Assembly (NCBI GenBank): GCA_965226795.1
Contig: CBDDDZ010000005.1
Span: forward strand, 64,001-128,000
Direction of reading: 5' to 3'
From: Candidatus Latescibacterota bacterium
GTDB lineage: Bacteria; Latescibacterota; UBA2968; GCA-2709665
DNA length: 64,000 bases
Each line of letters starts with the position of its first letter. Positions within the stretch are counted from its first letter, which is position 1. The position numbers were made by a program, and so were the translations under genes. The notes beneath the pieces were generated by a model that ran no database searches, had not been told where the DNA came from, and worked only from the letters and a program-made list of their open reading frames with translations. This document shows, piece after piece, positions 1 through 64,000 of this stretch.

Positions 1-67
1 GCCAGCCGGGCGACTCGGCGGCCGAATTTTGGCAATCTATTTCCGGGACAGAACACCGGAGGAGATC

Positions 68-1165
68 ATGATAAACTACCAGGACCTTGGGGTCAGACCG
101 TTCATTAACGCCAGCGGGACAATTACGACCCTCGGCGGCAGTCTGATGCCTTCCGAAGTGCTGGAGGCCATGCGGGCGGCGGCGGGGGCGTTTGTCGGTC
201 TTCCGGAACTGAACGAAAGGGCGGGCGAATACCTGGCCGGAAAAATCGGCGTTGAGGCGGCATTCGTTTCCTGTGGCGCGGCAAGCGGCGTGCAGCTTTC
301 GGCGGCCGCGTGTCTGACGGGTACGGACGCCGAAAGGGTTCGGGCGCTGCCGCATACGGAAGGCTGGCGGAACGAGTTCGTGATCAGCCTCGTGGACTCC
401 CATACGTACATCCACCAGGGGATCGAGATCTGCGGCGGAAAGCTGGTGCGGGTGGGCGGCAGGAAGGAGGTGACGGCCAGGGACATTCTGGGAGGGATCA
501 CGGAGCGGACGGCGGCCGTGGTCCATTTTATGGGAACGCAGAGGAAGGCCCAACTCGAAGAAGTGGTTGCCGGGGCGGACGGCTTGGGGGTCCCGGTGGT
601 GGTCGACGCCGCGGCCCAGCTTCCGCCCAGGACGAATCTGACGGAGATTGTAGACATCGGCGCGAGCCTGGTGGTCTTCAGCGGGGGCAAGGGCCTTAGG
701 GGGCCGCAGTGCACGGGGCTGGTCCTGGGAAAAAGGGAGTACGTGGACGCGGTCAGTTTGAACGCCAGCCCCTTCAGCGCGGTGGGGCGTGGAATGAAAG
801 TGGGCAAGGAAGAGATCCTCGGGCTGGTGGCGGCTGTGGATCTGTTTCTGGCAGGGAGCGACGAGGATGACCGGACCACCTGGCATCAACAGGCGAAGCG
901 GGTGGTTGAGGTCGTGTCGGAAATACCGGGCGTCGGGGCCTACGTATTGGGAGAGGGCCAGCAGGCGTCTCCCGATTTCGCCCCCAGGGCGTACGTGGAT
1001 CTCCCGGATGGGGAAACAGACGAGGTGATTCGGGCGATGGGGGAGGGAGAGCCTCCGGTGATTGTACGTCGAAGCGGGAAGGGAATCGTCGTGGATCCGA
1101 TGACGCTGACGCCGGGCGAGGAAGAGATCGTCGGCCATCGCTTAAAGGAGGTGTTGAGCCGATGA
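68..1165 (+). CDS. SelA-like / DgaE-family PLP-dependent enzyme
   Basis: INASGTITTLGGS, VVVDAAAQ and FSGGKGLRGPQCTG (PLP lysine) motifs; GGAGGAG RBS upstream of ATG at 68. Confidence 0.85.
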   Translation: MINYQDLGVRPFINASGTITTLGGSLMPSEVLEAMRAAAGAFVGLPELNERAGEYLAGKIGVEAAFVSCGAASGVQLSAAACLTGTDAERVRALPHTEGWRNEFVISLVDSHTYIHQGIEICGGKLVRVGGRKEVTARDILGGITERTAAVVHFMGTQRKAQLEEVVAGADGLGVPVVVDAAAQLPPRTNLTEIVDIGASLVVFSGGKGLRGPQCTGLVLGKREYVDAVSLNASPFSAVGRGMKVGKEEILGLVAAVDLFLAGSDEDDRTTWHQQAKRVVEVVSEIPGVGAYVLGEGQQASPDFAPRAYVDLPDGETDEVIRAMGEGEPPVIVRRSGKGIVVDPMTLTPGEEEIVGHRLKEVLSR

Positions 1166-1998
1166 TTGACGCCCATCTGCACATTGGCCATCAGGGCAGG
1201 AGTATCGAGAATACGATCCGGCATATCGAGGGCATCGGCGCGGAGAAGGCGGTGTTCCTGCCGATTGAGACGGGCGACCGCGAATACGAGTGGCTATCCG
1301 ACGCAGTGGCGATGGCGCATGAGCGTTACCCGGACAAAGTCATTCCCTTCTGCCACGTGGACGTGACACGGGAAGACGCGGTTGCGGAACTCGAACGACG
1401 CGCCGCATTGGGTGTGTTCAGGGGGTACGGGGAACAGAAACAGCACGTACCGTTGAATCATCGCGGGCTGGAGCGGGTGCTGGCGTTCTGCAACGAGATG
1501 CGCTGGCCCGTCACGTGGCATTTTCAGGAGGGGAGTCGGGGTTACAACCAGGGGATCGAACATTTGGAGACGCTGGTGCGCAAGTTTCCGGAAATCCGGT
1601 TCATCGGACACGCGCAGTCCTGGTGGGCCAATATCAGTGCCGAAGTGCCCCCGCCGGAGGAAACGCTGTACCCCCTGGGGCCCGTGGTTCAGGGTGGACT
1701 GGCGGACCGGCTGCTGTCCGACTACGAAAACGTCTATGCGGACCTGTCCGCCGGGTCTGGTCTGGGGGCGCTCACCCGCGACGAGGCGTTTGGCAGGGAT
1801 TTTCTGATGCGCCACCGGCGAAAGCTGCTGTTCGCCACCGATTGCCCTTGTGCCGACGGGCAGGGGGCCGATTATCCGCCGGGGTGTTTTGCGGCGAAGA
1901 GTCTGCCTTATCTGAGGCGGATGGTGGACGATCCGGAAGCGCTGGAGGATATTCTGCATCGGAACGCGGTTCGCGTAATCGGACTGGAGGAAGTGTAG
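1162..1998 (+). CDS. Amidohydrolase_2 family metal-dependent hydrolase
   Basis: IDAHLH, NVYADLS, LLFATD motifs; ATGA overlap with upstream gene. Confidence 0.85.
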   Translation: MIDAHLHIGHQGRSIENTIRHIEGIGAEKAVFLPIETGDREYEWLSDAVAMAHERYPDKVIPFCHVDVTREDAVAELERRAALGVFRGYGEQKQHVPLNHRGLERVLAFCNEMRWPVTWHFQEGSRGYNQGIEHLETLVRKFPEIRFIGHAQSWWANISAEVPPPEETLYPLGPVVQGGLADRLLSDYENVYADLSAGSGLGALTRDEAFGRDFLMRHRRKLLFATDCPCADGQGADYPPGCFAAKSLPYLRRMVDDPEALEDILHRNAVRVIGLEEV

Positions 1999-2086
1999 GG
2001 GCGACCGGCCGGCCCTACGCCAATATGGACGGAACGCTGCTAGCGCTGTCGGGGAATTTGTAGGGGCAACCCTAGTGGTTGCCCGC
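1994..2086. repeat. Two GTAG-type REP-like palindromes
   Basis: GTAGGGGCGACCGGCCGGCCCTAC at 1994 and GTAGGGGCAACCCTAGTGGTTGCCC at 2059. Confidence 0.6.
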
Positions 2087-2137
2087 CTGTCCGCTGATTG
2101 TTGCTCGCTAAAATCGTTGCTAAATTCTTACTTTATG

Positions 2138-2682
2138 TCCTTTTTCTTTCTCGCCAAAGAAAAAGGACGAAAAAGAACGGCGCCTGCCTGCCGAGCACGA
2201 CTCGGCGCAGGCAGGCCGCTCGGCGCGGAGCCGGTTTTTCCGCGAATTACCTCAAGGGAAACAACGAGCGTCATTGCCCTGCGACCGCTGGGAGCGATTC
2301 AGAACAACGTTGCTGGACGGATCAGCACGGAAAAACCCCAACCCAACCACCGGTCGCGCCAGGGGCAAAATGCACTATTGTGCGAGAGACCCCCTTTCTC
2401 CATACGCCAGTTGAAAGGCGAATACTATTTACCACGAGAAACCTACATCCACATCCCTCAACTTCAGGATGCCGATGGCGTCTTGTTGACCGGATCCATC
2501 CAGAGGACTACCAGAGCAGAGCGCGTGGTTCCGTCCAGCAGCGAACCCGGATATCCGCATTCGGCGTGTAGGGCAGAAGTTTCGGTGGATTCCGTGAGGC
2601 GATTCGCGCTATGCATATGGCAGGCCCCGCGCCCAGCGGCGACTTTTGGTTCCTTTTGGTCGCTTCAAAAGGAACTCGCCGA
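2138..2682. repeat. Structured intergenic repeat / MITE-like element, copy A
   Basis: Imperfect inverted hairpin ends (TTTTTCTTTCTCGCCAAAGAAAAAGGACGAAAAAGAACGGCGCC ... GGCGACTTTTGGTTCCTTTTGGTCGCTTCAAAAGGAACTCGCC); 2141-2352 similar to 8387-8570. Confidence 0.6.
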
Positions 2683-2771
2683 AGGCAGGGAATCTGAGGA
2701 GAAGTGGATTTTCGGTTTGGTTTCAAGCTAACGGCTCATTTATATCTTACGGTTTCCGAAAAAGGATCCGG

Positions 2772-4223
2772 ATGTCAATCGCGATTAAAGATATCGATTT
2801 GAACGTGCTGAATATGAAAGCGCGAATGCCGTTCCGGTACGGGATCGCGTCTCTCGTCGCCGTGCCCCATCTGTTCGTCCGGGTGACCGCGGAGATAGGC
2901 GGACGCCGGGAGGTCGGGCTAGCGGCGGACGGGCTCCCGCCCAAGTGGTTTACCAAGAACCCGGAGGCGTCTTTCGAGGACGACCTGGATGAAATGCTGG
3001 CGGTGATCCGGCAGGCATGCCGTCTGGCTCTGGCGGCGGGCCCCGCGGAGACCGTCCACGAATTCTGGCGGGAAATCTACAACGCTCAGGAGGAATGGGC
3101 GGTATCGTGTGCTTATCCGCCATTGCTGTGGGGTTTCGGTGTGAGCCTGGTGGAGCGGGCACTGATCGACGCGTACTGCCGGGTAACCGGGTCCACGTTC
3201 GAAGGTGCGTTGCGGGAAAATGCGTTCGGCATTCGGCTGGGCGAGATACACCGCGACCTGAAGGGGGTCCAGCCCCAGGCGCTGCTGCCCGAACGGGCGA
3301 GCAGGTCGATTCTGGCCCGCCATACCGTGGGGTTGACCGATCCCCTGACGGACGCGGATATCCCCGGGGACGAACGTGTGGACGACGGACTGCCGCAATC
3401 TCTCGAAGCCAGTATACAGGCGTACGGTCTGACGCATCTAAAGATCAAATTGTGCGGCGATGCGGCTCGGGACGCTGACCGGTTGAAGCATATCGCCGGA
3501 TTGATGGGACGACATTCCGGATCCGACTACGCATTTACGCTGGATGGGAACGAGCAATACACTGAAATCGATCCGTTCCGGTCGTTGTGGGAGGCCGTTA
3601 CGGCGGATCCGTCGCTCGATCGGTTCATGGGTCGGCTGTTGTTTGTGGAGCAGCCGTTGAGGCGTGACGTCGCCCTGGGCGAGGGCGTGGGCGCCGCGCT
3701 GCGGGACTGGACGGGCCGTCCGCCGATGATCATCGATGAGTCGGACGGGACGCTGACCAGTGCGGCGGAGGCGCTGGAACTGGGATATGCCGGAACAAGC
3801 CACAAGAACTGCAAGGGAATCTTCAAGGGCGTCGCGAGCGCCTGTCTCATCGCGGACAGACGGCAGAAGGACCCCGGCCGGAAGTACGTCCTGAGTAGCG
3901 AGGACCTGGGCAATGTCGGCCCCGTCGCGCTGCTGCAGGACCTGGCGGTGGCGGCATGTCTGGGGGTGGGGCATACGGAACGCAACGGTCATCACTATTT
4001 CACGGGGCTGAGCATGTATCCCCACGACGTTCAGTCGAAAGTTCTCCAGCATCACGGCACGCTTTACCGCCTTCACGAGGCGGGGTTTCCCACGCTGAAC
4101 GTACAGGGTGGACGGCTGAACATCGCCAGCGTCGTCGATGCGCCCTTCGGTTACGGGTTCGATCTTGATACCACGAGGTTTACGCCTCTGGAGGATTGGT
4201 CGGCGGCATCTCTGGATCTCTGA
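2772..4223 (+). CDS. Enolase / mandelate-racemase superfamily protein
   Basis: KIKL, TLDGNEQY, FVEQP, IIDES metal-ligand pattern of the enolase superfamily; start taken at ATG 2772. Confidence 0.75.
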   Translation: MSIAIKDIDLNVLNMKARMPFRYGIASLVAVPHLFVRVTAEIGGRREVGLAADGLPPKWFTKNPEASFEDDLDEMLAVIRQACRLALAAGPAETVHEFWREIYNAQEEWAVSCAYPPLLWGFGVSLVERALIDAYCRVTGSTFEGALRENAFGIRLGEIHRDLKGVQPQALLPERASRSILARHTVGLTDPLTDADIPGDERVDDGLPQSLEASIQAYGLTHLKIKLCGDAARDADRLKHIAGLMGRHSGSDYAFTLDGNEQYTEIDPFRSLWEAVTADPSLDRFMGRLLFVEQPLRRDVALGEGVGAALRDWTGRPPMIIDESDGTLTSAAEALELGYAGTSHKNCKGIFKGVASACLIADRRQKDPGRKYVLSSEDLGNVGPVALLQDLAVAACLGVGHTERNGHHYFTGLSMYPHDVQSKVLQHHGTLYRLHEAGFPTLNVQGGRLNIASVVDAPFGYGFDLDTTRFTPLEDWSAASLDL

Positions 4224-4354
4224 GGATCCTCGGCCGGAGAACGCCGCGTGCACGCCTGGCGGCAATCGGATGCGGTACCACGTGTTCAATTGCGGCCCTT
4301 GACGGCCCCTTAAGCTGGAATGTAGACGAATCCCCGTTTTCCCGGAGGACAGGT

Positions 4355-5740
4355 TTGGAACAGATCGACTGGAATGCGGTCCGTGAGGAGGTGGCGGGAT
4401 ATCTTCAGGATCTGATCCGCCTGGACACGACCAATCCGCCCGGAAACGAGATACTCGCGGCGGAGTACCTTGCCGGGGTGTTGCGGAGCGAGGGTTTCGA
4501 TCCCCGGGTGACCGAGTCGCGGCCGGGGCGGGGCAACGTTACCGCTCGGCTGGCCGGCGGCGGCGAGCCGCTCGTGCTGCTGGGGCATACGGACGTGGTG
4601 GCGGTTGAACCCGACAGATGGCGGCATCCGCCGTTCGGCGGAGAGTTCCACGACGGGTACGTCTGGGGGCGCGGCGCGCTGGATATGAAAAATATGGTGG
4701 CGGCCGAGCTGATGGTGTTTCTGCTGTTGAAGCGGCAGCGGATCAATCTGAAGCGGGATGTGATTTTCGCCGCCACGGCCGATGAAGAGGCGGGTAAGGG
4801 AGACCATGGCATCGGCTGGCTGCTGGACAACCATCCGGAGCACGTGGACGCGCCCTTTGTGATGACGGAGGGCGGCGGCGCGGACTTTCGGGTGGGTGAT
4901 GCCCGGTTCTATACGTGCCAGACAGGGCAGAAGGGGATCTGCAGATTTCGGATGGTGGCCCGTGGGCAGCCCGGCCATGGATCCAGGCCGCACCCCGAGA
5001 ATGCCCTGGTGAGGCTTTCGGAAGCGGTCGCAGCCCTGGGACGGGCCGTGTTGCCGATGCATCCCTCCGGGACCGTCCGCGCTTTCCTTGACGGAATTGC
5101 GGAAACCCAGGATTCCTGCACGGCGGACCTGCTGCGACGAGTCCTGGATCCTTCGTGCAGTGAGTCGGCGCTCGGATCGCTTCCGGTGGCGCCCGAGATC
5201 GTGTCGAACCTGCGCGCGTTGCTGCGAAACACGGCTTCCGTGACCATGCTGCAGGCCGGGCAGAAGATCAACGTGATCCCCACCGAGGCGACGGCGTGGG
5301 TCGACGGCAGGCTTGCGCCGGGGCAGACCGATACGAGCTTCTTCGAGGAGATCCGGCCGCTGATAGGAGACGATGTTCGTATCGAGGTGGACCAGTACAC
5401 TCCGCCGCTGGAGGCCGGGATCGACTCTCCGCTGTACCGGACCATTGTGGAGGTGATGGCGGATCACGACCCCGGGGTGCGTGTGGTGCCGTCACTATCC
5501 ACGGGGGGAACGGATGCGAAACACATCTGCCCGCGCCGGCCGGAGACCCAGGTGTACGGTTTTATGCCCTACAGGGGCGCCCCGGGAGAAGAGGAATGGA
5601 ATCTGATTCACGGGCATGACGAACGCACCTCGGTGGAGAACCTGTGGTTCGGCACACGGGTGCTGTACGATATCGTACATCGATTTTGCGGAGTCGGTGG
5701 TGGTTCGCGCCTCTCTGGAAACCAATCGGGGGTATTTTGA
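4355..5740 (+). CDS. M20/M25/M40 family metallopeptidase
   Basis: GHTDVV, GRGALDMK, ADEE, GGTD, HGHDER motifs; TTG start at 4355 after GGAGG. Confidence 0.9.
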   Translation: MEQIDWNAVREEVAGYLQDLIRLDTTNPPGNEILAAEYLAGVLRSEGFDPRVTESRPGRGNVTARLAGGGEPLVLLGHTDVVAVEPDRWRHPPFGGEFHDGYVWGRGALDMKNMVAAELMVFLLLKRQRINLKRDVIFAATADEEAGKGDHGIGWLLDNHPEHVDAPFVMTEGGGADFRVGDARFYTCQTGQKGICRFRMVARGQPGHGSRPHPENALVRLSEAVAALGRAVLPMHPSGTVRAFLDGIAETQDSCTADLLRRVLDPSCSESALGSLPVAPEIVSNLRALLRNTASVTMLQAGQKINVIPTEATAWVDGRLAPGQTDTSFFEEIRPLIGDDVRIEVDQYTPPLEAGIDSPLYRTIVEVMADHDPGVRVVPSLSTGGTDAKHICPRRPETQVYGFMPYRGAPGEEEWNLIHGHDERTSVENLWFGTRVLYDIVHRFCGVGGGSRLSGNQSGVF

Positions 5741-6714
5741 TGCGGGTCCTGGTAACGGATTACGCGTGGGCCGACCTTACTGTGGAAAAGAGCGTCCTGG
5801 AAGAGATCGGGGTCGAGCTGGTGGCCGCGCCGGATGGAAACGAAGCGACGCTGGCGCGGCTGGCATCGGGCGTCAGTGGCATTATGACCTGCTGGGCCCA
5901 GACCACGAGGCAGGTCATTCAGGCCGCGCTGCCGGATCTGAAGGTGGTGACGCGTTACGGGGTGGGGTTGGACAATATAGACGTGGCCTACGCAACCGCG
6001 CAGAAGATACCCGTGGCATACGTGCCGGACTATTGTACGGTGGACGTAGCGGAGCATGCCATGGCGCTGTTGTTGGCGCTTTCGCGCAAGGTGGCGGGAT
6101 TTGACCGGACGGTTCGCGAGGATGTTTGGGATATCCAGGCCTGTTTGCCGCTGAATCGCCTGACCGGGCGGACGCTGGGGCTGATCGGCTTTGGGCGCAT
6201 CGCCCGGGAGGTCGCGGGCCGCGCGGCGGTTTTCGGGCTTCGCGTGCTGGCGACCGCCCCGTCACTGACGCCCGGGACCACGGGCGCCGGGGGCGTCGAG
6301 GCCGTGACGCCGGATGAATTGTTGCAGATGTCGGACTATGTCTCGATTCATTGTCCTTCCACGGAAAAGACGCGGGGACTGATCGACGCGGATGCCCTGC
6401 GAAAGATGAAGCCCACGGCCTGCCTGATCAATACGTCGCGAGGCGATATCGTGGATGAGACCGCGCTGGCCGATGCGCTGGATGCGGGCGAGATCGCGGG
6501 GGCTGCCCTGGATGTCCGTGTACAGGAGCCGCCGGGCGAGGGCGACCGGCTTATCGGGATGCCCCAGGTAATCCATACACCACATGCGGCATTTTATTCG
6601 GCGGAGTCCCTGATCGAACTGCGGGAGCGTGCGGCCATGGAGACCCGCAGGGTCCTGCAGGGTGAAGATCCGGAGAACCTGGTGAATCCGGAATACAGGC
6701 GGACCGGCGGGTGA
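5740..6714 (+). CDS. D-isomer 2-hydroxyacid dehydrogenase (SerA/CtBP-like)
   Basis: GVGLDNID, GLIGFGRIA, INTSRG, AALDV, TPHAAFYS; TGATG overlap with upstream gene. Confidence 0.9.
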   Translation: MRVLVTDYAWADLTVEKSVLEEIGVELVAAPDGNEATLARLASGVSGIMTCWAQTTRQVIQAALPDLKVVTRYGVGLDNIDVAYATAQKIPVAYVPDYCTVDVAEHAMALLLALSRKVAGFDRTVREDVWDIQACLPLNRLTGRTLGLIGFGRIAREVAGRAAVFGLRVLATAPSLTPGTTGAGGVEAVTPDELLQMSDYVSIHCPSTEKTRGLIDADALRKMKPTACLINTSRGDIVDETALADALDAGEIAGAALDVRVQEPPGEGDRLIGMPQVIHTPHAAFYSAESLIELRERAAMETRRVLQGEDPENLVNPEYRRTGG

Positions 6715-6820
6715 TGTCAATGCGTATGGCGAGGCCGATCCCCGTGGGTGCATGGAAGGAAGGCATTGCGGGTGTGGCTGTGTCCATGGTGCGATCCCTT
6801 ATTGCTTTACAGGAGTCGTG

Positions 6821-8188
6821 ATGTCCGAGAAGCCCAATTTACTGGTACTTATGTGCGATCAGCTTCGTCGCGACGCGCTGTCGATTCATGGCGACGCGAA
6901 CCTGCAGACGCCGCATATAGACGCGCTGGCAACCCGGGGCGTCAGATTCTCAAACGCCTGTTCAACCTATCCGATATGCGTGCCGTTCCGTTTTACGTTC
7001 ATGACCGGGGAATATGCGCACAGCCGAAAGGTGCCCGGTATCGAGTACCGCATGTCACCCACCGAATACACGTTGGCCGACGCGTTCAACGAGGCTGGGT
7101 ACGAAACGGTCTACGTGGGAAAGTGGCACCTGGACGGCGGTCACGGGAGGATGGGTTCCGCGCTTGAATGCGGGCGTACGCCGGTACCCCGGGCGTACCA
7201 GGGCCGCTGGGAGAAGTGGTTCGGGTTCGAACTCAGAAACGCGCCTTTCGACACGTATTATTTCGAGGACGGCGATCCGACGCCAAAGCCCATCCGGGGT
7301 TATCAGACCGACGGGTTGTACGATATCGGAATGAACTACCTTGCCGGGGAAAGGGATCCGTCAAGGCCGTTTTGCATGGTAATTTCCGTCGAGCCGCCCC
7401 ACGATCCATTCGAAGCCCCGCCCGATATCCAGGCGGCGTGGGAAGCCAGGGAGATTGAACTGCCGTCCAATTTCGAGGCGTCCGACGACGCGCGGCGCGA
7501 GGCATTGGTGCTGGATCGGAAGCGATATTACGCGATGGTGGAGAACCTCGACGCCAACGTGAAGCGGATGACGGATTTTCTGGAGGCACAGGGGCTGGCG
7601 GAGAATACCGTGGTGATGTTCGTTTCGGATCACGGCGAACTGGGCGGCAGCCACGGTTTGAGAGGGAAGCAGTGGCCGTACGAGGAGTCCGTCGGCATTC
7701 CGGCGATCGTTTACGACCCCCGGTTCCCGCGCCGGGCGGGTGCGATGATCGAGGATCCGATCTGCACCGAGGATTTCTTCCCCACGCTACTGGGTCTGGC
7801 GGGGCTGGCGCCCGGAGAGCACCTGATGGGTACGGATCTGTCGGCGTTGATACACGGTGAAATCGACTCGCTGGATCGCGAAGGCGTTCTGCTGGAATTC
7901 GTAGCCGAACTCCGCAAGGGGATGGCGTTCAACCAGTGGGTGTGGCGCGCGTTTCGCAGCCGGCGCTACAAGTATACCGTCCGGGGAGACAAAATGGGCG
8001 CGGGCGCCTGGCAGTTTTTCGATCTGGAGGCCGATCCCCTTGAACGCCGGAATCTGATCGATCACCCCAACTTCCAGGACGAGATTGCGCGGCACCACAG
8101 GCTTCTCAGAGAACGTCTGGTTGAGACCGGGGATCATTTTGTGTTGCTGCCGGCCTTTGGTTGCGAGGGCGTTAACCTGTGGCGGTAG
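6821..8188 (+). CDS. Cys-type (formylglycine) sulfatase
   Basis: PNLLVLMCDQ, CVPFR (CxPxR), GKWH, SDHG motifs; AGGAG RBS. Confidence 0.92.
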   Translation: MSEKPNLLVLMCDQLRRDALSIHGDANLQTPHIDALATRGVRFSNACSTYPICVPFRFTFMTGEYAHSRKVPGIEYRMSPTEYTLADAFNEAGYETVYVGKWHLDGGHGRMGSALECGRTPVPRAYQGRWEKWFGFELRNAPFDTYYFEDGDPTPKPIRGYQTDGLYDIGMNYLAGERDPSRPFCMVISVEPPHDPFEAPPDIQAAWEAREIELPSNFEASDDARREALVLDRKRYYAMVENLDANVKRMTDFLEAQGLAENTVVMFVSDHGELGGSHGLRGKQWPYEESVGIPAIVYDPRFPRRAGAMIEDPICTEDFFPTLLGLAGLAPGEHLMGTDLSALIHGEIDSLDREGVLLEFVAELRKGMAFNQWVWRAFRSRRYKYTVRGDKMGAGAWQFFDLEADPLERRNLIDHPNFQDEIARHHRLLRERLVETGDHFVLLPAFGCEGVNLWR

Positions 8189-8270
8189 CGCCCAGTACCG
8201 GAATTATGTCACCATTCTTTCCTGTCTGCCTGTCAAAACGCGCCTACCGAAACGTGGTCGTTGCCTGTGC

Positions 8271-8322
8271 TGCCTGCACTGAGCTTGTCGAAGTGGCCTG
8301 TCGAAGCAAGCTTGTCGAAATG
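8271..8322. repeat. GAGCTTGTCGAA-type REP cluster
   Basis: Three tandem variants of (G)AGCTTGTCGAA/GCCTGTCGAA; same motif recurs at 18140-18270. Confidence 0.6.
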
Positions 8323-8636
8323 CCAGTGTTTCGCTACCTGTGAGGTATAAGTTCCACCACTCCCTAACGTCCCCTATTCCCTTGCCCTTTTTCTTGCATC
8401 GCCCAAGAAAAAGGGCGAAAAAGAAGGGCGCCGCTCGGCGCGGGGCCGGTTTTTCCGCAAATCACCTCAGTGGCACAGACGAACCTTGGTACCCTGCTGA
8501 CGATGCAGGCCTTCTAGAACGCCCTTGCTGAACGGATCTACGCGGAAAAACCCCCATCGCCACCACCGGGCGCTTGATAGGGCCGCGCCATTCGGGGGCC
8601 AAATTTCGGCATTCTATTTCCGGGACAGAACACTGG
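8323..8636. mobile_element. MITE-like element, copy B, 8-bp terminal inverted repeats
   Basis: CCAGTGTT at 8323-8330 and AACACTGG at 8629-8636; 21 bp of right end (8613-8633) identical to 36-56; interior shared with copy A. Confidence 0.55.
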
Positions 8637-8700
8637 GCACGCATGAAACGGCATACGCGGCAAACGGACAAAGGATTCCCGGTTTGTCCGGTTGGATGAA

Positions 8701-9741
8701 TTATGTGCCTTGGAACCAGGCGCGGAAGGTGGGTCCGTAGGGCGATTGCGCCACGCCCTTCTCCGTGACGATGGCCGAGACCAGCCGCTGGGGCGTGACG
8801 TCGAAGGCCGGATTGTAAACGTTGACGCCTCCCGGGGCGGTTTGCCTGCCCATGCCGTGGGTGATTTCTTCCGGTCCGCGTTCTTCGATGGGAATCTCCT
8901 CCCCGCGGGGGAGGGACATGTCGATGGTGGAAAGAGGGGCCGCGACGTAGAAGGGTACGTTGTGTTCCCTCGCCACGATGGCCAGCCCGTAGGTGCCGAT
9001 TTTGTTGGCCACGTCGCCGTTGGCGGCAATGCGATCGGCGCCTACGATGACGCTGTCGATGTTCTTCTGCCTCAGGACCGTCGCTGCCATGCTGTCGCAG
9101 ATCACCGTGACGTCGATGCCGCTTTCCCGGAGTTCCCACGCAGTGAGCCGCGACCCCTGCAACAGGGGGCGGGTCTCATCGGCGAAGACGGCGACCTGTT
9201 TCCCGGCTTCGACGGCTGCATATATCACGGCCAGCGCCGTACCGTAATCCGCGGTGGCGAGGGCGCCCGCGTTGCAGTGGGTGAGTACGGTGGCGTTGTG
9301 GTTGAGCAGTCCGGCGCCGTTCCTGCCGATCTGCCGGCAGACTTTCCGGTCTTCCTCGAAGATTTCGTGCGCTTCCCGCAGCAGCCGGTCTCGAATCTCC
9401 GCAGGATGCTGAAGGGCGACTTCGTCGAGCCGCCTGCCCATCCGATCGAGCGCCCAGAAAAGGTTCACGGCCGTGGGCCTGGTGCGAGCCAGTCTCGCAA
9501 TTGCCTTCCTTGTCCCGGAGACGATATCCGCTCCCGAGGCAAGGGCTTCCCCTGCGCCGATAACGACACCGTACGCCGCGGCCACGCCGATGGCCGGGGC
9601 GCCCCGGACGCGAAGGCTCTCGATGGCTTCGGCAACGGTTTCCACGTCTCCGCATTCGATCCGAACGTATCGTTCAGGTAAAACGGTCTGGTCAATCAGC
9701 CGAAGGAAGTCGTTTTCCCAGGTGATGGTTGGAACGGGCAT
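8701..9741 (-). CDS. mtnA: S-methyl-5-thioribose-1-phosphate isomerase
   Basis: VRGAPAIG, RPTAVNL, THCNAGALAT, ETRPLLQGSRLTAWEL, NKIGTY. Confidence 0.97.
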   Translation of the reverse strand: MPVPTITWENDFLRLIDQTVLPERYVRIECGDVETVAEAIESLRVRGAPAIGVAAAYGVVIGAGEALASGADIVSGTRKAIARLARTRPTAVNLFWALDRMGRRLDEVALQHPAEIRDRLLREAHEIFEEDRKVCRQIGRNGAGLLNHNATVLTHCNAGALATADYGTALAVIYAAVEAGKQVAVFADETRPLLQGSRLTAWELRESGIDVTVICDSMAATVLRQKNIDSVIVGADRIAANGDVANKIGTYGLAIVAREHNVPFYVAAPLSTIDMSLPRGEEIPIEERGPEEITHGMGRQTAPGGVNVYNPAFDVTPQRLVSAIVTEKGVAQSPYGPTFRAWFQGT

Positions 9742-9772
9742 CGGTCAGATCCGTCCGGTGTTTAAGAAGCTT

Positions 9773-10174
9773 CTAAAGATGATCCGAACGGCCTTCAATA
9801 GAGGATGTTTCTGCGACTGAGGGGTCTTCTTCGATCCGTTCGGATGGGGCGTCGCCCCAGAGGCGCTCGAGGCGGTAGAACGCCCGAGCCTTTGGCTGGA
9901 AGATGTGTACGACCACGTCGATATAGTCGAACAGAACCCAGATGCGTGATTCAAGGCCCTCAATATGCCACTGCCGGTAGCCAGCCGCTTTCGTGCCTTC
10001 CCGCAACGCGTCTGCCAGGGCCTTGACGTGTACGCTCGAAGTGCCTGTGCAGATGAGAAAGTAGTCCGCGACGTCGGAGACGGTGCGTAAATCGATCAGA
10101 AAAAGTTCTTCGCCTTTTCGGGACCGAAGGCATTCGATACAGAGATCCAGAATTTCGCGTATCTGATTGGACAA
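9773..10174 (-). CDS. rsfS: Ribosome silencing factor (iojap)
   Basis: DYFLICTG, WVLFDYIDVVVHIF, FYRLERLWGDA; start uncertain (TTG 10174 or ATG 10216). Confidence 0.92.
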   Translation of the reverse strand: MSNQIREILDLCIECLRSRKGEELFLIDLRTVSDVADYFLICTGTSSVHVKALADALREGTKAAGYRQWHIEGLESRIWVLFDYIDVVVHIFQPKARAFYRLERLWGDAPSERIEEDPSVAETSSIEGRSDHL

Positions 10175-10236
10175 TGCGGTTCCATTCCGTGCCAGGATTG
10201 AATAACTCACCTTCATTGGGTGTGCCGCGTCTGACG

Positions 10237-10770
10237 TTATTGTCGCCGTCGATCGCGGGAGAAGACACCCAGACGGTCATAATCCATGCCTACAATGACC
10301 GCGACCTGTTCCATGAGGTAAGGGTCCTGGACGATCTGTTGTATATGTGTCCGAAGCCCCATTGCGCTGGCCACCCTGCGGGCGTTTTCAAGGTTGCCCG
10401 TCCGGTCGATGACGATGGTTTCGGGATAGTTGAAGCTGTCGGCGTTCTTCCACGTCATGACGTCGAAACCGGCATCACGCAGATGACGACTCACTTTTTC
10501 CGCGATACCGGAAACGCCGCAGCCGTTGAGTACTTCGATGCGGATTACCTTGAACGAATCCGGCTTTGGTCCGGCGAGCGGTTCCGGCTTCGGTGCGGCG
10601 GAAAGTTCAGGCTTCGCCCTGGCAGGAGGCTCAGGCTTCGGCCCGGCGACAGGTTCCGACTTCAATTCGACGGGAGGGGGTTTCGACGGCAGGCGTCGCT
10701 GGATGTCGAGGGCGACGAGCGCTGCAAAGGCCAACGCCGCCAGAGCAGGCAACACGATTTTTCGTGACAT
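10237..10770 (-). CDS. Membrane-anchored LytR C-terminal-domain protein
   Basis: N-terminal TM, Pro-rich linker, IEVLNGCGVSGIA and VIVGMD motifs; next to rsfS. Confidence 0.85.
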   Translation of the reverse strand: MSRKIVLPALAALAFAALVALDIQRRLPSKPPPVELKSEPVAGPKPEPPARAKPELSAAPKPEPLAGPKPDSFKVIRIEVLNGCGVSGIAEKVSRHLRDAGFDVMTWKNADSFNYPETIVIDRTGNLENARRVASAMGLRTHIQQIVQDPYLMEQVAVIVGMDYDRLGVFSRDRRRQ

Positions 10771-10855
10771 GTGCTATGCCCGAAAAACGGAACGGGACAC
10801 TGCCCGGACCGGCCGGACGCATGTCCCGTTTGTAGGAGTAACCGGGAGATGAATA

Positions 10856-11332
10856 TCAATACCGATATCTGCCTCTGGATCGACCATAGGGCAAATTGCT
10901 GAACTGAATTTCGATTTGGATGTTTTCCCTGGGCTGGTAAAACATGCCAACATATGGAATGACAAGCTTCGTGTTGTTACCCAGAGAGGATCCGAAGGCG
11001 GAGTTGCCCTGAAGAACGTGTTCAAGGCCGACTTGCGCCTCGAACAACAGGGGCGTTTTCGAATTTGCGCGATAGCTGATGGTATTCAGATAGTACTGGC
11101 TTGCGCCACCGAAGGCGCCTGAACGGAAGTTGAATCCGACCGTGTTTTTGAACGAAAGCCGGCCGGAATCGAACAGACTCTTGAATTTATTGCCCAGCCC
11201 GAAGGGTTTGGGGGTAAAATCGACTGTTTTCAGGGCGGAAATGTTCGCCGGCCGGGGTTCCAGCCGAACTTCCGCAGAGGCCAGAGAGACTGTGAGAAAG
11301 AAAACCGCCAGTGCACCCGTTAGCATTTTCAT
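10856..11332 (-). CDS. Secreted hypothetical protein
   Basis: Signal peptide MKMLTGALAVFFLTVSLASA after GGAGGA RBS; beta-strand-rich C-terminus. Confidence 0.65.
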   Translation of the reverse strand: MKMLTGALAVFFLTVSLASAEVRLEPRPANISALKTVDFTPKPFGLGNKFKSLFDSGRLSFKNTVGFNFRSGAFGGASQYYLNTISYRANSKTPLLFEAQVGLEHVLQGNSAFGSSLGNNTKLVIPYVGMFYQPRENIQIEIQFSNLPYGRSRGRYRY

Positions 11333-11598
11333 TTGGTCATTCTCCTCCATTCCCGGTCTGAATCGAATCCGCAGACTGCAACAAAGAATACGACAATTGA
11401 ATTCGCTTGTCAAGGGCTATCGACGCCAATCAGCATCCGACGATTGTTGGACGTTTGACAGGCAAAAATGGTTCCATAATCCATCTACCGGCGTTACCGC
11501 ACCGTTGAACAGCCCTGTGCCACGCATCCGGCGTGCCCGTTGAAAATGCCCCGCCTCGTAATTCAGGCATACGCGCCTGAACGTTACTTGCGGATCGT

Positions 11599-12720
11599 CT
11601 ATGCCTCTTTCATAAGTTCCACAAACCGGTCGAAGAGATATTCGGCATCGTGCGGGCCGGCGGATGCTTCCGGGTGATATTGTACGCAGAAGACGGGCAG
11701 GCGCTTGTGTCTCAACCCTTCCAGGGTGTTGTCGTTCAAGTTGATGTGGGTGACTTCCATCTCCCGGTGATCCAGCGAATCCGCGTCGACGGCGAACCCA
11801 TGGTTCTGGGACGTGATTTCCACCTTGCCGGTATCCAGTTCTCTGACAGGCTGGTTGGCGCCGCGGTGACCGAATTTGAGTTTGTACGTTTTTCCGCCAA
11901 GGGCCAGACCCAGAAGCTGATGGCCAAGACAGATGCCGAATGTGGGTTTGACGTGCATGAGCTGTCTGATGTTCTCCACCGCGTACGTGAGCGGCTCGGG
12001 GTCGCCGGGCCCGTTCGACAGGAAGATTCCGTCCGGATCGATTTCGAGCAGTTGATCCGCAGGGGCGTCCGCCGGAAAAACAGTGACGTCGCAGCCCCGG
12101 CTGACGAGGTGCCGGAGGATGTTCCGCTTGACGCCGAAATCGTAGACGGCCACACGGAAAAGGGGGTTTTCGCGGAGCATATCCGCACGTCCGCTTACAT
12201 AGTCGAACAGGCCTTCGGTCCAGCGGTAGGGTTCGCTGCAACCTGCCGCGCGGGCGAGGTCACGTCCCACCATACTCGGCGACTTTCGGGCCTTTTCTAC
12301 GAGGCTTTCCCGGTCCCGGTCCAGGGTGGACAGGACGCTTTTCATGGCGCCTTCCGTACGGATGCGCCGCGTGAGAGCCCGGGTGTCGATCCCCTGTATG
12401 CCGAGGACGTCGTGGCGTTTCAGGTAGTTCCCGAGGGATTCGCAGGAGCGCCAGTTGCTGGGTAGTTCGCAGTATTCCCTGACGACGAATCCTTCCACCT
12501 GGGGCCGCCCGGACTCGACGTCGTTCGGATTGACGCCGTAGTTTCCGATGAGGGGGTAGGTCATCGTGACAATTTGACCCTTGTAGGAGGGATCGGTGAG
12601 AATTTCCTGATAGCCGGTGATGCTGGTGTTGAAGACGACCTCGCCCTCGCATTCACCGGACGCGCCGAAGGATTCTCCCTCGTAGCAGGTACCGTCCTCC
12701 AGAGCAAGTATGGCTTTCAT
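11599..12720 (-). CDS. carA: Carbamoyl-phosphate synthase small chain
   Basis: [42 protein letters not shown]. Confidence 0.98.
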
Positions 12721-12803
12721 CGGTGGGGTTCACTCCTCAGGGAGGTTGGCAGGCATGTATATTTCAAGGTCGCGGGAGTCTTGTTCTACATGTGTTGTTC
12801 ACG

Positions 12804-14123
12804 TCATGCGTCTCCGGCCGGTTCATCGCCGTCGTCTCCGGCCCGGTGCGTCACGCGTCCCCCGAGGATTGTCAGAACGGCTCTGCCGGTCAACGTGTAC
12901 CCGTGAAAGGGCGTGTTCCGGGACCTCGAACGGAACGCGTGGGCGTCAACGGTCCAGGAACACGATGGATCGATTACCGAGACATCTCCCGGCGTGCCGG
13001 GAGAGAGGGTGCCGCCTGCTATCCCCAGGATCCGGGCGGGTGTCGCGGTGAGTTTGCGGATAACTTCGGATGCCGGAAGGATGCCGGGCTCAACCAGGTG
13101 GGTGAAAAGGGTTCCCACGGCGGTTTCCAGCCCCAGAATTCCGTTGGGCGCTTCGGGGAAGCGCTGGTGTTTTTCCTGAACGGTGTGCGGCGCATGGTCT
13201 GTGGCAAGAACGTCTATGGTACCGTCGGCCAGGCCCTCCAAGAGGGCATCGCGATCGTCTGCCGAACGCAGGGGGGGGCTCATCTTGCCCTGGGTACCGT
13301 AAACGCGCACGTCTTCGTCCGTGAGCGCGATGTGGTGCGGTGTGGCTTCGCAGGTGACGGCCAGGCCCTCGGACTTGGCCCGGCGCACGAGGTTCACGGC
13401 ACGGCGAACACTGATGTGGAGGATATGCAGGCGGCCGCCGACGGCGCGCATCAGGTTGATATCGCGCTCCACCAAGGCGGCTTCGCCTTCGGCCGGCATG
13501 CCATCGATTCCCAGTTCGCGCGAGACGGCGCCTTCGTGCATGTGCCCGCCTCTTGTGAGCGCGAACACCTCGGAGTGCGGGCAGACCGGAAAACCGTGCT
13601 GTTCCGACCGGCGCAGGAGATCGCGCATAACGGCGTCTGACTCTATAGGAAGACCGTCGTCGGAGAAACCGACGGCGCCGGCATCGATCAACGCCCGGAT
13701 GTCCGTGAGTTTTGCCCCTTGCATCCCTTTTGTCGCGCAGGCGATCGGATAGACCCTTGCATCCGCCTGTTTGGCCTTATTCAGAATGTATTCGACGGCT
13801 TCCGGGGAATCGATTGGCGGGTCGGTGTTGGGAAGGCAGGCTACTGCGGTAAATCCTCCGGCCGCCGCGGCCCGGCACCCGGTTTCCAGTGTTTCCTTCT
13901 CGGGAAACCCCGGATCCCGCAAGTGGACGTGCATGTCGATGAGGCCAGGTGCGACCAGGTTTCCGGTGACGTCGATGACGTGGGCATCGGCCGGGGGTTC
14001 GATTCCTGCGGCAATACGGTCGAGGCGGCCGTTCAGGATCAGAAGATCCGCGGACGTATCCACTGCATTGGCGGGATCGATGATCCGGCCGTTTTTGAGG
14101 AGAATTGGGGTGGCCGTGCTCAT
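12804..14123 (-). CDS. pyrC: Dihydroorotase (multifunctional-complex type)
   Basis: DMHVHLRDPG, PNTDP, FSDDG, ATDHAPH, SRSRNTPF; start at MSTATP. Confidence 0.95.
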   Translation of the reverse strand: MSTATPILLKNGRIIDPANAVDTSADLLILNGRLDRIAAGIEPPADAHVIDVTGNLVAPGLIDMHVHLRDPGFPEKETLETGCRAAAAGGFTAVACLPNTDPPIDSPEAVEYILNKAKQADARVYPIACATKGMQGAKLTDIRALIDAGAVGFSDDGLPIESDAVMRDLLRRSEQHGFPVCPHSEVFALTRGGHMHEGAVSRELGIDGMPAEGEAALVERDINLMRAVGGRLHILHISVRRAVNLVRRAKSEGLAVTCEATPHHIALTDEDVRVYGTQGKMSPPLRSADDRDALLEGLADGTIDVLATDHAPHTVQEKHQRFPEAPNGILGLETAVGTLFTHLVEPGILPASEVIRKLTATPARILGIAGGTLSPGTPGDVSVIDPSCSWTVDAHAFRSRSRNTPFHGYTLTGRAVLTILGGRVTHRAGDDGDEPAGDA

Positions 14124-14299
14124 TCGGGGACGGGGCGGCGACAGTCGAGGGATTTTGGATGCAAAGTTACCGCCGGGGGCCATTTCTGTCAAGCGGATTC
14201 CTTCGAAGAAAGGCGGATCGGCTTCACTCGGCTTGCTGTTTCGCAGGACCGTGCGTATCTTGGTCTAAAACTCGCGTCGGATTCGAATGGAGGCATACA

Positions 14300-15430
14300 A
14301 TGGTTTCGGTATTTCTGATAGCGCCGGTTCTTGTGGCGGTGTTGCTGGGTCCATCGAGGGCCGAAGGGTCTGAGTGGGACGATCCCGTCCTGCCCTTTCG
14401 TGCGATGCCCGGACCGGAAGATTTGAAGATCTCATCCGAAGAGGACGAGGGATTCCTGGAGGAGGTGCTGCGCGGCATCTTTCCGGAAGGAACGGAGGGA
14501 TTGACGGACGAGCAGAAGGGGATCGCGATTCTGCGGTACGCGTCATCGGCGCTGGAACTGAAGAACAACGGCGGGTCCGCCACGAAGATTATCAGGGAGG
14601 GCTACGCGATCTGCGGCGGGCTCTCGCACGTGCATCGGGTGCTTTGCCGAATGGTCGGACTGCCTTCCCGGTATATCGGCGCGTTCAATCTCCGTCCCAT
14701 CATGGGCAGCCACGCAATCAGCGAGGTGTATTATGGCGGGAAATGGCACTTGCTGGACCCCACGTTCGGTCTCTTCTTCTATTCGAAAAAGCAGTATGAC
14801 GGCACGGGAGAAATCGCGTCTTTTCACGATCTTGTGATGGCGCCGGACCAATGGACGGCGTTCAAGGTGGTGGATCGGCCCTGGATCGGCCGGTACGACG
14901 ATGCGGTGCGGGCGTATGGGGTTGCGGCGGCGGAAGAGGATTATCTGAAGGATGTGTACAGGACGTCGATTCTGGAACTCTACGGGAAGTACGCGGCCGA
15001 GGCATTTCCGATCGCTTACGGACATCGCGACCCGGTGTCCTATCCGGTCGACGCGGACCTGACGGAAGGGGAAGAGATGCGGGTTGGCGAGGTGGACGGG
15101 AATTCCGTGGACGTGCTGAGAATGGTGACGAACGGGTCCGCTTACGTGGGCGGCCACTACCTGGGCGGGTCGTATCCGCCCGGGTTTCATACCTGGTCGA
15201 TCAGGACGCCGGGGCCGTGTCGTCTGCGGATCGAGTATTTCAGTACCCAGGACAACCCGCCCGGCCTCAAGCCGTCTCCTTTGAAAGCCGCGCGAATCGT
15301 CTCCGTTCACACCGGGGGGAGAAGGGTCGCTATCGACCTCCAGGCGATTGGGCCGGAGGTAATAGTGTCGGTATATTGCCCTGAAGGCACGTTTGCCGTG
15401 GATGCCGTTCGGGCTGTGCGGGTGCGCTGA
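14300..15430 (+). CDS. Secreted transglutaminase-like (Cys-His-Asp) protein
   Basis: Signal peptide; GYAICGG, HAISEVYYGGKWHLLDPT; GGAGG RBS. Confidence 0.75.
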   Translation: MVSVFLIAPVLVAVLLGPSRAEGSEWDDPVLPFRAMPGPEDLKISSEEDEGFLEEVLRGIFPEGTEGLTDEQKGIAILRYASSALELKNNGGSATKIIREGYAICGGLSHVHRVLCRMVGLPSRYIGAFNLRPIMGSHAISEVYYGGKWHLLDPTFGLFFYSKKQYDGTGEIASFHDLVMAPDQWTAFKVVDRPWIGRYDDAVRAYGVAAAEEDYLKDVYRTSILELYGKYAAEAFPIAYGHRDPVSYPVDADLTEGEEMRVGEVDGNSVDVLRMVTNGSAYVGGHYLGGSYPPGFHTWSIRTPGPCRLRIEYFSTQDNPPGLKPSPLKAARIVSVHTGGRRVAIDLQAIGPEVIVSVYCPEGTFAVDAVRAVRVR

Positions 15431-15617
15431 ATGGGTCCGCCGCCGGAGACCCTGTATCCGGAAAGCACGACAACCGTTTTTCCAGGATATTCATCAGCAT
15501 CGGCGGGGTATCCCATGCGCCCCCGGCATTGCAGGTCGGGGCCGCGGGACGACGTTGGTTGATCCTGAACTTGCTCAAGGATATGATTGGTGAACTCGTA
15601 TCGGATGGAGTGCGAAA

Positions 15618-18125
15618 ATGATTCAGATCTTGCGTGAGAAATATCCCCGGCTGTATCGTCCGGTCGACGATCCGCAATACAGGTTCGAACCGCCGGGGGA
15701 TGGGGCGCGAAGACAAATTCTCCATAACATCCTCGCGGATTGCGAGATTTATTATCCTCAACGTCCATGGAAACGGATTCCGGAACGACCGCATAGCCCG
15801 CACCCGTACCACCAGCTGTACCTCACGTTCTATACGGGGATGCACGCAACCGCGCTGATGGAGAATTATGCGTTCGCCTGGCGGCTGACAGGAGATCCGC
15901 GCTGGTTGAAACGGGCCAGGGATTGGCTGCGCGCGACGTCGGAATGGGAGCATAGCGACCGGGTGGAGGAGCATTTCTATACGGCCAACCGGTATATGCA
16001 GGCATTTGCGCTGGCGCTGGATCTGCTCGACGACGCGCTGCAGGACGTTGAGAAAGAACAGGCCACCGACTGCCTGGTTCGGCTGATGAACCGCTGGTGG
16101 CCGGACGTGGAACGGTCCAGGCATTCCTCGGATGGTCGACATCACGCCGTGGTGGACAACGGGCATTTCGGCGTGGCGGCCCTGTATCTGCTGGGAAAAC
16201 ACCCCGATGCGGAAGCCTGGGTATCGGCCGTGATCGACCGGTTTCGCAACGGGGTGATGCCCCACGGCTGCGGGCGGGACGGCGAGCCCGGCGACGGGCC
16301 CACGTTCTGGCCGTGGGAGAATCTGTGGATGCTTCACTTTGCCGACGCGCTTAGAAACGTGACCGGTGAAGATCTCTACAAGGATTTCCCTAAGCGGCTG
16401 GAGCGGCCCTTGAAGTGGTTTCGGTATCACCTGGCGCCGCCGAAGGTGATCGAAGACAGGCTGTATTATCCGCAGAATTCAAATGTGATATCGGGCAGTC
16501 AGCTCGACGCGTGTTCAGTCACCCTGCTTCGCCTGGCGCAGGAGGCCGGGGACGCGGAGATGCGTGACGCGGCGCTGGGCGATCCCAGACTGGGAAGGCT
16601 GTACAGATTCGGAATGGGCGTGAAGGGCACCATGGCGGAGTGTATGGTCGCTTACGGCCCGTATGCTTATTGCTATTGTGATCCGGAGTTCCGGCCCTCG
16701 CGTCGCAGGGCTGAATTGCCACTCTCCAGAATGTTCATGAGGGCGCACTATGGCGAGTCAGGGCTATTGCGCAGCAGTTGGAGCACGGACGCGGTCGTCT
16801 GCAGCGTGGCGGGATACAAGGGCGGGGGCGCGCATGGGTTCATGAATCTGCACGCGCAGTGGGCCGGATATCCGGTTTTGCAGTCGATCTCCGCGGAGGA
16901 GGCGCAGCCAGTCGCCTGCGGAAGTCTTCCCTTCGTGGGCGGACAGAACGAGATCGTCGCGTTTCTGGGGCGGCTGCATTCGGGGGTGCGGACCGACCGG
17001 TTACGCGTCCGGTCCATTCGAACCGATCATGAATACTGGTTGTTGAAGGGGGCGTCTCCAATCCTGGTGACGGCTTTGAGACGCCGGCGCCGTGGGGTGA
17101 AGTTGATGCGTAAAGGGGATGATGGCTTCGTGCGATTGAATGGACGGGACTATCTGCAATACGAACGCGAGCCGTACTTCAATCCCAGGGCGGGTGAATT
17201 GAGGATGCGTTTTCGGCTGAACGGTGTGAGCCGGGAAGACGGCCCAGGGGTTCTCTTCAATACGGGAATCGGCGTGGGGCGAGTCATGGGGAGCCGGGTG
17301 AATAACTATTCGCTGGTAATGATGGACGGGAACGCGCTGACATTTGCCGTGCAGAGCCAGCGGAACACGTCGGTGGAGGTGGTATCGTCGGAGAAGATCG
17401 AACCCGCCAGATGGCACGATGCGGCAATCCGATGGGGCGGGTTCAATCGGAAGGGAGACAATCCATTTATAGAGATCGAAGTGGATGGTCACCGGGAACG
17501 GTGCGACGACCCTGCGGTCTTCGGTGAACTGGGGGTGGATTCTCAGAACCTGGAGTCGCGTTCGGATCCCAGGACGTTCTACATCAAGTCGAATACCGTG
17601 CTGGCCTTCGGCGGTGCGGTACAGATGCCGGGGACGGGGCTGAAATACGACCTCGACATGGTGGACCTGAAGTGCCCGGGGCGAAAGCGGTTGAGATTGG
17701 ATTTCGAGAAGGAACTGGGCCCCGAAACCGGAAGCGCCGCGCTGGGATGGAAGTTGAACCCGGTGGATCTACGCGAGGTACGGTCGAATCTCGCACGGTT
17801 CGGCGCAGGGGAACGGACGATCGATACGCTCCCGCTTTACGGCGAGGATGCCGGTTTCGAGCAGGAGGAGGTCCCCTTCGCGCCCGCCGGACTCGCGGCG
17901 GGGAGCCTGAAGAGCTTTGTCCCGGGGGGTCGGGATGCGAGTACCCGTTTACAGCTGTCGACCCACGGAGATATCCTGGTGTTTGCTTTCGTAGACCGCC
18001 AATTGGATGCACGAGTCCTGTCCGGCGAGAACGGGTTTGAGATTGCCGCCGGAAGAGAGCGGTACGCGTTCGAAGTAAACAGGACCGGCGAGGAGATCCT
18101 GACAATTATTACGGGGAGCACCTGA
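15618..18125 (+). CDS. Heparinase II/III / DUF4962-like lyase-fold protein with LamG-like insertion
   Basis: Helical toroid motifs (AFAWRLTGDPRWL, ALALDLL, DALRNVTGEDLY), LLRSSW, and LamG-like segment (LNGRDYL...WHDAAIRW...IEVDG). Confidence 0.6.
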   Translation: MIQILREKYPRLYRPVDDPQYRFEPPGDGARRQILHNILADCEIYYPQRPWKRIPERPHSPHPYHQLYLTFYTGMHATALMENYAFAWRLTGDPRWLKRARDWLRATSEWEHSDRVEEHFYTANRYMQAFALALDLLDDALQDVEKEQATDCLVRLMNRWWPDVERSRHSSDGRHHAVVDNGHFGVAALYLLGKHPDAEAWVSAVIDRFRNGVMPHGCGRDGEPGDGPTFWPWENLWMLHFADALRNVTGEDLYKDFPKRLERPLKWFRYHLAPPKVIEDRLYYPQNSNVISGSQLDACSVTLLRLAQEAGDAEMRDAALGDPRLGRLYRFGMGVKGTMAECMVAYGPYAYCYCDPEFRPSRRRAELPLSRMFMRAHYGESGLLRSSWSTDAVVCSVAGYKGGGAHGFMNLHAQWAGYPVLQSISAEEAQPVACGSLPFVGGQNEIVAFLGRLHSGVRTDRLRVRSIRTDHEYWLLKGASPILVTALRRRRRGVKLMRKGDDGFVRLNGRDYLQYEREPYFNPRAGELRMRFRLNGVSREDGPGVLFNTGIGVGRVMGSRVNNYSLVMMDGNALTFAVQSQRNTSVEVVSSEKIEPARWHDAAIRWGGFNRKGDNPFIEIEVDGHRERCDDPAVFGELGVDSQNLESRSDPRTFYIKSNTVLAFGGAVQMPGTGLKYDLDMVDLKCPGRKRLRLDFEKELGPETGSAALGWKLNPVDLREVRSNLARFGAGERTIDTLPLYGEDAGFEQEEVPFAPAGLAAGSLKSFVPGGRDASTRLQLSTHGDILVFAFVDRQLDARVLSGENGFEIAAGRERYAFEVNRTGEEILTIITGST

Positions 18126-18139
18126 TAGTTTACACCGGC

Positions 18140-18270
18140 CCTTCGCCGACCCTTCGACCCTTCGACAGGCTCAGGGACCGCAAGCTCAGGGCAGGGCTTA
18201 TGGGCAAAGCCTCAGAGTGCAGGCTCAATGACGTTCGTTGAGCTTGTCGAAACGAGCTTGTCGAAATGCG
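18140..18270. repeat. CTTCGACAGGCTCAG / GAGCTTGTCGAA REP cluster
   Basis: CCCTTCGACCCTTCGACAGGCTCAGG followed by inverted GAGCTTGTCGAAACGAGCTTGTCGAAATG. Confidence 0.65.
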
Positions 18271-18465
18271 CGTATCGACAGTCCTTTGCCGACCCGTTGA
18301 TAGCAGATTACAACCGTGGCCGCATTCCTCAATAAGAAGAGCGGCTTTTTTAGTAAGGTAGAAACTTAAGCGCCGATAAATGAAGCAAATTTTCAACTCG
18401 ACCCGTTTCGAACCGTTTCGACGCTTACCTTATCTCTTTGAAAAAGAGAGCCACGTCATCTGGTT

Positions 18466-21400
18466 GTGTCCGAACAAAATAACGGCGCACCGGTCGAATC
18501 GTTATCGAGTTTGGTGAATATGGATTCCGATCTTCTACATCGCTGCCTTTCGATCGACCTCGAAGTCGGGAAGAATAACGGCCGCATTCGCGCATTTGCC
18601 GCGGTTCGCGTGGATGCAGATCAATCCTTCATTTTTCAAAAGGGAAACCTGGCGACGGCGTTGACGGAACTCGACAGATTCGCCGATGACGCGGCCCTTC
18701 TGCTCGGCCATAACCTGATCGCCTTCGATCTGCCACATCTGACCGCGGCGAAATCGGATCTCCGTCTGCTGAAGTTGCCGGCCGTGGACACGTTGAAACT
18801 GAACCCCCTCGCCTTTCCCCGGAATCCCTATCATCACCTCGTCAAACACTATCAGGACCCACAGCTCAAACGGGGGCGCATAAACGACCCGGAACTCGAT
18901 GCACGCCTCGCGCTGAATCTTTTCCGTGACCAGTGGCGCGCGTTGGAAACGGTCTGTGAGAACACTCCGGACCTGCTCCTGGCGTGGCATTGGCTCACCG
19001 CGCCTGCAGCTGACGGGGCAGGAATGGACGCCTTCTCGGGAAATGAAAGGGCTGGCTTCGGCGCCTTTTTCTCCGCGCTGCGGCGGTCTCAACCACCGTC
19101 GGACGTGGAGGCGCGCACAGCCATAGGCAGCCTGCTGAAGGGCAACGCCTGCCAGAATCACGGTCAGTCTTTTGTGGAGAATATCGATCAGGGCGCCTGG
19201 CCCCTTGCTTACGCCCTTGCCTGGTTGTCAGTTTCCGGGGGCAATTCGGTGATGCCGCCGTGGGTACGACATCAGTTCCCTGAGGCCGGTAAGCTGGTTC
19301 GCCAATTGCGGGATAAGCCCTGCGGCCAGTCGGACTGCGAATGGTGCAGGGATCGACATGACCCGCGTAAGGAGCTTAAACGCTGGTTCGGCTTCGACGA
19401 CTTTCGACCGGAACCGACGGACGAAAAGGGCCGCCCGATGCAGCAGGCCATCGTCGAGGCTGCGATGGCAGGTGAGCACGTTCTGGGCATTCTGCCCACC
19501 GGCACGGGCAAGTCGCTCTGCTACCAGATTCCGGCATTGTCGCGCTATGACAAGACCGGCGCTCTCACGGTGGTCATTTCGCCCCTGGTCGCGCTCATGG
19601 CGGACCAGGTTGTGGGGCTGGAGGCGCGGGGTATCGGCTCCTGTGTCGCGATCAGTGGGCTGCTGTCAATGCCTGAGCGTGCCGATGCGCTGGACCGGGT
19701 GCGACTCGGGGACGCGGCCATTCTCCTCGTCTCGCCTGAGCAACTCCGCTCGCGATCCCTGCGAAGGGTACTGGATCAGCGCGAGATCGGCGCCTGGGTG
19801 CTGGATGAGGCTCACTGTCTATCCAGGTGGGGGCACGACTTCCGGCCAGATTATCGCTACATAGGTCGCTTTATCCGCGAAAAGGCGGGACAGGGGCCGA
19901 TCCCGCCGGTACTTTGTCTGACCGCGACGGCCAAACCCGACGTGGTGGCGGACATAAAGCAGCATTTCCAGGACGAACTTGGGGTTGAGATAAGCGTGTT
20001 CGACGGCGGGGCCCACCGCACGAATCTGGATTTCGTAGTCGTCCAGACGACCGAACCGGAGAAATTCGCGCACATACATCAGATACTGATGGCCGACCTG
20101 CCCCCGAAGACGCCGGGCGGTGCCATCGTTTATTGTGCAACGCGTCGTCAGACGGAAGAGGCGGCGCAGTTCCTGCAGCTTAAGGAAGTCGCGGCGGAAC
20201 ATTTTCACGCGGGGCTGCCCCCTGAGACGAAGAAGCGCGTCCAGCAACGTTTCATTAGCGGCGAGTTGCGGGTGATAACGGCCACCAATGCCTTCGGCAT
20301 GGGCATCGACAAACCGGACGTGCGGTTGGTGATACACGCCGACATCCCGGGCTCGCTGGAGAACTACATGCAGGAGTCGGGCCGCGCCGGACGAGACAGG
20401 AAGATGGCGCGCTGCGTGCTTCTCTATACGTCCGAAGACGTGGAGCGGCAGTTCGGCATGTCGGCGTATTCGCGGCTCTCCCGGCGGGAGATCCACGGCG
20501 TTCTGAGAGCACTCCGAAACCTGGATCGGAAGAAGCGTTTTGGAGGTGAGGTCGTCGCCACCGCCGGTGAGATATTAGGCGAGGACGACGAAAAAGCATT
20601 CGAGCGGGACTCCGCCACAGACGATACCCGCGTGCGAACGGCCGTCTCCTGGCTCGAAGAAAGCGTACTGCTGACCAGGGAGGAAAATCGGGTTCAGGTA
20701 TTTCCCTCGTCTCTTAGGGTGAGTTCAGTGGAGGAAGCGGGCACCAAGCTCGCAAAGCGAGAAATTTTGGACGAATATCGGCGGCAGCTGATGAAATTAG
20801 TCGAAGCTCTGATCGATGCCGATCCCGACGAAGGCATCTCAACCGACGAACTGATGGGTGTGTCCGGGCTGAGTGCGGAAGGCGTGCGAGGAGCCTTGTA
20901 CGCCCTGGAGCGGCTGGGCATCGCCAGCAACGATACGGCGCTGACCGCCTTCGTCCACGTAGGAGTGCCGCGCAACTCCCGGAAGCGCTTTGATGAGGCA
21001 ATGGAATTGGAAACTGCGCTGATCGCACATATGCGCGAGGCAGCGCCGGATCTGAACAAGGGAGACGCGTCGACACTGCACTTGCGCGTCGCCGCCCAAA
21101 CCCTGAGAAACGCGGGAGTGGTTAATCCGTTGCCCGAATTCTTGTGGCGCATTCTCCGTAGTATCGCTGCCGATGGGCGGGGTGAAGGCGGCGACGCGGG
21201 CAGCCTGGGGGTACGACGGCGGGATACCGAGACGGTGCACGTCGAATTGCGACGCGAGTGGCCTGACCTCGAGGAACTCGCGTCCCGTAGGCGCGAGGGG
21301 GCAAAACTTTTGCTTGACCACTTGCTGTCATGCCTGCCCCCTAACAGTCGCGGCACGGACCTGCTTGCCGAGACCACCCTCGGTAAGCTGTTGGACGCGA

Positions 21401-23739
21401 TCACGTCAGATATCGTTTTGAAAAGCAGAGTGAGGAACCCCGAGAAACTGTTGGATCGCGCCCTCCTGTGGCTGCACGAGCAGGAGGTCATTCGCCTCAA
21501 CAAGGGCCTCGCGGTATTCCGTCCGGCGATGACCATCAGGTTGGCCGAAGATAGACGAGGCTTCGCCAACGCCGACTTCGAACCACTAAAGCTCCACTAC
21601 AAGGGGCAGGCGCTGCAGATCCACGTGATGGCCGAATTCGCGCAACGGGGCCTCAGGGATATGGCAGACGCCCTGCGGCTGGCACTTGATTACTTCAATC
21701 TCAAACAGCAGGATTTCCTACGTCAATGGCTACCGGATCGAGGCAAGGAAATCGAGCGGGAGACCACCCCCGAGTCCTGGCGAGCCATCGTCGAGAGCCT
21801 GAAGAATCCCGTCCAACAGCGCATTGTTGCTGATGATCGCGAGCAGACGAACGTCCTGGTGCTTGCCGGGCCCGGGTCCGGAAAGACGCGTGTTCTGGTG
21901 CATCGCATCGCCTACCTTATCCGCGCGAAACGGGAGAATCCCCGCGGCATTCTGGCGCTGGCTTATAACAGGCATGCCGCGGTCGAGATCCGGCGCCGTC
22001 TGACGGATTTGATTGACGATGACGCTCGAGGGGTGACTGTTCTCACGTGTCACGCCCTGGCCATGCGTCTTGTCGGGGTGAGTTTTCAGGACCGGGAACG
22101 CCGGCCGCTGGACGACGATGGGTTTAGGGAGGTGCTGCGCCAGGCGACGGCGCTGCTGCGCGGCGAAGGGCTTGAGCCCGAGGAAGCAGACGATCAGCGG
22201 GAACGGCTTCTCAGGGGCTTCCGCTGGATCCTTGTGGATGAATATCAGGATATCGGTAAGGATCAATACGCGTTGATATCGGCGTTGGCGGGACGGACGC
22301 TGAAAGACGATGACCGCAAGCTGACCCTCTTCGCAGTTGGCGACGACGATCAGAACATTTACGCCTTCAACGGCGCTTCAGTGGAGTTCATCCGGCGTTT
22401 CGAGGCGGATTACGGTCCGAAACCCAACTATCTGATTGACAATTACCGCTCCACCGGCCACATCATCAAGGCGGCCAATTCCCTGATCAATCCTGCACGA
22501 ACACGGCTGAAGACCGGACACCCCATACGGATTGACCGTGCGCGTGCGAAAAATCCGCCTGGCGGCGACTGGGAGACGTTGGACCCGGTCGCCCGAGGTC
22601 GGATCCAGATTCTGTCTGCCATGCCCGATCCGAACTCGCAGGCGCCGATCGCGATGTTGGAGTTACAGCGTCTCGCCGCATTCTCGCCAAATTGGGATTG
22701 GTCGACGTGTGCGGTGATCGCACGCGAGTGGAAATACCTGGAACCGGTGCGCGCGTATTGCGAAGTCAATGGTATCCCGGCGCAAATGGCGAATGAGGTA
22801 ATCCCGAGTTTCTGGCACCTGCGGGAGACCCGCGCATTCGTAGAATGGCTGAGGGGACTGGATAACCGTCTTGTAGATGGCGCGGCTTTGGATGACTGGG
22901 TGGATACTCGTCCGCGAGGCCCGTGGATTGAACTGCTCCGGCAGGCGCTCGAGGAGCACGCCCTGGAAACCGCAGGCGCGGAAGTGCCTGTGGACCACTT
23001 CATCGAGTGGCTTGCGGAATGGGGGCGGGATGTACGGCGCCGCCAGCGCGGGCTATTGCTGTCGACCGCGCATCGGGCCAAGGGACTGGAGTTCGATCAC
23101 ATCTTGGTACTCGACGGCGGCTGGAACAAGGTCGACAGGGGCGAAGATCCGGACGCGCCGCGCAGGCTCTACTACGTGGCCATGACCCGTGCACGGCAAA
23201 CGCTCGCGCTTGTACGTTTTCAAGGATCGCGCCCCACGGAGGGACTCGCACGTTCAGATTTCGTTAGAGAGCCGGCACCCCCCGCGTACGGGGAGCGACT
23301 CCGCTCGCTGCCCTACAAGTTTCCCAACAACGGCGCGATTTTGCACCGCGAGCCCGCTGCGATTCCAAACGACACCATCGAACTCAGCCGCCAATACCGG
23401 CGGCCGACATTGGGCGAGGTCAACCTGGGTTTCGCGGGGCGGCAGAACGCAAGTCATCCTGTGCATCGCGCGATAGCCGCCCTGTCATCAGGCGATCAGC
23501 TGTGGACGCGGATTACGGATATGGGATCGTGGGAGTTGCTGGACCGGTCGGGTACGTTGGTGGGGCGTCTTGCACAGGCGTTTGAACCGCCGGCGGAAAC
23601 GCGGTGCACGGCGGCCACGGTTTACGCGGTCGTAACCTGGAGCCGCGATGCATCGGAACCGGGGTTCCGTGAACACGCAAAATGCGATGTTTGGGAGGTT
23701 GTGGTGCCGGAACTCGTCTTCGAGCCTGAGAGCGAGTAG
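18466..23739 (+). CDS. Exonuclease-like + RecQ (SF2) + UvrD (SF1) fusion helicase
   Basis: SIDLE/GHNLIAFD (DEDD-like); PTGTGKSLCYQ, DEAHCLSRWGHDFRPDY, ATNAFGMGIDK; AGPGSGKT, VDEYQD, VGDDDQNIY, NYRS, HRAKGLEF, YVAMTRA; start could be ATG 18520. Confidence 0.92.
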   Translation: MSEQNNGAPVESLSSLVNMDSDLLHRCLSIDLEVGKNNGRIRAFAAVRVDADQSFIFQKGNLATALTELDRFADDAALLLGHNLIAFDLPHLTAAKSDLRLLKLPAVDTLKLNPLAFPRNPYHHLVKHYQDPQLKRGRINDPELDARLALNLFRDQWRALETVCENTPDLLLAWHWLTAPAADGAGMDAFSGNERAGFGAFFSALRRSQPPSDVEARTAIGSLLKGNACQNHGQSFVENIDQGAWPLAYALAWLSVSGGNSVMPPWVRHQFPEAGKLVRQLRDKPCGQSDCEWCRDRHDPRKELKRWFGFDDFRPEPTDEKGRPMQQAIVEAAMAGEHVLGILPTGTGKSLCYQIPALSRYDKTGALTVVISPLVALMADQVVGLEARGIGSCVAISGLLSMPERADALDRVRLGDAAILLVSPEQLRSRSLRRVLDQREIGAWVLDEAHCLSRWGHDFRPDYRYIGRFIREKAGQGPIPPVLCLTATAKPDVVADIKQHFQDELGVEISVFDGGAHRTNLDFVVVQTTEPEKFAHIHQILMADLPPKTPGGAIVYCATRRQTEEAAQFLQLKEVAAEHFHAGLPPETKKRVQQRFISGELRVITATNAFGMGIDKPDVRLVIHADIPGSLENYMQESGRAGRDRKMARCVLLYTSEDVERQFGMSAYSRLSRREIHGVLRALRNLDRKKRFGGEVVATAGEILGEDDEKAFERDSATDDTRVRTAVSWLEESVLLTREENRVQVFPSSLRVSSVEEAGTKLAKREILDEYRRQLMKLVEALIDADPDEGISTDELMGVSGLSAEGVRGALYALERLGIASNDTALTAFVHVGVPRNSRKRFDEAMELETALIAHMREAAPDLNKGDASTLHLRVAAQTLRNAGVVNPLPEFLWRILRSIAADGRGEGGDAGSLGVRRRDTETVHVELRREWPDLEELASRRREGAKLLLDHLLSCLPPNSRGTDLLAETTLGKLLDAITSDIVLKSRVRNPEKLLDRALLWLHEQEVIRLNKGLAVFRPAMTIRLAEDRRGFANADFEPLKLHYKGQALQIHVMAEFAQRGLRDMADALRLALDYFNLKQQDFLRQWLPDRGKEIERETTPESWRAIVESLKNPVQQRIVADDREQTNVLVLAGPGSGKTRVLVHRIAYLIRAKRENPRGILALAYNRHAAVEIRRRLTDLIDDDARGVTVLTCHALAMRLVGVSFQDRERRPLDDDGFREVLRQATALLRGEGLEPEEADDQRERLLRGFRWILVDEYQDIGKDQYALISALAGRTLKDDDRKLTLFAVGDDDQNIYAFNGASVEFIRRFEADYGPKPNYLIDNYRSTGHIIKAANSLINPARTRLKTGHPIRIDRARAKNPPGGDWETLDPVARGRIQILSAMPDPNSQAPIAMLELQRLAAFSPNWDWSTCAVIAREWKYLEPVRAYCEVNGIPAQMANEVIPSFWHLRETRAFVEWLRGLDNRLVDGAALDDWVDTRPRGPWIELLRQALEEHALETAGAEVPVDHFIEWLAEWGRDVRRRQRGLLLSTAHRAKGLEFDHILVLDGGWNKVDRGEDPDAPRRLYYVAMTRARQTLALVRFQGSRPTEGLARSDFVREPAPPAYGERLRSLPYKFPNNGAILHREPAAIPNDTIELSRQYRRPTLGEVNLGFAGRQNASHPVHRAIAALSSGDQLWTRITDMGSWELLDRSGTLVGRLAQAFEPPAETRCTAATVYAVVTWSRDASEPGFREHAKCDVWEVVVPELVFEPESE

Positions 23740-23964
23740 TCCTGTAAGGATACGGTGTTAGGGTTGCTGCTTCCCGGGCGTCATATAGCCAACGATCGCG
23801 GGAATCGCCCGATACCGCGTGTGAGACGCACATGCGACGGCTGCGATCCGGAGGGGGGCGTGGAGAGGTTTCGTCGTAGATTGCGTGGGAGTAGGGAGAG
23901 TCCTATCGATGTCAAATCTGAAGACTGGCCTGACAGAAAATTTGTAGATGGCAGGAACCACACG

Positions 23965-24451
23965 TCAGTCGATCCTGCTATTCTCGTGACTATCAACCGC
24001 ATTGTGCGTCGAATGAGCGTCTCGATTGATGACCAGGCACCCAGCCGTAATGTCGTGAAGCCCTTGTTTTCGCTTCGTAAATGCCACTATAATAAAGCCA
24101 ACGAAGAATATCAGCATTGAAAACAACTTACAGAAGTTTCGCCCAATAGCTATTCCAACGCCGATGCGATTTCCATGCATGTCGGTGACCTTTATACCGA
24201 CGGCCAACTTACCCAGTGTCCCTTGTTTACTCGAAGACTCGAAAACCGCATAATAGACCCACGTTATCGCCAGGCTTATCACCAACCCAAATCCTTGCGC
24301 CTCTGTGTTTAACTCAGCTAGTTCTTCCGCCCCTGCGGATGTCACTATCGCTAATAGATAAAGGAATACATAAAGTAATCCATATTGCGTAGATGACCAG
24401 GCTATCGATCCATGCCGCCGCGAATCTCTTCCAAAACCCAGCATACACCAC
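23965..24451 (-). pseudogene. RDD family membrane protein, frameshifted
   Basis: VYAGFWKRFAAAWIDSLVIYA lies in a different frame from ESSSKQGTLGK...KQGLHD; shift near 24385. Confidence 0.75.
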
Positions 24452-24501
24452 GCGAATTTCCCTCGCTGGAAATGCCCCACCTTTCGCCGATCCAGTGGGG
24501 T

Positions 24502-24906
24502 TTACGTGCCGTCGGAGCAGTGTATCGCAGGTGATACTTCGCCCTCAGCCATGTCTTTAATCCGATCGACCAGCCACCTCCAATCGGCCGCATCGTCACA
24601 ATTCAACGTGCGCTCAGAGACGTCATCGGAGACCGTGAGGTTGAGTACATGCCACTCACCCAAATGGGTTTCGAAGTTCACATCAAGAGTGATCTCGTTC
24701 GGCTCGAGGGACCACTCGGCCTGAACTCCACCTGTCTCAGTCGGATAGAGATGTGGTAGGGGCAATACATCGGGAAAATTGCACTCGAAGACGTCGTTTA
24801 ACCATTCAAGGCCATTGGTGGGCGGCGATATCCCTTCACCGTCGAGCCAACCGTCCTGCAGCAGGCGCAGTTCGTCGAGTTGTACACCGAAGTTCAGTGG
24901 GTCCAT
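24502..24906 (-). CDS. Hypothetical protein (possibly the C-terminal stump of a larger protein)
   Basis: Protein-like sequence DGWLDGEG...LYPTETGGVQAEW; in-frame stop 8 codons upstream of ATG. Confidence 0.6.
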   Translation of the reverse strand: MDPLNFGVQLDELRLLQDGWLDGEGISPPTNGLEWLNDVFECNFPDVLPLPHLYPTETGGVQAEWSLEPNEITLDVNFETHLGEWHVLNLTVSDDVSERTLNCDDAADWRWLVDRIKDMAEGEVSPAIHCSDGT

Positions 24907-24927
24907 AGAACTGCTCCGACTTTGTCG

Positions 24928-25050
24928 TCATCCACTTTGACGGATTTGTTGTGAAAAAACGTAGTGTTGCTGATTAATATAGATGAATTCGAACCAGATC
25001 CCGTCCAGGTGTTGAAAGTCTGTATCCGTTGAAAGAAGCGTAGCTCCGCT
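24928..25050 (-). pseudogene. C-terminal stump of a PIN-domain (VapC-like) toxin
   Basis: ATLLSTDTDFQHL matches the last acidic motif of PIN domains; no N-terminal part present. Confidence 0.6.
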
Positions 25051-25066
25051 TGAATGATCGGTATGT

Positions 25067-26008
25067 TCAATCGAGTTGGGCCAGGAGATGTTCGATCGGT
25101 TCATCTCCAGGCCAGGCCCCGGCAAGCTCAATAGGGTCGAATGCATTTACTTCCTTCCTCGGAGCAGGAAACAAGCCGCGTGAATCCGAAACGTCGACCG
25201 TCGGCACTTCTTCGAAGACGTTATCACCTCCCTGATGACCACTAATCCGACGAGCCTCGATGAGACGTGGTTGCCCGTTGACCTTGAAGTGCACGATGCC
25301 CTCGACAGTCGCGTGCTTACCCCACAAAGGACGCAGCGCTTCCACGTCCAATGATGTCGGGTCTACACGTCCCAAAAGCGCTGAACCCTGTCCCACCACC
25401 AGGCGAAAGCGACCGTTGCCGTGTTTGATCTCGTCAAGCCTTCCACTTACGATAAACGCTCTCGGTTCCGGGATGTCACTCAAACGATCTTTAACTCCCG
25501 CGCAAGCATTGTCGTCCAACGCAAAATGCCCATGCGCCGCGCCTTGAGGGACCAATTCATAACGCACACCGGCCACACCGGCCGCTTTTCCGAATTTGAG
25601 AATTGCCTCCAAAACAGAACTGTCGAAATAGTCTCCCACGGGATTGTCCAACTGAGTTTCATTTACGGATTGAGCGACGAGGTCGAGCGCCGTCTCGTCA
25701 ATGCTCGGTTGTTTTCTCCATAAATCCTCCTGGGCGAATTGCTCGCGGGCAGTGTCACCAAGCTTTGGAGCTTCTAACTGAATAGTAGTCGATCCAGACT
25801 CCAATCCAGTTATCGTAAAGTCGATCGCAGAGCTCAGCCATTGGGGTCTCGCCCCCTTCCCGACGCCCACGCCAGTGGCGAACAGGCGGGTTGCCCGTTC
25901 TGCTGTAGCGAGAAGGGCGTCCATAACCCGCCGGAGGGTCGTTACCTTGATTTGACCATTGCCTTCTCTCAGACCGCTGATTTTTAGTTGATAGCGTTCT
26001 GTCTTCAT
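25067..26008 (-). CDS. Hypothetical protein with acidic antitoxin-like tail
   Basis: 313-aa ORF from ATG 26008 with GGAG upstream; ends AGAWPGDEPIEHLLAQLD directly before the PIN stump. Confidence 0.75.
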   Translation of the reverse strand: MKTERYQLKISGLREGNGQIKVTTLRRVMDALLATAERATRLFATGVGVGKGARPQWLSSAIDFTITGLESGSTTIQLEAPKLGDTAREQFAQEDLWRKQPSIDETALDLVAQSVNETQLDNPVGDYFDSSVLEAILKFGKAAGVAGVRYELVPQGAAHGHFALDDNACAGVKDRLSDIPEPRAFIVSGRLDEIKHGNGRFRLVVGQGSALLGRVDPTSLDVEALRPLWGKHATVEGIVHFKVNGQPRLIEARRISGHQGGDNVFEEVPTVDVSDSRGLFPAPRKEVNAFDPIELAGAWPGDEPIEHLLAQLD

Positions 26009-26058
26009 GACGCTACTCACTCTCCCATAATGCAAGTTGACGAAATAATCTAAACGTC

Positions 26059-29000
26059 TTAGCCAAGCACTTCGACGAGCTCGGCAACGACCTGAAGCTC
26101 CCCTTCATCCCTCTCGTTCAGAACGATGGGTTCGAATTCGGGATTGTTTGGCAGGAGCGTAATGTGGTCGTGCCGCCAGGATTCACCATATTGGATTTTT
26201 TCGCTGTGATAACGCTTGATGGTGTAACGCTGGCCGGTTTCGGGATCGGTTGCGTCGCTGAGTTGCACCAGGACGGTCTTTCCCTCACGTGTACCTTCGA
26301 CCGGAGCACGAAATAAGCCATACCCTCCGTTGGGGATCGCTGGTTCCATTGATCGTCCCACGATCTGCGCGACAAACATACCTGGCCGGAGACGATGGCG
26401 AGAATCCACGGATGCCCATTCGAATTCTCCGTCCTCGATGTGCTGCGGATCGCCGAATGCGCCAGCGGCGGCTTTGAGCGGAACAAACGGTACACATGTA
26501 ACGTATCGTTCCTCGGGCCCGCCTTCAACCAGTCGCAGTGCGGCCGGGAACCCGTGATCTGTCGCAGTTTCATCTGTTACGGCCGATTCGGAACGCAGCC
26601 GTCGATAGGCTTCGGCAGTCATCCAATTGCGGACAGTATTCTGGAATGAGTCGTCGTTCATATATCGCTGAAAGATCGCCTCGTTCTGATCCATGCGTTC
26701 GACGAAGATTTGATCCAGTAGACTTCTGAACACCAGTTCGAATTTGTCCTCGGGGTTTACCGCTGCCGCCTGACGCATTCCATCGTCGGCAATTGCGGCC
26801 TCGACGATGTGATCGAAGAAGAGTTGGTCGGCCTGGTTGAAGTCGGTCCCAAACCGCTCGTTGACGACGTCGATCAGTTGGGAAAGCGGGACCGATTCCT
26901 CGTGTAATTCGCCGGTGCCGACCTCTTTTGGTCCGTCCAGGGCGTGCGCGTTCCCCTCAGCCAGGGAAATCGAGCCTTCGCTGATCTTCTGGAGGCGGTA
27001 GTAATCAAGTCGTACGTCGTCGTCGAAATGATAGGCCGGACCGCTCCTGCGTTTTCGCAGTTTCGGCGCCAGATGTCGAAGGAACACGTGCAGGCGTTCC
27101 AGGTCCGTGTCCTGGTACGGAATGATCTGGCTCAAAAAACCGTAGAGGTTGCGGAACACCTGGATCTTTCCACGCAGGAGTTCGGCCCCGTCTTCATCTT
27201 CTTCCCACAGTTCGTTAAAGCGTGAGACTGCGGGATCAAGCGCGGCGTTCATTTCCTTGTGGTCTTGCACGCTCTGACGCTGCCTGGGCTTGAAATATAC
27301 GGCACAGAACCGTCTGATTTCCTCTTCGAGATAGATCCCTGACGCGTCGAGATCCCCCTTAACCTCGTACATTTTCCCGGGATCGACTTCCTCTCCCATC
27401 TCCGCGCCTTCGTAATAGACCTTAAACGCCTCCCGGATCTCTTCCCGGTCATTGACGAAGTCCAGCACGAACGTGTCCTCTTTGAGAGGATGGGTGCGGT
27501 TGAGGCGTGAAAGCGTCTGTACGGCCTGGATGCCCGCGAGTCGTTTGTCAACGTACATCGTGTGAAGAAGCGGTTGATCGAATCCGGTCTGGTATTTCTC
27601 CGCCACCAGCAGTACCTGATACTCCTGTGTGGCGAACTTCTCCGGAAGTTCCCTTTCACGAATGCCCTGGTTCATCTTTACTTCGGTGAACTCGACGTTT
27701 GGTCCTTCGTCGTCATGTACGGTTCCGGAGAACGCAACCAGCGTCTTGATCGGGTATTGCTTCTGCTCAATGTATCGATCGAAATTCAGCTTGTAACGCA
27801 CAGCTTCCAGGCGCGAGCCTGTCACCACCATAGCCTTGGCCCTGCCGCCGATCTTGTGCCGTGTAACGGTCTGGAAATGTTCCACCATTACTTCGGTTTT
27901 TTGAGCAATGTTATATGCGTGCAGGCGCATAAAGCGCGCCAGCGCGCGCGCCGCCTGTTTACGCTCGACGTTCGGATCTTCTTCGCAGGCCTTCAGGAGC
28001 TTGTAGTATGTCGCATAGGTCGTGTAGTGCTCGAGAACGTCGAGGATGAATCCTTCCTCGATTGCCTGCCGCATCGTGTATTTATGGAATTGCTCACCGT
28101 CGCGCCCAAAAACGGCAAGCGTTCTGTGTTTTGGCGTCGCCGTGAATGCAAAGAAACTCAGGTTTGCCTGCCTGCCGCGCTTGGCTATGCTGCGGAACAA
28201 TTCTTCGAGTTCTTCGCTCCCCTCCTCCTCCGCGCGTCTGCGTGCCTCCTCCCGCAGATCTTCTCCACCCAGGACCTCCCTGAGATGCGTCGAAGTCTCC
28301 CCGCCCTGCGAACTGTGCGCTTCATCGACGATGACCGCACAGCGCCGTGTAGGTAGTGTGCCGGTTCCGGAGGCGCCTCTGTCCTCGTCCATCTTGAGCA
28401 GATGTCGTGACACAAAAGGGAACTTCTGAAGTGTGGTTATGATGATCGGGACTGCGTTCTCAAGGGCTTCTGCGAGTTGCCTAGACCGTTCGTCGATCTT
28501 CTGGACGACGCCATGCTTGTGTTCAAATTGGTAGATCGTGTCTTGCAGTTGCTGGTCGAGGACGACGCGGTCAGTCACAACAATTACACTGTCGAACATG
28601 CGCTCATTTGTCTCGTTGTGCAGGGAAGCGAGGCGGTGTGCAAGCCAGCCGATTGTGTTGCTCTTGCCGCTGCCCGCCGAGTGTTCGACAAGGTAGTTGT
28701 TTCCGACACCCTCTTCGCGAGCCGTTCTCACCAATTGCCGGACAGCATCGAGTTGATGATAGCGGGGAAAAATCATCGACTCCACTTTCACCTTGCGGCC
28801 CTGGTCGTCGCGTTTTTCCTCGGTCTGCAGATGGATATAGCGTGCGAAAATGTCGAGCAGGCTGTCGCGTTCGAACACTTCCTCCCAGAGGTATGCCGTC
28901 CGATAGTCCCGCCCGTCTGGATCGGGCGGGTTTCCGGCTCCACCATCATTGCCTTTGTCGAACGGTAGAAACTGGGTCGCTTCCCCGGCCAGTCGAGTGG

Positions 29001-29595
29001 TCATGCGTACGCACTCGGTGTCGACTGCGAAATGAACGAGCGAACGCCGTTTGAATTCGAAGATCGGCTCTCGGGGATCACGATCCCGGCGATACTGACG
29101 CATCGCGTCCTCGACCGTCTGCCCCGTCAGCGGGTTCTTGAGTTCCACCGTAGCGACGGGTATACCGTTCAGGCTTAGCGCAATGTCGAGGGACTTCTCT
29201 GATCGAGGGGAGAAATGGAGTTGGCGGGTAAGGCCAAGCTGGTTGGCGGCGTAGCGGGCTTCAAGTTCCGGATTCAATTCATGAGCGGCCTTGAAAAATG
29301 CCGGATACAGCGTCCGACCGTAGCACTTGAAACCATGGCGCAACGTAGCGAGCGAGCCATTTGCGTCCATCCATTTGCACAGGTCCGTGAGAACCTGCTC
29401 TCCCGTTCTATCACCGTGCAGCGCCTCCAGCCTGGCCCATTCTTTGGGTTGAGTATCACGAATAAACGCTAGCACGGTATCGGGAAAAATCGCTCGGTCC
29501 CGGTCGAAGCCCTCACGGGCAACGGGAACGTATCCGTTCTGGAGCAGATGAGCTTCGATTACCGTTTCGAAGGCGGCTTCACTGGTCTGGTTCAT
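26059..29595 (-). CDS. hsdR: Type I restriction subunit R with C-terminal S24 (LexA-like) peptidase domain
   Basis: [20 protein letters not shown] nuclease motif, [32 protein letters not shown]-terminal KAAAG / GRSMEP / TIKRY. Confidence 0.95.
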
Positions 29596-30596
29596 GTTTT
29601 CTTTTAAGCATCACTTTGGTCATTCGTGATCTTCGATTTCCATCTTGCAGAGAAACTTGGGCGGAGCTTTTGGAAAGCCATAGTATTGGCGTGACTTGAT
29701 GATCGTCAGTAGCTCCTTTACAACTCATGCTGGTTCATGGTTTTTCAGATAGAGAACCCGTAACTCGCGGCCCGTGATAGCGACTTCCTCTACTTCTTCA
29801 TCACAGTAAAATCTGTAACGCCCGCCGACCTCCAAACCATCGAGACTGGGCCCCCCTCCCTTAACCTTGCCCCAACGCTTTCCTTCGTTCGTGAGCAATC
29901 CCCAGGAGCCGTTTCCACGGTTAAATCTCTCGAAGGTTCCCTCCAGCGTTATTGATTCACTTCCCAGATTAGTAACACTCGAAAGTGCTTCTATTAGCAG
30001 GCCTGCCTCGGACTGCGATACTGCGCGGTTGCTTGGGCGTTCTGATTTCGGTTCGGCCCACGAGTAGCGCAGCCCCGTTTCTCGTTCAACCAAAAAACGC
30101 AAGAGCTTCAGATATGTCCCTGCCAGGTGCCCACGTTGTTCCTTTACGGTGAGAAGTGTTTTCTCAGGGTTCGCAGTGTCCTCAAATAGCACATCGATTC
30201 GTCGTAGTGCTCTAGCAAGTTTACTGCCTCCGAAAAAATCCGGCATACTCGCTGCTTCAAGAACAATCTGAAATGATCCGGCTGCCGCTGGTACAACGAC
30301 ATCCATCATGTCTTCATCCGGCTGCCGATAGCGAGGATCATCTCCCTTCATTTCTGTTCTGTAAGCGTATTTGACCATGCCCTGAACGAGATTCAACATC
30401 TCTGCGAGCGTATTCGCACGGATACGATGTTGCGTCGTCGCCTCTGGTGGCTCTGCGACGACCTCAAGTACGAGGTTGTTGCGTTCCCGTGCTTCCCTGA
30501 GCACAGAATCGTCTGAAGAGCGGTCGTGTAACACAAAACCAGCATCTGGAAGAAATCCACTATCCATGAGGGTAGTAGACAGATTATTAAGCACTA

Positions 30597-31754
30597 GTAC
30601 TTAGTTGGTTAAATTAGAGTATTTATTTTCAAGGGATTTCGGTGTGACCTTTGTAGCCTTCCACTGGAAGGGGTGGGCGTTCTCGTTATAGGCGTCAATG
30701 AAGTGGTCGATGGCACAACGGAGGTCGCGAATCGAGGAGAAGGAGCCGCCTTTGAGTGCGCTTCTCCACAGGATGCTGAACCAGATTTCGATCTGGTTGA
30801 GCCAGGACGCGTGGGTGGGCGTGTAGTAGAAGTGGACATTGTGGTTGCGGGGCAGCCATCGGTCGGTCTTGGGCTTGTGGGTGTTGAGGTTGTCCAGGAT
30901 GATGTGGAGTTCCTGATCGGGGAATTCGGCGACGAGTTCGTTCATAAAACTCAAGAATTGGCGTCGTTTACGCCGCTTGTGATGCCCGGCCTTGACCCAA
31001 CCGGTAGCGACGTTCAGTGCAGCAAACAAGGTGGAAGTGCCGTTTCTCTTGTATTCGTGATTAAAACCGGTCATCGCCTTACCGTTGGGCAGCTTGAGCC
31101 ATCCCTGCACTCGTTCCAACGCCTGGATCGCTGGCTTTTCGTCGACGCATAATACAAGCGCGTTTTCGGGAGGGTCCAGATACAACCCAACGATGGCTGC
31201 GGCCTTGGTGGCAAATTCAGGATCTGTGCTGATACACCAGCTGCGCCTTCTGGCAAGTGAGATCCCGTGGTTGCGCAACACCTGCCAGACATAGTGGACC
31301 GAAATCCCCAGATTGTTGGCCAACAGCGGGCCGGTCCAGGTTGCATAGCCCTTCGGCGGGGCTTCGTCCAAGGTCCGTAGAATGCGCTTTTCACTCGACG
31401 CGTCGTACTTGGCAGGCTTGCCAGAGCGCGGCTTGTCCAGCAACCCGGAAAGGCCCGACTCGTGAAAGCGCCGCCGCCATTTACACACCGTCGCTTCGCG
31501 TGTCCCCAGATCCCTGGCGATGTCGCGGCCCACAACACCCTGCGATGCAGAAAGAACAATCCGGGCTCTCAGCGCGAAGCGTTGTTGCGTCGTACCTGAT
31601 CGGGTCCAGCTCAACAGCGTCTGATGTTCCTCGTCATTCAATGTGATCAACGGTGCCGGGCGGCTCATAGGTGGTCTCCTCTTCACGATTGATTTGAGAA
31701 TCGTAACCTACGAGCACAAGATATATTATTTCGCTTTCTTTATCAAGTAGACAC
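30597..31754 (-). mobile_element. IS630-family insertion sequence
   Basis: Flanked by CTAG at 30594 and 31754 (TA duplication); imperfect inverted ends; single transposase ORF. Confidence 0.93.
30601..31668 (-). CDS. IS630 transposase
   Basis: HTH region, CVDEK, EYKRNGT, ILDNLNTHK, TPTHASWLNQIEIWF (DDE); ORF uninterrupted. Confidence 0.96.
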   Translation of the reverse strand: MSRPAPLITLNDEEHQTLLSWTRSGTTQQRFALRARIVLSASQGVVGRDIARDLGTREATVCKWRRRFHESGLSGLLDKPRSGKPAKYDASSEKRILRTLDEAPPKGYATWTGPLLANNLGISVHYVWQVLRNHGISLARRRSWCISTDPEFATKAAAIVGLYLDPPENALVLCVDEKPAIQALERVQGWLKLPNGKAMTGFNHEYKRNGTSTLFAALNVATGWVKAGHHKRRKRRQFLSFMNELVAEFPDQELHIILDNLNTHKPKTDRWLPRNHNVHFYYTPTHASWLNQIEIWFSILWRSALKGGSFSSIRDLRCAIDHFIDAYNENAHPFQWKATKVTPKSLENKYSNLTN

Positions 31755-32014
31755 TAGTGGATGATCCAAGTCGGTATCTACTGTCGCCAGATACCGTTCC
31801 TCTTCGTCCGATTCTATCAGCAATGACCGCAGATCGAGTGCGCCTGAACGGAATTCACGCAATTGCTCGGGAGGGACACCGGCTACGAGATAACGTTCAT
31901 TTTGATTATCAGACTCCACCATGACCGCAACATAGTGTCCACCGATCGCATCGTGGGCCTCGAAGACCTGCGGGCCATCGTAATAGAAAAGCGTCTTGGT
32001 GTGTCGGATCTTTT

Positions 32015-32235
32015 TCATGGGGTTTCCACTACACAGTACGCCAAAATATCGAAATCTGCTAGCGGCCACCAAGTGTGATGTGAGCGCTGACCTGTCTGTT
32101 GAATGGAGCCCGCACCCTTTTCGAGCACTACTCGGCAAATTAGACGCCCGCGTAGTCTCGGGAGCTTCAATGCCTTTTGGGAATCGCCTCGTTCAGCAAA
32201 AACAGATAGTCCCCTGGCTTGGCACTCGGAGATCG
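32015..32235 (-). pseudogene. 5'-truncated small gene coupled to the DUF6575-like gene
   Basis: ISECQARGLSVF...SHHTWWP...VETP*; its TGA overlaps the ATG at 32018 (ATGA); no credible start of its own. Confidence 0.6.
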
Positions 32236-32301
32236 GTCGCCAATGTCTCGATACCGAAAGTAGAAATAAAAACAGTCTGTTATGCTGAAAATACAGGTTG
32301 T

Positions 32302-34257
32302 TCAGGTTAGGCGATTCAGAAGAATAGGGAAGTCTCTCTGAAGTTTCGACGATAGCTGATGCTTTGGGAATCGTCGTATCGCTTCCTTCCAGGTTGCTAT
32401 TGCGTCTGCCTTGTTTTGAGAATTCCAATAGACGCCTCCCAGATTGAACCACGCTAAATCGTATTTCTGATCCAGTTGCAGGGCACGCTTGTAAGCATTG
32501 ATACATCCTGCAATATCGCCAGTTCCTTTCCTTGCGACGGCAACCTGGAACCAACTCTTCGCGTCCGGTTGATGTTCTTTCGCTTGCGGTATAAGTATAG
32601 GCAACGCCTCTTCATAACTGCCAAGGAAATTCAATGCAGTTCCAAGACAATACCCGTATTCGTCGGGTGACAGGTCATAAGCTTTGCGAAAGCATTTCTC
32701 AGCCTCTGACCAATCCTTTTCGTCTTGAGCCCAGTGGCCGGCTCGATCCCACAAAAACGCTGGGTTCGGTACGCCACAGGCCACAACATCCGCAACGGTC
32801 TGTTTAAACCCATCATAGTTACATTCCGTCCGACCGTCATTAGCGTGAATAAAATAGATGCAAAGTAGCCTCTCCCTTTGAGCGAGCACGTCATCGGCGA
32901 ATCTTCTCAAGTATATGTCCCAAAATTGGACTGAGTCTTGTGCTGCGTCGATAGACGTTCTGCCGTATGTCGCGACCAGTCTTGCACACCACGGCGATAC
33001 CCAATCCAGCCCACCTCCACCGCTCAATAGCGCGCGAATATCTCGAAAGGCTTCCTTGATCTTTCCCTGCTTGAATAGAATCTCCGCACGCCAACCTTGC
33101 ACCGACGGCGATGTCCCAGCAGAGTTGGCAGGCCATACGATTGCGTCCAGGTGCTCCAGGGCACGATCAAGGTCCGCATTTTTGCGATTATACAAGACGG
33201 CTAGTGCGAAATGTGCCTCAGCGAGATTGCGGTCCAACTCCAGTGCCCGGGTGTACAAAATCTGGGCTGCGTCAGGCTTGTTCAGTTTCTCCAATGCCGC
33301 ACCAAGATTCTTGCAGCATTGGGCAGAAACATTTGAGTAGACGTCGGTCTGATCCAGTAGAAGCAAAGCGGAATTATAGGCATCCCTTGCTTTTTCATAC
33401 TCGTCAATGGCGAACCAGCCATTGCCAACGCAATAAAGCAAAGACCCCGGCAAATATTTGCCGTCATTGACGGCACCGAGTATTACTTCAATTCCATCGG
33501 CAATGCGGGGCTGGTTACATTCCCTTCCGTTTATCCCTAAGTTGATTTCGGCCATGTATGCGTGCATGAGCTTCTCCTTCGAAGGACCGAGGATCGCGCG
33601 GAACTTGTCAAAGGATCGGCTTATCGTTCTGTCATGACCGCGATCATAAAGCTCGGCCAGCATTTCTTCGGCCTGTTTTTGATCAGCGGGAACGGGCAGG
33701 TCGATCTCACCCTCTTCTGGGAAGGAAGGAATGTCCACGGGCGGTTGCGTCGCAAAGTGCAACCGATGGTCTCTCGCCCCTTTCGCACAAACAACTACGA
33801 ATTCCTTCAGTGTCCGTTGAAAGTCGTGGTCAAATTCATCCTTGAATCTTACCGTGACGGTTTCTTGATTGCCCCAACACTTACCGCTGTGCTCATATTC
33901 GCGTAATACGTCATCAGCGCTTCTGACCAATATCTGCTTTGACGGTATATGGCAACACACGTATATCGAGTGCGGTTGCGTAAGCAGATAGTTCAAATTT
34001 GTTCTGTCGATCGCCACGCTTATGGAACCATCTGCGTTTTTTTCTGTCTCTGTCCCTTTCAGTTGGACATGCACTCTTACATTTGTCATGACCCCGGCGT
34101 CGAGGGCTTCAATCACATAGTCGGTACCGTAGTCTTTCTTGTCCGATTGAACGACGAACTCGCCACACCCAGATATCGCCGTTTGGAAAGCAGTTTCAGA
34201 TTGCTCCTGGATCTGGCTGTTTCTATCGCGTTTTGGAAGGTCGTCTAAATGGGACAT
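32302..34257 (-). CDS. DUF4365-like PD-(D/E)xK nuclease domain + TPR repeats
   Basis: DYGTD...VQLKGT N-terminal motif; TPR consensus (AHFALA, AWFNLGGVY, AYKRALQLD). Confidence 0.85.
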   Translation of the reverse strand: MSHLDDLPKRDRNSQIQEQSETAFQTAISGCGEFVVQSDKKDYGTDYVIEALDAGVMTNVRVHVQLKGTETEKNADGSISVAIDRTNLNYLLTQPHSIYVCCHIPSKQILVRSADDVLREYEHSGKCWGNQETVTVRFKDEFDHDFQRTLKEFVVVCAKGARDHRLHFATQPPVDIPSFPEEGEIDLPVPADQKQAEEMLAELYDRGHDRTISRSFDKFRAILGPSKEKLMHAYMAEINLGINGRECNQPRIADGIEVILGAVNDGKYLPGSLLYCVGNGWFAIDEYEKARDAYNSALLLLDQTDVYSNVSAQCCKNLGAALEKLNKPDAAQILYTRALELDRNLAEAHFALAVLYNRKNADLDRALEHLDAIVWPANSAGTSPSVQGWRAEILFKQGKIKEAFRDIRALLSGGGGLDWVSPWCARLVATYGRTSIDAAQDSVQFWDIYLRRFADDVLAQRERLLCIYFIHANDGRTECNYDGFKQTVADVVACGVPNPAFLWDRAGHWAQDEKDWSEAEKCFRKAYDLSPDEYGYCLGTALNFLGSYEEALPILIPQAKEHQPDAKSWFQVAVARKGTGDIAGCINAYKRALQLDQKYDLAWFNLGGVYWNSQNKADAIATWKEAIRRFPKHQLSSKLQRDFPILLNRLT

Positions 34258-34274
34258 TGATTTCGTACGCCGGT

Positions 34275-34520
34275 TTAGTAGGTAAATTGAGCCTTGGCAT
34301 TTGCGCCAGGAGCTTGGTTAAATGGCAACCTGTGTGAATTCTTAACGCCCTGCAGACGCTTCGTTTTTGCCCAATTCTTCGATTGGGGCTCGGGCATAAA
34401 GCTTGGAAAACGTCTCGGAAAATTCATAGGTTCACGGTCGAAACCGCTTCCCTTCACTGATACGCAACCATTTGTCAGAAGCTACGTTTCGATGCTGTTT
34501 TCGAAGGCTGCTTCGTAATG
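34275..34520 (-). pseudogene. hsdR: Decayed 5' fragment of a second hsdR
   Basis: YEAAFENSIET*LLTNGCVSVKGSGFDRE...FP...QSKNWAK...LQG aligns ungapped with [29 protein letters not shown]...FP...QPKEWAR...LHG of the intact HsdR. Confidence 0.8.
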
Positions 34521-34537
34521 TCTGTCGTCTTAGTAAG

Positions 34538-35248
34538 TTACCTGTTCCTTCGTGCGAATTCTCTTCGCTTTCGGAGTTTCGTGAGGGCTGCCATATGCTC
34601 TGTCAGAACGGCACGTATTGCAATGCAGAACTCGTAAAAATTACCATTCCCGCTACGATCGCAGATCCTGTCGCGTACACGCTGCGCTGTGGTATAAGAC
34701 AATGGTGTATCCCCTGTCGGCCCGTAGATGAACTCCTCGATAACGCGCTTTCGGTCTTCGATGAGACTCCTGTGATCCAGACCGAGGACCTTAATCGTGG
34801 TTCTCGCATCGGTTCGATTACCGATTGCCTCAATCTTACCATCAAGCCTGAAACGAAAGACTCGTTCGCAAGCAGGCTGAAGCGGAGATACGAATTCGGC
34901 ACCATCGTTATCCCACCAATAATCCTTAAGCCGTGCGCCATAGCGAGGCTGTCCTTTCACATCGTGTCGTGGGAAACACGCGAGCAAATTGGCGTATTCC
35001 AAATCAGATCCATGCAGGTCCTTCCGACAGCGACTCTGTGGCTTGATATGCTCCACATGCGATGTTTTATTGTCGATTTGACGCATCGTATAGGCACACA
35101 ACCCGCCTTGGTCTGCAATCATAGCCGCCAATATTAGTTCCTTATGGTCCGAAAACACCTCACGCCAATCAGACTTGCTCGTCCCCGCAACTTCAGCACA
35201 CCACTCGGAATAAGAGTGCGGGCATCCGGTTTTCTGGATGTACTTCAT
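34538..35248 (-). CDS. HNH nuclease-like protein (TIGR02646 / PtuB-like)
   Basis: DQGGLCAY, HVEHIKPQ, LEYANLLAC, TIKVLGLD; ATGA-coupled to the ATPase. Confidence 0.85.
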   Translation of the reverse strand: MKYIQKTGCPHSYSEWCAEVAGTSKSDWREVFSDHKELILAAMIADQGGLCAYTMRQIDNKTSHVEHIKPQSRCRKDLHGSDLEYANLLACFPRHDVKGQPRYGARLKDYWWDNDGAEFVSPLQPACERVFRFRLDGKIEAIGNRTDARTTIKVLGLDHRSLIEDRKRVIEEFIYGPTGDTPLSYTTAQRVRDRICDRSGNGNFYEFCIAIRAVLTEHMAALTKLRKRREFARRNR

Positions 35249-36498
35249 TCGGCCAAAATCTCCATTCGAGCTATGCGCGCTTCAAGAATGGACCACTCTG
35301 GTAGGTCAAGCCCGTTCTCCTTAGCCTTTGAGATCGCGGCGCGCGCTTTCTCGAAGGTTCCTTCCCCAATTAAGCTCTCAACAGATTGAATAGCTGCCAT
35401 AGCAACCTCGGGTCGGTCATCGGCCTCCATGAGGTGGCGCAGGATCCAGTTTGAATCCATCCCAAGGCTGCGGTCCGGATGGATGATTTCATTAGGAGCT
35501 AAGAGGAGGACCTGATCGGGCTGGACGGACGCCACGACCTGTGGTGAGTGAGTCGTCGCGATAAACTGGCACCTTGGAAAGGTTTTGGTCAGGTTGTGGA
35601 CGATCTGTCGCTGCCACTTCGGGTGCAGATGCAAGTCAATCTCGTCGACCAGGACGACAGCTTCGGCTTCGGAGGCCGGGTCGGTAAGATTGGGGTTGGC
35701 TTGTGCAAGTCGCCGGGTCAGGTCCAATACGATAGCGAGTATCCCGCGTTCGCCATCTGATAGCTGCCGGACAGGAATTGGCGTAGAGCTCCGATTGATC
35801 CAGAGCTGCGGGCTATCCTCACCTCCTTGCCGCAGATTCCCGTAGTCTGGAAGGAAGCGCGTCACCGCCTCCTCGCAGGCAACCAATTTATGGCCGACTG
35901 CTGGATTCTCGCTACGCATGGATTCTTGGACCTCCAGCCAGTTACCGAAATCGCCGAGCCGAAGCTCGCGCTCCAAGAAAGCATCCGCGAACGCCCTTTC
36001 CACACCTCTAGCAGTGACACCCTTTCGCGGACCCCGCTTAGACGGGATGGATCGGTTGGTCGAGAAAAGCACGGCAAGAGGTCGTCCGTCAGGCTCGTCG
36101 CTGGATACCGGTGACGGTGGATCACCGATGAATTTCGCCACCTCTGGGGTCCTGTGAACCTGTTCTCGCGGCCGTCCCGCCTTCTTTTTCTGCGGGGCAC
36201 TTGTCTCCCGCGGCTTATGGACGAGGTAGCGGTGTTCTTGTGCGCCCGTTTGGATACCGCACTCGATCGTTAGAGCGCCAGCACCGATGCGGATGTCGTC
36301 GCCCAAGAACGTTTTAACTTGGGTTCGCAGTTTGTTCGCCCTCTTCACTACGACCGAAAGGCAAACGCTCAGCGCATCAAGAACGCTCGTCTTCCCGACT
36401 CCATTGACGCCGACGATGAGGTTGAAGCCAGGCTGGAAGCGGAGCTCGGCTGCCTTGATGGCACGGAGGTCAACCAGCCTTAGATCTGTGACGATCAT
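35245..36498 (-). CDS. ABC-type AAA ATPase (PtuA-like)
   Basis: GVNGVGKTS, QLSDGE, VLVDEIDLHLHPKWQ, FIATTHSP. Confidence 0.92.
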   Translation of the reverse strand: MIVTDLRLVDLRAIKAAELRFQPGFNLIVGVNGVGKTSVLDALSVCLSVVVKRANKLRTQVKTFLGDDIRIGAGALTIECGIQTGAQEHRYLVHKPRETSAPQKKKAGRPREQVHRTPEVAKFIGDPPSPVSSDEPDGRPLAVLFSTNRSIPSKRGPRKGVTARGVERAFADAFLERELRLGDFGNWLEVQESMRSENPAVGHKLVACEEAVTRFLPDYGNLRQGGEDSPQLWINRSSTPIPVRQLSDGERGILAIVLDLTRRLAQANPNLTDPASEAEAVVLVDEIDLHLHPKWQRQIVHNLTKTFPRCQFIATTHSPQVVASVQPDQVLLLAPNEIIHPDRSLGMDSNWILRHLMEADDRPEVAMAAIQSVESLIGEGTFEKARAAISKAKENGLDLPEWSILEARIARMEILAE

Positions 36499-37778
36499 GG
36501 TCTGGTCCTTACGCCAATCTGTCCGGTCACGGCCGCAGCGATGAGAGCGGAGCGGCGCTCTTTGACTAGAGCAATCGCGTGTTCGGTGGCTCTGCGGACA
36601 CCTTCGATTTTGGCGGTACAGCCTGTAATGTGTTTAATGATGTGTTCCTGTTCCTGATGAGGCGGCTTTAAAACTGGCATCTCCCGCAGGTTAGATGCCG
36701 AAATGGACGCCAAGTTTGTAGACTGCTTAGCGCGGCTTTCGAAGTAGGCTTTAGCAATGTCACTGGATGCCCACAGGTTAAGCCAGTCAGAAGAAATCTG
36801 GCTCGGACGAACTGCGAATACGTGATTCTGATGTAAGCAAGGGTTGATCTCGCCAGTCCAGACTGCCCCGCGACCAAGCTTGTCCGCATCGCCACCTTCG
36901 TTCATCAAGACATCCCCGGCTTGAAGGTAGAAACGAGCAGCCGCTTCGTCCGGCACCGCAATTGATTTCACCTCGGCAAGATCCAAGTAACCGTCTTGGA
37001 CATTCACCACCCGTAGATAGGGATAATTCGTCATTGGCTTAGTTGCAAAGCTTCTGCCCAGTGCAATTCCCGTCTGTACCTTTGCGATGAATGCGACGCG
37101 AGTTACGTTCCAATGAGCGGGAATTTCCCCGAGCCACGGGATACCCGAATCGTGGAGCGGGGCGCTGAGGTCGAGTCCGCGTGTGACGCCGTGCGTGATT
37201 AGCGCCCGGCGCTTCTCGGTCAGCAGCCTAAGTACCTGCTCCCCCTCCGCCACCAGGGCATCAAGCCGCGCGGTTTCGCGGTGGAGGTAGTCGGCGATGG
37301 CACGCTGCTTGCGCCGCTCTGGAATTGGAACGGACATATTACCGATGAAGTCCCAATCAGCCCGTGGCATCTTTGAGCCAAACGTCGAAGCGGCTACCGC
37401 ATCCACGAAGCTATACCAAAGAAAAATGTACCGAAGAAAGTGCGGCTCCATGTCCAATGGCTTCATGACAAGGAACTCAGTCGTAGACCGGCCCGAAAAC
37501 TCCGCTACCCAGGCCTTTGCTAGATATGGACGTAGCTTTCCGAAGAGCACATCACCGGGCTCAAAAGTATTGCTTAGCGATGTGCCTTCCGCGATATTGG
37601 CTGAAGGACCCTCGTCTGCCGCTGCCCGGTTGCCAAGAAGTTTCCCAGTCCACGACTCGATATTATCTAGCCCTATATACGGCCTATTGTCCTCACTTCC
37701 ATCAACTCGTGACCGGCGTAGTGAAACAACATGTTTTAAGCGCTTGGTCGGAAACGAGGATGCTGCCTGCTTGGTCAC
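36495..37778 (-). CDS. hsdS: Type I R-M specificity subunit
   Basis: Two TRDs separated by QRAIADYL...DSGIPWLGEIPAHW; C-terminal ERRSALIAAAVTG. Confidence 0.95.
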   Translation of the reverse strand: MTKQAASSFPTKRLKHVVSLRRSRVDGSEDNRPYIGLDNIESWTGKLLGNRAAADEGPSANIAEGTSLSNTFEPGDVLFGKLRPYLAKAWVAEFSGRSTTEFLVMKPLDMEPHFLRYIFLWYSFVDAVAASTFGSKMPRADWDFIGNMSVPIPERRKQRAIADYLHRETARLDALVAEGEQVLRLLTEKRRALITHGVTRGLDLSAPLHDSGIPWLGEIPAHWNVTRVAFIAKVQTGIALGRSFATKPMTNYPYLRVVNVQDGYLDLAEVKSIAVPDEAAARFYLQAGDVLMNEGGDADKLGRGAVWTGEINPCLHQNHVFAVRPSQISSDWLNLWASSDIAKAYFESRAKQSTNLASISASNLREMPVLKPPHQEQEHIIKHITGCTAKIEGVRRATEHAIALVKERRSALIAAAVTGQIGVRTRP

Positions 37779-39764
37779 TCAGTCACCTCCCGCAACAACC
37801 GCACGACTTCCTCCTCCGCCTTCTTCAGATCCGCGTCGATCTCTTCCAGAGGGCGTGGTGGGTTGTACTTGTAGAAGTGACGGTTAAAGTTGATCTCGAA
37901 ACCGACTTTGTCTTTGGTCCTGTCCATCCAGGCTTCGGTTACATGGGGGCGAACTTCGCGTTCGAAGTGGACGTCGATGTCCTCGGCAAGCGGGACATTC
38001 TCGTAATCGCGCAGTTCTGTGTCGGGCTCGAAGCCTCTCTCGTGGCTATCCTTGCAGACCGGCTCGGCCTGTGGATCCTTCTCGGTGAAGACATCCCGGA
38101 AGAGCCTCTGTTCTACCTTCTTCCAGCGCGATTGGCGCTCACGCAGGAGAGCGGCAATGCTCTCCCATGTCGCATTCCAGTCGTAGCTCGGCTCGCGTCC
38201 CAACGTCTTGTCGAAGGCCTGCACGTCGTCGAGCAGGTACGGGCAGGCCTCGAGAAAGCGGGACTTGTCTTCTATGGTCATCTGGTAGCGCAAGCGAAGG
38301 GGGCGCTCTACGGTTAGGCGTGTGTAGCCGAAGTCAGCGTTGTCGAAGAGCTTGGAGCGCTCGCCATCCTTGAAGCGGCCGTACAGCCGCACGATCTCCT
38401 CAATGTGTTCTGCGGCGAGGTGGCGCCGCTTGTCGCCAAGGCTGCGCCTATTGTCTTCGCTACCGCCGGCCGTCCACATCTCACGCGAGTCAAGAAGCTG
38501 AATCTTTCCTTTTCGACGGTCCTCCTTACGATTTGTAACGATCCAGATGTAGGTGCCGATGCCGGTGTTGTAAAACAACTGCTCGGGCAGAGCGATGATG
38601 GCTTCAAGCCAATCGTTTTCGATGATCCACTTCCGAATGTCGCTCTCACCAGAGCCAGCGCCGCCCGTAAAAAGCGGGGAACCACTGAACACGATAGCCA
38701 GGCGCGAGCCGTGCTGGTGTTTTTCCGGCCGTACGGGTTCGAACTTGTGGAGCATGTGCTGCAGGAACAGCATAGATCCGTCGTTTACCCGTGGCAGTCC
38801 TGCGCCGAAACGGCCCGCAGATCCAAGCTTTTCGTGCTCATTCGTATGTCGTTTCGTTGTTTTTTCCAGTCCACTCCGAAGGGGGGATTGGTAAGAAAGT
38901 AGTCAAACGTCTCTCCCTCGAATTGGTCCTCCGTAAAGCTGTCGCCGAAGCGGACATTATCGCCGCCACCGTTGTGGTCGACCTGCTTCATTAGCATGTC
39001 TGAGGCGGCGGTGGCAAAGGCGCGCTGATTGTAATCCTGTCCGTAAACGAAAAGCCGTGCAGCATTGTGGTGCTCTCGCAGGTAGTTCTGCGCTTCGGCC
39101 AACATTCCACCGGTTCCGCAGGCGGGGTCTAGGAGCTTGCGCACTGCACCGGGTGTAGCGAGAAGCTTATCGTCGTTTATGAACAAAGATGTTCACCATC
39201 AGCCGGATGACGTCCCGTGGCGTGAAGTGATCGCCCGCCGTCTCGTTTGCCAGTTCATTGAAGCGACGGATCAGATTCTCGAAGAGGAGCCCCATCTGCT
39301 CGTTTGGAACCCGGTCGGGATGGAGGTCCACGTCGCAGAACTTCGAGACAACGAGATAGAGAATGTTGGCTTCCTGCATCTTCTCGATTTCCGTCTCGAA
39401 CTCGAAGTACTCGAATATGTCGCGCACGTTTTTTGAGAAACCTTGGATGTAGCTGACAAGGTGTTGGGCGATGTGGTCTGGGATCGCCCTTGAGCTTCTC
39501 GAAGTCGAGCGGTGAGTGGTTGTGGAAGCGCTGCCTCGGCGGCGCTGTTCAACCTGGTCTCGAGCGCACGACCTTCAAACTTGCTGCGCAGGAGCGATCG
39601 TGCTCAGCGAGTACATTGGACTTGGTAGGAGCGAGCACGCAGTCGAATCGCCTAAGCACGGTCATGGGCAACATAACGCGCTCGTACTGTGGAGGCCGGT
39701 ATGGCCCACGTAGAAGATCGGCGATCTGCCAGATCAGATTCGCGAAGTAGCTGTGGTCAGGCAT
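37775..39764 (-). pseudogene. hsdM: Type I R-M methyltransferase with about five frameshifts
   Basis: IWQIADLLRG, DHFTPR, DPACGTGGML, NPPFG, FYNTGI found in successive frames; shifts near 39592, 39535, 39481, 39185, 38841. Confidence 0.9.
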
Positions 39765-39817
39765 GGGTATAATCGACGAAAGCTTGGGTTGGGATCCTGG
39801 CTATGGCAAAGAGATGC

Positions 39818-40102
39818 TCACAGAAGGTCATGCTCAACGAGGAATTTCCGGCCACGGTCGGCAATTGCATACTTGGGCTCTTCGCCAATCGCTAGGGAAT
39901 CGTACGCGTACTCACCCTTGACGAGGTGAGTCAGATAGTGCTTTACGCGGGTAACGTTCTCGCCCATTGAATGAGCCAGTGTTTCAGCCGTTACTTCGTT
40001 TCCTTCAAATAATGCCAGTGCCTTTATGATGTTGACTTGGGCAGAGTTAAGCTCTTTGTCAACGGTTGGTCTTTTTTCGGACAGAATATTCCCGTTGATA
40101 GA
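39818..40102 (-). other. 94-codon in-frame extension after the TAG of the DUF4062-like gene (winged-helix-like)
   Basis: SINGNILSEKRPTVDKELNSAQVNIIKALA...TAETLAHSMGENVTRVKHYLTHLVKGEY...YAIADRGRKFLVEHDLL*. Confidence 0.65.
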
Positions 40103-41281
40103 CTATGCAAATGTAGTTTCCGCTTCTTGCAGCATCACCTGTCCACCGCGAAGATCGTCGATCAGTCTTTGGAGAACGTTGACCATTGCCCGCCTGGAAC
40201 GGTTCAGAACTGTCGTCATTCGCGGCAGGGAGGCAACTGTCTGCCGGAAGTATTCGAGCTGGTTTTCTGTGTCGTTCATCGTCTCCGAAAGCATTCGGAC
40301 CGTTGCCAACGTTTCCTTTGTCTGTTCCAGATCATCTCCATTGAAACTGTAATCGATGGACAATGCGGCAGCCTGCGTCAGGGCACGAAGGCCTGCGTCC
40401 AGTTGTTGGCTAAACAAGGGAAATTCTGACTCGATTCGATGTACATATTGATCCATATCTCCGGCAGCTTTAGCAATAAGCCGCTTTCCGGCCCTATGAT
40501 TGTTTGCGTCGGAACCTGATGCAAATTTCGACATCTCATCAGCCCTGGCGTTAATCTTGTCGCCGATTTCTGCTGTTGCACTCGCAATTCGTTCGGTGAT
40601 CTCCTGCACGGTCGAAAAACTATCTTCGAACTGCTCGACTAAATCTAGAAGTCCGACTTCGTCATTCTCGGGCTGATCTATAGCCTGCTCGGTGGTCGTA
40701 ATTTCCTCCGCTGATGCGGCGAGCGGTTCCGTAATGTCGTTCTTTGCTTGCCACGCTTGGATATACTTCGTTAGGTGAATCCGAACGAGTTTCTCGAAGT
40801 CATCGGATGTCTGGAACGTCCAATAGAGCCCACCTTCGTTGCCGAGGCTTGATCGAAGCCTAGAGACTTTCCCCAACTGATCTGCATCAAGCTGTGTCGG
40901 GGAAACCGGAGCGGGTGAGTCCTTGAAGTAAATCATTATTTGTAAAGAATCCGGATCGGCATCGAAGCGATCTTTCGCACGTCGAAATTCCTCAACCGTT
41001 CCAGACTCTTCGCGGATGGTTGGTGTGCCAAATCTGTACCACATTATCCCGATGAAGAGATCAAAATCCTCTGGGATTTGCGCGTTTATTACCGATTGAG
41101 GATCCTCTCCAAAGCTCGGATATGCGTCAGTCTCCCACCTGATCAACTCCAAGCGAATTCTAATTTGACGCGACCAGAGTTTGTTAAGCTCACGAATCAC
41201 ATCTTCCAGACGATTTCTCTCTTCATCGACATCGTTAGGAGATGCGACAAATACGCTCAGGATGGTTTCCTGCCGTGGCAT
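40103..41281 (-). CDS. DUF4062-like (TIR/NDT-like fold) domain + helical coiled-coil protein
   Basis: VFVASPNDVDEER, RWE, FIGIMWYRFGTP, SGTVEEF, IMIYFK. Confidence 0.8.
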   Translation of the reverse strand: MPRQETILSVFVASPNDVDEERNRLEDVIRELNKLWSRQIRIRLELIRWETDAYPSFGEDPQSVINAQIPEDFDLFIGIMWYRFGTPTIREESGTVEEFRRAKDRFDADPDSLQIMIYFKDSPAPVSPTQLDADQLGKVSRLRSSLGNEGGLYWTFQTSDDFEKLVRIHLTKYIQAWQAKNDITEPLAASAEEITTTEQAIDQPENDEVGLLDLVEQFEDSFSTVQEITERIASATAEIGDKINARADEMSKFASGSDANNHRAGKRLIAKAAGDMDQYVHRIESEFPLFSQQLDAGLRALTQAAALSIDYSFNGDDLEQTKETLATVRMLSETMNDTENQLEYFRQTVASLPRMTTVLNRSRRAMVNVLQRLIDDLRGGQVMLQEAETTFA

Positions 41282-41337
41282 CTTAACCTTTTCCGCGTAT
41301 TCCGCGCGGCCGCTGCAACTACGTTGAATTTAGTCAC

Positions 41338-41439
41338 TTAACTACACTGACCGGCGAGCCCTGTTACCGAGCCATGTCCTGCCTTGCGAAACGCTTCCGC
41401 CAGTTCAACTGGCAGATTCTCGTCCAGCTTGAACCGCAT
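41338..41439 (-). pseudogene. Truncated DUF5615 (PIN-like) toxin
   Basis: MRFKLDENLP...FRKAGH then stop after 33 aa; follows DUF433 gene. Confidence 0.8.
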
Positions 41440-41449
41440 GCCTGGTTCC

Positions 41450-41677
41450 CTATTTCTGCAACGAAACGACCCGCTCATTGGCCAACGCCGCGGCATAGCA
41501 GATCGCCGTCTGCACGGCTTCGCGTGAAACCGACGGGTAACTCTTCGAAATTTCTTCGGGATCAAGACCAGACGCAAGATTATCCAAAACCGTGGTCACC
41601 AGGACTCGCGTACCGGCGATGCACGCCTTGCCATGGCATATTTCGGGATCCACTGTGATGTGATCGCGCCAATCCAT
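41450..41677 (-). CDS. DUF433 antitoxin
   Basis: ITVDPEICHGKACIAGTRV...EEI...YP. Confidence 0.93.
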   Translation of the reverse strand: MDWRDHITVDPEICHGKACIAGTRVLVTTVLDNLASGLDPEEISKSYPSVSREAVQTAICYAAALANERVVSLQK

Positions 41678-41957
41678 AGTGTTTGTCCCTATCGTGAGTC
41701 ACACGTGCTGGAAATCTCCGCACGCGAAATTTGTCGTGCCTCATGCGAAACCTACCAAAGGCATTATGATACCGAAGCAACGCTCTGGTGGGTGGGCTCG
41801 ACTATCGTTTTGGAATCCAGCGTCGATTCGTCAGAAATCCGTAACGTGCTTGCAGCGCAGTACGCTACGCATGCAGGCCGCCGCACCGCAGAGAGACCCA
41901 ACTTACCGGATGTCGCGGCGGACCGGCCACGCCTCTTTAGCCCAATTGCGAGTGAAC

Positions 41958-42012
41958 CCTGGAACGTTGGCATTCCGCCCACCCGTGCGGGCAAGATGCC
42001 CGCGCACCCAGG
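41958..42012. repeat. REP-like palindrome
   Basis: GCGGGCAAGATGCCCGCGCACCCAGG preceded by a degenerate inverted copy starting CCTGG. Confidence 0.5.
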
Positions 42013-42054
42013 CTCAAAACACGGCACGCCACACCGAATCACCAGCCGCCGCCC

Positions 42055-43353
42055 TTAATCCGCGGGGATCATTTCCGGCGCTTTTTGCGCGAAGGCCTCG
42101 ATAGGCGGGAGGTTGCGGTCGGGGCCGAGTTCGAGTTGGCGGGGGCCGACCAGGATGTCCAGGTTGTCCTGCATTTCGGCCATGTCCAGGTAGGCGGTTG
42201 AGGCTTCCACTTCACCCAGGTCCAGCGTGTTTTTGATCCACAGCACCCGGGCGTCCGACGCCTCGATGAGTCCGACGGATTCGAGTGCGATGTGCAGGAC
42301 TTCCTCGTCGGTGGGAAAATGCATGGGGATGGCCGCCGCCGGGGGGTGCTGTCCGGTAATGGCGTTGATGTTCGTCGCGTGGTAGTCTATTTTCTCGACG
42401 AGCCGGTCTGTGGTAAATTCGGCCATACCGATTCCCACGGCGTTGCCGTGGGTTTTTTCTGTGAGATCCCGGACGAAGAGCCGCAGGACGCGGGGGGTGT
42501 CTCCGTCCATCGCTCTGCGTTCGTTGCGTTTACGCCCCACCACGTTGGTATCGATGCCGGAGCCGCTGATGTCTTTACCCATCTCGTCGATTATCAGCAG
42601 GTCCACGTCGTCGAAGGGCAGTCGGGGACACCAGGCCTTGGCTTTGACCAAAAGGTCCTTTTCCGCGTTTTCGAAGTCCGGCGCGGGAACGGCGGCAACC
42701 TCCGCCGTTTCGTCATAGCCGTTTTCGAGCAGGGCGATGCCGAATGCTATCGGCATTTTTTCCCTGACTGTCTTCCCAACGACGCGAACGATCTTGTCGA
42801 AGGAATGGTGGATAATTGCCCGGTGATAGATGGTGGCGCCTTTGTGCTTGCCCAGGCCGATGAGCATCATTTTCATCAGGCCGCTTTCGATCTCGCCGAT
42901 GAAGCCGGTGTGGGGTTTGACGCGGTTGACAACGACCACATGGTCGGCTTCGGACGCGCATCTGTCGAAATAGACGGGCATGCCGAAATCGGTAACGTCG
43001 ATTTCAATAACGTCCATGGAGGATCTGATGGGGGCGCCGACCGCTTCTTCGGTAATTCCGTACCCCGCCAGAATCTCCGCCTGACCCTCCGCTGTGCCCC
43101 CGCCGTGGCTGCCCATCGCAGGAACAATAAAAGGTCTGGCGCCAAGCGCGACCATCTCTTCGACGAGCGTAGCGATGACCGTGTCCAGGTTGGCGATGCC
43201 CCGGGATCCCGCGGCGATCGCTACGGTGTGCCCGGGCCTGATGGTTTCGCCGGGGTTGAGATTCCGGATTTCGCGCCGCGTGGCGCCCGGAATATCGTCA
43301 ACGCGCGGCGCGTCGAAGCGCTGGCGAATCCGAAACATGTGGGGGTATTGCAT
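42055..43353 (-). CDS. Lactate-racemase (LarA/DUF2088)-like protein
   Basis: GSRGI, VPAMGSHGG, NRVKPHT, IGLGK, GKDISGSGIDTNV. Confidence 0.8.
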   Translation of the reverse strand: MQYPHMFRIRQRFDAPRVDDIPGATRREIRNLNPGETIRPGHTVAIAAGSRGIANLDTVIATLVEEMVALGARPFIVPAMGSHGGGTAEGQAEILAGYGITEEAVGAPIRSSMDVIEIDVTDFGMPVYFDRCASEADHVVVVNRVKPHTGFIGEIESGLMKMMLIGLGKHKGATIYHRAIIHHSFDKIVRVVGKTVREKMPIAFGIALLENGYDETAEVAAVPAPDFENAEKDLLVKAKAWCPRLPFDDVDLLIIDEMGKDISGSGIDTNVVGRKRNERRAMDGDTPRVLRLFVRDLTEKTHGNAVGIGMAEFTTDRLVEKIDYHATNINAITGQHPPAAAIPMHFPTDEEVLHIALESVGLIEASDARVLWIKNTLDLGEVEASTAYLDMAEMQDNLDILVGPRQLELGPDRNLPPIEAFAQKAPEMIPAD

Positions 43354-43440
43354 AGGAGGCCTCCGGAGTTATAAAACGCAAGTCGGGAATTGGGTCTCGC
43401 ATAAAGGGCGGTACCGCTGGCGATCGGATGCGATGGAAAT

Positions 43441-44598
43441 TCACATGGCGGCTTCGTACAGCGCAATGATGTCCTTGAGTGTGGTATGACGCGGGTTGAT
43501 CTGGATATTTCCGCTTTTCATCGCATCTTCCGCCAGGACGGAAAGACCTTCGGGTTCGACGCCGACTTCGGTAAGGGTATCGGGTATGCCGATTTCCGCC
43601 GACATCAATTTCACGGCTTCCACGGCAACGTCGGCGGCTTCAACGGACGACAGGCCTTCGATGTTCTCATCCATTGCAACGGCGATATCGGCGAATCGTT
43701 CCGGACACGCGACTTTGTTGTAGTCCATTACCCGTGTGAGGAGGATGGCGTTGGCGACGCCGTGAGGGACCCCGTAGTGGCCGCCCACGGCATGGGACAT
43801 GGCGTGTACGTTGCCAAGGCGCGTCTGCGAGAAGGCGATGCCCGCCATATTGCTGGCGAGCAACATCTGCTCGGTGGCCCTGTAATTGTGGTGGCTTGCC
43901 GCGGCCTGCCTCAGGTTCCGCACGATAAGCCGGATGGCGTGCAGCGCCAGGCCGTCGGATATGGGGTTGGAGGCAAGGGCTACGTAGGATTCCACCGCAT
44001 GGGTGAGCGCGTCCATCCCGGTGGCGGCGGCGATGGGCATGGGCAGGGCGACGGCCGCATTGGCATCGAGGATGCCGACGTCGGGAATCACGTGCGGGCC
44101 AGCCACAGACACTTTGAAGTGGTTGTTGTCCGTGACGACGGCGAACGGGGTGACTTCGCTGGCGGTGCCGTAGGTGGTGGGAACGCACAGCAGGTAGGGC
44201 ACCCGTTTCCGGTTTCGAAGCAGGCCGAAGTGGTCTTCGATCCTTCCCCCGTTGGCAGCCAGCACCCCCGCGCACTTAGCGGTGTCCATTGAGGAACCGC
44301 CGCCGATGGCCAGCAACCAGTCGCAGCCTTCTGCCTCGTACAGATCGAAACAGGACTGAACAACGCGGACCGGAGGATTTTCTTCCACACCGTCGTAAAC
44401 CACAAAAGGGATGCCGGCAGACTCCAGGACATCGGTGGTCTGCTGCGCTACGCCGGCTTTGACCAGGCCCTTGTCGGTAACGACGAGGGCCTTTCTCTCG
44501 GGGCGTTCGGAAAGAAGCTGCGGGATTTCGGCGACGCTTCCGCGGCCGACAATAAGGCGGGTGGGAGAATGGAAGGTGAAGCTGTTCTGATCCGTCAC
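43441..44598 (-). CDS. Iron-containing alcohol dehydrogenase
   Basis: IGGGSSMDTAK, PTTYGTASE, GMDALTHAVE, HAMSH, HGVANA. Confidence 0.95.
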   Translation of the reverse strand: MTDQNSFTFHSPTRLIVGRGSVAEIPQLLSERPERKALVVTDKGLVKAGVAQQTTDVLESAGIPFVVYDGVEENPPVRVVQSCFDLYEAEGCDWLLAIGGGSSMDTAKCAGVLAANGGRIEDHFGLLRNRKRVPYLLCVPTTYGTASEVTPFAVVTDNNHFKVSVAGPHVIPDVGILDANAAVALPMPIAAATGMDALTHAVESYVALASNPISDGLALHAIRLIVRNLRQAAASHHNYRATEQMLLASNMAGIAFSQTRLGNVHAMSHAVGGHYGVPHGVANAILLTRVMDYNKVACPERFADIAVAMDENIEGLSSVEAADVAVEAVKLMSAEIGIPDTLTEVGVEPEGLSVLAEDAMKSGNIQINPRHTTLKDIIALYEAAM

Positions 44599-44718
44599 GA
44601 TACGCGCTCCTGAAATGACGTTAAGTGCCGGGGATATCGATCCACAATTTAGGCGCTACTTTAAACGCGCACAAGGAGATTCGGAGATCAGTCGTCCACG
44701 CGACATCAGGGGAGCCGT

Positions 44719-45732
44719 TCAGAAAACTTTGCCGATTTCATCCCGGTCGAACTCCGGGAGGTCGTTCCAGCGGTCGTGTACGCGGAGCTTGATTCCGAAT
44801 TCGGGTGATTCCACGCGGCCGATGATCTCGCAGGGGATGCCCGCGGTTCGGATGGCATTGCGAACCCGCTCGGTGTCTGCCGGCGCCAGGCCGATCAGCA
44901 GCGCGCCGGAGGAGATGACGCCGAGCGGATCGAGTTGGAAGGCGTCGCAGAGGAGTCGTGTTTCGTCCGAGGCGAAAAGCGCCTCCGCATCTACGGAAAG
45001 CCCGCAGTTTGAAGCCACGGCGAGTTCCCGCAGCGCAGTGGCGACACCGCCTTCGGTGGGGTCGTGCATCGCGTGTACCGAAGCGGTTTCGCAGGCGATG
45101 CGAGCCTCTTTAAGAATACTGATTCCCGGGTCGCGAAGGTATCCGCGTGCCTTCTCGAGCAGGTCGGGATCGAATCCCCGGACGCGCAGTTCTGCTTCTT
45201 TCTCCCTGGCCAGGATGGCGGTGGCTTCGACCCCCAACCCCTTGGACAGCAGAATGCTGTCGCCTGCTTGCAGTCCACTCGACCGAACAAGGTCTTTGCG
45301 CGAGACTTCGCCCAGCATCTGACCAACGACAATCGGTCGGTCCAGACCTGCGGTGATTTCGGTATGGCCGCCGCAGAGAGTAACGCCGATCTCACGTGTT
45401 GCGCGGCGGAGCGAGTCGAAGATGGTTCGAACAAGCGTTTCGTGCGTCTGGCTCTCGGGCAGCAGCAGCGTGGCCAGGAACCAGCGGGGAACGGCGCCCA
45501 TTGTGGCGACGTCGTTGGCGTTGACGTGGACCGCGTAGTGGCCGATTTCGTCCGTCGCGAAGGTTATCGGGTCCGTCTTGACCACCAGGCAGGTCTTGCC
45601 GAAGTCGATGACGGCGGCGTCCTCGCCCACCTCCGGACCCACCAGAACGCGTTCGTCCTCTGCTGTGCAATCGCGCAGCAGGCCGGAGAGCATATCCAGC
45701 GGGAGTTTGCCCGGTGGCAGGAAGGTACACAT
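44719..45732 (-). CDS. AIR synthase / HypE-related protein
   Basis: GEDAAV, KTDPIT, NANDVA, GGHTE, MHDPTEGG. Confidence 0.88.
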   Translation of the reverse strand: MCTFLPPGKLPLDMLSGLLRDCTAEDERVLVGPEVGEDAAVIDFGKTCLVVKTDPITFATDEIGHYAVHVNANDVATMGAVPRWFLATLLLPESQTHETLVRTIFDSLRRATREIGVTLCGGHTEITAGLDRPIVVGQMLGEVSRKDLVRSSGLQAGDSILLSKGLGVEATAILAREKEAELRVRGFDPDLLEKARGYLRDPGISILKEARIACETASVHAMHDPTEGGVATALRELAVASNCGLSVDAEALFASDETRLLCDAFQLDPLGVISSGALLIGLAPADTERVRNAIRTAGIPCEIIGRVESPEFGIKLRVHDRWNDLPEFDRDEIGKVF

Positions 45733-45886
45733 ATTCGTGAGTTGATTTGCGATGCAAGGGAACAGGGGGCTCACTGCCCCTGGAATTTACGATAGCCCAA
45801 TTCCAGGGGGTTGTCAACCATTTTGCGCGCTCATTTCGCGATCCTCCCCGGCCGGGCGGCAGACACGCCCAACGGATTTTTCTTCA

Positions 45887-46981
45887 TTATGAGCCCGTCG
45901 CCCCTTTGCGGGTGGGGCGGGGTCGACGTTCGAAAAAGGACCGGAGTTCCGTCGTGCGGGGATCGGCGCTGAGGGGCGTTGCGAGGATTTGTCGAAGTTG
46001 CTCCAGGCGCGCCTCCGGGTTCCGCCAGCTATTCAGCAGCGGATGATGGGGATCCGGCAGGGCCTGGAGGAGAGATTGCGCGGCCAGGAGGTGGAATATA
46101 AAGTGGTGGCCGTCCAGCAGGGCAGAGATATCCGTCCCTGACTCAGCACGGTATTCCGACGCCAGGGCGGCATAACTTGCGGTCAGAGCAGGTGTCAACG
46201 CGCTGTACGTCCGGCCGTCCGGCCGTCCGGCGCCGTGCGAGGTTGTGTACTGGGTCAGCCGACGTTCGGGCCAATCCCAGCCGATCTTTGAGAATTCGAT
46301 GAAACGGAGGGATTGCGTGACCGGGTTGATGACGATGTTGCGGGCCTGGTAGTCGATCGGACCGGGCAGCGGTGCCGCCCGTTCGAGGAATCGGAGAAGC
46401 TCGGTGAGCGCATTGCAGATTGTGGTGGAGCGCTTGCGGATCGCGGCCCTCGACAGCTTTTCAGTGAGACGCGGCAGGGCCCCGACAAGAGGTCGGGTGG
46501 TTCGTCGCCAGGTCCGCCGCAGATCCTGCGGGTAGCAGCCCGGAAAGGTTCGAGGGGCGAAAACGTCGTCCTGTACGTGAAAGACGGATTGAATTCGGGA
46601 AAAACCCTCCACGGCGAGACTGCAGTAGACTTCCGCGACGCCATCCTGACAGACGTCGTCGAGCGTGTGGTCGCCGCACCATTCAAAAAAGACCAGGTCG
46701 TGGTCATTATCGGCGGCATAAAGCCTGGGGAGGGGTCCGTCGGACAGGCGCGCGTGGACGAGCTGTTCAACGGCCAGCAGGTCGTGGGGTTTGCCGCGTG
46801 CCAGGGGAGCGAATACGTGGTGTTTGGCGACGAGGAGTGAGCCGTTCGCGAGCGTCACTTGCCAGACGTTCGGGTGGCGGGGAATGGACCGGATCTCCGT
46901 CACCGAGAACGCACCGGGAACGGTGGCGGGAGCGATACGCCGGACGGCCGCGATCGTCGAATCGTTGGAAGGAACACGCAT
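45887..46981 (-). CDS. Aminoglycoside-phosphotransferase / kinase-like protein
   Basis: LVAK, PRLYAAD, FEWCG, DYQARNI, FIEF (kinase subdomain-like, with EF in place of DF). Confidence 0.6.
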   Translation of the reverse strand: MRVPSNDSTIAAVRRIAPATVPGAFSVTEIRSIPRHPNVWQVTLANGSLLVAKHHVFAPLARGKPHDLLAVEQLVHARLSDGPLPRLYAADNDHDLVFFEWCGDHTLDDVCQDGVAEVYCSLAVEGFSRIQSVFHVQDDVFAPRTFPGCYPQDLRRTWRRTTRPLVGALPRLTEKLSRAAIRKRSTTICNALTELLRFLERAAPLPGPIDYQARNIVINPVTQSLRFIEFSKIGWDWPERRLTQYTTSHGAGRPDGRTYSALTPALTASYAALASEYRAESGTDISALLDGHHFIFHLLAAQSLLQALPDPHHPLLNSWRNPEARLEQLRQILATPLSADPRTTELRSFFERRPRPTRKGATGS

Positions 46982-46998
46982 GGAACGTTGAGGACGCC

Positions 46999-48270
46999 TT
47001 ACTTCTGCCGGGTCTTCCTCTTTCGCAGGGTGAGAAATTCCGGTGCTTCTCGAACACAGGAAACGAGGATGCCAAGGGAACGCCTGAAGGCGGCGAACCC
47101 GGTGCGGCGGATCTCGGCGGCGGTATCTCCCACGCTCTCAAATCCGTCTTCCGAGGGGGCCAGGCCCTCCCAGTTTCCGAAGAGCCGGCCCCATTCGCTT
47201 TCGAGAACTTCCCGCATCCGTTTCCTGGCGAAAAACGGATACCAGAAGCTGTCGTGGTAGAGAACGCTGGCGAGATAGGACCAGGGCGCCAGGAAGGTCT
47301 TGAGAGACCACTCGACGGGCTTTTTGAGAGGCCCCCAGTAGATTTTATGCTGCATTCGGGAGGCAAAGGTCATTTTGCGGAATGGACCTTCGAATTGCCA
47401 GTTTTCTTCGGCCGCAGCCGTATCCCCCACAATCTGAATCCGGCGCGGGTCGCCACAACCCAGGCCTCGTTCGTGGGCAAGGCGGATGTATTTGATGGAA
47501 AGCGGATCCATTCCCATCATTTTAGCGGCCACCGCATCGATGGCCACCTGGTCTGCGCCAGCGAGAATAACGTTTTTAACAAAGGGAATCATGCACCGCG
47601 GGCCGGGTCCGTCTCCGGCAAAGGTGCCGTCCATCACGGCAAATACACCGGGATGGATTTTTTTCTGGATCATCAACAGGTCCACAAGGGTCTCGTGGAT
47701 GACCGGATGGGTCCAGTGACGCCGTTCGTTGAGGAGACCGCCGAAGGCGTTTTTCATGGCCCCGGTTGTCGTGGTAAATACGTGGGTCTTTACCGTGGGC
47801 AGATGGACGATGTTCTCCCCGATCAGGCGTCGGGGAATGTGAAAGCCCTCCGGGTAGACCTGGTTCAGGCACAGGAACTCGTCTGCGAGATCGCCCACCG
47901 CATCCCGGATGTGGATCCATTCCTCGCCTTCGTAGAGGTGGATATTCCGCAGGCCGTGGGTGTTTACCACGTGGACCTGTTTGTTCTCGCGCTCGCCCAG
48001 GCGGGCATCGATGACGACCGTGCGGTTGTGGCAGGCATGGATCAGGTCCTTGCGATAACCGTCCTTTGCCATGGCCCGGATCACGCCTTCGAGTTGCCAT
48101 GGGGTCGTGGAACTACCGGGGTAAAAGAAATGCCAGGAGATATTGACCTTAAGCGCGGTGTCGAGCCCCTTGTCCAGGACGTCCTGGTACCCCGCCAGGT
48201 TCATGAGCCTGTGATAGTCTCTCAGGACGGTTCCAGGTCTGGTTTTTAAGACGGCAACCCGGCTCTGCAT
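46999..48270 (-). CDS. DUF362 domain protein
   Basis: LKVN, TTPWQLEG, LPTVKTH, TGAMKNAFG, DQVAIDA. Confidence 0.88.
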   Translation of the reverse strand: MQSRVAVLKTRPGTVLRDYHRLMNLAGYQDVLDKGLDTALKVNISWHFFYPGSSTTPWQLEGVIRAMAKDGYRKDLIHACHNRTVVIDARLGERENKQVHVVNTHGLRNIHLYEGEEWIHIRDAVGDLADEFLCLNQVYPEGFHIPRRLIGENIVHLPTVKTHVFTTTTGAMKNAFGGLLNERRHWTHPVIHETLVDLLMIQKKIHPGVFAVMDGTFAGDGPGPRCMIPFVKNVILAGADQVAIDAVAAKMMGMDPLSIKYIRLAHERGLGCGDPRRIQIVGDTAAAEENWQFEGPFRKMTFASRMQHKIYWGPLKKPVEWSLKTFLAPWSYLASVLYHDSFWYPFFARKRMREVLESEWGRLFGNWEGLAPSEDGFESVGDTAAEIRRTGFAAFRRSLGILVSCVREAPEFLTLRKRKTRQK

Positions 48271-48332
48271 ATCGAGTATTCTCCGGTGGTGGCGGGGAGG
48301 CGGTAAGGCAGGTAAAGGTCGAACGGCCCCCG

Positions 48333-49202
48333 TTACTTGAAATAAAGCAGGGCGATAACGGCGAGAAACCAGAGGCCGCCGTTGATGAGCAGCGATGGAT
48401 CACCCATAATGGTGGAGGATGGATTGCCGCCCTGGTTCTTGGCGTAGACCAGATAGAGGTAACGTAGAAGCCCGTAAATCACGAAGGGTATGGTGAGGTT
48501 GAGATGCGGTGTTCCGAGTTTCTGTGCGACGTCGGGCGACATGGTGTACAGCGCGTATGAAACGAGAGCGCCGGCGGTGACGACGGCGATCATCTGATCC
48601 AGAAACTGCGGCGTGTATTCATCCAGAATCCGTCGATGGCCGGCAGCACCGGATTCGAGGAGGATCAATTCCTGCCGGCGTTTGACAAACCCCATAAAAA
48701 GCGCCAGCAATACCGTGCATAGAATGAGCCACGAGGAGATTTCCACGTGGATGACGAGGGCACCGGCAATGGCCCGCAACAGGTATCCGGAGGCGATGAT
48801 CATCACGTCCAGGATGACGACATGTTTGAGAAAGAGTGAATAGGCGACGTTCATCAGCCCATAAGCCAGCAGAATACACCCGAAGGGGATACTCAGCAGA
48901 AAGGCCAGCGGGAAGATCGAAAGCGCGATAACGATGGAAGCAGTCCCCGCGGCGCCGGGGCTCAGCCGACCCGCGGCAACCGGCCGGTTGCGCTTTTCGG
49001 GATGCCGACGATCGGATTCGATGTCTCGAATGTCGTTCAGAAGGTAAACGGAGCTCGAGATAAGACAGAAGAGAAGGAATGCGCCGCCGCTACGCAAGAG
49101 GTAGCGTCCGTCGAGCAGGTGTTCCGAAAAGACCAGCGGTGCCAGCACGAACACGCTCTTTATCCACTGGTGCGGCCGCAGGGATTGTATGAGTGGACGC
49201 AT
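48333..49202 (-). CDS. UbiA family polyprenyl-phosphate phosphoribosyltransferase-like protein
   Basis: RPHQWIK, YLLNDIRDIESDRRHPEKRNRPVAAG, KRRQE; multiple TM segments. Confidence 0.9.
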   Translation of the reverse strand: MRPLIQSLRPHQWIKSVFVLAPLVFSEHLLDGRYLLRSGGAFLLFCLISSSVYLLNDIRDIESDRRHPEKRNRPVAAGRLSPGAAGTASIVIALSIFPLAFLLSIPFGCILLAYGLMNVAYSLFLKHVVILDVMIIASGYLLRAIAGALVIHVEISSWLILCTVLLALFMGFVKRRQELILLESGAAGHRRILDEYTPQFLDQMIAVVTAGALVSYALYTMSPDVAQKLGTPHLNLTIPFVIYGLLRYLYLVYAKNQGGNPSSTIMGDPSLLINGGLWFLAVIALLYFK

Positions 49203-49282
49203 ATGGGTGGGGGCTCAGATGTCGGAATGCAGGGATTGAAGCCCGGGCGAACGCACCCCGGACTTCGATCCAGCCACAAATG

Positions 49283-52200
49283 TCAGATTGTCAACCCGAA
49301 GTAGATGCGGCTTTTGTCTATGTCGACGCCCTGAATGCGGTGGCGGGTGGGAAAGGCAATCTGGAAATAGCCGTACATGGGAAGTCTGTAGTTGTTGAAC
49401 ACCTGCATACGGAGTTCGAAGCCCCAGTCGGTCAGGAAGGCGGAGCGTTTGAACCTGTCGTCGGAATCGAGAAGCGCGCGCAGGCTTTCGAAATTGCCGG
49501 TGGCGCCGGTTTCCACGAAGACCGTGCCGTAGATTTTATCGAAATGGAAGGGCGGCAGTTCTTTCGCCGCATTCTTGAATATCGGGAAAGTCAGGCTGGC
49601 CCTCGCAAGCAGGGCTTTGCCACCAGAACTCGAAAAATAAGGATAGCCTCTGAGGGTGCCAATGCCTCCCAGATAGTACCGTAGGGGATAGTAGAATACG
49701 CCTTCCGCGGACGTGGTGTTCTCCTGGACGTCCTTTATGGGTTTGTCCTTGTACGCGACGAATGCCTGCAGGGCGAGGGTAGAACGGCCGGGCAGGCCGA
49801 TGAATTCATTCCACGACACGATGTACTCGTTGATACCCAGCTTGGTCTGATCGGACCGGAAAGTCGGGGCGGCAACGCCGTCCGGATTTAACTGGGTCTC
49901 GAAGAGCGAGTCGGCAACGGTGGCGTTGATGCGCCTGTATCTCAACGTGATCGCCCTGCCCCGGGACGGGTTCACGAACGTATCTTTTGCGGGCAGGAAA
50001 TTGAGGTATCGCCATCCGACGGCGAGGTCGTTGCTCTTGAAAAAGCTGAGATCCCGGTAGAGGAAATCGTCGAATACAACCTCATCTTCGCCCAGGCCGG
50101 GAATCTGGTCGGTTATGTCGGTTATCTCGCCGTTCCTGTTCTGAACCAGCCGCGTGCTGTCCAGTATGACCTGTTCGATGTGGGTGCTCTCCTGGTACCG
50201 GCGATGTCCGTAGGACAGGGAGAGCACCTGTCGCCGTCCCACGCTCGTCTCGACGCCGACCACGAAATCTTTAAACAGGTTCTTGTACCTGTCTTCCTCG
50301 GTGAGCGAGAGGTTGGTGAAATTGGTGACCCCCGGCACCAACCGGAGTGTGTCGTCGATCACGATCTGCAACGTCCCCGAGGTCGTGTCCCGACGGGAGT
50401 TCACGATTCCCCGATCGATCAGGCTGTTGATGGTCTGTTGGCTGGCGCCGATGTAAATCCTCGGGGCGTATGTCCGGTCTTCGGTGTGAACGGCGGGCAG
50501 GCCTTTTGTATAGAACGCGGAAAAATTGGAGTTGAGATCCACGCCTTTCTTCAGGTTCTTGCCGACGGTGAAGCCGGCGTAGATATTGTCGCTGCCCAGG
50601 AGGTCTCCCCATGCGGCTTCGGCGCCCGCGCTGAGCTGATCGAGGCCAAACCGATTGCCGATAAAGGTCGGTCCCAGAACGACTATGGGCACGACGCCGA
50701 TGGAGGTCAGACGAGGGGTGTACCGGCCGGTATTGAACAGGTCGCCGATTTTTTTGCCTTTATATATGCTGCTATAGTCCCGCGTCAGGGAATCGGCCGG
50801 CGCAGCCGCCACGGCGTCGGACTTCCGGATGCTGTAGATGTTGTAATTTGCGGCTTGGTACCCGGAATACAGGATTTCGTCGCCCCGGGGTGAAACCGAG
50901 GGCGAGAAGGCGCCGCCGATGACATTCGTGAGTTGCTCCTGCCTGCCGGTTGCGAGGTCAAACGCGTAGACATTGAAGATTCCTGTCCGGTCGGACGCGT
51001 ACAGAATACCGCCGCCGCCGGGAAGCCATACCGGGTCCCGTTCATCGGCGGTGGTGTTGATAATCACCTCGAAGCCAGCGTTGTTGGCGAAGGCCAGGCT
51101 GTCGGGGAAGGCGACCATGCTGTCTCGCAGGGCGGCTTCCGCCAGGGCGAGGCTGTCCGCCTCCGCCTGGGCGCTGTCGACCTCGGTTTCGGCCTTCTTC
51201 CGGGCAGCGATGCGCTCTGCCAACTCGATTTTTTCGGTCTTCTTCTTATCGGTTTTCTTGGGGCGTGGCGTGGCGTCCGCATTGATGACGGCAATGTCCC
51301 GGTCTTCCCCGCGGAAGATGCTGAAAAGAAGTCTGCTGGCGTCTTCCGACCACCGGGGCGTGTAATATTGCGTGCCGTTGTTGTTGTTGGTCAGATAGCG
51401 AACCTCTGTGCCGTCGATGTTCAGGATACCCAGGTTGGAGGTCCCGTCCCGATTGCCCACGAAGGCGATCTTCGTGCCGTCGGGAGACACCGCGGGGTCT
51501 CTTCCTCTCAGGCCGACGGTGAGCCGCCGTTCCTTTCGCGCGATGAGATCGTAGACAAAGATGTCCCAGTTTCCCCCTACGGATTTGCTATATACCAGGC
51601 TGTTTCCGTCGGGTGTCCAGGAGAAGGGCAGGTTGACGTATTTCCCGTATTTCCGGCTTCTGGCCACCTTCGTCAATTTTCGCGTGGTCAGATCCATCAC
51701 CAGCATTTCCATGATGGCGTAATCGCTGCCCTCATTGCTGATGAAGGCCATTTTCGTGCCGTCGGGTGAGAAGGTGGGGAAATGTTCCACGTCGCCCCGG
51801 TCTGTGAGCAGTTCGCCCTCGCGCTGTCCGGACGCGCGGATGGAATCGGCCATGGCGCCGTATCTGCGATCGAGATGCTCGGTCCATTCGTCGTAAAGCC
51901 TGGGAGCGGAAATGCCCGTGCTCTTCTTGACGGCGGATTTGAAGTTGACAATGGGCCGATCCCGGGACATGGCGCGTACCGAGTCCGGACCGTAGGTTTC
52001 GGCCAGATAGTTCAGGAAGGCATAACCCTGGTTGTAGACCTGTTCCGACTTGAAGCCGTCTTTCCCGAACACGCCCATGTCCGTATAGGAAAGCAGGTCG
52101 TTTTCGAGCGTGGCCATCCGAAGGATCATATCCCGGTGGGTATCCCAGCGGTCGTCTCCGTACTTTCCGGCTTCAAACTGGGCGATGCCTTCGGCGAACC

Positions 52201-52849
52201 AGTTCGTCATCGCGGAGTGGTAGATCGGCAGGAAGAAGCCGAAGTCCGGATTCTGGTTGGAACGGCTGCTGCCGATCAGGCCGAATGCAAAGGGCATGCT
52301 GTTGTGGGAGGATTTGAGCGTGATGTGGTGGGTGAGTTCGTGGGTGAAGACGTCGCGTACCCAATCGTGGGTGCCTCGCGAGTCCCAGTTCAGCGGCGAG
52401 GCCCCGAATGTGATGACGTTGCCCAGATAGAAAGAGGATGCGTTACCCAGAATATCTATATCGGAAACGAGCACATGAATCGGGGCATATCTTTCTATGG
52501 AGCCCGGGTAGTGGCTGGAAATTTTCTCGAACGTGTCGTCTGCGATCTCCGCAATGCGACGGGCCGTATTCTCGGCTTCGGCGTAATAGATGGCGAAGTA
52601 CCTGGTGCGGATTGCCCGGGCGCCGGGCACACGAAGGCCGAGCAGGGTGGGAAAGAAATGCTGCTCGTGTCTATCCCAGGTGTAGTCGGGCATGGTGCGG
52701 TTCAACGGCACGTCGGCAATGTCGACGGTGGGACCGCGTTTGAACTTTTTGGGGATCTGCTGGGCGTCGGAGGGGAAGAGTACACCGGACGAAAAAGCGA
52801 TCAATATCGCGCTGAAAAGGCTGATGGAAAGGAACGTGGATCGGTTCAC
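49283..52849 (-). CDS. Outer-membrane protein: gluzincin domain + TolB-like (PD40) propeller + C-terminal beta-barrel
   Basis: Signal peptide after GTG 52849; HELTH...WFAEGIA; repeated PxFSPDG/PxWS; LGGIGTLRGYP Omp85-like loop motif. Confidence 0.8.
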   Translation of the reverse strand: MNRSTFLSISLFSAILIAFSSGVLFPSDAQQIPKKFKRGPTVDIADVPLNRTMPDYTWDRHEQHFFPTLLGLRVPGARAIRTRYFAIYYAEAENTARRIAEIADDTFEKISSHYPGSIERYAPIHVLVSDIDILGNASSFYLGNVITFGASPLNWDSRGTHDWVRDVFTHELTHHITLKSSHNSMPFAFGLIGSSRSNQNPDFGFFLPIYHSAMTNWFAEGIAQFEAGKYGDDRWDTHRDMILRMATLENDLLSYTDMGVFGKDGFKSEQVYNQGYAFLNYLAETYGPDSVRAMSRDRPIVNFKSAVKKSTGISAPRLYDEWTEHLDRRYGAMADSIRASGQREGELLTDRGDVEHFPTFSPDGTKMAFISNEGSDYAIMEMLVMDLTTRKLTKVARSRKYGKYVNLPFSWTPDGNSLVYSKSVGGNWDIFVYDLIARKERRLTVGLRGRDPAVSPDGTKIAFVGNRDGTSNLGILNIDGTEVRYLTNNNNGTQYYTPRWSEDASRLLFSIFRGEDRDIAVINADATPRPKKTDKKKTEKIELAERIAARKKAETEVDSAQAEADSLALAEAALRDSMVAFPDSLAFANNAGFEVIINTTADERDPVWLPGGGGILYASDRTGIFNVYAFDLATGRQEQLTNVIGGAFSPSVSPRGDEILYSGYQAANYNIYSIRKSDAVAAAPADSLTRDYSSIYKGKKIGDLFNTGRYTPRLTSIGVVPIVVLGPTFIGNRFGLDQLSAGAEAAWGDLLGSDNIYAGFTVGKNLKKGVDLNSNFSAFYTKGLPAVHTEDRTYAPRIYIGASQQTINSLIDRGIVNSRRDTTSGTLQIVIDDTLRLVPGVTNFTNLSLTEEDRYKNLFKDFVVGVETSVGRRQVLSLSYGHRRYQESTHIEQVILDSTRLVQNRNGEITDITDQIPGLGEDEVVFDDFLYRDLSFFKSNDLAVGWRYLNFLPAKDTFVNPSRGRAITLRYRRINATVADSLFETQLNPDGVAAPTFRSDQTKLGINEYIVSWNEFIGLPGRSTLALQAFVAYKDKPIKDVQENTTSAEGVFYYPLRYYLGGIGTLRGYPYFSSSGGKALLARASLTFPIFKNAAKELPPFHFDKIYGTVFVETGATGNFESLRALLDSDDRFKRSAFLTDWGFELRMQVFNNYRLPMYGYFQIAFPTRHRIQGVDIDKSRIYFGLTI

Positions 52850-53009
52850 AATTGCTTCTCCTGGACTTCGGTGGTGGGATTGGACGGCCGTCGGGAAGTT
52901 GAACGATGCGCCAGGGCGCGGGTCGACAACCCTGTCTTGCTCGCGCCGGTCACGGTTCGGCCGCAAAGTTACATAATTAGACTTCCAAAGGCAACGAACG
53001 GTTCCAAGA

Positions 53010-53999
53010 TCATGCCGTAGGGAGGTGCTGACGGGTCCGAAGGATACAGGCGACGCTGTGGTTTCCGCCAATTTCAAGCAGTTCGGGCACGATCTTTGTG
53101 CAGGCGTCTTCGCGCTCCGGGCAGCGGGGGTGAAAGGGGCAGCCTTGAGGCACATTCGACGGGCTGGGTACGTCGCCGGTGAGTACCGTGCGTTGTTTTT
53201 TGATACGCGGGTCGGGCACGGGAACGGCCGAGAGCAGGGCGCGGGTATACGGGTGTTGAGGATCGCTGCAGAGGGTGTGGCTGTCCGTGATTTCCACGAT
53301 ACGCCCCAGGTACATCACCGCGATGCGGTTGGAGATGTGTCTGACAACGCTCAGGTCGTGCGCGACGAACAGAAAGGTAAGGCCGAACCGGGCTTGAAGA
53401 TCCTGGAGAAGATTGATGATTTGCGCCTGAATAGACACATCCAGGGCGGAGACGGGTTCGTCCGCAACGATAAATTCCGGATTCACGGCCAGGGCCCGCG
53501 AAATGCCGATGCGCTGGCGCTGGCCTCCGCTGAATTCGTGGGGATACCGGCGGGCGTGGTCGGGACGGAGGCCCACCGTGTCGAGAAGTTCGGCCACCCG
53601 CTCCCGCGTATTGTTGCGATCGGTGAGTTTGTGGATTTTTAGCGCTTCGGCCAGCATCCCCCCCACGGTCATTCGGGGGTTCAGCGAACTGTAGGGGTCC
53701 TGGAAGATGATCTGCATACGGCGCCTTACGGCGCGAAGTTCGGAGCGGTTCAGGCTGAAGACGTCGACTCCGTTGAACAGCACGCGACCCGCGGTGGCCT
53801 CGATGAGCCGGAGGATCGTTCTTCCGGCGGTGGTTTTGCCGCAACCGGATTCTCCCACCAGACCCAGGGTTTCGCCTCGTTGAACGCTGAACGAAACCCC
53901 GTCTACAGCCTTCACGTAACCGACGGTCCGGGAAAAAACTCCGCGGGTGATGGGGAAGTGTTTTTTGAGGCCGTGGACTTCGAGCAGTGGCTTGGACAT
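53010..53999 (-). CDS. oppF: Oligopeptide ABC transporter ATP-binding protein
   Basis: [40 protein letters not shown]. Confidence 0.95.
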
Positions 54000-54009
54000 A
54001 TCGATCCGA

Positions 54010-54999
54010 TCACGTCGCGGGAGAGGGATAATCTTCGACCATCCAGCAGGCCACGAGGCGGTTACCGGCGGTCGGTTCCAGGCGAGGCTCGTCCGTTTCA
54101 CATATGTTCTCGGCAAACGAACACCGTGGCGCGAACCGGCACCCGGAAGGGAAGCGCGTGGCGTCGGGAACGGTCCCGGGAATAACGGATAGCCGGTCTT
54201 TTTCTTCGTTGAGTGAGGGTATGGATTCCAGCAGCCCCTTTGTATAGGGGTGCTGGGGGCTGGCGAAGATTTCGCCCACGGTTCCGGTTTCCACGATCTT
54301 TCCGGCGTACATGACCGCCACGCGATCCGCGACCTCAGCGATGACGCCGAGATCGTGCGTAATCATCAGGACGGCCATCCCCAATTCTCTTTGAAGCCGG
54401 TCCAGAAGTTCCAGAATCTGGGCCTGAATGGTCACGTCCAGCGCCGTGGTGGGCTCGTCGGCGATGAGCAGTTCCGGATTGCAGGAGAGGGCAATGGCAA
54501 TCATCACCCGCTGGCGCATGCCGCCGGAAAGCTGGTGAGGATATTCGTTTGCCCGTTGTCCGGGATCCGGAATGCCGACCAGGTCGAGCATGTCCACGGT
54601 CCTGGCCCGAGCGGCGCCCTTGCCAAGACGCTGGTGGAGCATGACGGCTTCGTCAATTTGGTCGCCGCAGGTGAAAACCGGGTTGAGGCTTGTCATCGGC
54701 TCCTGGAAAATCATCGCGATGTCGTTGCCTCTTACACGCTGGAGTGCGGTTTCGTCCAGACTCAGCAGATTCCGTCCGTTGAACCGGATCTCCCCCGAGA
54801 CAATTTCACCCGGCGGTTCGGGTATCAAACGCATCAGGGACAGAGACGTAACGCTCTTGCCGCATCCGGACTCTCCCACCAGTCCCAGTGTTTCCCCCTT
54901 TTTGAGGGTGAAGGAGACCCCATCCACGGCTTTGGCGACCCCGCCGTCCGTATGGAAATACGTCGTTAGTTCTTCGACGGTTAATAGAGGTTCCGACAT
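54010..54999 (-). CDS. oppD: Oligopeptide ABC transporter ATP-binding protein
   Basis: [40 protein letters not shown]. Confidence 0.95.
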
Positions 55000-55108
55000 T
55001 AAACCGACCATGAGTTGAGCATGCGTTTACTTCGGATGCGCCGCGAAACGGGCCGCCGCGCGTGTTTGAAAGGGACACCGCCGATCGGCAATCAACCGCT
55101 GGGCCGGA

Positions 55109-55852
55109 TCAGAAGAGCGGCGGATTCAGATTCAGCCAGTCTTCCAGTAGAAAATCCACGCGGCCGATCAGCAGGGAGATGCGCGCCATAACGGTATAAC
55201 CGAACGAAGCGCCGAATGAAACCATAAGGAAATATATGCCCACCCTGGAGATGCCGCCGACGACCCCCTTATGCTCGATGGAGAAATAAAAGTAAATGAG
55301 TACACTCACCACGCCGATCAGGATGATCGCCGGGTTCAGGGCAGCCCATCCGAAGTCCGTCGATACCTGCGAAAACGGGCTGATTGTGGGTCCGATCTGC
55401 TCGATGACGAAGGAGGAGACGCGCCGGGGGATGGCCAGGCCGGCGCCGAGCCCCACGAAAAAAGCAAAGGAGATGCGGCTGAGCCAGACTGCCCTGCCGA
55501 AAAAGCGTGTCATCAGAAAAAGACCGAGGCCCGCCGGGACGATCACCCACCAATTGACGCCCGTGTCAGGCGGTGGACGGAAGAGGGGGTTGATGACGTC
55601 CACGAGGATGCTCTGATACCAGACCAGGGCGAGTTCGTAGGCGGCGACAACGCCGACGTAGAGGTGCTCGGCCAGCTTGAAGAGCGGATTATCCCGATAC
55701 AGGAAGCTGTAAAGGGCGAGCGTGATGCCTGCGGCGAGGATAACTCCGAAACCCGACCAGCTTGCATCCAGGCTGCCGACGGCCAGGAGATACCCGTTTA
55801 CGACCGCAAAAAGCAGAATAAGGATCGGGAAGACGATGTGTTCTCTGTCCAT
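55109..55852 (-). CDS. Uncharacterised polytopic membrane protein
   Basis: About 7-8 hydrophobic segments; YSFLYRDNPLFKLAEHLYVG and FGASFGYTVMARISLL. Confidence 0.85.
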   Translation of the reverse strand: MDREHIVFPILILLFAVVNGYLLAVGSLDASWSGFGVILAAGITLALYSFLYRDNPLFKLAEHLYVGVVAAYELALVWYQSILVDVINPLFRPPPDTGVNWWVIVPAGLGLFLMTRFFGRAVWLSRISFAFFVGLGAGLAIPRRVSSFVIEQIGPTISPFSQVSTDFGWAALNPAIILIGVVSVLIYFYFSIEHKGVVGGISRVGIYFLMVSFGASFGYTVMARISLLIGRVDFLLEDWLNLNPPLF

Positions 55853-55864
55853 GCCGGTGTCCTT

Positions 55865-56692
55865 TTACGAGCGTGATGCCCCGCGGTGCAGAAAGTAGAC
55901 GACGTTTCCCAGCAGGATAAATCCGATGATGACCATATGTGCGACGGACTGGGGGCGCATACCGCTGACCGCCTGCGCTCGCTTGCCCACAAGGGTTTCG
56001 TATTCCGCTGCGCCCGCGAGCCCGCCGATGAGTCCGTTGAGCTGCCGGGACTGAAGGAAGGGAAAGAAATCAGGCGCCATCACGGCGGTACAACCGGCGC
56101 CAAGGGGAAACCGGTATCGTTCCTGTCCGTACGCGATCCATTCGTCGACGCCGGGATACCCGGCGGCCAGGTCGACCACGTAGTCGAAATCCTTCAGGGA
56201 GCGAAGATTTCGGGTGAGGGGCATTTCGGTGGTGGCAACACCCCGGATGTCTTCGGAAAACGCGGCGTGCAGATCCTGCCCCATGTTCAGGATCAGGATC
56301 GCACCGCCGGCCTTGAACCCGAGGAACGCATAGTCTGTACCGTTAACCCGTCCGTATTCTTCCGCCGCTGTATCAAACGCCTGCATAGCGAGCCCCACGG
56401 CTTCGGTGATGAGGGTCACGCCCACAACCCGGATGTTCCGGCTGAAGCAGTGTCGCAGAATGGCCAGGGCCATGGGCTGAAGTTCCGGCTGTGAACTCGG
56501 GCCGTAGTCGAAGGAGATGAGCACGACGGCATCCGACTTTCCTGCCAGGCCCTCCACGGTGTCGTAAACTGCGCGCACGTTGGGCGTGGCTTTGATGGGC
56601 AGTTCGAAGCCGATAAGCAGAGGAATACATACAGCCAGAAAGACGGCCAGGTAGATGATACGACGGTCGATGTTCAGAAGGCGTTCGATCAT
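55865..56692 (-). CDS. Uncharacterised membrane-anchored alpha/beta protein
   Basis: N- and C-terminal TM segments around a soluble domain (SFDYGPSSQPEL, GLAGAAEYE); ATGA overlap with upstream gene. Confidence 0.85.
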   Translation of the reverse strand: MIERLLNIDRRIIYLAVFLAVCIPLLIGFELPIKATPNVRAVYDTVEGLAGKSDAVVLISFDYGPSSQPELQPMALAILRHCFSRNIRVVGVTLITEAVGLAMQAFDTAAEEYGRVNGTDYAFLGFKAGGAILILNMGQDLHAAFSEDIRGVATTEMPLTRNLRSLKDFDYVVDLAAGYPGVDEWIAYGQERYRFPLGAGCTAVMAPDFFPFLQSRQLNGLIGGLAGAAEYETLVGKRAQAVSGMRPQSVAHMVIIGFILLGNVVYFLHRGASRS

Positions 56693-57345
56693 TGTCCTTT
56701 CTCTCCGAGATAGGATCTTTCGATGCCGAAGATGATGCGCAGGGCCGTCGCGATGGCGCCGAGGCTCACGCCCAGCAGGATGCCGCGGCGGGCGGCCAGG
56801 TTGGGAGTGGCCATCAGCCACTGGGACACGGTGGGCAGGTGTTCCGAGATGAGCGCGCCGATGGGTACCCGGCCCATCATGACGAGCAAGGCGGCAATAA
56901 GGAGCACAACGGCCTCGGCCGAACGGGCGCGGAACGTGCGGTAGGCGGCGGAAGCGATAAAGAAGGCGAGGAGAGAGAACATGGTGGCCCCGCCGGCCAC
57001 GTGGATGTGGGTATACATCCAGTTAAGGTCCAGGCCATCGCCCTGCGCCATTGGCTGCAGGGGTCCATGTCCGTTGTTGTAGGCGGCCAGTATTGCCGTG
57101 ACGATAAATCCGATGTACACAACGGCGCTGAAAGCCCACCCGGCCTGTTTGCGTTTGACCCGGTTCCCATGCATCTGCAACAGGCTGTGGATACCCAGGA
57201 ACAGGGCGAAGGCGGCGATGATTCGGTACCAGGTGGAGGTTGTAATCTCAACCGGCTGGGCAACCGGAATATAGTAGGTGAAAATGCCGATCATACCCGC
57301 TGCAAAGGCCACGAGCAGCGGAAGGGTGCGTTGGAGGAAATACAT
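56689..57345 (-). CDS. Uncharacterised polytopic membrane protein
   Basis: About 6 TM segments; ATMFSLLAFFIASAAYRTFRARS, PNLAARRGI. Confidence 0.85.
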   Translation of the reverse strand: MYFLQRTLPLLVAFAAGMIGIFTYYIPVAQPVEITTSTWYRIIAAFALFLGIHSLLQMHGNRVKRKQAGWAFSAVVYIGFIVTAILAAYNNGHGPLQPMAQGDGLDLNWMYTHIHVAGGATMFSLLAFFIASAAYRTFRARSAEAVVLLIAALLVMMGRVPIGALISEHLPTVSQWLMATPNLAARRGILLGVSLGAIATALRIIFGIERSYLGEKGQ

Positions 57346-57399
57346 TCGGTTTTCTCCGTGCGAAATGGGGTCTTGAACGTGGGCGTTTTGCCGACGTCG

Positions 57400-58584
57400 T
57401 CAGCCAAGGATCGGCCAGAAGCCGATACCGGCCAGTACCGAACCGAGCACCAGAATAAGAATCAGGATTGCCTTCCCCAGGTCCTGTCCCTTCAGGCTTC
57501 CCAGAAGCTTTGGGTCTCTGGAGAGATAGGCGCTGGCGGCGTAGAGTTCCTCCCCCATCAGGGTATAGTCGCAGGTCGTGATAAAGAACGGAAGCTGTGT
57601 ATAGGCATCGGTTGCGGCGATCTGGATGGCGCCGGTCGTGGAGCCGGTTTCCGCCAGGAGCAGGGCTTCGGCGTAGAAATAACCGATCAGAAGATTGGCT
57701 GCCGGCTTCTCACGCACCATCAGGCCCTCCAGCGCGGCCGCGTAGCTGAACTGATCCGCAGCCGCCAGAAAGACGTTGTCCGGGTTGAACGCGTCCGGTC
57801 GCCCGGCCTCGATGCAGGATTCCTTGACCACTTCCTGGCTCACGGACATGACAATCGGATCCCGGTTACCCACCTTGAGCTGAGTATCGTATTGGGCGGT
57901 TCTTTTCGCCACCTGGCCGAGAATATTCACGGCGGCAATGGTGGAGGGGCTGCCCATGTCCTGCAGCCCGTGGATGAAAAGCACCGGCTTTCCCATTTCG
58001 GTTGCCCGGCCGAGGGCTTCGTCCAGAGCGTCCAGGCCGGCCAGCCGGCGGATATAGAGACTCTTGCGGCGGGCAAGCCGGATATAGGCGAGGATCATAA
58101 TGGAGAAGAGCACGGCCAGTACGAAATTTGGGAGCTTGGTCCAGTCGAAAAAGTTGCCGCTGGCCTGGGCCTCGACAACAGCGTGGCCCACACCCTGGAT
58201 TCCGAGGCGAACGAAAAAGGGCCGGTTGTTTTCGAGCCTGATCCGATCCGGTCTCTCCGGAACGCGGTAGGATTCAATATGGACGAAGTGACGGTTGCGG
58301 CTCTCCTCACCCCTGCCGAACGTGGCCGGCTCGTCGGCCATCGTCGGAGCCGTTTTCGGGTCCAGTTCCACGACGTCATAAAAGGGTCCGTCCACCGATT
58401 CGGAGACGCTGATACGATAGCGCGCGCTGTCCGGCAGGAAGTCGATCCGCCGCCAGGTGAGCGTGATGCTGTATCCCTGGTCGTTGGCCGTGTCGAAAGC
58501 CCGAACGTCGGCGAGCACCTGGTCTGCCGCGGCGGCAGGCGAAGCAGCGATGGCAAGAGCGAAGAAGAGAGATAGATACGCCAT
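57400..58584 (-). CDS. DUF6754-like protein with signal peptide and FN3-like N-terminal domain
   Basis: Signal peptide, SITLTW beta-sandwich, TM, then IRRLAGLDALDEALGRATEMG...QLPFFITTCDYTLMGEELYAASAY. Confidence 0.8.
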   Translation of the reverse strand: MAYLSLFFALAIAASPAAAADQVLADVRAFDTANDQGYSITLTWRRIDFLPDSARYRISVSESVDGPFYDVVELDPKTAPTMADEPATFGRGEESRNRHFVHIESYRVPERPDRIRLENNRPFFVRLGIQGVGHAVVEAQASGNFFDWTKLPNFVLAVLFSIMILAYIRLARRKSLYIRRLAGLDALDEALGRATEMGKPVLFIHGLQDMGSPSTIAAVNILGQVAKRTAQYDTQLKVGNRDPIVMSVSQEVVKESCIEAGRPDAFNPDNVFLAAADQFSYAAALEGLMVREKPAANLLIGYFYAEALLLAETGSTTGAIQIAATDAYTQLPFFITTCDYTLMGEELYAASAYLSRDPKLLGSLKGQDLGKAILILILVLGSVLAGIGFWPILG

Positions 58585-58665
58585 TGCGTGTCTCCTGGCG
58601 GCCCTATTCAGGCGCGCCGGATTCGTTGGGGCAAGGATGGAAGTGGCGATCGGGCACCGGATACA

Positions 58666-59787
58666 TTACGCTTCGATCCTTTCGGCGTTTGCGCGGGGTA
58701 TCACGGCCTGTTGTCCGTTCTCGAACCGGACTTCCAGGACGCGTACCCGGATTTCCGATTCAACGACCGCCAGTTCGGAAGGCAGGGCGGTGATCACACC
58801 GGTTTTTCCAAAATATGGCGCCCGGATCGTTCGGATCGGATCTCCGACGGAGAGGCCTTCCCGGTCGACTGAATCCTCGGCAGCGGCCGAACCTCCCGGG
58901 TCGGGAACGATGATTTCCGGACGAAGCACGCCGGCGCGGATCTGGGTTGCGCCCGAGATCGAAGCCTCGTCGCCGTTCCTTTCGTTAAGGATGTCGAAGG
59001 TCTTCCGAGCCATGGCGATGTCGCCGAATCCTTCGGTGACCACGACGGTGAGGCCGATTTCCTCGGTGCCGGTAATGGCCACGCCGAGGTCGTAACCCAG
59101 CAGGCTCCGCAGGTCGTGGTCGCGAATGCCCCCGCCAATGAGGCCGGCCGCTCCGGTTTCCCGCGCTTTCCGGATGAGATCGAGGGTAACGAGGCCCCCG
59201 GCGACGAGAATTTTTCCAGCACAGGAGGCGTCGATTCGATCTTCCGGGAGCCGCTCGTCGGGGGTAGCGGCAAGCGTACGGATCGCACCCCAGCTTTCGC
59301 CGCCAATGCCGAAAATGCCCTGAAGAAAGGCGCCGGCGGTTTCAACTACGACCCCCTGGCCGGGAATGGTTTCCACAACGGTGCCGTCCACGTAGGCCCG
59401 TACCTGTACGGGACGGGGCGGGCCGCGCAGGATAACTTGGCCGGTAACAGGCGATACGCTTTCCACTGTGCCCGTGACGGGCGACTCCACCGTGGTTTTG
59501 AACCACCGGATGAACGGTCTGGTCTCGGCAATGGGTTCCCCGGCCTGGACCGGTTCTCCGTCCTTCTTGAGCATCAAGGTCGGGAGTTCGTCGGGGGTGA
59601 CGCTCAGCCTGTTGACCAGGTTCAGGATGGTCACGTCGCCCGGCAGATCCGTCCGGGCCACGACCTGGTCGCGCTGTACAGATTCACCTTCCGAAACCAG
59701 CACCTCTCCGGTGAGTGGCAGCTGACGTCTCTTCCGTATGGTTGCCCTGCGGGTGACGCGCAGGCCGGGGGTGTAAGTATGCGCCAT
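58666..59787 (-). CDS. Uncharacterised soluble protein (barrel-sandwich hybrid + alpha/beta + KOW-like)
   Basis: VSEGESV, GEPVQAGEPIA, SPVTGTV; GKILVAGG...GAAGLIGGG; VGDPIRTIRAPYFGKTG; start MAHTYTPG. Confidence 0.85.
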   Translation of the reverse strand: MAHTYTPGLRVTRRATIRKRRQLPLTGEVLVSEGESVQRDQVVARTDLPGDVTILNLVNRLSVTPDELPTLMLKKDGEPVQAGEPIAETRPFIRWFKTTVESPVTGTVESVSPVTGQVILRGPPRPVQVRAYVDGTVVETIPGQGVVVETAGAFLQGIFGIGGESWGAIRTLAATPDERLPEDRIDASCAGKILVAGGLVTLDLIRKARETGAAGLIGGGIRDHDLRSLLGYDLGVAITGTEEIGLTVVVTEGFGDIAMARKTFDILNERNGDEASISGATQIRAGVLRPEIIVPDPGGSAAAEDSVDREGLSVGDPIRTIRAPYFGKTGVITALPSELAVVESEIRVRVLEVRFENGQQAVIPRANAERIEA

Positions 59788-59861
59788 TGGTTCAGAATTC
59801 CGTAAGGGTCCTTCCGCCTTATAGTCGCGCCGGCGGCGACCATTGGCGGGTGGCCATGCTC

Positions 59862-60932
59862 TCAGATTTTCATTTTTGGATCCAGGGCGTCCCGCAGGCC
59901 GTCGCCAAGCAGGTTGTAGAGGGTTACGGTGATAAAGATGGCAAATCCGGGTACGATAACCAGCCACCAGGCCGCGGTATTGTTCCGGGCGCCCGCGAGG
60001 ATCGCACCCCAGGTGATGGCCTCGGCAGGTACGCCGATGCCGAGAAAGCTGAGGCCGGATTCGGCCAGAATGGCGCCCGCCACCCCGAACGCCGCCGGGA
60101 TGAGTACGGGCGCGATGGCGTTGGGCAGAATGTGGATGAACATGATCCGGCCGCTGGAATATCCCAGACTCCTGGCCGCCGAAACAAAGTCGTAGCTTCT
60201 CACCTGCAGGAATTGCGACCGGGTGAGCCGGGCGATCCCGACCCAGCCGGTGAAGCCGAGGATCATCATCACGAAAAAGAGGCTGGGCGGGAAAAACGCG
60301 GCGACCGTAATAATCAGAAAGAGGGCGGGGATGGCGGCCCAGAGCTCGAACAGACGGGAGAGAATCAGATCGGGCCAGCCCCCGAAATAACCCGCCAACG
60401 CGCCAAGTGAGACGCCGATAATCATCGAGATCGCTACCGAGACCAGCCCGATGGTGAGCGCGTAACGGGTTCCGTGGATCAGCCCTGAAAGTACGTCGCG
60501 GCCCAGTCGATCCGTACCCAGAAAATGCGTCGTGCCGGGCGGTTCGTACTTCTCGCTGAGATTAACGTCGCTGGGACCATAGGGGACGGGCGGGAAAATG
60601 GCGTATTCGGAGTTCAGGCGCTTGAAGTTCCTCCTTCTCCTGAGCGGCTGCTGCCAGTCGGCCAGCCGGAGATAGACGGCGTACTGACGAAAAGCGGGGA
60701 AATAGGTCTTGCCCCCGTATTTCATAAAGTAGGGTTTGTTGCCCGCGAGAAAATCCGCGAACATCGCCGTGAGCGCCAGAACGCCGATCGCCGCCAGGCT
60801 GACAAGGGCCGGGCGATTTCTTCTGAACTGCTGCCAGACCAGCTTTGAATAGGTCTGGCTCTCCTGGACTGCCTCGGGTTCGGGCGTTCCAGCGTCCGCT
60901 TCGGTGAGGTCGCGCGTGGGAGTGGCGGCCAT
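59862..60932 (-). CDS. oppC: Oligopeptide ABC permease
   Basis: HFLGTDRLGRD, EAA-loop-like FVSAARSLG, HILPN, LGDGLRDALDP. Confidence 0.95.
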   Translation of the reverse strand: MAATPTRDLTEADAGTPEPEAVQESQTYSKLVWQQFRRNRPALVSLAAIGVLALTAMFADFLAGNKPYFMKYGGKTYFPAFRQYAVYLRLADWQQPLRRRRNFKRLNSEYAIFPPVPYGPSDVNLSEKYEPPGTTHFLGTDRLGRDVLSGLIHGTRYALTIGLVSVAISMIIGVSLGALAGYFGGWPDLILSRLFELWAAIPALFLIITVAAFFPPSLFFVMMILGFTGWVGIARLTRSQFLQVRSYDFVSAARSLGYSSGRIMFIHILPNAIAPVLIPAAFGVAGAILAESGLSFLGIGVPAEAITWGAILAGARNNTAAWWLVIVPGFAIFITVTLYNLLGDGLRDALDPKMKI

Positions 60933-60936
60933 AAAT

Positions 60937-62238
60937 TCATCCCTGCAGACGAGAAAACTCGATGCGCGGGTCCACGACTTTCAGGAGGATGTCCGCTAGC
61001 AGAATGCCAAGCAATGAGAGAAACGACCCGATGGTCAGAATGGCCATTACCATGGGATAGTCGCGTACGAGTACGGATTGAACGCCCAGAAAGCCCAGAC
61101 CCGGTATGGTGAAAATGGTTTCTATAAAGACCGAGCCGGCAATAACGGCCGGAAGCAGATTACCCAGAATGGTGACGATGGGGATCAGGGAATTTCGGAA
61201 GACGTGCCTGAGAATCACGATTTTTTCGGGCAGACCCTTAGCCCGGGCGGTGCGCACGTAGTCCTGCCGGAGATTTTCCAGCATGCTGGTGCGCATAAAA
61301 CGGGATAGGCCCGCGAAGCTGGCATAGCTGGAGGCCAGTACCGGCATGGCCATGTGATGGGCGTGGTCGGTTAACAGCCGCCAGAAGCCCCAGTCGGAGG
61401 AGGCGTCCAGGGACTGGATGCCCGAGGCCGGAAACCAGTAGAGAAATTCCTTGTTGCAGAAAAACACGATGAGCAGCATGCCAACCCAGAACGAAGGCAT
61501 GGACCACAGGATGAAGGTTCCGGTGGTGAGTGTGCGATCGGTCCGGGTGTCCTGTTTGACAGCCAGCCAGATACCCAGCGGAAGTCCGATGGCATAGGCG
61601 ATGATCAGGCTGATAATGTTGATTTCAATGGTAATGGGCACCCGCACCAGGATATGGGCGATGACCGGTTGCTGATCCTTGAAAGAACGACCGAAATTGA
61701 GTGTGACAAAGCGCCGGTCGAAGAGATGGAAGAGCAGCAGGCCGGCGCCGGTATATTCGTAGTTTTTCTCCAGCTTGACGGTTTTGCTCTCCCAGAAAGA
61801 CGAAAGGACGAGTGCCTGCGCCTCGTCCGGATGATATTTTTCGAAATTGCGAATGAACCGCGCTTTCCGCGCCTCGCTTTCCAGTGCGGCCAACTCACTT
61901 CGTTCGTCCGGGTCCAGTTCCGCGAGAAAGCCGTCGACGCGCCTGCCCGTGCGTTCAAAGTTGTTCAGTGGCTCCACGTGTAGAACCAGGCTCGATAACC
62001 AGTTCAGGTACTGGATGTGCAGCGGCCTGTCCAGGCCGAGTTCGCGGCGCAGTTCCTCCCGCGTTTTTTCGAAATCGGACTTCCGATCCGTCGAGATGCC
62101 CTCCTCTCCCGCCATTCCTCCGAGAAAAAAGTCTACCGGGTCTCCCGGCGCGAGGTGCATGACAAGGAAAGAGATGAGGGTGATGCCGATCATCGTCGGG
62201 ATCATCAGCAGGCTGCGCTGCACGATGTATTGAATCAT
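60937..62238 (-). CDS. oppB: Oligopeptide ABC permease
   Basis: LAPGDP, GLDRPL, DYVRTARAKGL, RDYP, DPRI. Confidence 0.95.
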   Translation of the reverse strand: MIQYIVQRSLLMIPTMIGITLISFLVMHLAPGDPVDFFLGGMAGEEGISTDRKSDFEKTREELRRELGLDRPLHIQYLNWLSSLVLHVEPLNNFERTGRRVDGFLAELDPDERSELAALESEARKARFIRNFEKYHPDEAQALVLSSFWESKTVKLEKNYEYTGAGLLLFHLFDRRFVTLNFGRSFKDQQPVIAHILVRVPITIEINIISLIIAYAIGLPLGIWLAVKQDTRTDRTLTTGTFILWSMPSFWVGMLLIVFFCNKEFLYWFPASGIQSLDASSDWGFWRLLTDHAHHMAMPVLASSYASFAGLSRFMRTSMLENLRQDYVRTARAKGLPEKIVILRHVFRNSLIPIVTILGNLLPAVIAGSVFIETIFTIPGLGFLGVQSVLVRDYPMVMAILTIGSFLSLLGILLADILLKVVDPRIEFSRLQG

Positions 62239-62317
62239 CTGGCTTCAGGCCTCACCGTCCGGACGGCGGCGCATTGGAGATCGAGAAATGATGCGGTACC
62301 GTCCGGCGGCATCGGGG

Positions 62318-64000
62318 TTACTGATACAACCGGTTGCCGGCGCCTACCCACCATTCCTGGGTGTCCGCGCCAATGGCATACCAGTTATCACCCGCGAAAC
62401 GCTTGCTGTAGGAAATGGCGGTGCGGGACTTCCAAAGGAACGTATATGGCTGTTCGTCGTACAGGATTTCCTGAAATCGCCGGTACAGTTGAACGCGTTT
62501 GTCCATATCGAATTCCCGGCGGTAGGTTTCCAGGATGCGGTCGACTTCCTTGTTTTTGAAACCGATGTAGTTCGATCCCTGGCCCTCGGCCTGCGAGGAG
62601 TGCCAGATCTGGTACGAATCCGGCGGCAGGCTCAGACTGCCTGTCCACCCGAGGGTGCACGCGGCGAAATCCTTTTTGCGAACCACACGGTCCAGAAATA
62701 TGGTCCAGTCGAGTTCACGCACCTTGCAGACGATTCCAATGTCCTGGAGTTCATATTGCAGGGCCAGGGCGATGTCTTTGCGAAGCTGGTTGCCGGAATT
62801 GACGAGGAATTCAAACTTTAAGGGCCTCTTCTCGCCGTCGATGGTCTTGTCCAGGATGCCGTCGTTGTCGGTATCGGACCAGCCGGCCTCATCCAGAAGG
62901 GCGAGCGCTCTGTCGGGATCGTAGGGGAGGGGTTCGAGGTTGTGGTTGTATTCGGGACGGAATTTGTGAATGGGCCCCTCAACGGTTTCCGCCAGGCCGA
63001 ACATAAGGTTCAGTACCATGCTTTCTCGGTCGGTGAGGAACGTCATGGCTTTGCGTACGCGTTTGTCGCGGAAGATGGGGTGTGCATTGTTCCAGCCGAT
63101 GTACACGTACCCCGAAGAATATACCACGCTCTTCTTGAATCGGTCCATAAAGTCCGGAGACCAGCTCTTGTCTTTGAATTGCAGGGGTCTGAGCCCGAAG
63201 TAGTCTATGTTCCCGTTCGTGAGTTCGATGAACGCGGCCTCCTGGTCGTTCACGATCTTGAAGACGACCTTCTCCACGTATCCCTTGTGCATCAGATCAG
63301 CTCGGTCGCTTCCCCAGTAGTTGGGGTTGCGGGTCAGTATAACCTTCTGCCCCGTGACCACGTCGTCTTCCCAGTCTTCCACGAGATAGGGCCCGGAGCC
63401 CAGCATGTTTCGGTGGTAACGGGTGTTGAATTTCTCGGCAAACTGCTGCACGCGCTCGGCGTGTGGGCCGCTTTCCCAGGAGCCGTCGATCAGGCTTTGT
63501 ATGTCGACAGGATCCAGCAGGCCGTCGGGGTCGTAGAAGTGTTTGGGGAGAATCTGCATGCTGCCCAGGGAGATGTTGTTCCGGAAGTAGGGTTCCTGGC
63601 AGACGAAGCTGATTCTGTATTTGCCCTCCTGCTCGACGTCGCTGATGGCCGCGTAATAATTGCGGAGCGAGGCGGCCAGAACTTTCGGGTTCTTGATGAC
63701 CTTGATGCTGAAGAGGACGTCGTCCGCCGAAAGAGGCTTGCCGTCGGCGAAATGGACGTCGTCGCGCAGGTCGAAGGTATAGGTGAGCTTGTCTTCGGAT
63801 ACCGCGGGAGGTCCTTTTGCAACCAACCCTCTGAGTTTATAGGGTGATTCGTTCTCTATGTCGAGGAGCGATTCGAAGACGTACTGATGAACCGCGGATG
63901 CGCCGGAGTCATTGGAGACGTATGGGTTGAAATTCTCCGGATCCGACAGGAAGTGGCGGACCATCCAGTCTCCGTATTCCGGTTCGGCGTCGCCGGCGTA
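62318..64000 (-). CDS. oppA: Peptide ABC substrate-binding protein (family 5), 5' end outside the window
   Basis: YTFDLRDDVHFADGKPLSADDV, GSGPY, DKRVRKA, QIWHSSQ; frame open to the window edge. Confidence 0.93.
   Translation of the reverse strand, partial: YAGDAEPEYGDWMVRHFLSDPENFNPYVSNDSGASAVHQYVFESLLDIENESPYKLRGLVAKGPPAVSEDKLTYTFDLRDDVHFADGKPLSADDVLFSIKVIKNPKVLAASLRNYYAAISDVEQEGKYRISFVCQEPYFRNNISLGSMQILPKHFYDPDGLLDPVDIQSLIDGSWESGPHAERVQQFAEKFNTRYHRNMLGSGPYLVEDWEDDVVTGQKVILTRNPNYWGSDRADLMHKGYVEKVVFKIVNDQEAAFIELTNGNIDYFGLRPLQFKDKSWSPDFMDRFKKSVVYSSGYVYIGWNNAHPIFRDKRVRKAMTFLTDRESMVLNLMFGLAETVEGPIHKFRPEYNHNLEPLPYDPDRALALLDEAGWSDTDNDGILDKTIDGEKRPLKFEFLVNSGNQLRKDIALALQYELQDIGIVCKVRELDWTIFLDRVVRKKDFAACTLGWTGSLSLPPDSYQIWHSSQAEGQGSNYIGFKNKEVDRILETYRREFDMDKRVQLYRRFQEILYDEQPYTFLWKSRTAISYSKRFAGDNWYAIGADTQEWWVGAGNRLYQ

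Follow-up and report, generated by a model that had tools for sequence, protein, structure and literature searches.

The five genes that lie between oppC and oppD in this window, a 64,000-nucleotide stretch of DNA from a Latescibacterota bacterium, are the tail of a conserved eight-gene set, P-S-G-A-B-C-D-E, and not a unit of five. Our leading, still tentative, reading is that the products of the set form a membrane machine driven by ATP, with the import of a small molecule as its most probable job. The features that can be read from the sequence itself are the gene order, the joint loss of genes, the fusions of G to A, the ATP motifs in G and the six hydrophobic segments in each of C and E.

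Locus, gene order and distribution

Positions 55109-59787 are filled exactly by five minus-strand open reading frames, A to E, each found in one copy in the genome. The original prediction described five co-directional, tightly spaced genes with an ATGA overlap and a 12-nt gap, flanked by oppC and oppD, and the ORF coordinates confirm both the packing and the flanks. The gaps are 74 nt (oppC-A), 81 nt (A-B), 54 nt (B-C), -4 nt (C-D, the ATGA overlap), 12 nt (D-E) and 97 nt (E-oppD). The statement that the window contains no GlmL-like gene is true as well, and the suggested search of the rest of the genome found one, G, whose end lies 180 nt beyond the window edge on the same strand as A to E. 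Together with S and P it sits directly upstream of oppA, at a G-oppA distance of 20 bp. An lplA-like gene is also found nearby. In the order of the minus strand, the features are:

P: C5:130270-130737 (beyond the window), minus strand, two membrane helices and a weak PH-domain match
S: C5:129957-130304 (beyond the window), minus strand, 115 aa, helical, no family
G: C5:128180-129964 (beyond the window), minus strand, 594 aa, GlmL-like actin-fold ATPase by sequence
oppA-like binding lipoprotein: 62318..64000, running on 159 nt beyond the window end, minus strand, placed between A and G in the present lineage, outside the core
oppB-like permease: 60937..62238, minus strand, outside the core
oppC-like permease: 59862..60932, minus strand, outside the core
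A: 59787-58666, minus strand, 373 aa ORF
B: 58584-57400, minus strand, 394 aa ORF
C: 57345-56689, minus strand, 218 aa ORF
D: 56692-55865, minus strand, 275 aa ORF
E: 55852-55109, minus strand, 247 aa ORF
oppD-like ABC ATPase: 54010..55011, minus strand, outside the core
oppF-like ABC ATPase: 53010..53999, minus strand, outside the core

The conserved set across loci is S-G-A-B-C-D-E, often with P. It is common to several bacterial phyla, including anammox bacteria, and is near-universally kept in one class, with G identities of 64-90% across two phyla. The DUF6754 domain of B is present in 122 of the 140 Latescibacterota genomes and in 66/201 Planctomycetota, and is found in none of 14 control genomes; no archaeal name occurs among the named matches. 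Fusions of G to A are common (62 of the 63 long A relatives). Where one of G, A, B and D is lost, the others are lost too, although the losses are grouped in a few lineages (three whole families and five genomes) and are therefore not independent. In one Planctomycetota genome (G336), B is present, a D match is missing and E is a fragment only. A divergent clade of G-A fusions lacks the KOW domain, and at 20/20 of its metagenome loci none of B, C, D and E occurs in the surrounding sequence of up to 8 kb, so this type of ATPase may also act without the membrane unit. No substrate-indicating or metabolic neighbour is common to the phyla, and a literature search found no paper on the gene set. 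These counts bear out the expectation that the families recur syntenically in diverse bacteria together with a GlmL-like gene, and support the description of an undescribed, strongly conserved set. Two apparent B-C fusions (P0276, P0279) and a C-symporter protein (P0303) have garbled junctions that read like frameshift artefacts, and a single A-B join (P0305) is an incomplete sequence; none of them was used.

The module had been thought to split an oligopeptide operon. G stands immediately before A in 72/81 loci, without oppABC inside the order G-A-B-C-D-E, so it is oppABC that separates G from A and Opp is the intruder. One could still argue that the module serves the Opp peptide transporter as an accessory. 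The genes are tightly packed with opp here, oppABC lies between G and A in 9/81 loci, one of them (L114) in a genome from a different family of the class, E is followed by an oppD-like gene in 34/106 loci, and a lone oppA precedes P in 10. We consider this explanation very improbable and already weakened, not only by the usual adjacency of G and A but also by the 72/106 loci with no oppD-like gene after E. In addition, five anammox oppD-like genes fall outside a 12-row Latescibacterota clade (SH-aLRT 98, in a quick tree whose deeper forks are open), and anammox bacteria, in which the module is frequent, live as chemolithoautotrophs. Compared with Opp/Dpp ABC peptide importers, with which the module is interleaved in this lineage, A to E contain no ABC ATPase or BPD_transp_1 permease domain at cut-off, the best related match being TauC for E at 15.8 vs 342 bits. 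The peptide-linked reading is thus not supported, most loci being without Opp, and the set is very likely a linked system independent of it.

Co-expression with Opp had also been proposed, and this holds to the extent that a shared operon is probable in this lineage. The operon is suggested by the lack of a terminator-like site in the gaps and, weakly, by RNA-library contigs that bridge most junctions; these are contigs only, without a silent control, and so give no reading of level, strand or single transcript. Among the matches listed, none spans the C-B junction by 31 letters, runs with small word shares having been left out. Neither the promoter scan nor the terminator scan rose above chance (4 vs 3.8 and 19 vs 14.3 +/- 3.7).

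The putative ATPase G and its partner A

G matches PF13941 over residues 7-478 with 435 bits (cut-off 27), and the phosphate motifs of the actin fold, DCGSTTTK and DIGGATTD, are invariant in 14/14 rows. On these sequence grounds G classes as an actin-fold (ASKHA) ATPase with intact ATP-binding motifs. The family match and the motifs are shared with GlmL/MutL, the accessory protein of B12-dependent glutamate (methylaspartate) mutase. Unlike GlmL, G is about 120 aa longer, falls below the curated cut-offs (233 vs 475 bits for NF040745 and 167 vs 204 bits for TIGR01319) and has S, P, oppA or A as neighbours, not mutase subunits, and for these reasons we rejected its identification as GlmL. An assignment as the Or-4 ornithine degradation protein was likewise rejected (217 vs 600 bits for NF040744). 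A separate, true GlmL on contig C4 reaches 575 bits and passes both GlmL models; it is 31% identical to G over 492 columns, and GlmL is the nearest named family to G. In the rows examined of the Kuenenia supplements of PMC7438415, there is no glutamate mutase, methylaspartate or GlmL row, only the DNA-repair MutL.

The expected soluble multidomain character of A agrees with three domains assigned by weak matches: a barrel-sandwich hybrid (~70-150), an RraA/PA-type swivel domain (~165-295) and a KOW domain (~310-373). A resembles RraA only weakly (E 0.006-0.11), and a PA domain is matched in 3/38 rows. Weak RnfC_N and NqrA_N-type matches occur in 29/38 and 11/38 rows, and for A itself the match to this RnfC/NqrA N-terminal barrel-sandwich domain, which is promiscuous, scores 19.7 bits vs a cut-off of 25.6. 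The tip of the hairpin, PFIRWFK, looks amphipathic; it is an aromatic insert, aromatic and basic in the 38 rows listed, with K at 97 in 31/38 and K at 90 in 21/38. Lipoyl and biotinyl carrier domains have an invariant acceptor lysine at the hairpin tip. Lipoylation of A, considered because of the nearby lplA-like gene, was rejected for want of such a lysine.

The membrane proteins B, C, D and E

Outside B, which matches DUF6754 (PF20539) with E 4e-114, the proteins A, C, D and E have no Pfam or NCBIfam family at cut-off, and sequence searches with G, B, C, D and E turned up no solved relative. B consists of a signal peptide, a variable, beta-rich outer domain and DUF6754. The earlier description of B was right about the signal peptide, the transmembrane segment and DUF6754. 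Its FN3-like domain is not confirmed, since none of 20 full-length B sequences matches FN3 in the N-terminus (one has a weak Ig-like match, E 0.035). This N-terminal domain is absent from some homologues (forms of 258-286 aa). C, E and D had been described as two polytopic membrane proteins and a TM-flanked alpha/beta protein, in accordance with the six-helix calls and the model of D. The conserved motifs singled out earlier lie at residues 330-353 of B, 227-232 of D and 54-63 of E, where homologues show little or no variation.

What is new here is a layout that the models of DUF6754 and D share, a six-stranded Rossmann-like domain between membrane helices, on predicted opposite faces of the membrane. 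The domain of B is predicted to be cytoplasmic and that of D to be outside, with the caveat that the K+R windows counted were of unequal length. Profile comparison of B and D gave no significant homology (E 0.05-0.27, with the reversed control scoring as well). Since Rossmann-like folds are widespread, convergence may account for the likeness of the two. D matches 4920 clusters at 50% identity; in the Atlas it leads to unnamed clusters only, and B to nothing. No clear match emerged from Foldseek (0 and 1 matches at E <= 0.001). Neither B nor D has a glycine-rich dinucleotide motif, and a likeness of the last strands of B to ETF-alpha, seen by eye, failed its test.

C has six hydrophobic segments and invariant F123, F128, S132, A133, R136 and F138. 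E is a six-helix protein with an optional first helix, invariant S49, E62, T220 and R224, and a hint of three hairpin repeats, in register, at E 0.02-0.07 only. A relation between C and E was not significant in profile tests, in which reversed or shuffled controls scored as well. No cysteine is found in C or E of the window or among the residues kept in at least 85% of 53 rows, nor is there a set of metal or haem ligands in either. Prediction of a complex of C, E, D and the B domain scored B at 0.67 (runs 0.67, 0.64 and 0.67) and at 0.00 and 0.00 in controls with B replaced; with D replaced the score was 0.66, missing the mark, so the result speaks neither for nor against binding.

Proposed mechanism and alternatives

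It is probable that G-A acts on the membrane unit. In the importer that we favour, B, C, D and E would assemble. The substrate would be caught by the outside domain of D, pass along a path formed by C and E and arrive at the inner domain of B. The aromatic-basic hairpin of A would keep G-A at the membrane, from where G-A would bind to B and spend ATP to prise it open, by analogy with a reactivase, in which an actin-fold ATPase with a swivel domain displaces a partner domain. With slightly more reserve, we propose a new class of primary active transporter, with twin, opposite-facing Rossmann-like domains and a reactivase-like actin-fold motor stripping substrate from the inner one, which would be core equipment in Latescibacterota, anammox bacteria and other little-studied phyla. 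Of the original prediction of an undescribed multi-subunit membrane complex, perhaps a transporter, the undescribed conserved set stands; the transporter role is what we infer.

The closest analogy is the diol or glycerol dehydratase reactivase (DdrAB/GdrAB), for which ATP-driven displacement of a partner subunit is described in the text of PMC7674605 on this mechanism. Both combine an actin/Hsp70-type ATPase with a swivel domain, and the G-A fusions unite the two in a single chain, although the swivel assignment is weak (RraA E 0.006). They differ in that A adds barrel-sandwich hybrid and KOW domains and in the presumed client, a membrane unit and not a soluble B12 enzyme. Solved dehydratase reactivase chains are absent from the sequence matches and from the 50 fold rows listed; DdrA was found in none of 140 genomes, a search made uninformative by controls that also gave none. 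Transhydrogenase domain III, sirtuin/ACDS-epsilon-type NAD/FAD-binding domains, TrkA/RCK and MT0777 (1kjn) score no higher than unrelated Rossmann folds, at 4-16% identity, and we know of none of them that has a membrane helix on either side or forms a pair across the membrane. Rnf/Na+-NQR likewise has two six-helix subunits, and its RnfC_N/NqrA_N-type domain may have a counterpart in the weakly matching region of A. In the six-helix subunits, however, Rnf and Na+-NQR have conserved cysteine ligands, which C and E lack; iron-sulfur or flavin motifs and an RnfD/NqrB-like subunit are also missing, which counts against the energy-coupling module once suggested.

Several other explanations should be weighed against the importer. 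B-C-D-E might be a membrane-bound enzyme, for group transfer or cofactor exchange at or across the membrane, with G-A as its ATP-dependent activator or reactivase, a role that GlmL is said to have for glutamate mutase. We consider this unlikely, though the most plausible of the three alternatives, given the missing cysteines, metal or haem ligands and dinucleotide motif, the absence of an adjacent B12 enzyme in the neighbour clusters listed and the lack of a metabolic neighbour common to phyla. It is rather improbable that the set is a sensor or gated channel, in which D would bind an outside signal, B would be RCK-like inside and G-A would relay or reset, perhaps acting on RNA or RNA polymerase via the KOW domain of A; the conserved neighbour clusters listed hold no kinase, cyclase or DNA-binding output gene, the RCK scores are unremarkable and KOW is missing in the divergent clade. 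An envelope-assembly or export platform, on whose membrane scaffold an actin-fold protein docks as PilM or GspL does and moves protein, lipid or glycan outward, seems marginally less probable again. G shares the actin superfamily with PilM and type II secretion protein L, as listed in PMC5597319, the near-universal retention in one class fits a housekeeping role and the hairpin tip of A is suitably aromatic and basic, but no pilin, secretin or AAA ATPase occurs among the conserved neighbour clusters listed, and the named family closest to G is GlmL.

We know of no class of ATP-driven transporter with an actin/Hsp70-fold ATPase as its motor. If the new-transporter reading is true, the set would be powered by neither an ABC, a P-type nor a rotary ATPase, and would be mislabelled as 'glutamate mutase L' in databases. 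For annotation, long 'glutamate mutase L' genes are not a sign of B12-dependent glutamate fermentation. The conservation of G across two phyla and the breadth of D, which belongs to no family, point to a fundamental process in bacteria that are widespread and poorly cultured, the anammox bacteria among them.

The conserved unit and its limits

The five minus-strand genes A-E (window 55109-59787) agree with the original prediction in their lengths, in the ATGA overlap of C and D, in the 12-nt gap between D and E, in the three motifs cited and in their position between oppC and oppD of the peptide ABC transporter (Opp) genes. Each is single-copy in the genome and their GC content is ordinary for the surrounding region. 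DUF6754 in B is the sole family assignment among them. In a hydropathy scan C and E have six hydrophobic segments apiece, D has two, and B has two besides its signal. The nearest relatives are titled Candidatus Latescibacterota, the best being 91% identical.

The conserved unit extends past what the window contains. A glutamate-mutase-L-like (GlmL-like) gene had been named as a frequent companion of A-E and noted as absent from the window. In the genome search PF13941 matched two genes, one on contig C4 and one, G, just outside the window on contig C5. Neighbour clustering added S and P, two small genes conserved upstream of G.

G000:C5:128180-129964, G, 594 aa, GlmL-like actin-fold ATPase (PF13941 search)
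C5:129957-130304, S, 115 aa, no family
C5:130270-130737, P, a pair of helices with weak similarity to the PH domain (4/24 rows)

The end of G lies 180 nt beyond the window edge and 20 nt ahead of the likely oppA start. Both phosphate motifs are intact in G, which scores below the cut-offs of the GlmL, TIGR01319 and Or-4 models. The local order is P-S-G-oppA-oppB-oppC-A-B-C-D-E-oppD-oppF, with every gap below 100 nt. At G000:C4:287894-290792 (minus strand; L001) lies a true GlmL of 470 aa, whose 575 bits exceed the GlmL cut-off. The 494-aa ORF after it, read by eye, is a probable glutamate mutase large subunit; the genome thus has both GlmL kinds.

Eight RNA runs from two studies contain about half or more of the sequence words. 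Contigs from four RNA runs, in which DNA may be present and which do not imply a single transcript, bridge oppD-E (window 54500-55803), E-D-C (55588-57256), B-A-oppC-oppB (57541-61450) and oppB-oppA-G-S-P (61101 to 3.8 kb beyond the window end). A terminator scan found no terminator-like sites inside the intergenic gaps. The region's strongest terminator-like hairpin (L197:17622-17653, minus strand, equal to G000:C5:131622-131653; 12 pairs and a T run) sits near the start of an lplA-like gene upstream of P and may mark the upstream operon boundary.

Opp and other neighbours

Our synteny sample comprises 120 long loci, made up of the top 80 out of 546 plus two sets of 20 regions, with short search loci excluded; it is skewed to two phyla and close relatives. 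B-C-D-E is contiguous in 104 of the 117 loci with B, the exceptions being contig ends, one broken locus and five true splits. S stands ahead of G in 69/82 loci, and P ahead of S in 45. A follows G immediately in 72/81 loci, oppABC intervening in the other 9. An oppD-like gene follows E in 34/106, two of these on the opposite strand. The five anammox genes group outside the Latescibacterota clade in a quick tree built from 38 OppD/F rows, whose deeper forks are unresolved. Because G-A adjacency is usual, E mostly has no oppD-like neighbour and the tree separates these genes, Opp is a lineage-limited neighbour: the module had been described as splitting Opp, but it is Opp that splits the module.

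Arrangements vary. B-C-D-E precedes G-A in L166, and L153 and L160 (G196 and G156), with other Planctomycetota, carry a tandem double B-C-D-E in which one B per pair may be without the outer domain.

Further features of the window are the following.

18466-23739 (plus), 1757-aa protein, DEAD/RecQ-type helicase joined to UvrD helicase; the ORF before it (835 aa) has no Pfam match
24000-42000, island of GC 0.50-0.57 versus about 0.61: type I restriction-modification genes (S, M in part, and an R subunit that carries a fused peptidase S24-like domain), AAA_21 ATPase, DUF4365-TPR, DUF4062, IS630-like transposase
42055-49202 (minus), downstream run: UbiA-type decaprenyl-phosphate phosphoribosyltransferase-like, DUF362, 364-aa ORF of no family, AIR-synthase-related, iron alcohol dehydrogenase, lactate-racemase N-domain
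49283-53155 (minus), large secreted protein with an HELTH metallopeptidase-like motif, propeller repeats of the TolB type and a long C-terminal region; about 1190 aa when counted from its likely start

A gene of this last type follows oppF in 25 loci of the phylum, and the secreted protein and Opp may form a peptide-foraging unit.

Distribution across genomes

DUF6754 is present in 41/41 near relatives, 122/140 genomes of the phylum and 66/201 Planctomycetota, and in none of 14 control genomes. The 18 negative genomes of the phylum are confined to few lineages; D is missing from all of them, and G and A from 17; in the remaining one, G111 (87% complete), A lies near a contig end. G, A and D are all present in 18/18 chosen positive genomes. 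Of five planctomycete genomes examined in which B does not adjoin C-D-E, four have D and E elsewhere and one has only an E fragment. Names on matches add Armatimonadetes, Zixibacteria, Neomarinimicrobiota, Handelsmanbacteria and Xenobia. A search with the D profile hit 4920 clusters defined at 50% identity. By eye, a C protein of candidate division Zixibacteria (P0296) has a D-like domain inserted in an outer loop. A D match (G172:C1:3526193-3527056, L176) and a G match (G137:C35:13459-15240) each have one in-frame TAG, which may reflect a broken gene, a fault of assembly or recoding.

No paper found by our literature search mentions DUF6754 or PF13941, and none of the papers listed for GlmL with membrane terms, Or-4, anammox/Latescibacterota, ASKHA membrane complexes and TIGR01319/'glutamate mutase L' deals with this system. 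The genes may be listed in proteome or complexome tables of subscription papers or bioRxiv supplements, of which the search covered the smaller part.

G-A and a possible mechanism

A contains a barrel-sandwich hybrid domain (weak matches to RnfC_N in 29/38 rows and Biotin_lipoyl in 28/38, E <= 0.5), a probable swivel domain of the RraA/PA type (hit to 3c8o, E 0.006) and a KOW domain (matched in 8/38 rows). Its hairpin tip has no invariant lysine and carries an aromatic-basic insert (PFIKWFK or GIFGFFK), which may serve as a membrane anchor. G-A fusions account for 62/63 long A relatives, many within large clusters, which argues that G and A act as one. The pairing of an actin-fold ATPase with a swivel domain would give G-A a plan like that of glycerol dehydratase reactivase, in which the hydrolysis of ATP is reported to detach a partner subunit from its swivel domain (PMC7674605).

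In a divergent clade of fusions (P0354-P0366; named matches Cloacimonadota and Eisenbacteria) the barrel-sandwich domain is doubled and KOW is absent. None of the clade's 20 metagenome loci (L198-L217, many on short contigs) carries B-E at distances of up to 8 kb, and one carries P. This argues against obligatory coupling to the membrane unit, and the clade may be a stand-alone chaperone family. Its neighbours vary by eye, with a TetR regulator, a ferredoxin-like protein and a methylmalonyl-CoA-mutase-like gene in some loci.

Neighbour clustering gave no informative neighbour gene common to different phyla. B and D are predicted to have a fold in common and to present it on opposite sides of the membrane. 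A membrane enzyme with G-A as its activator is an unlikely candidate for the system. A sensor or gated channel seems improbable, and an export or envelope platform a shade more so. An accessory role to Opp is very improbable. Our tentative preference is for an ATP-driven importer, in which D would capture a substrate on the outer side, the substrate would cross through C/E and be received by B, and G-A would drive its release from B.
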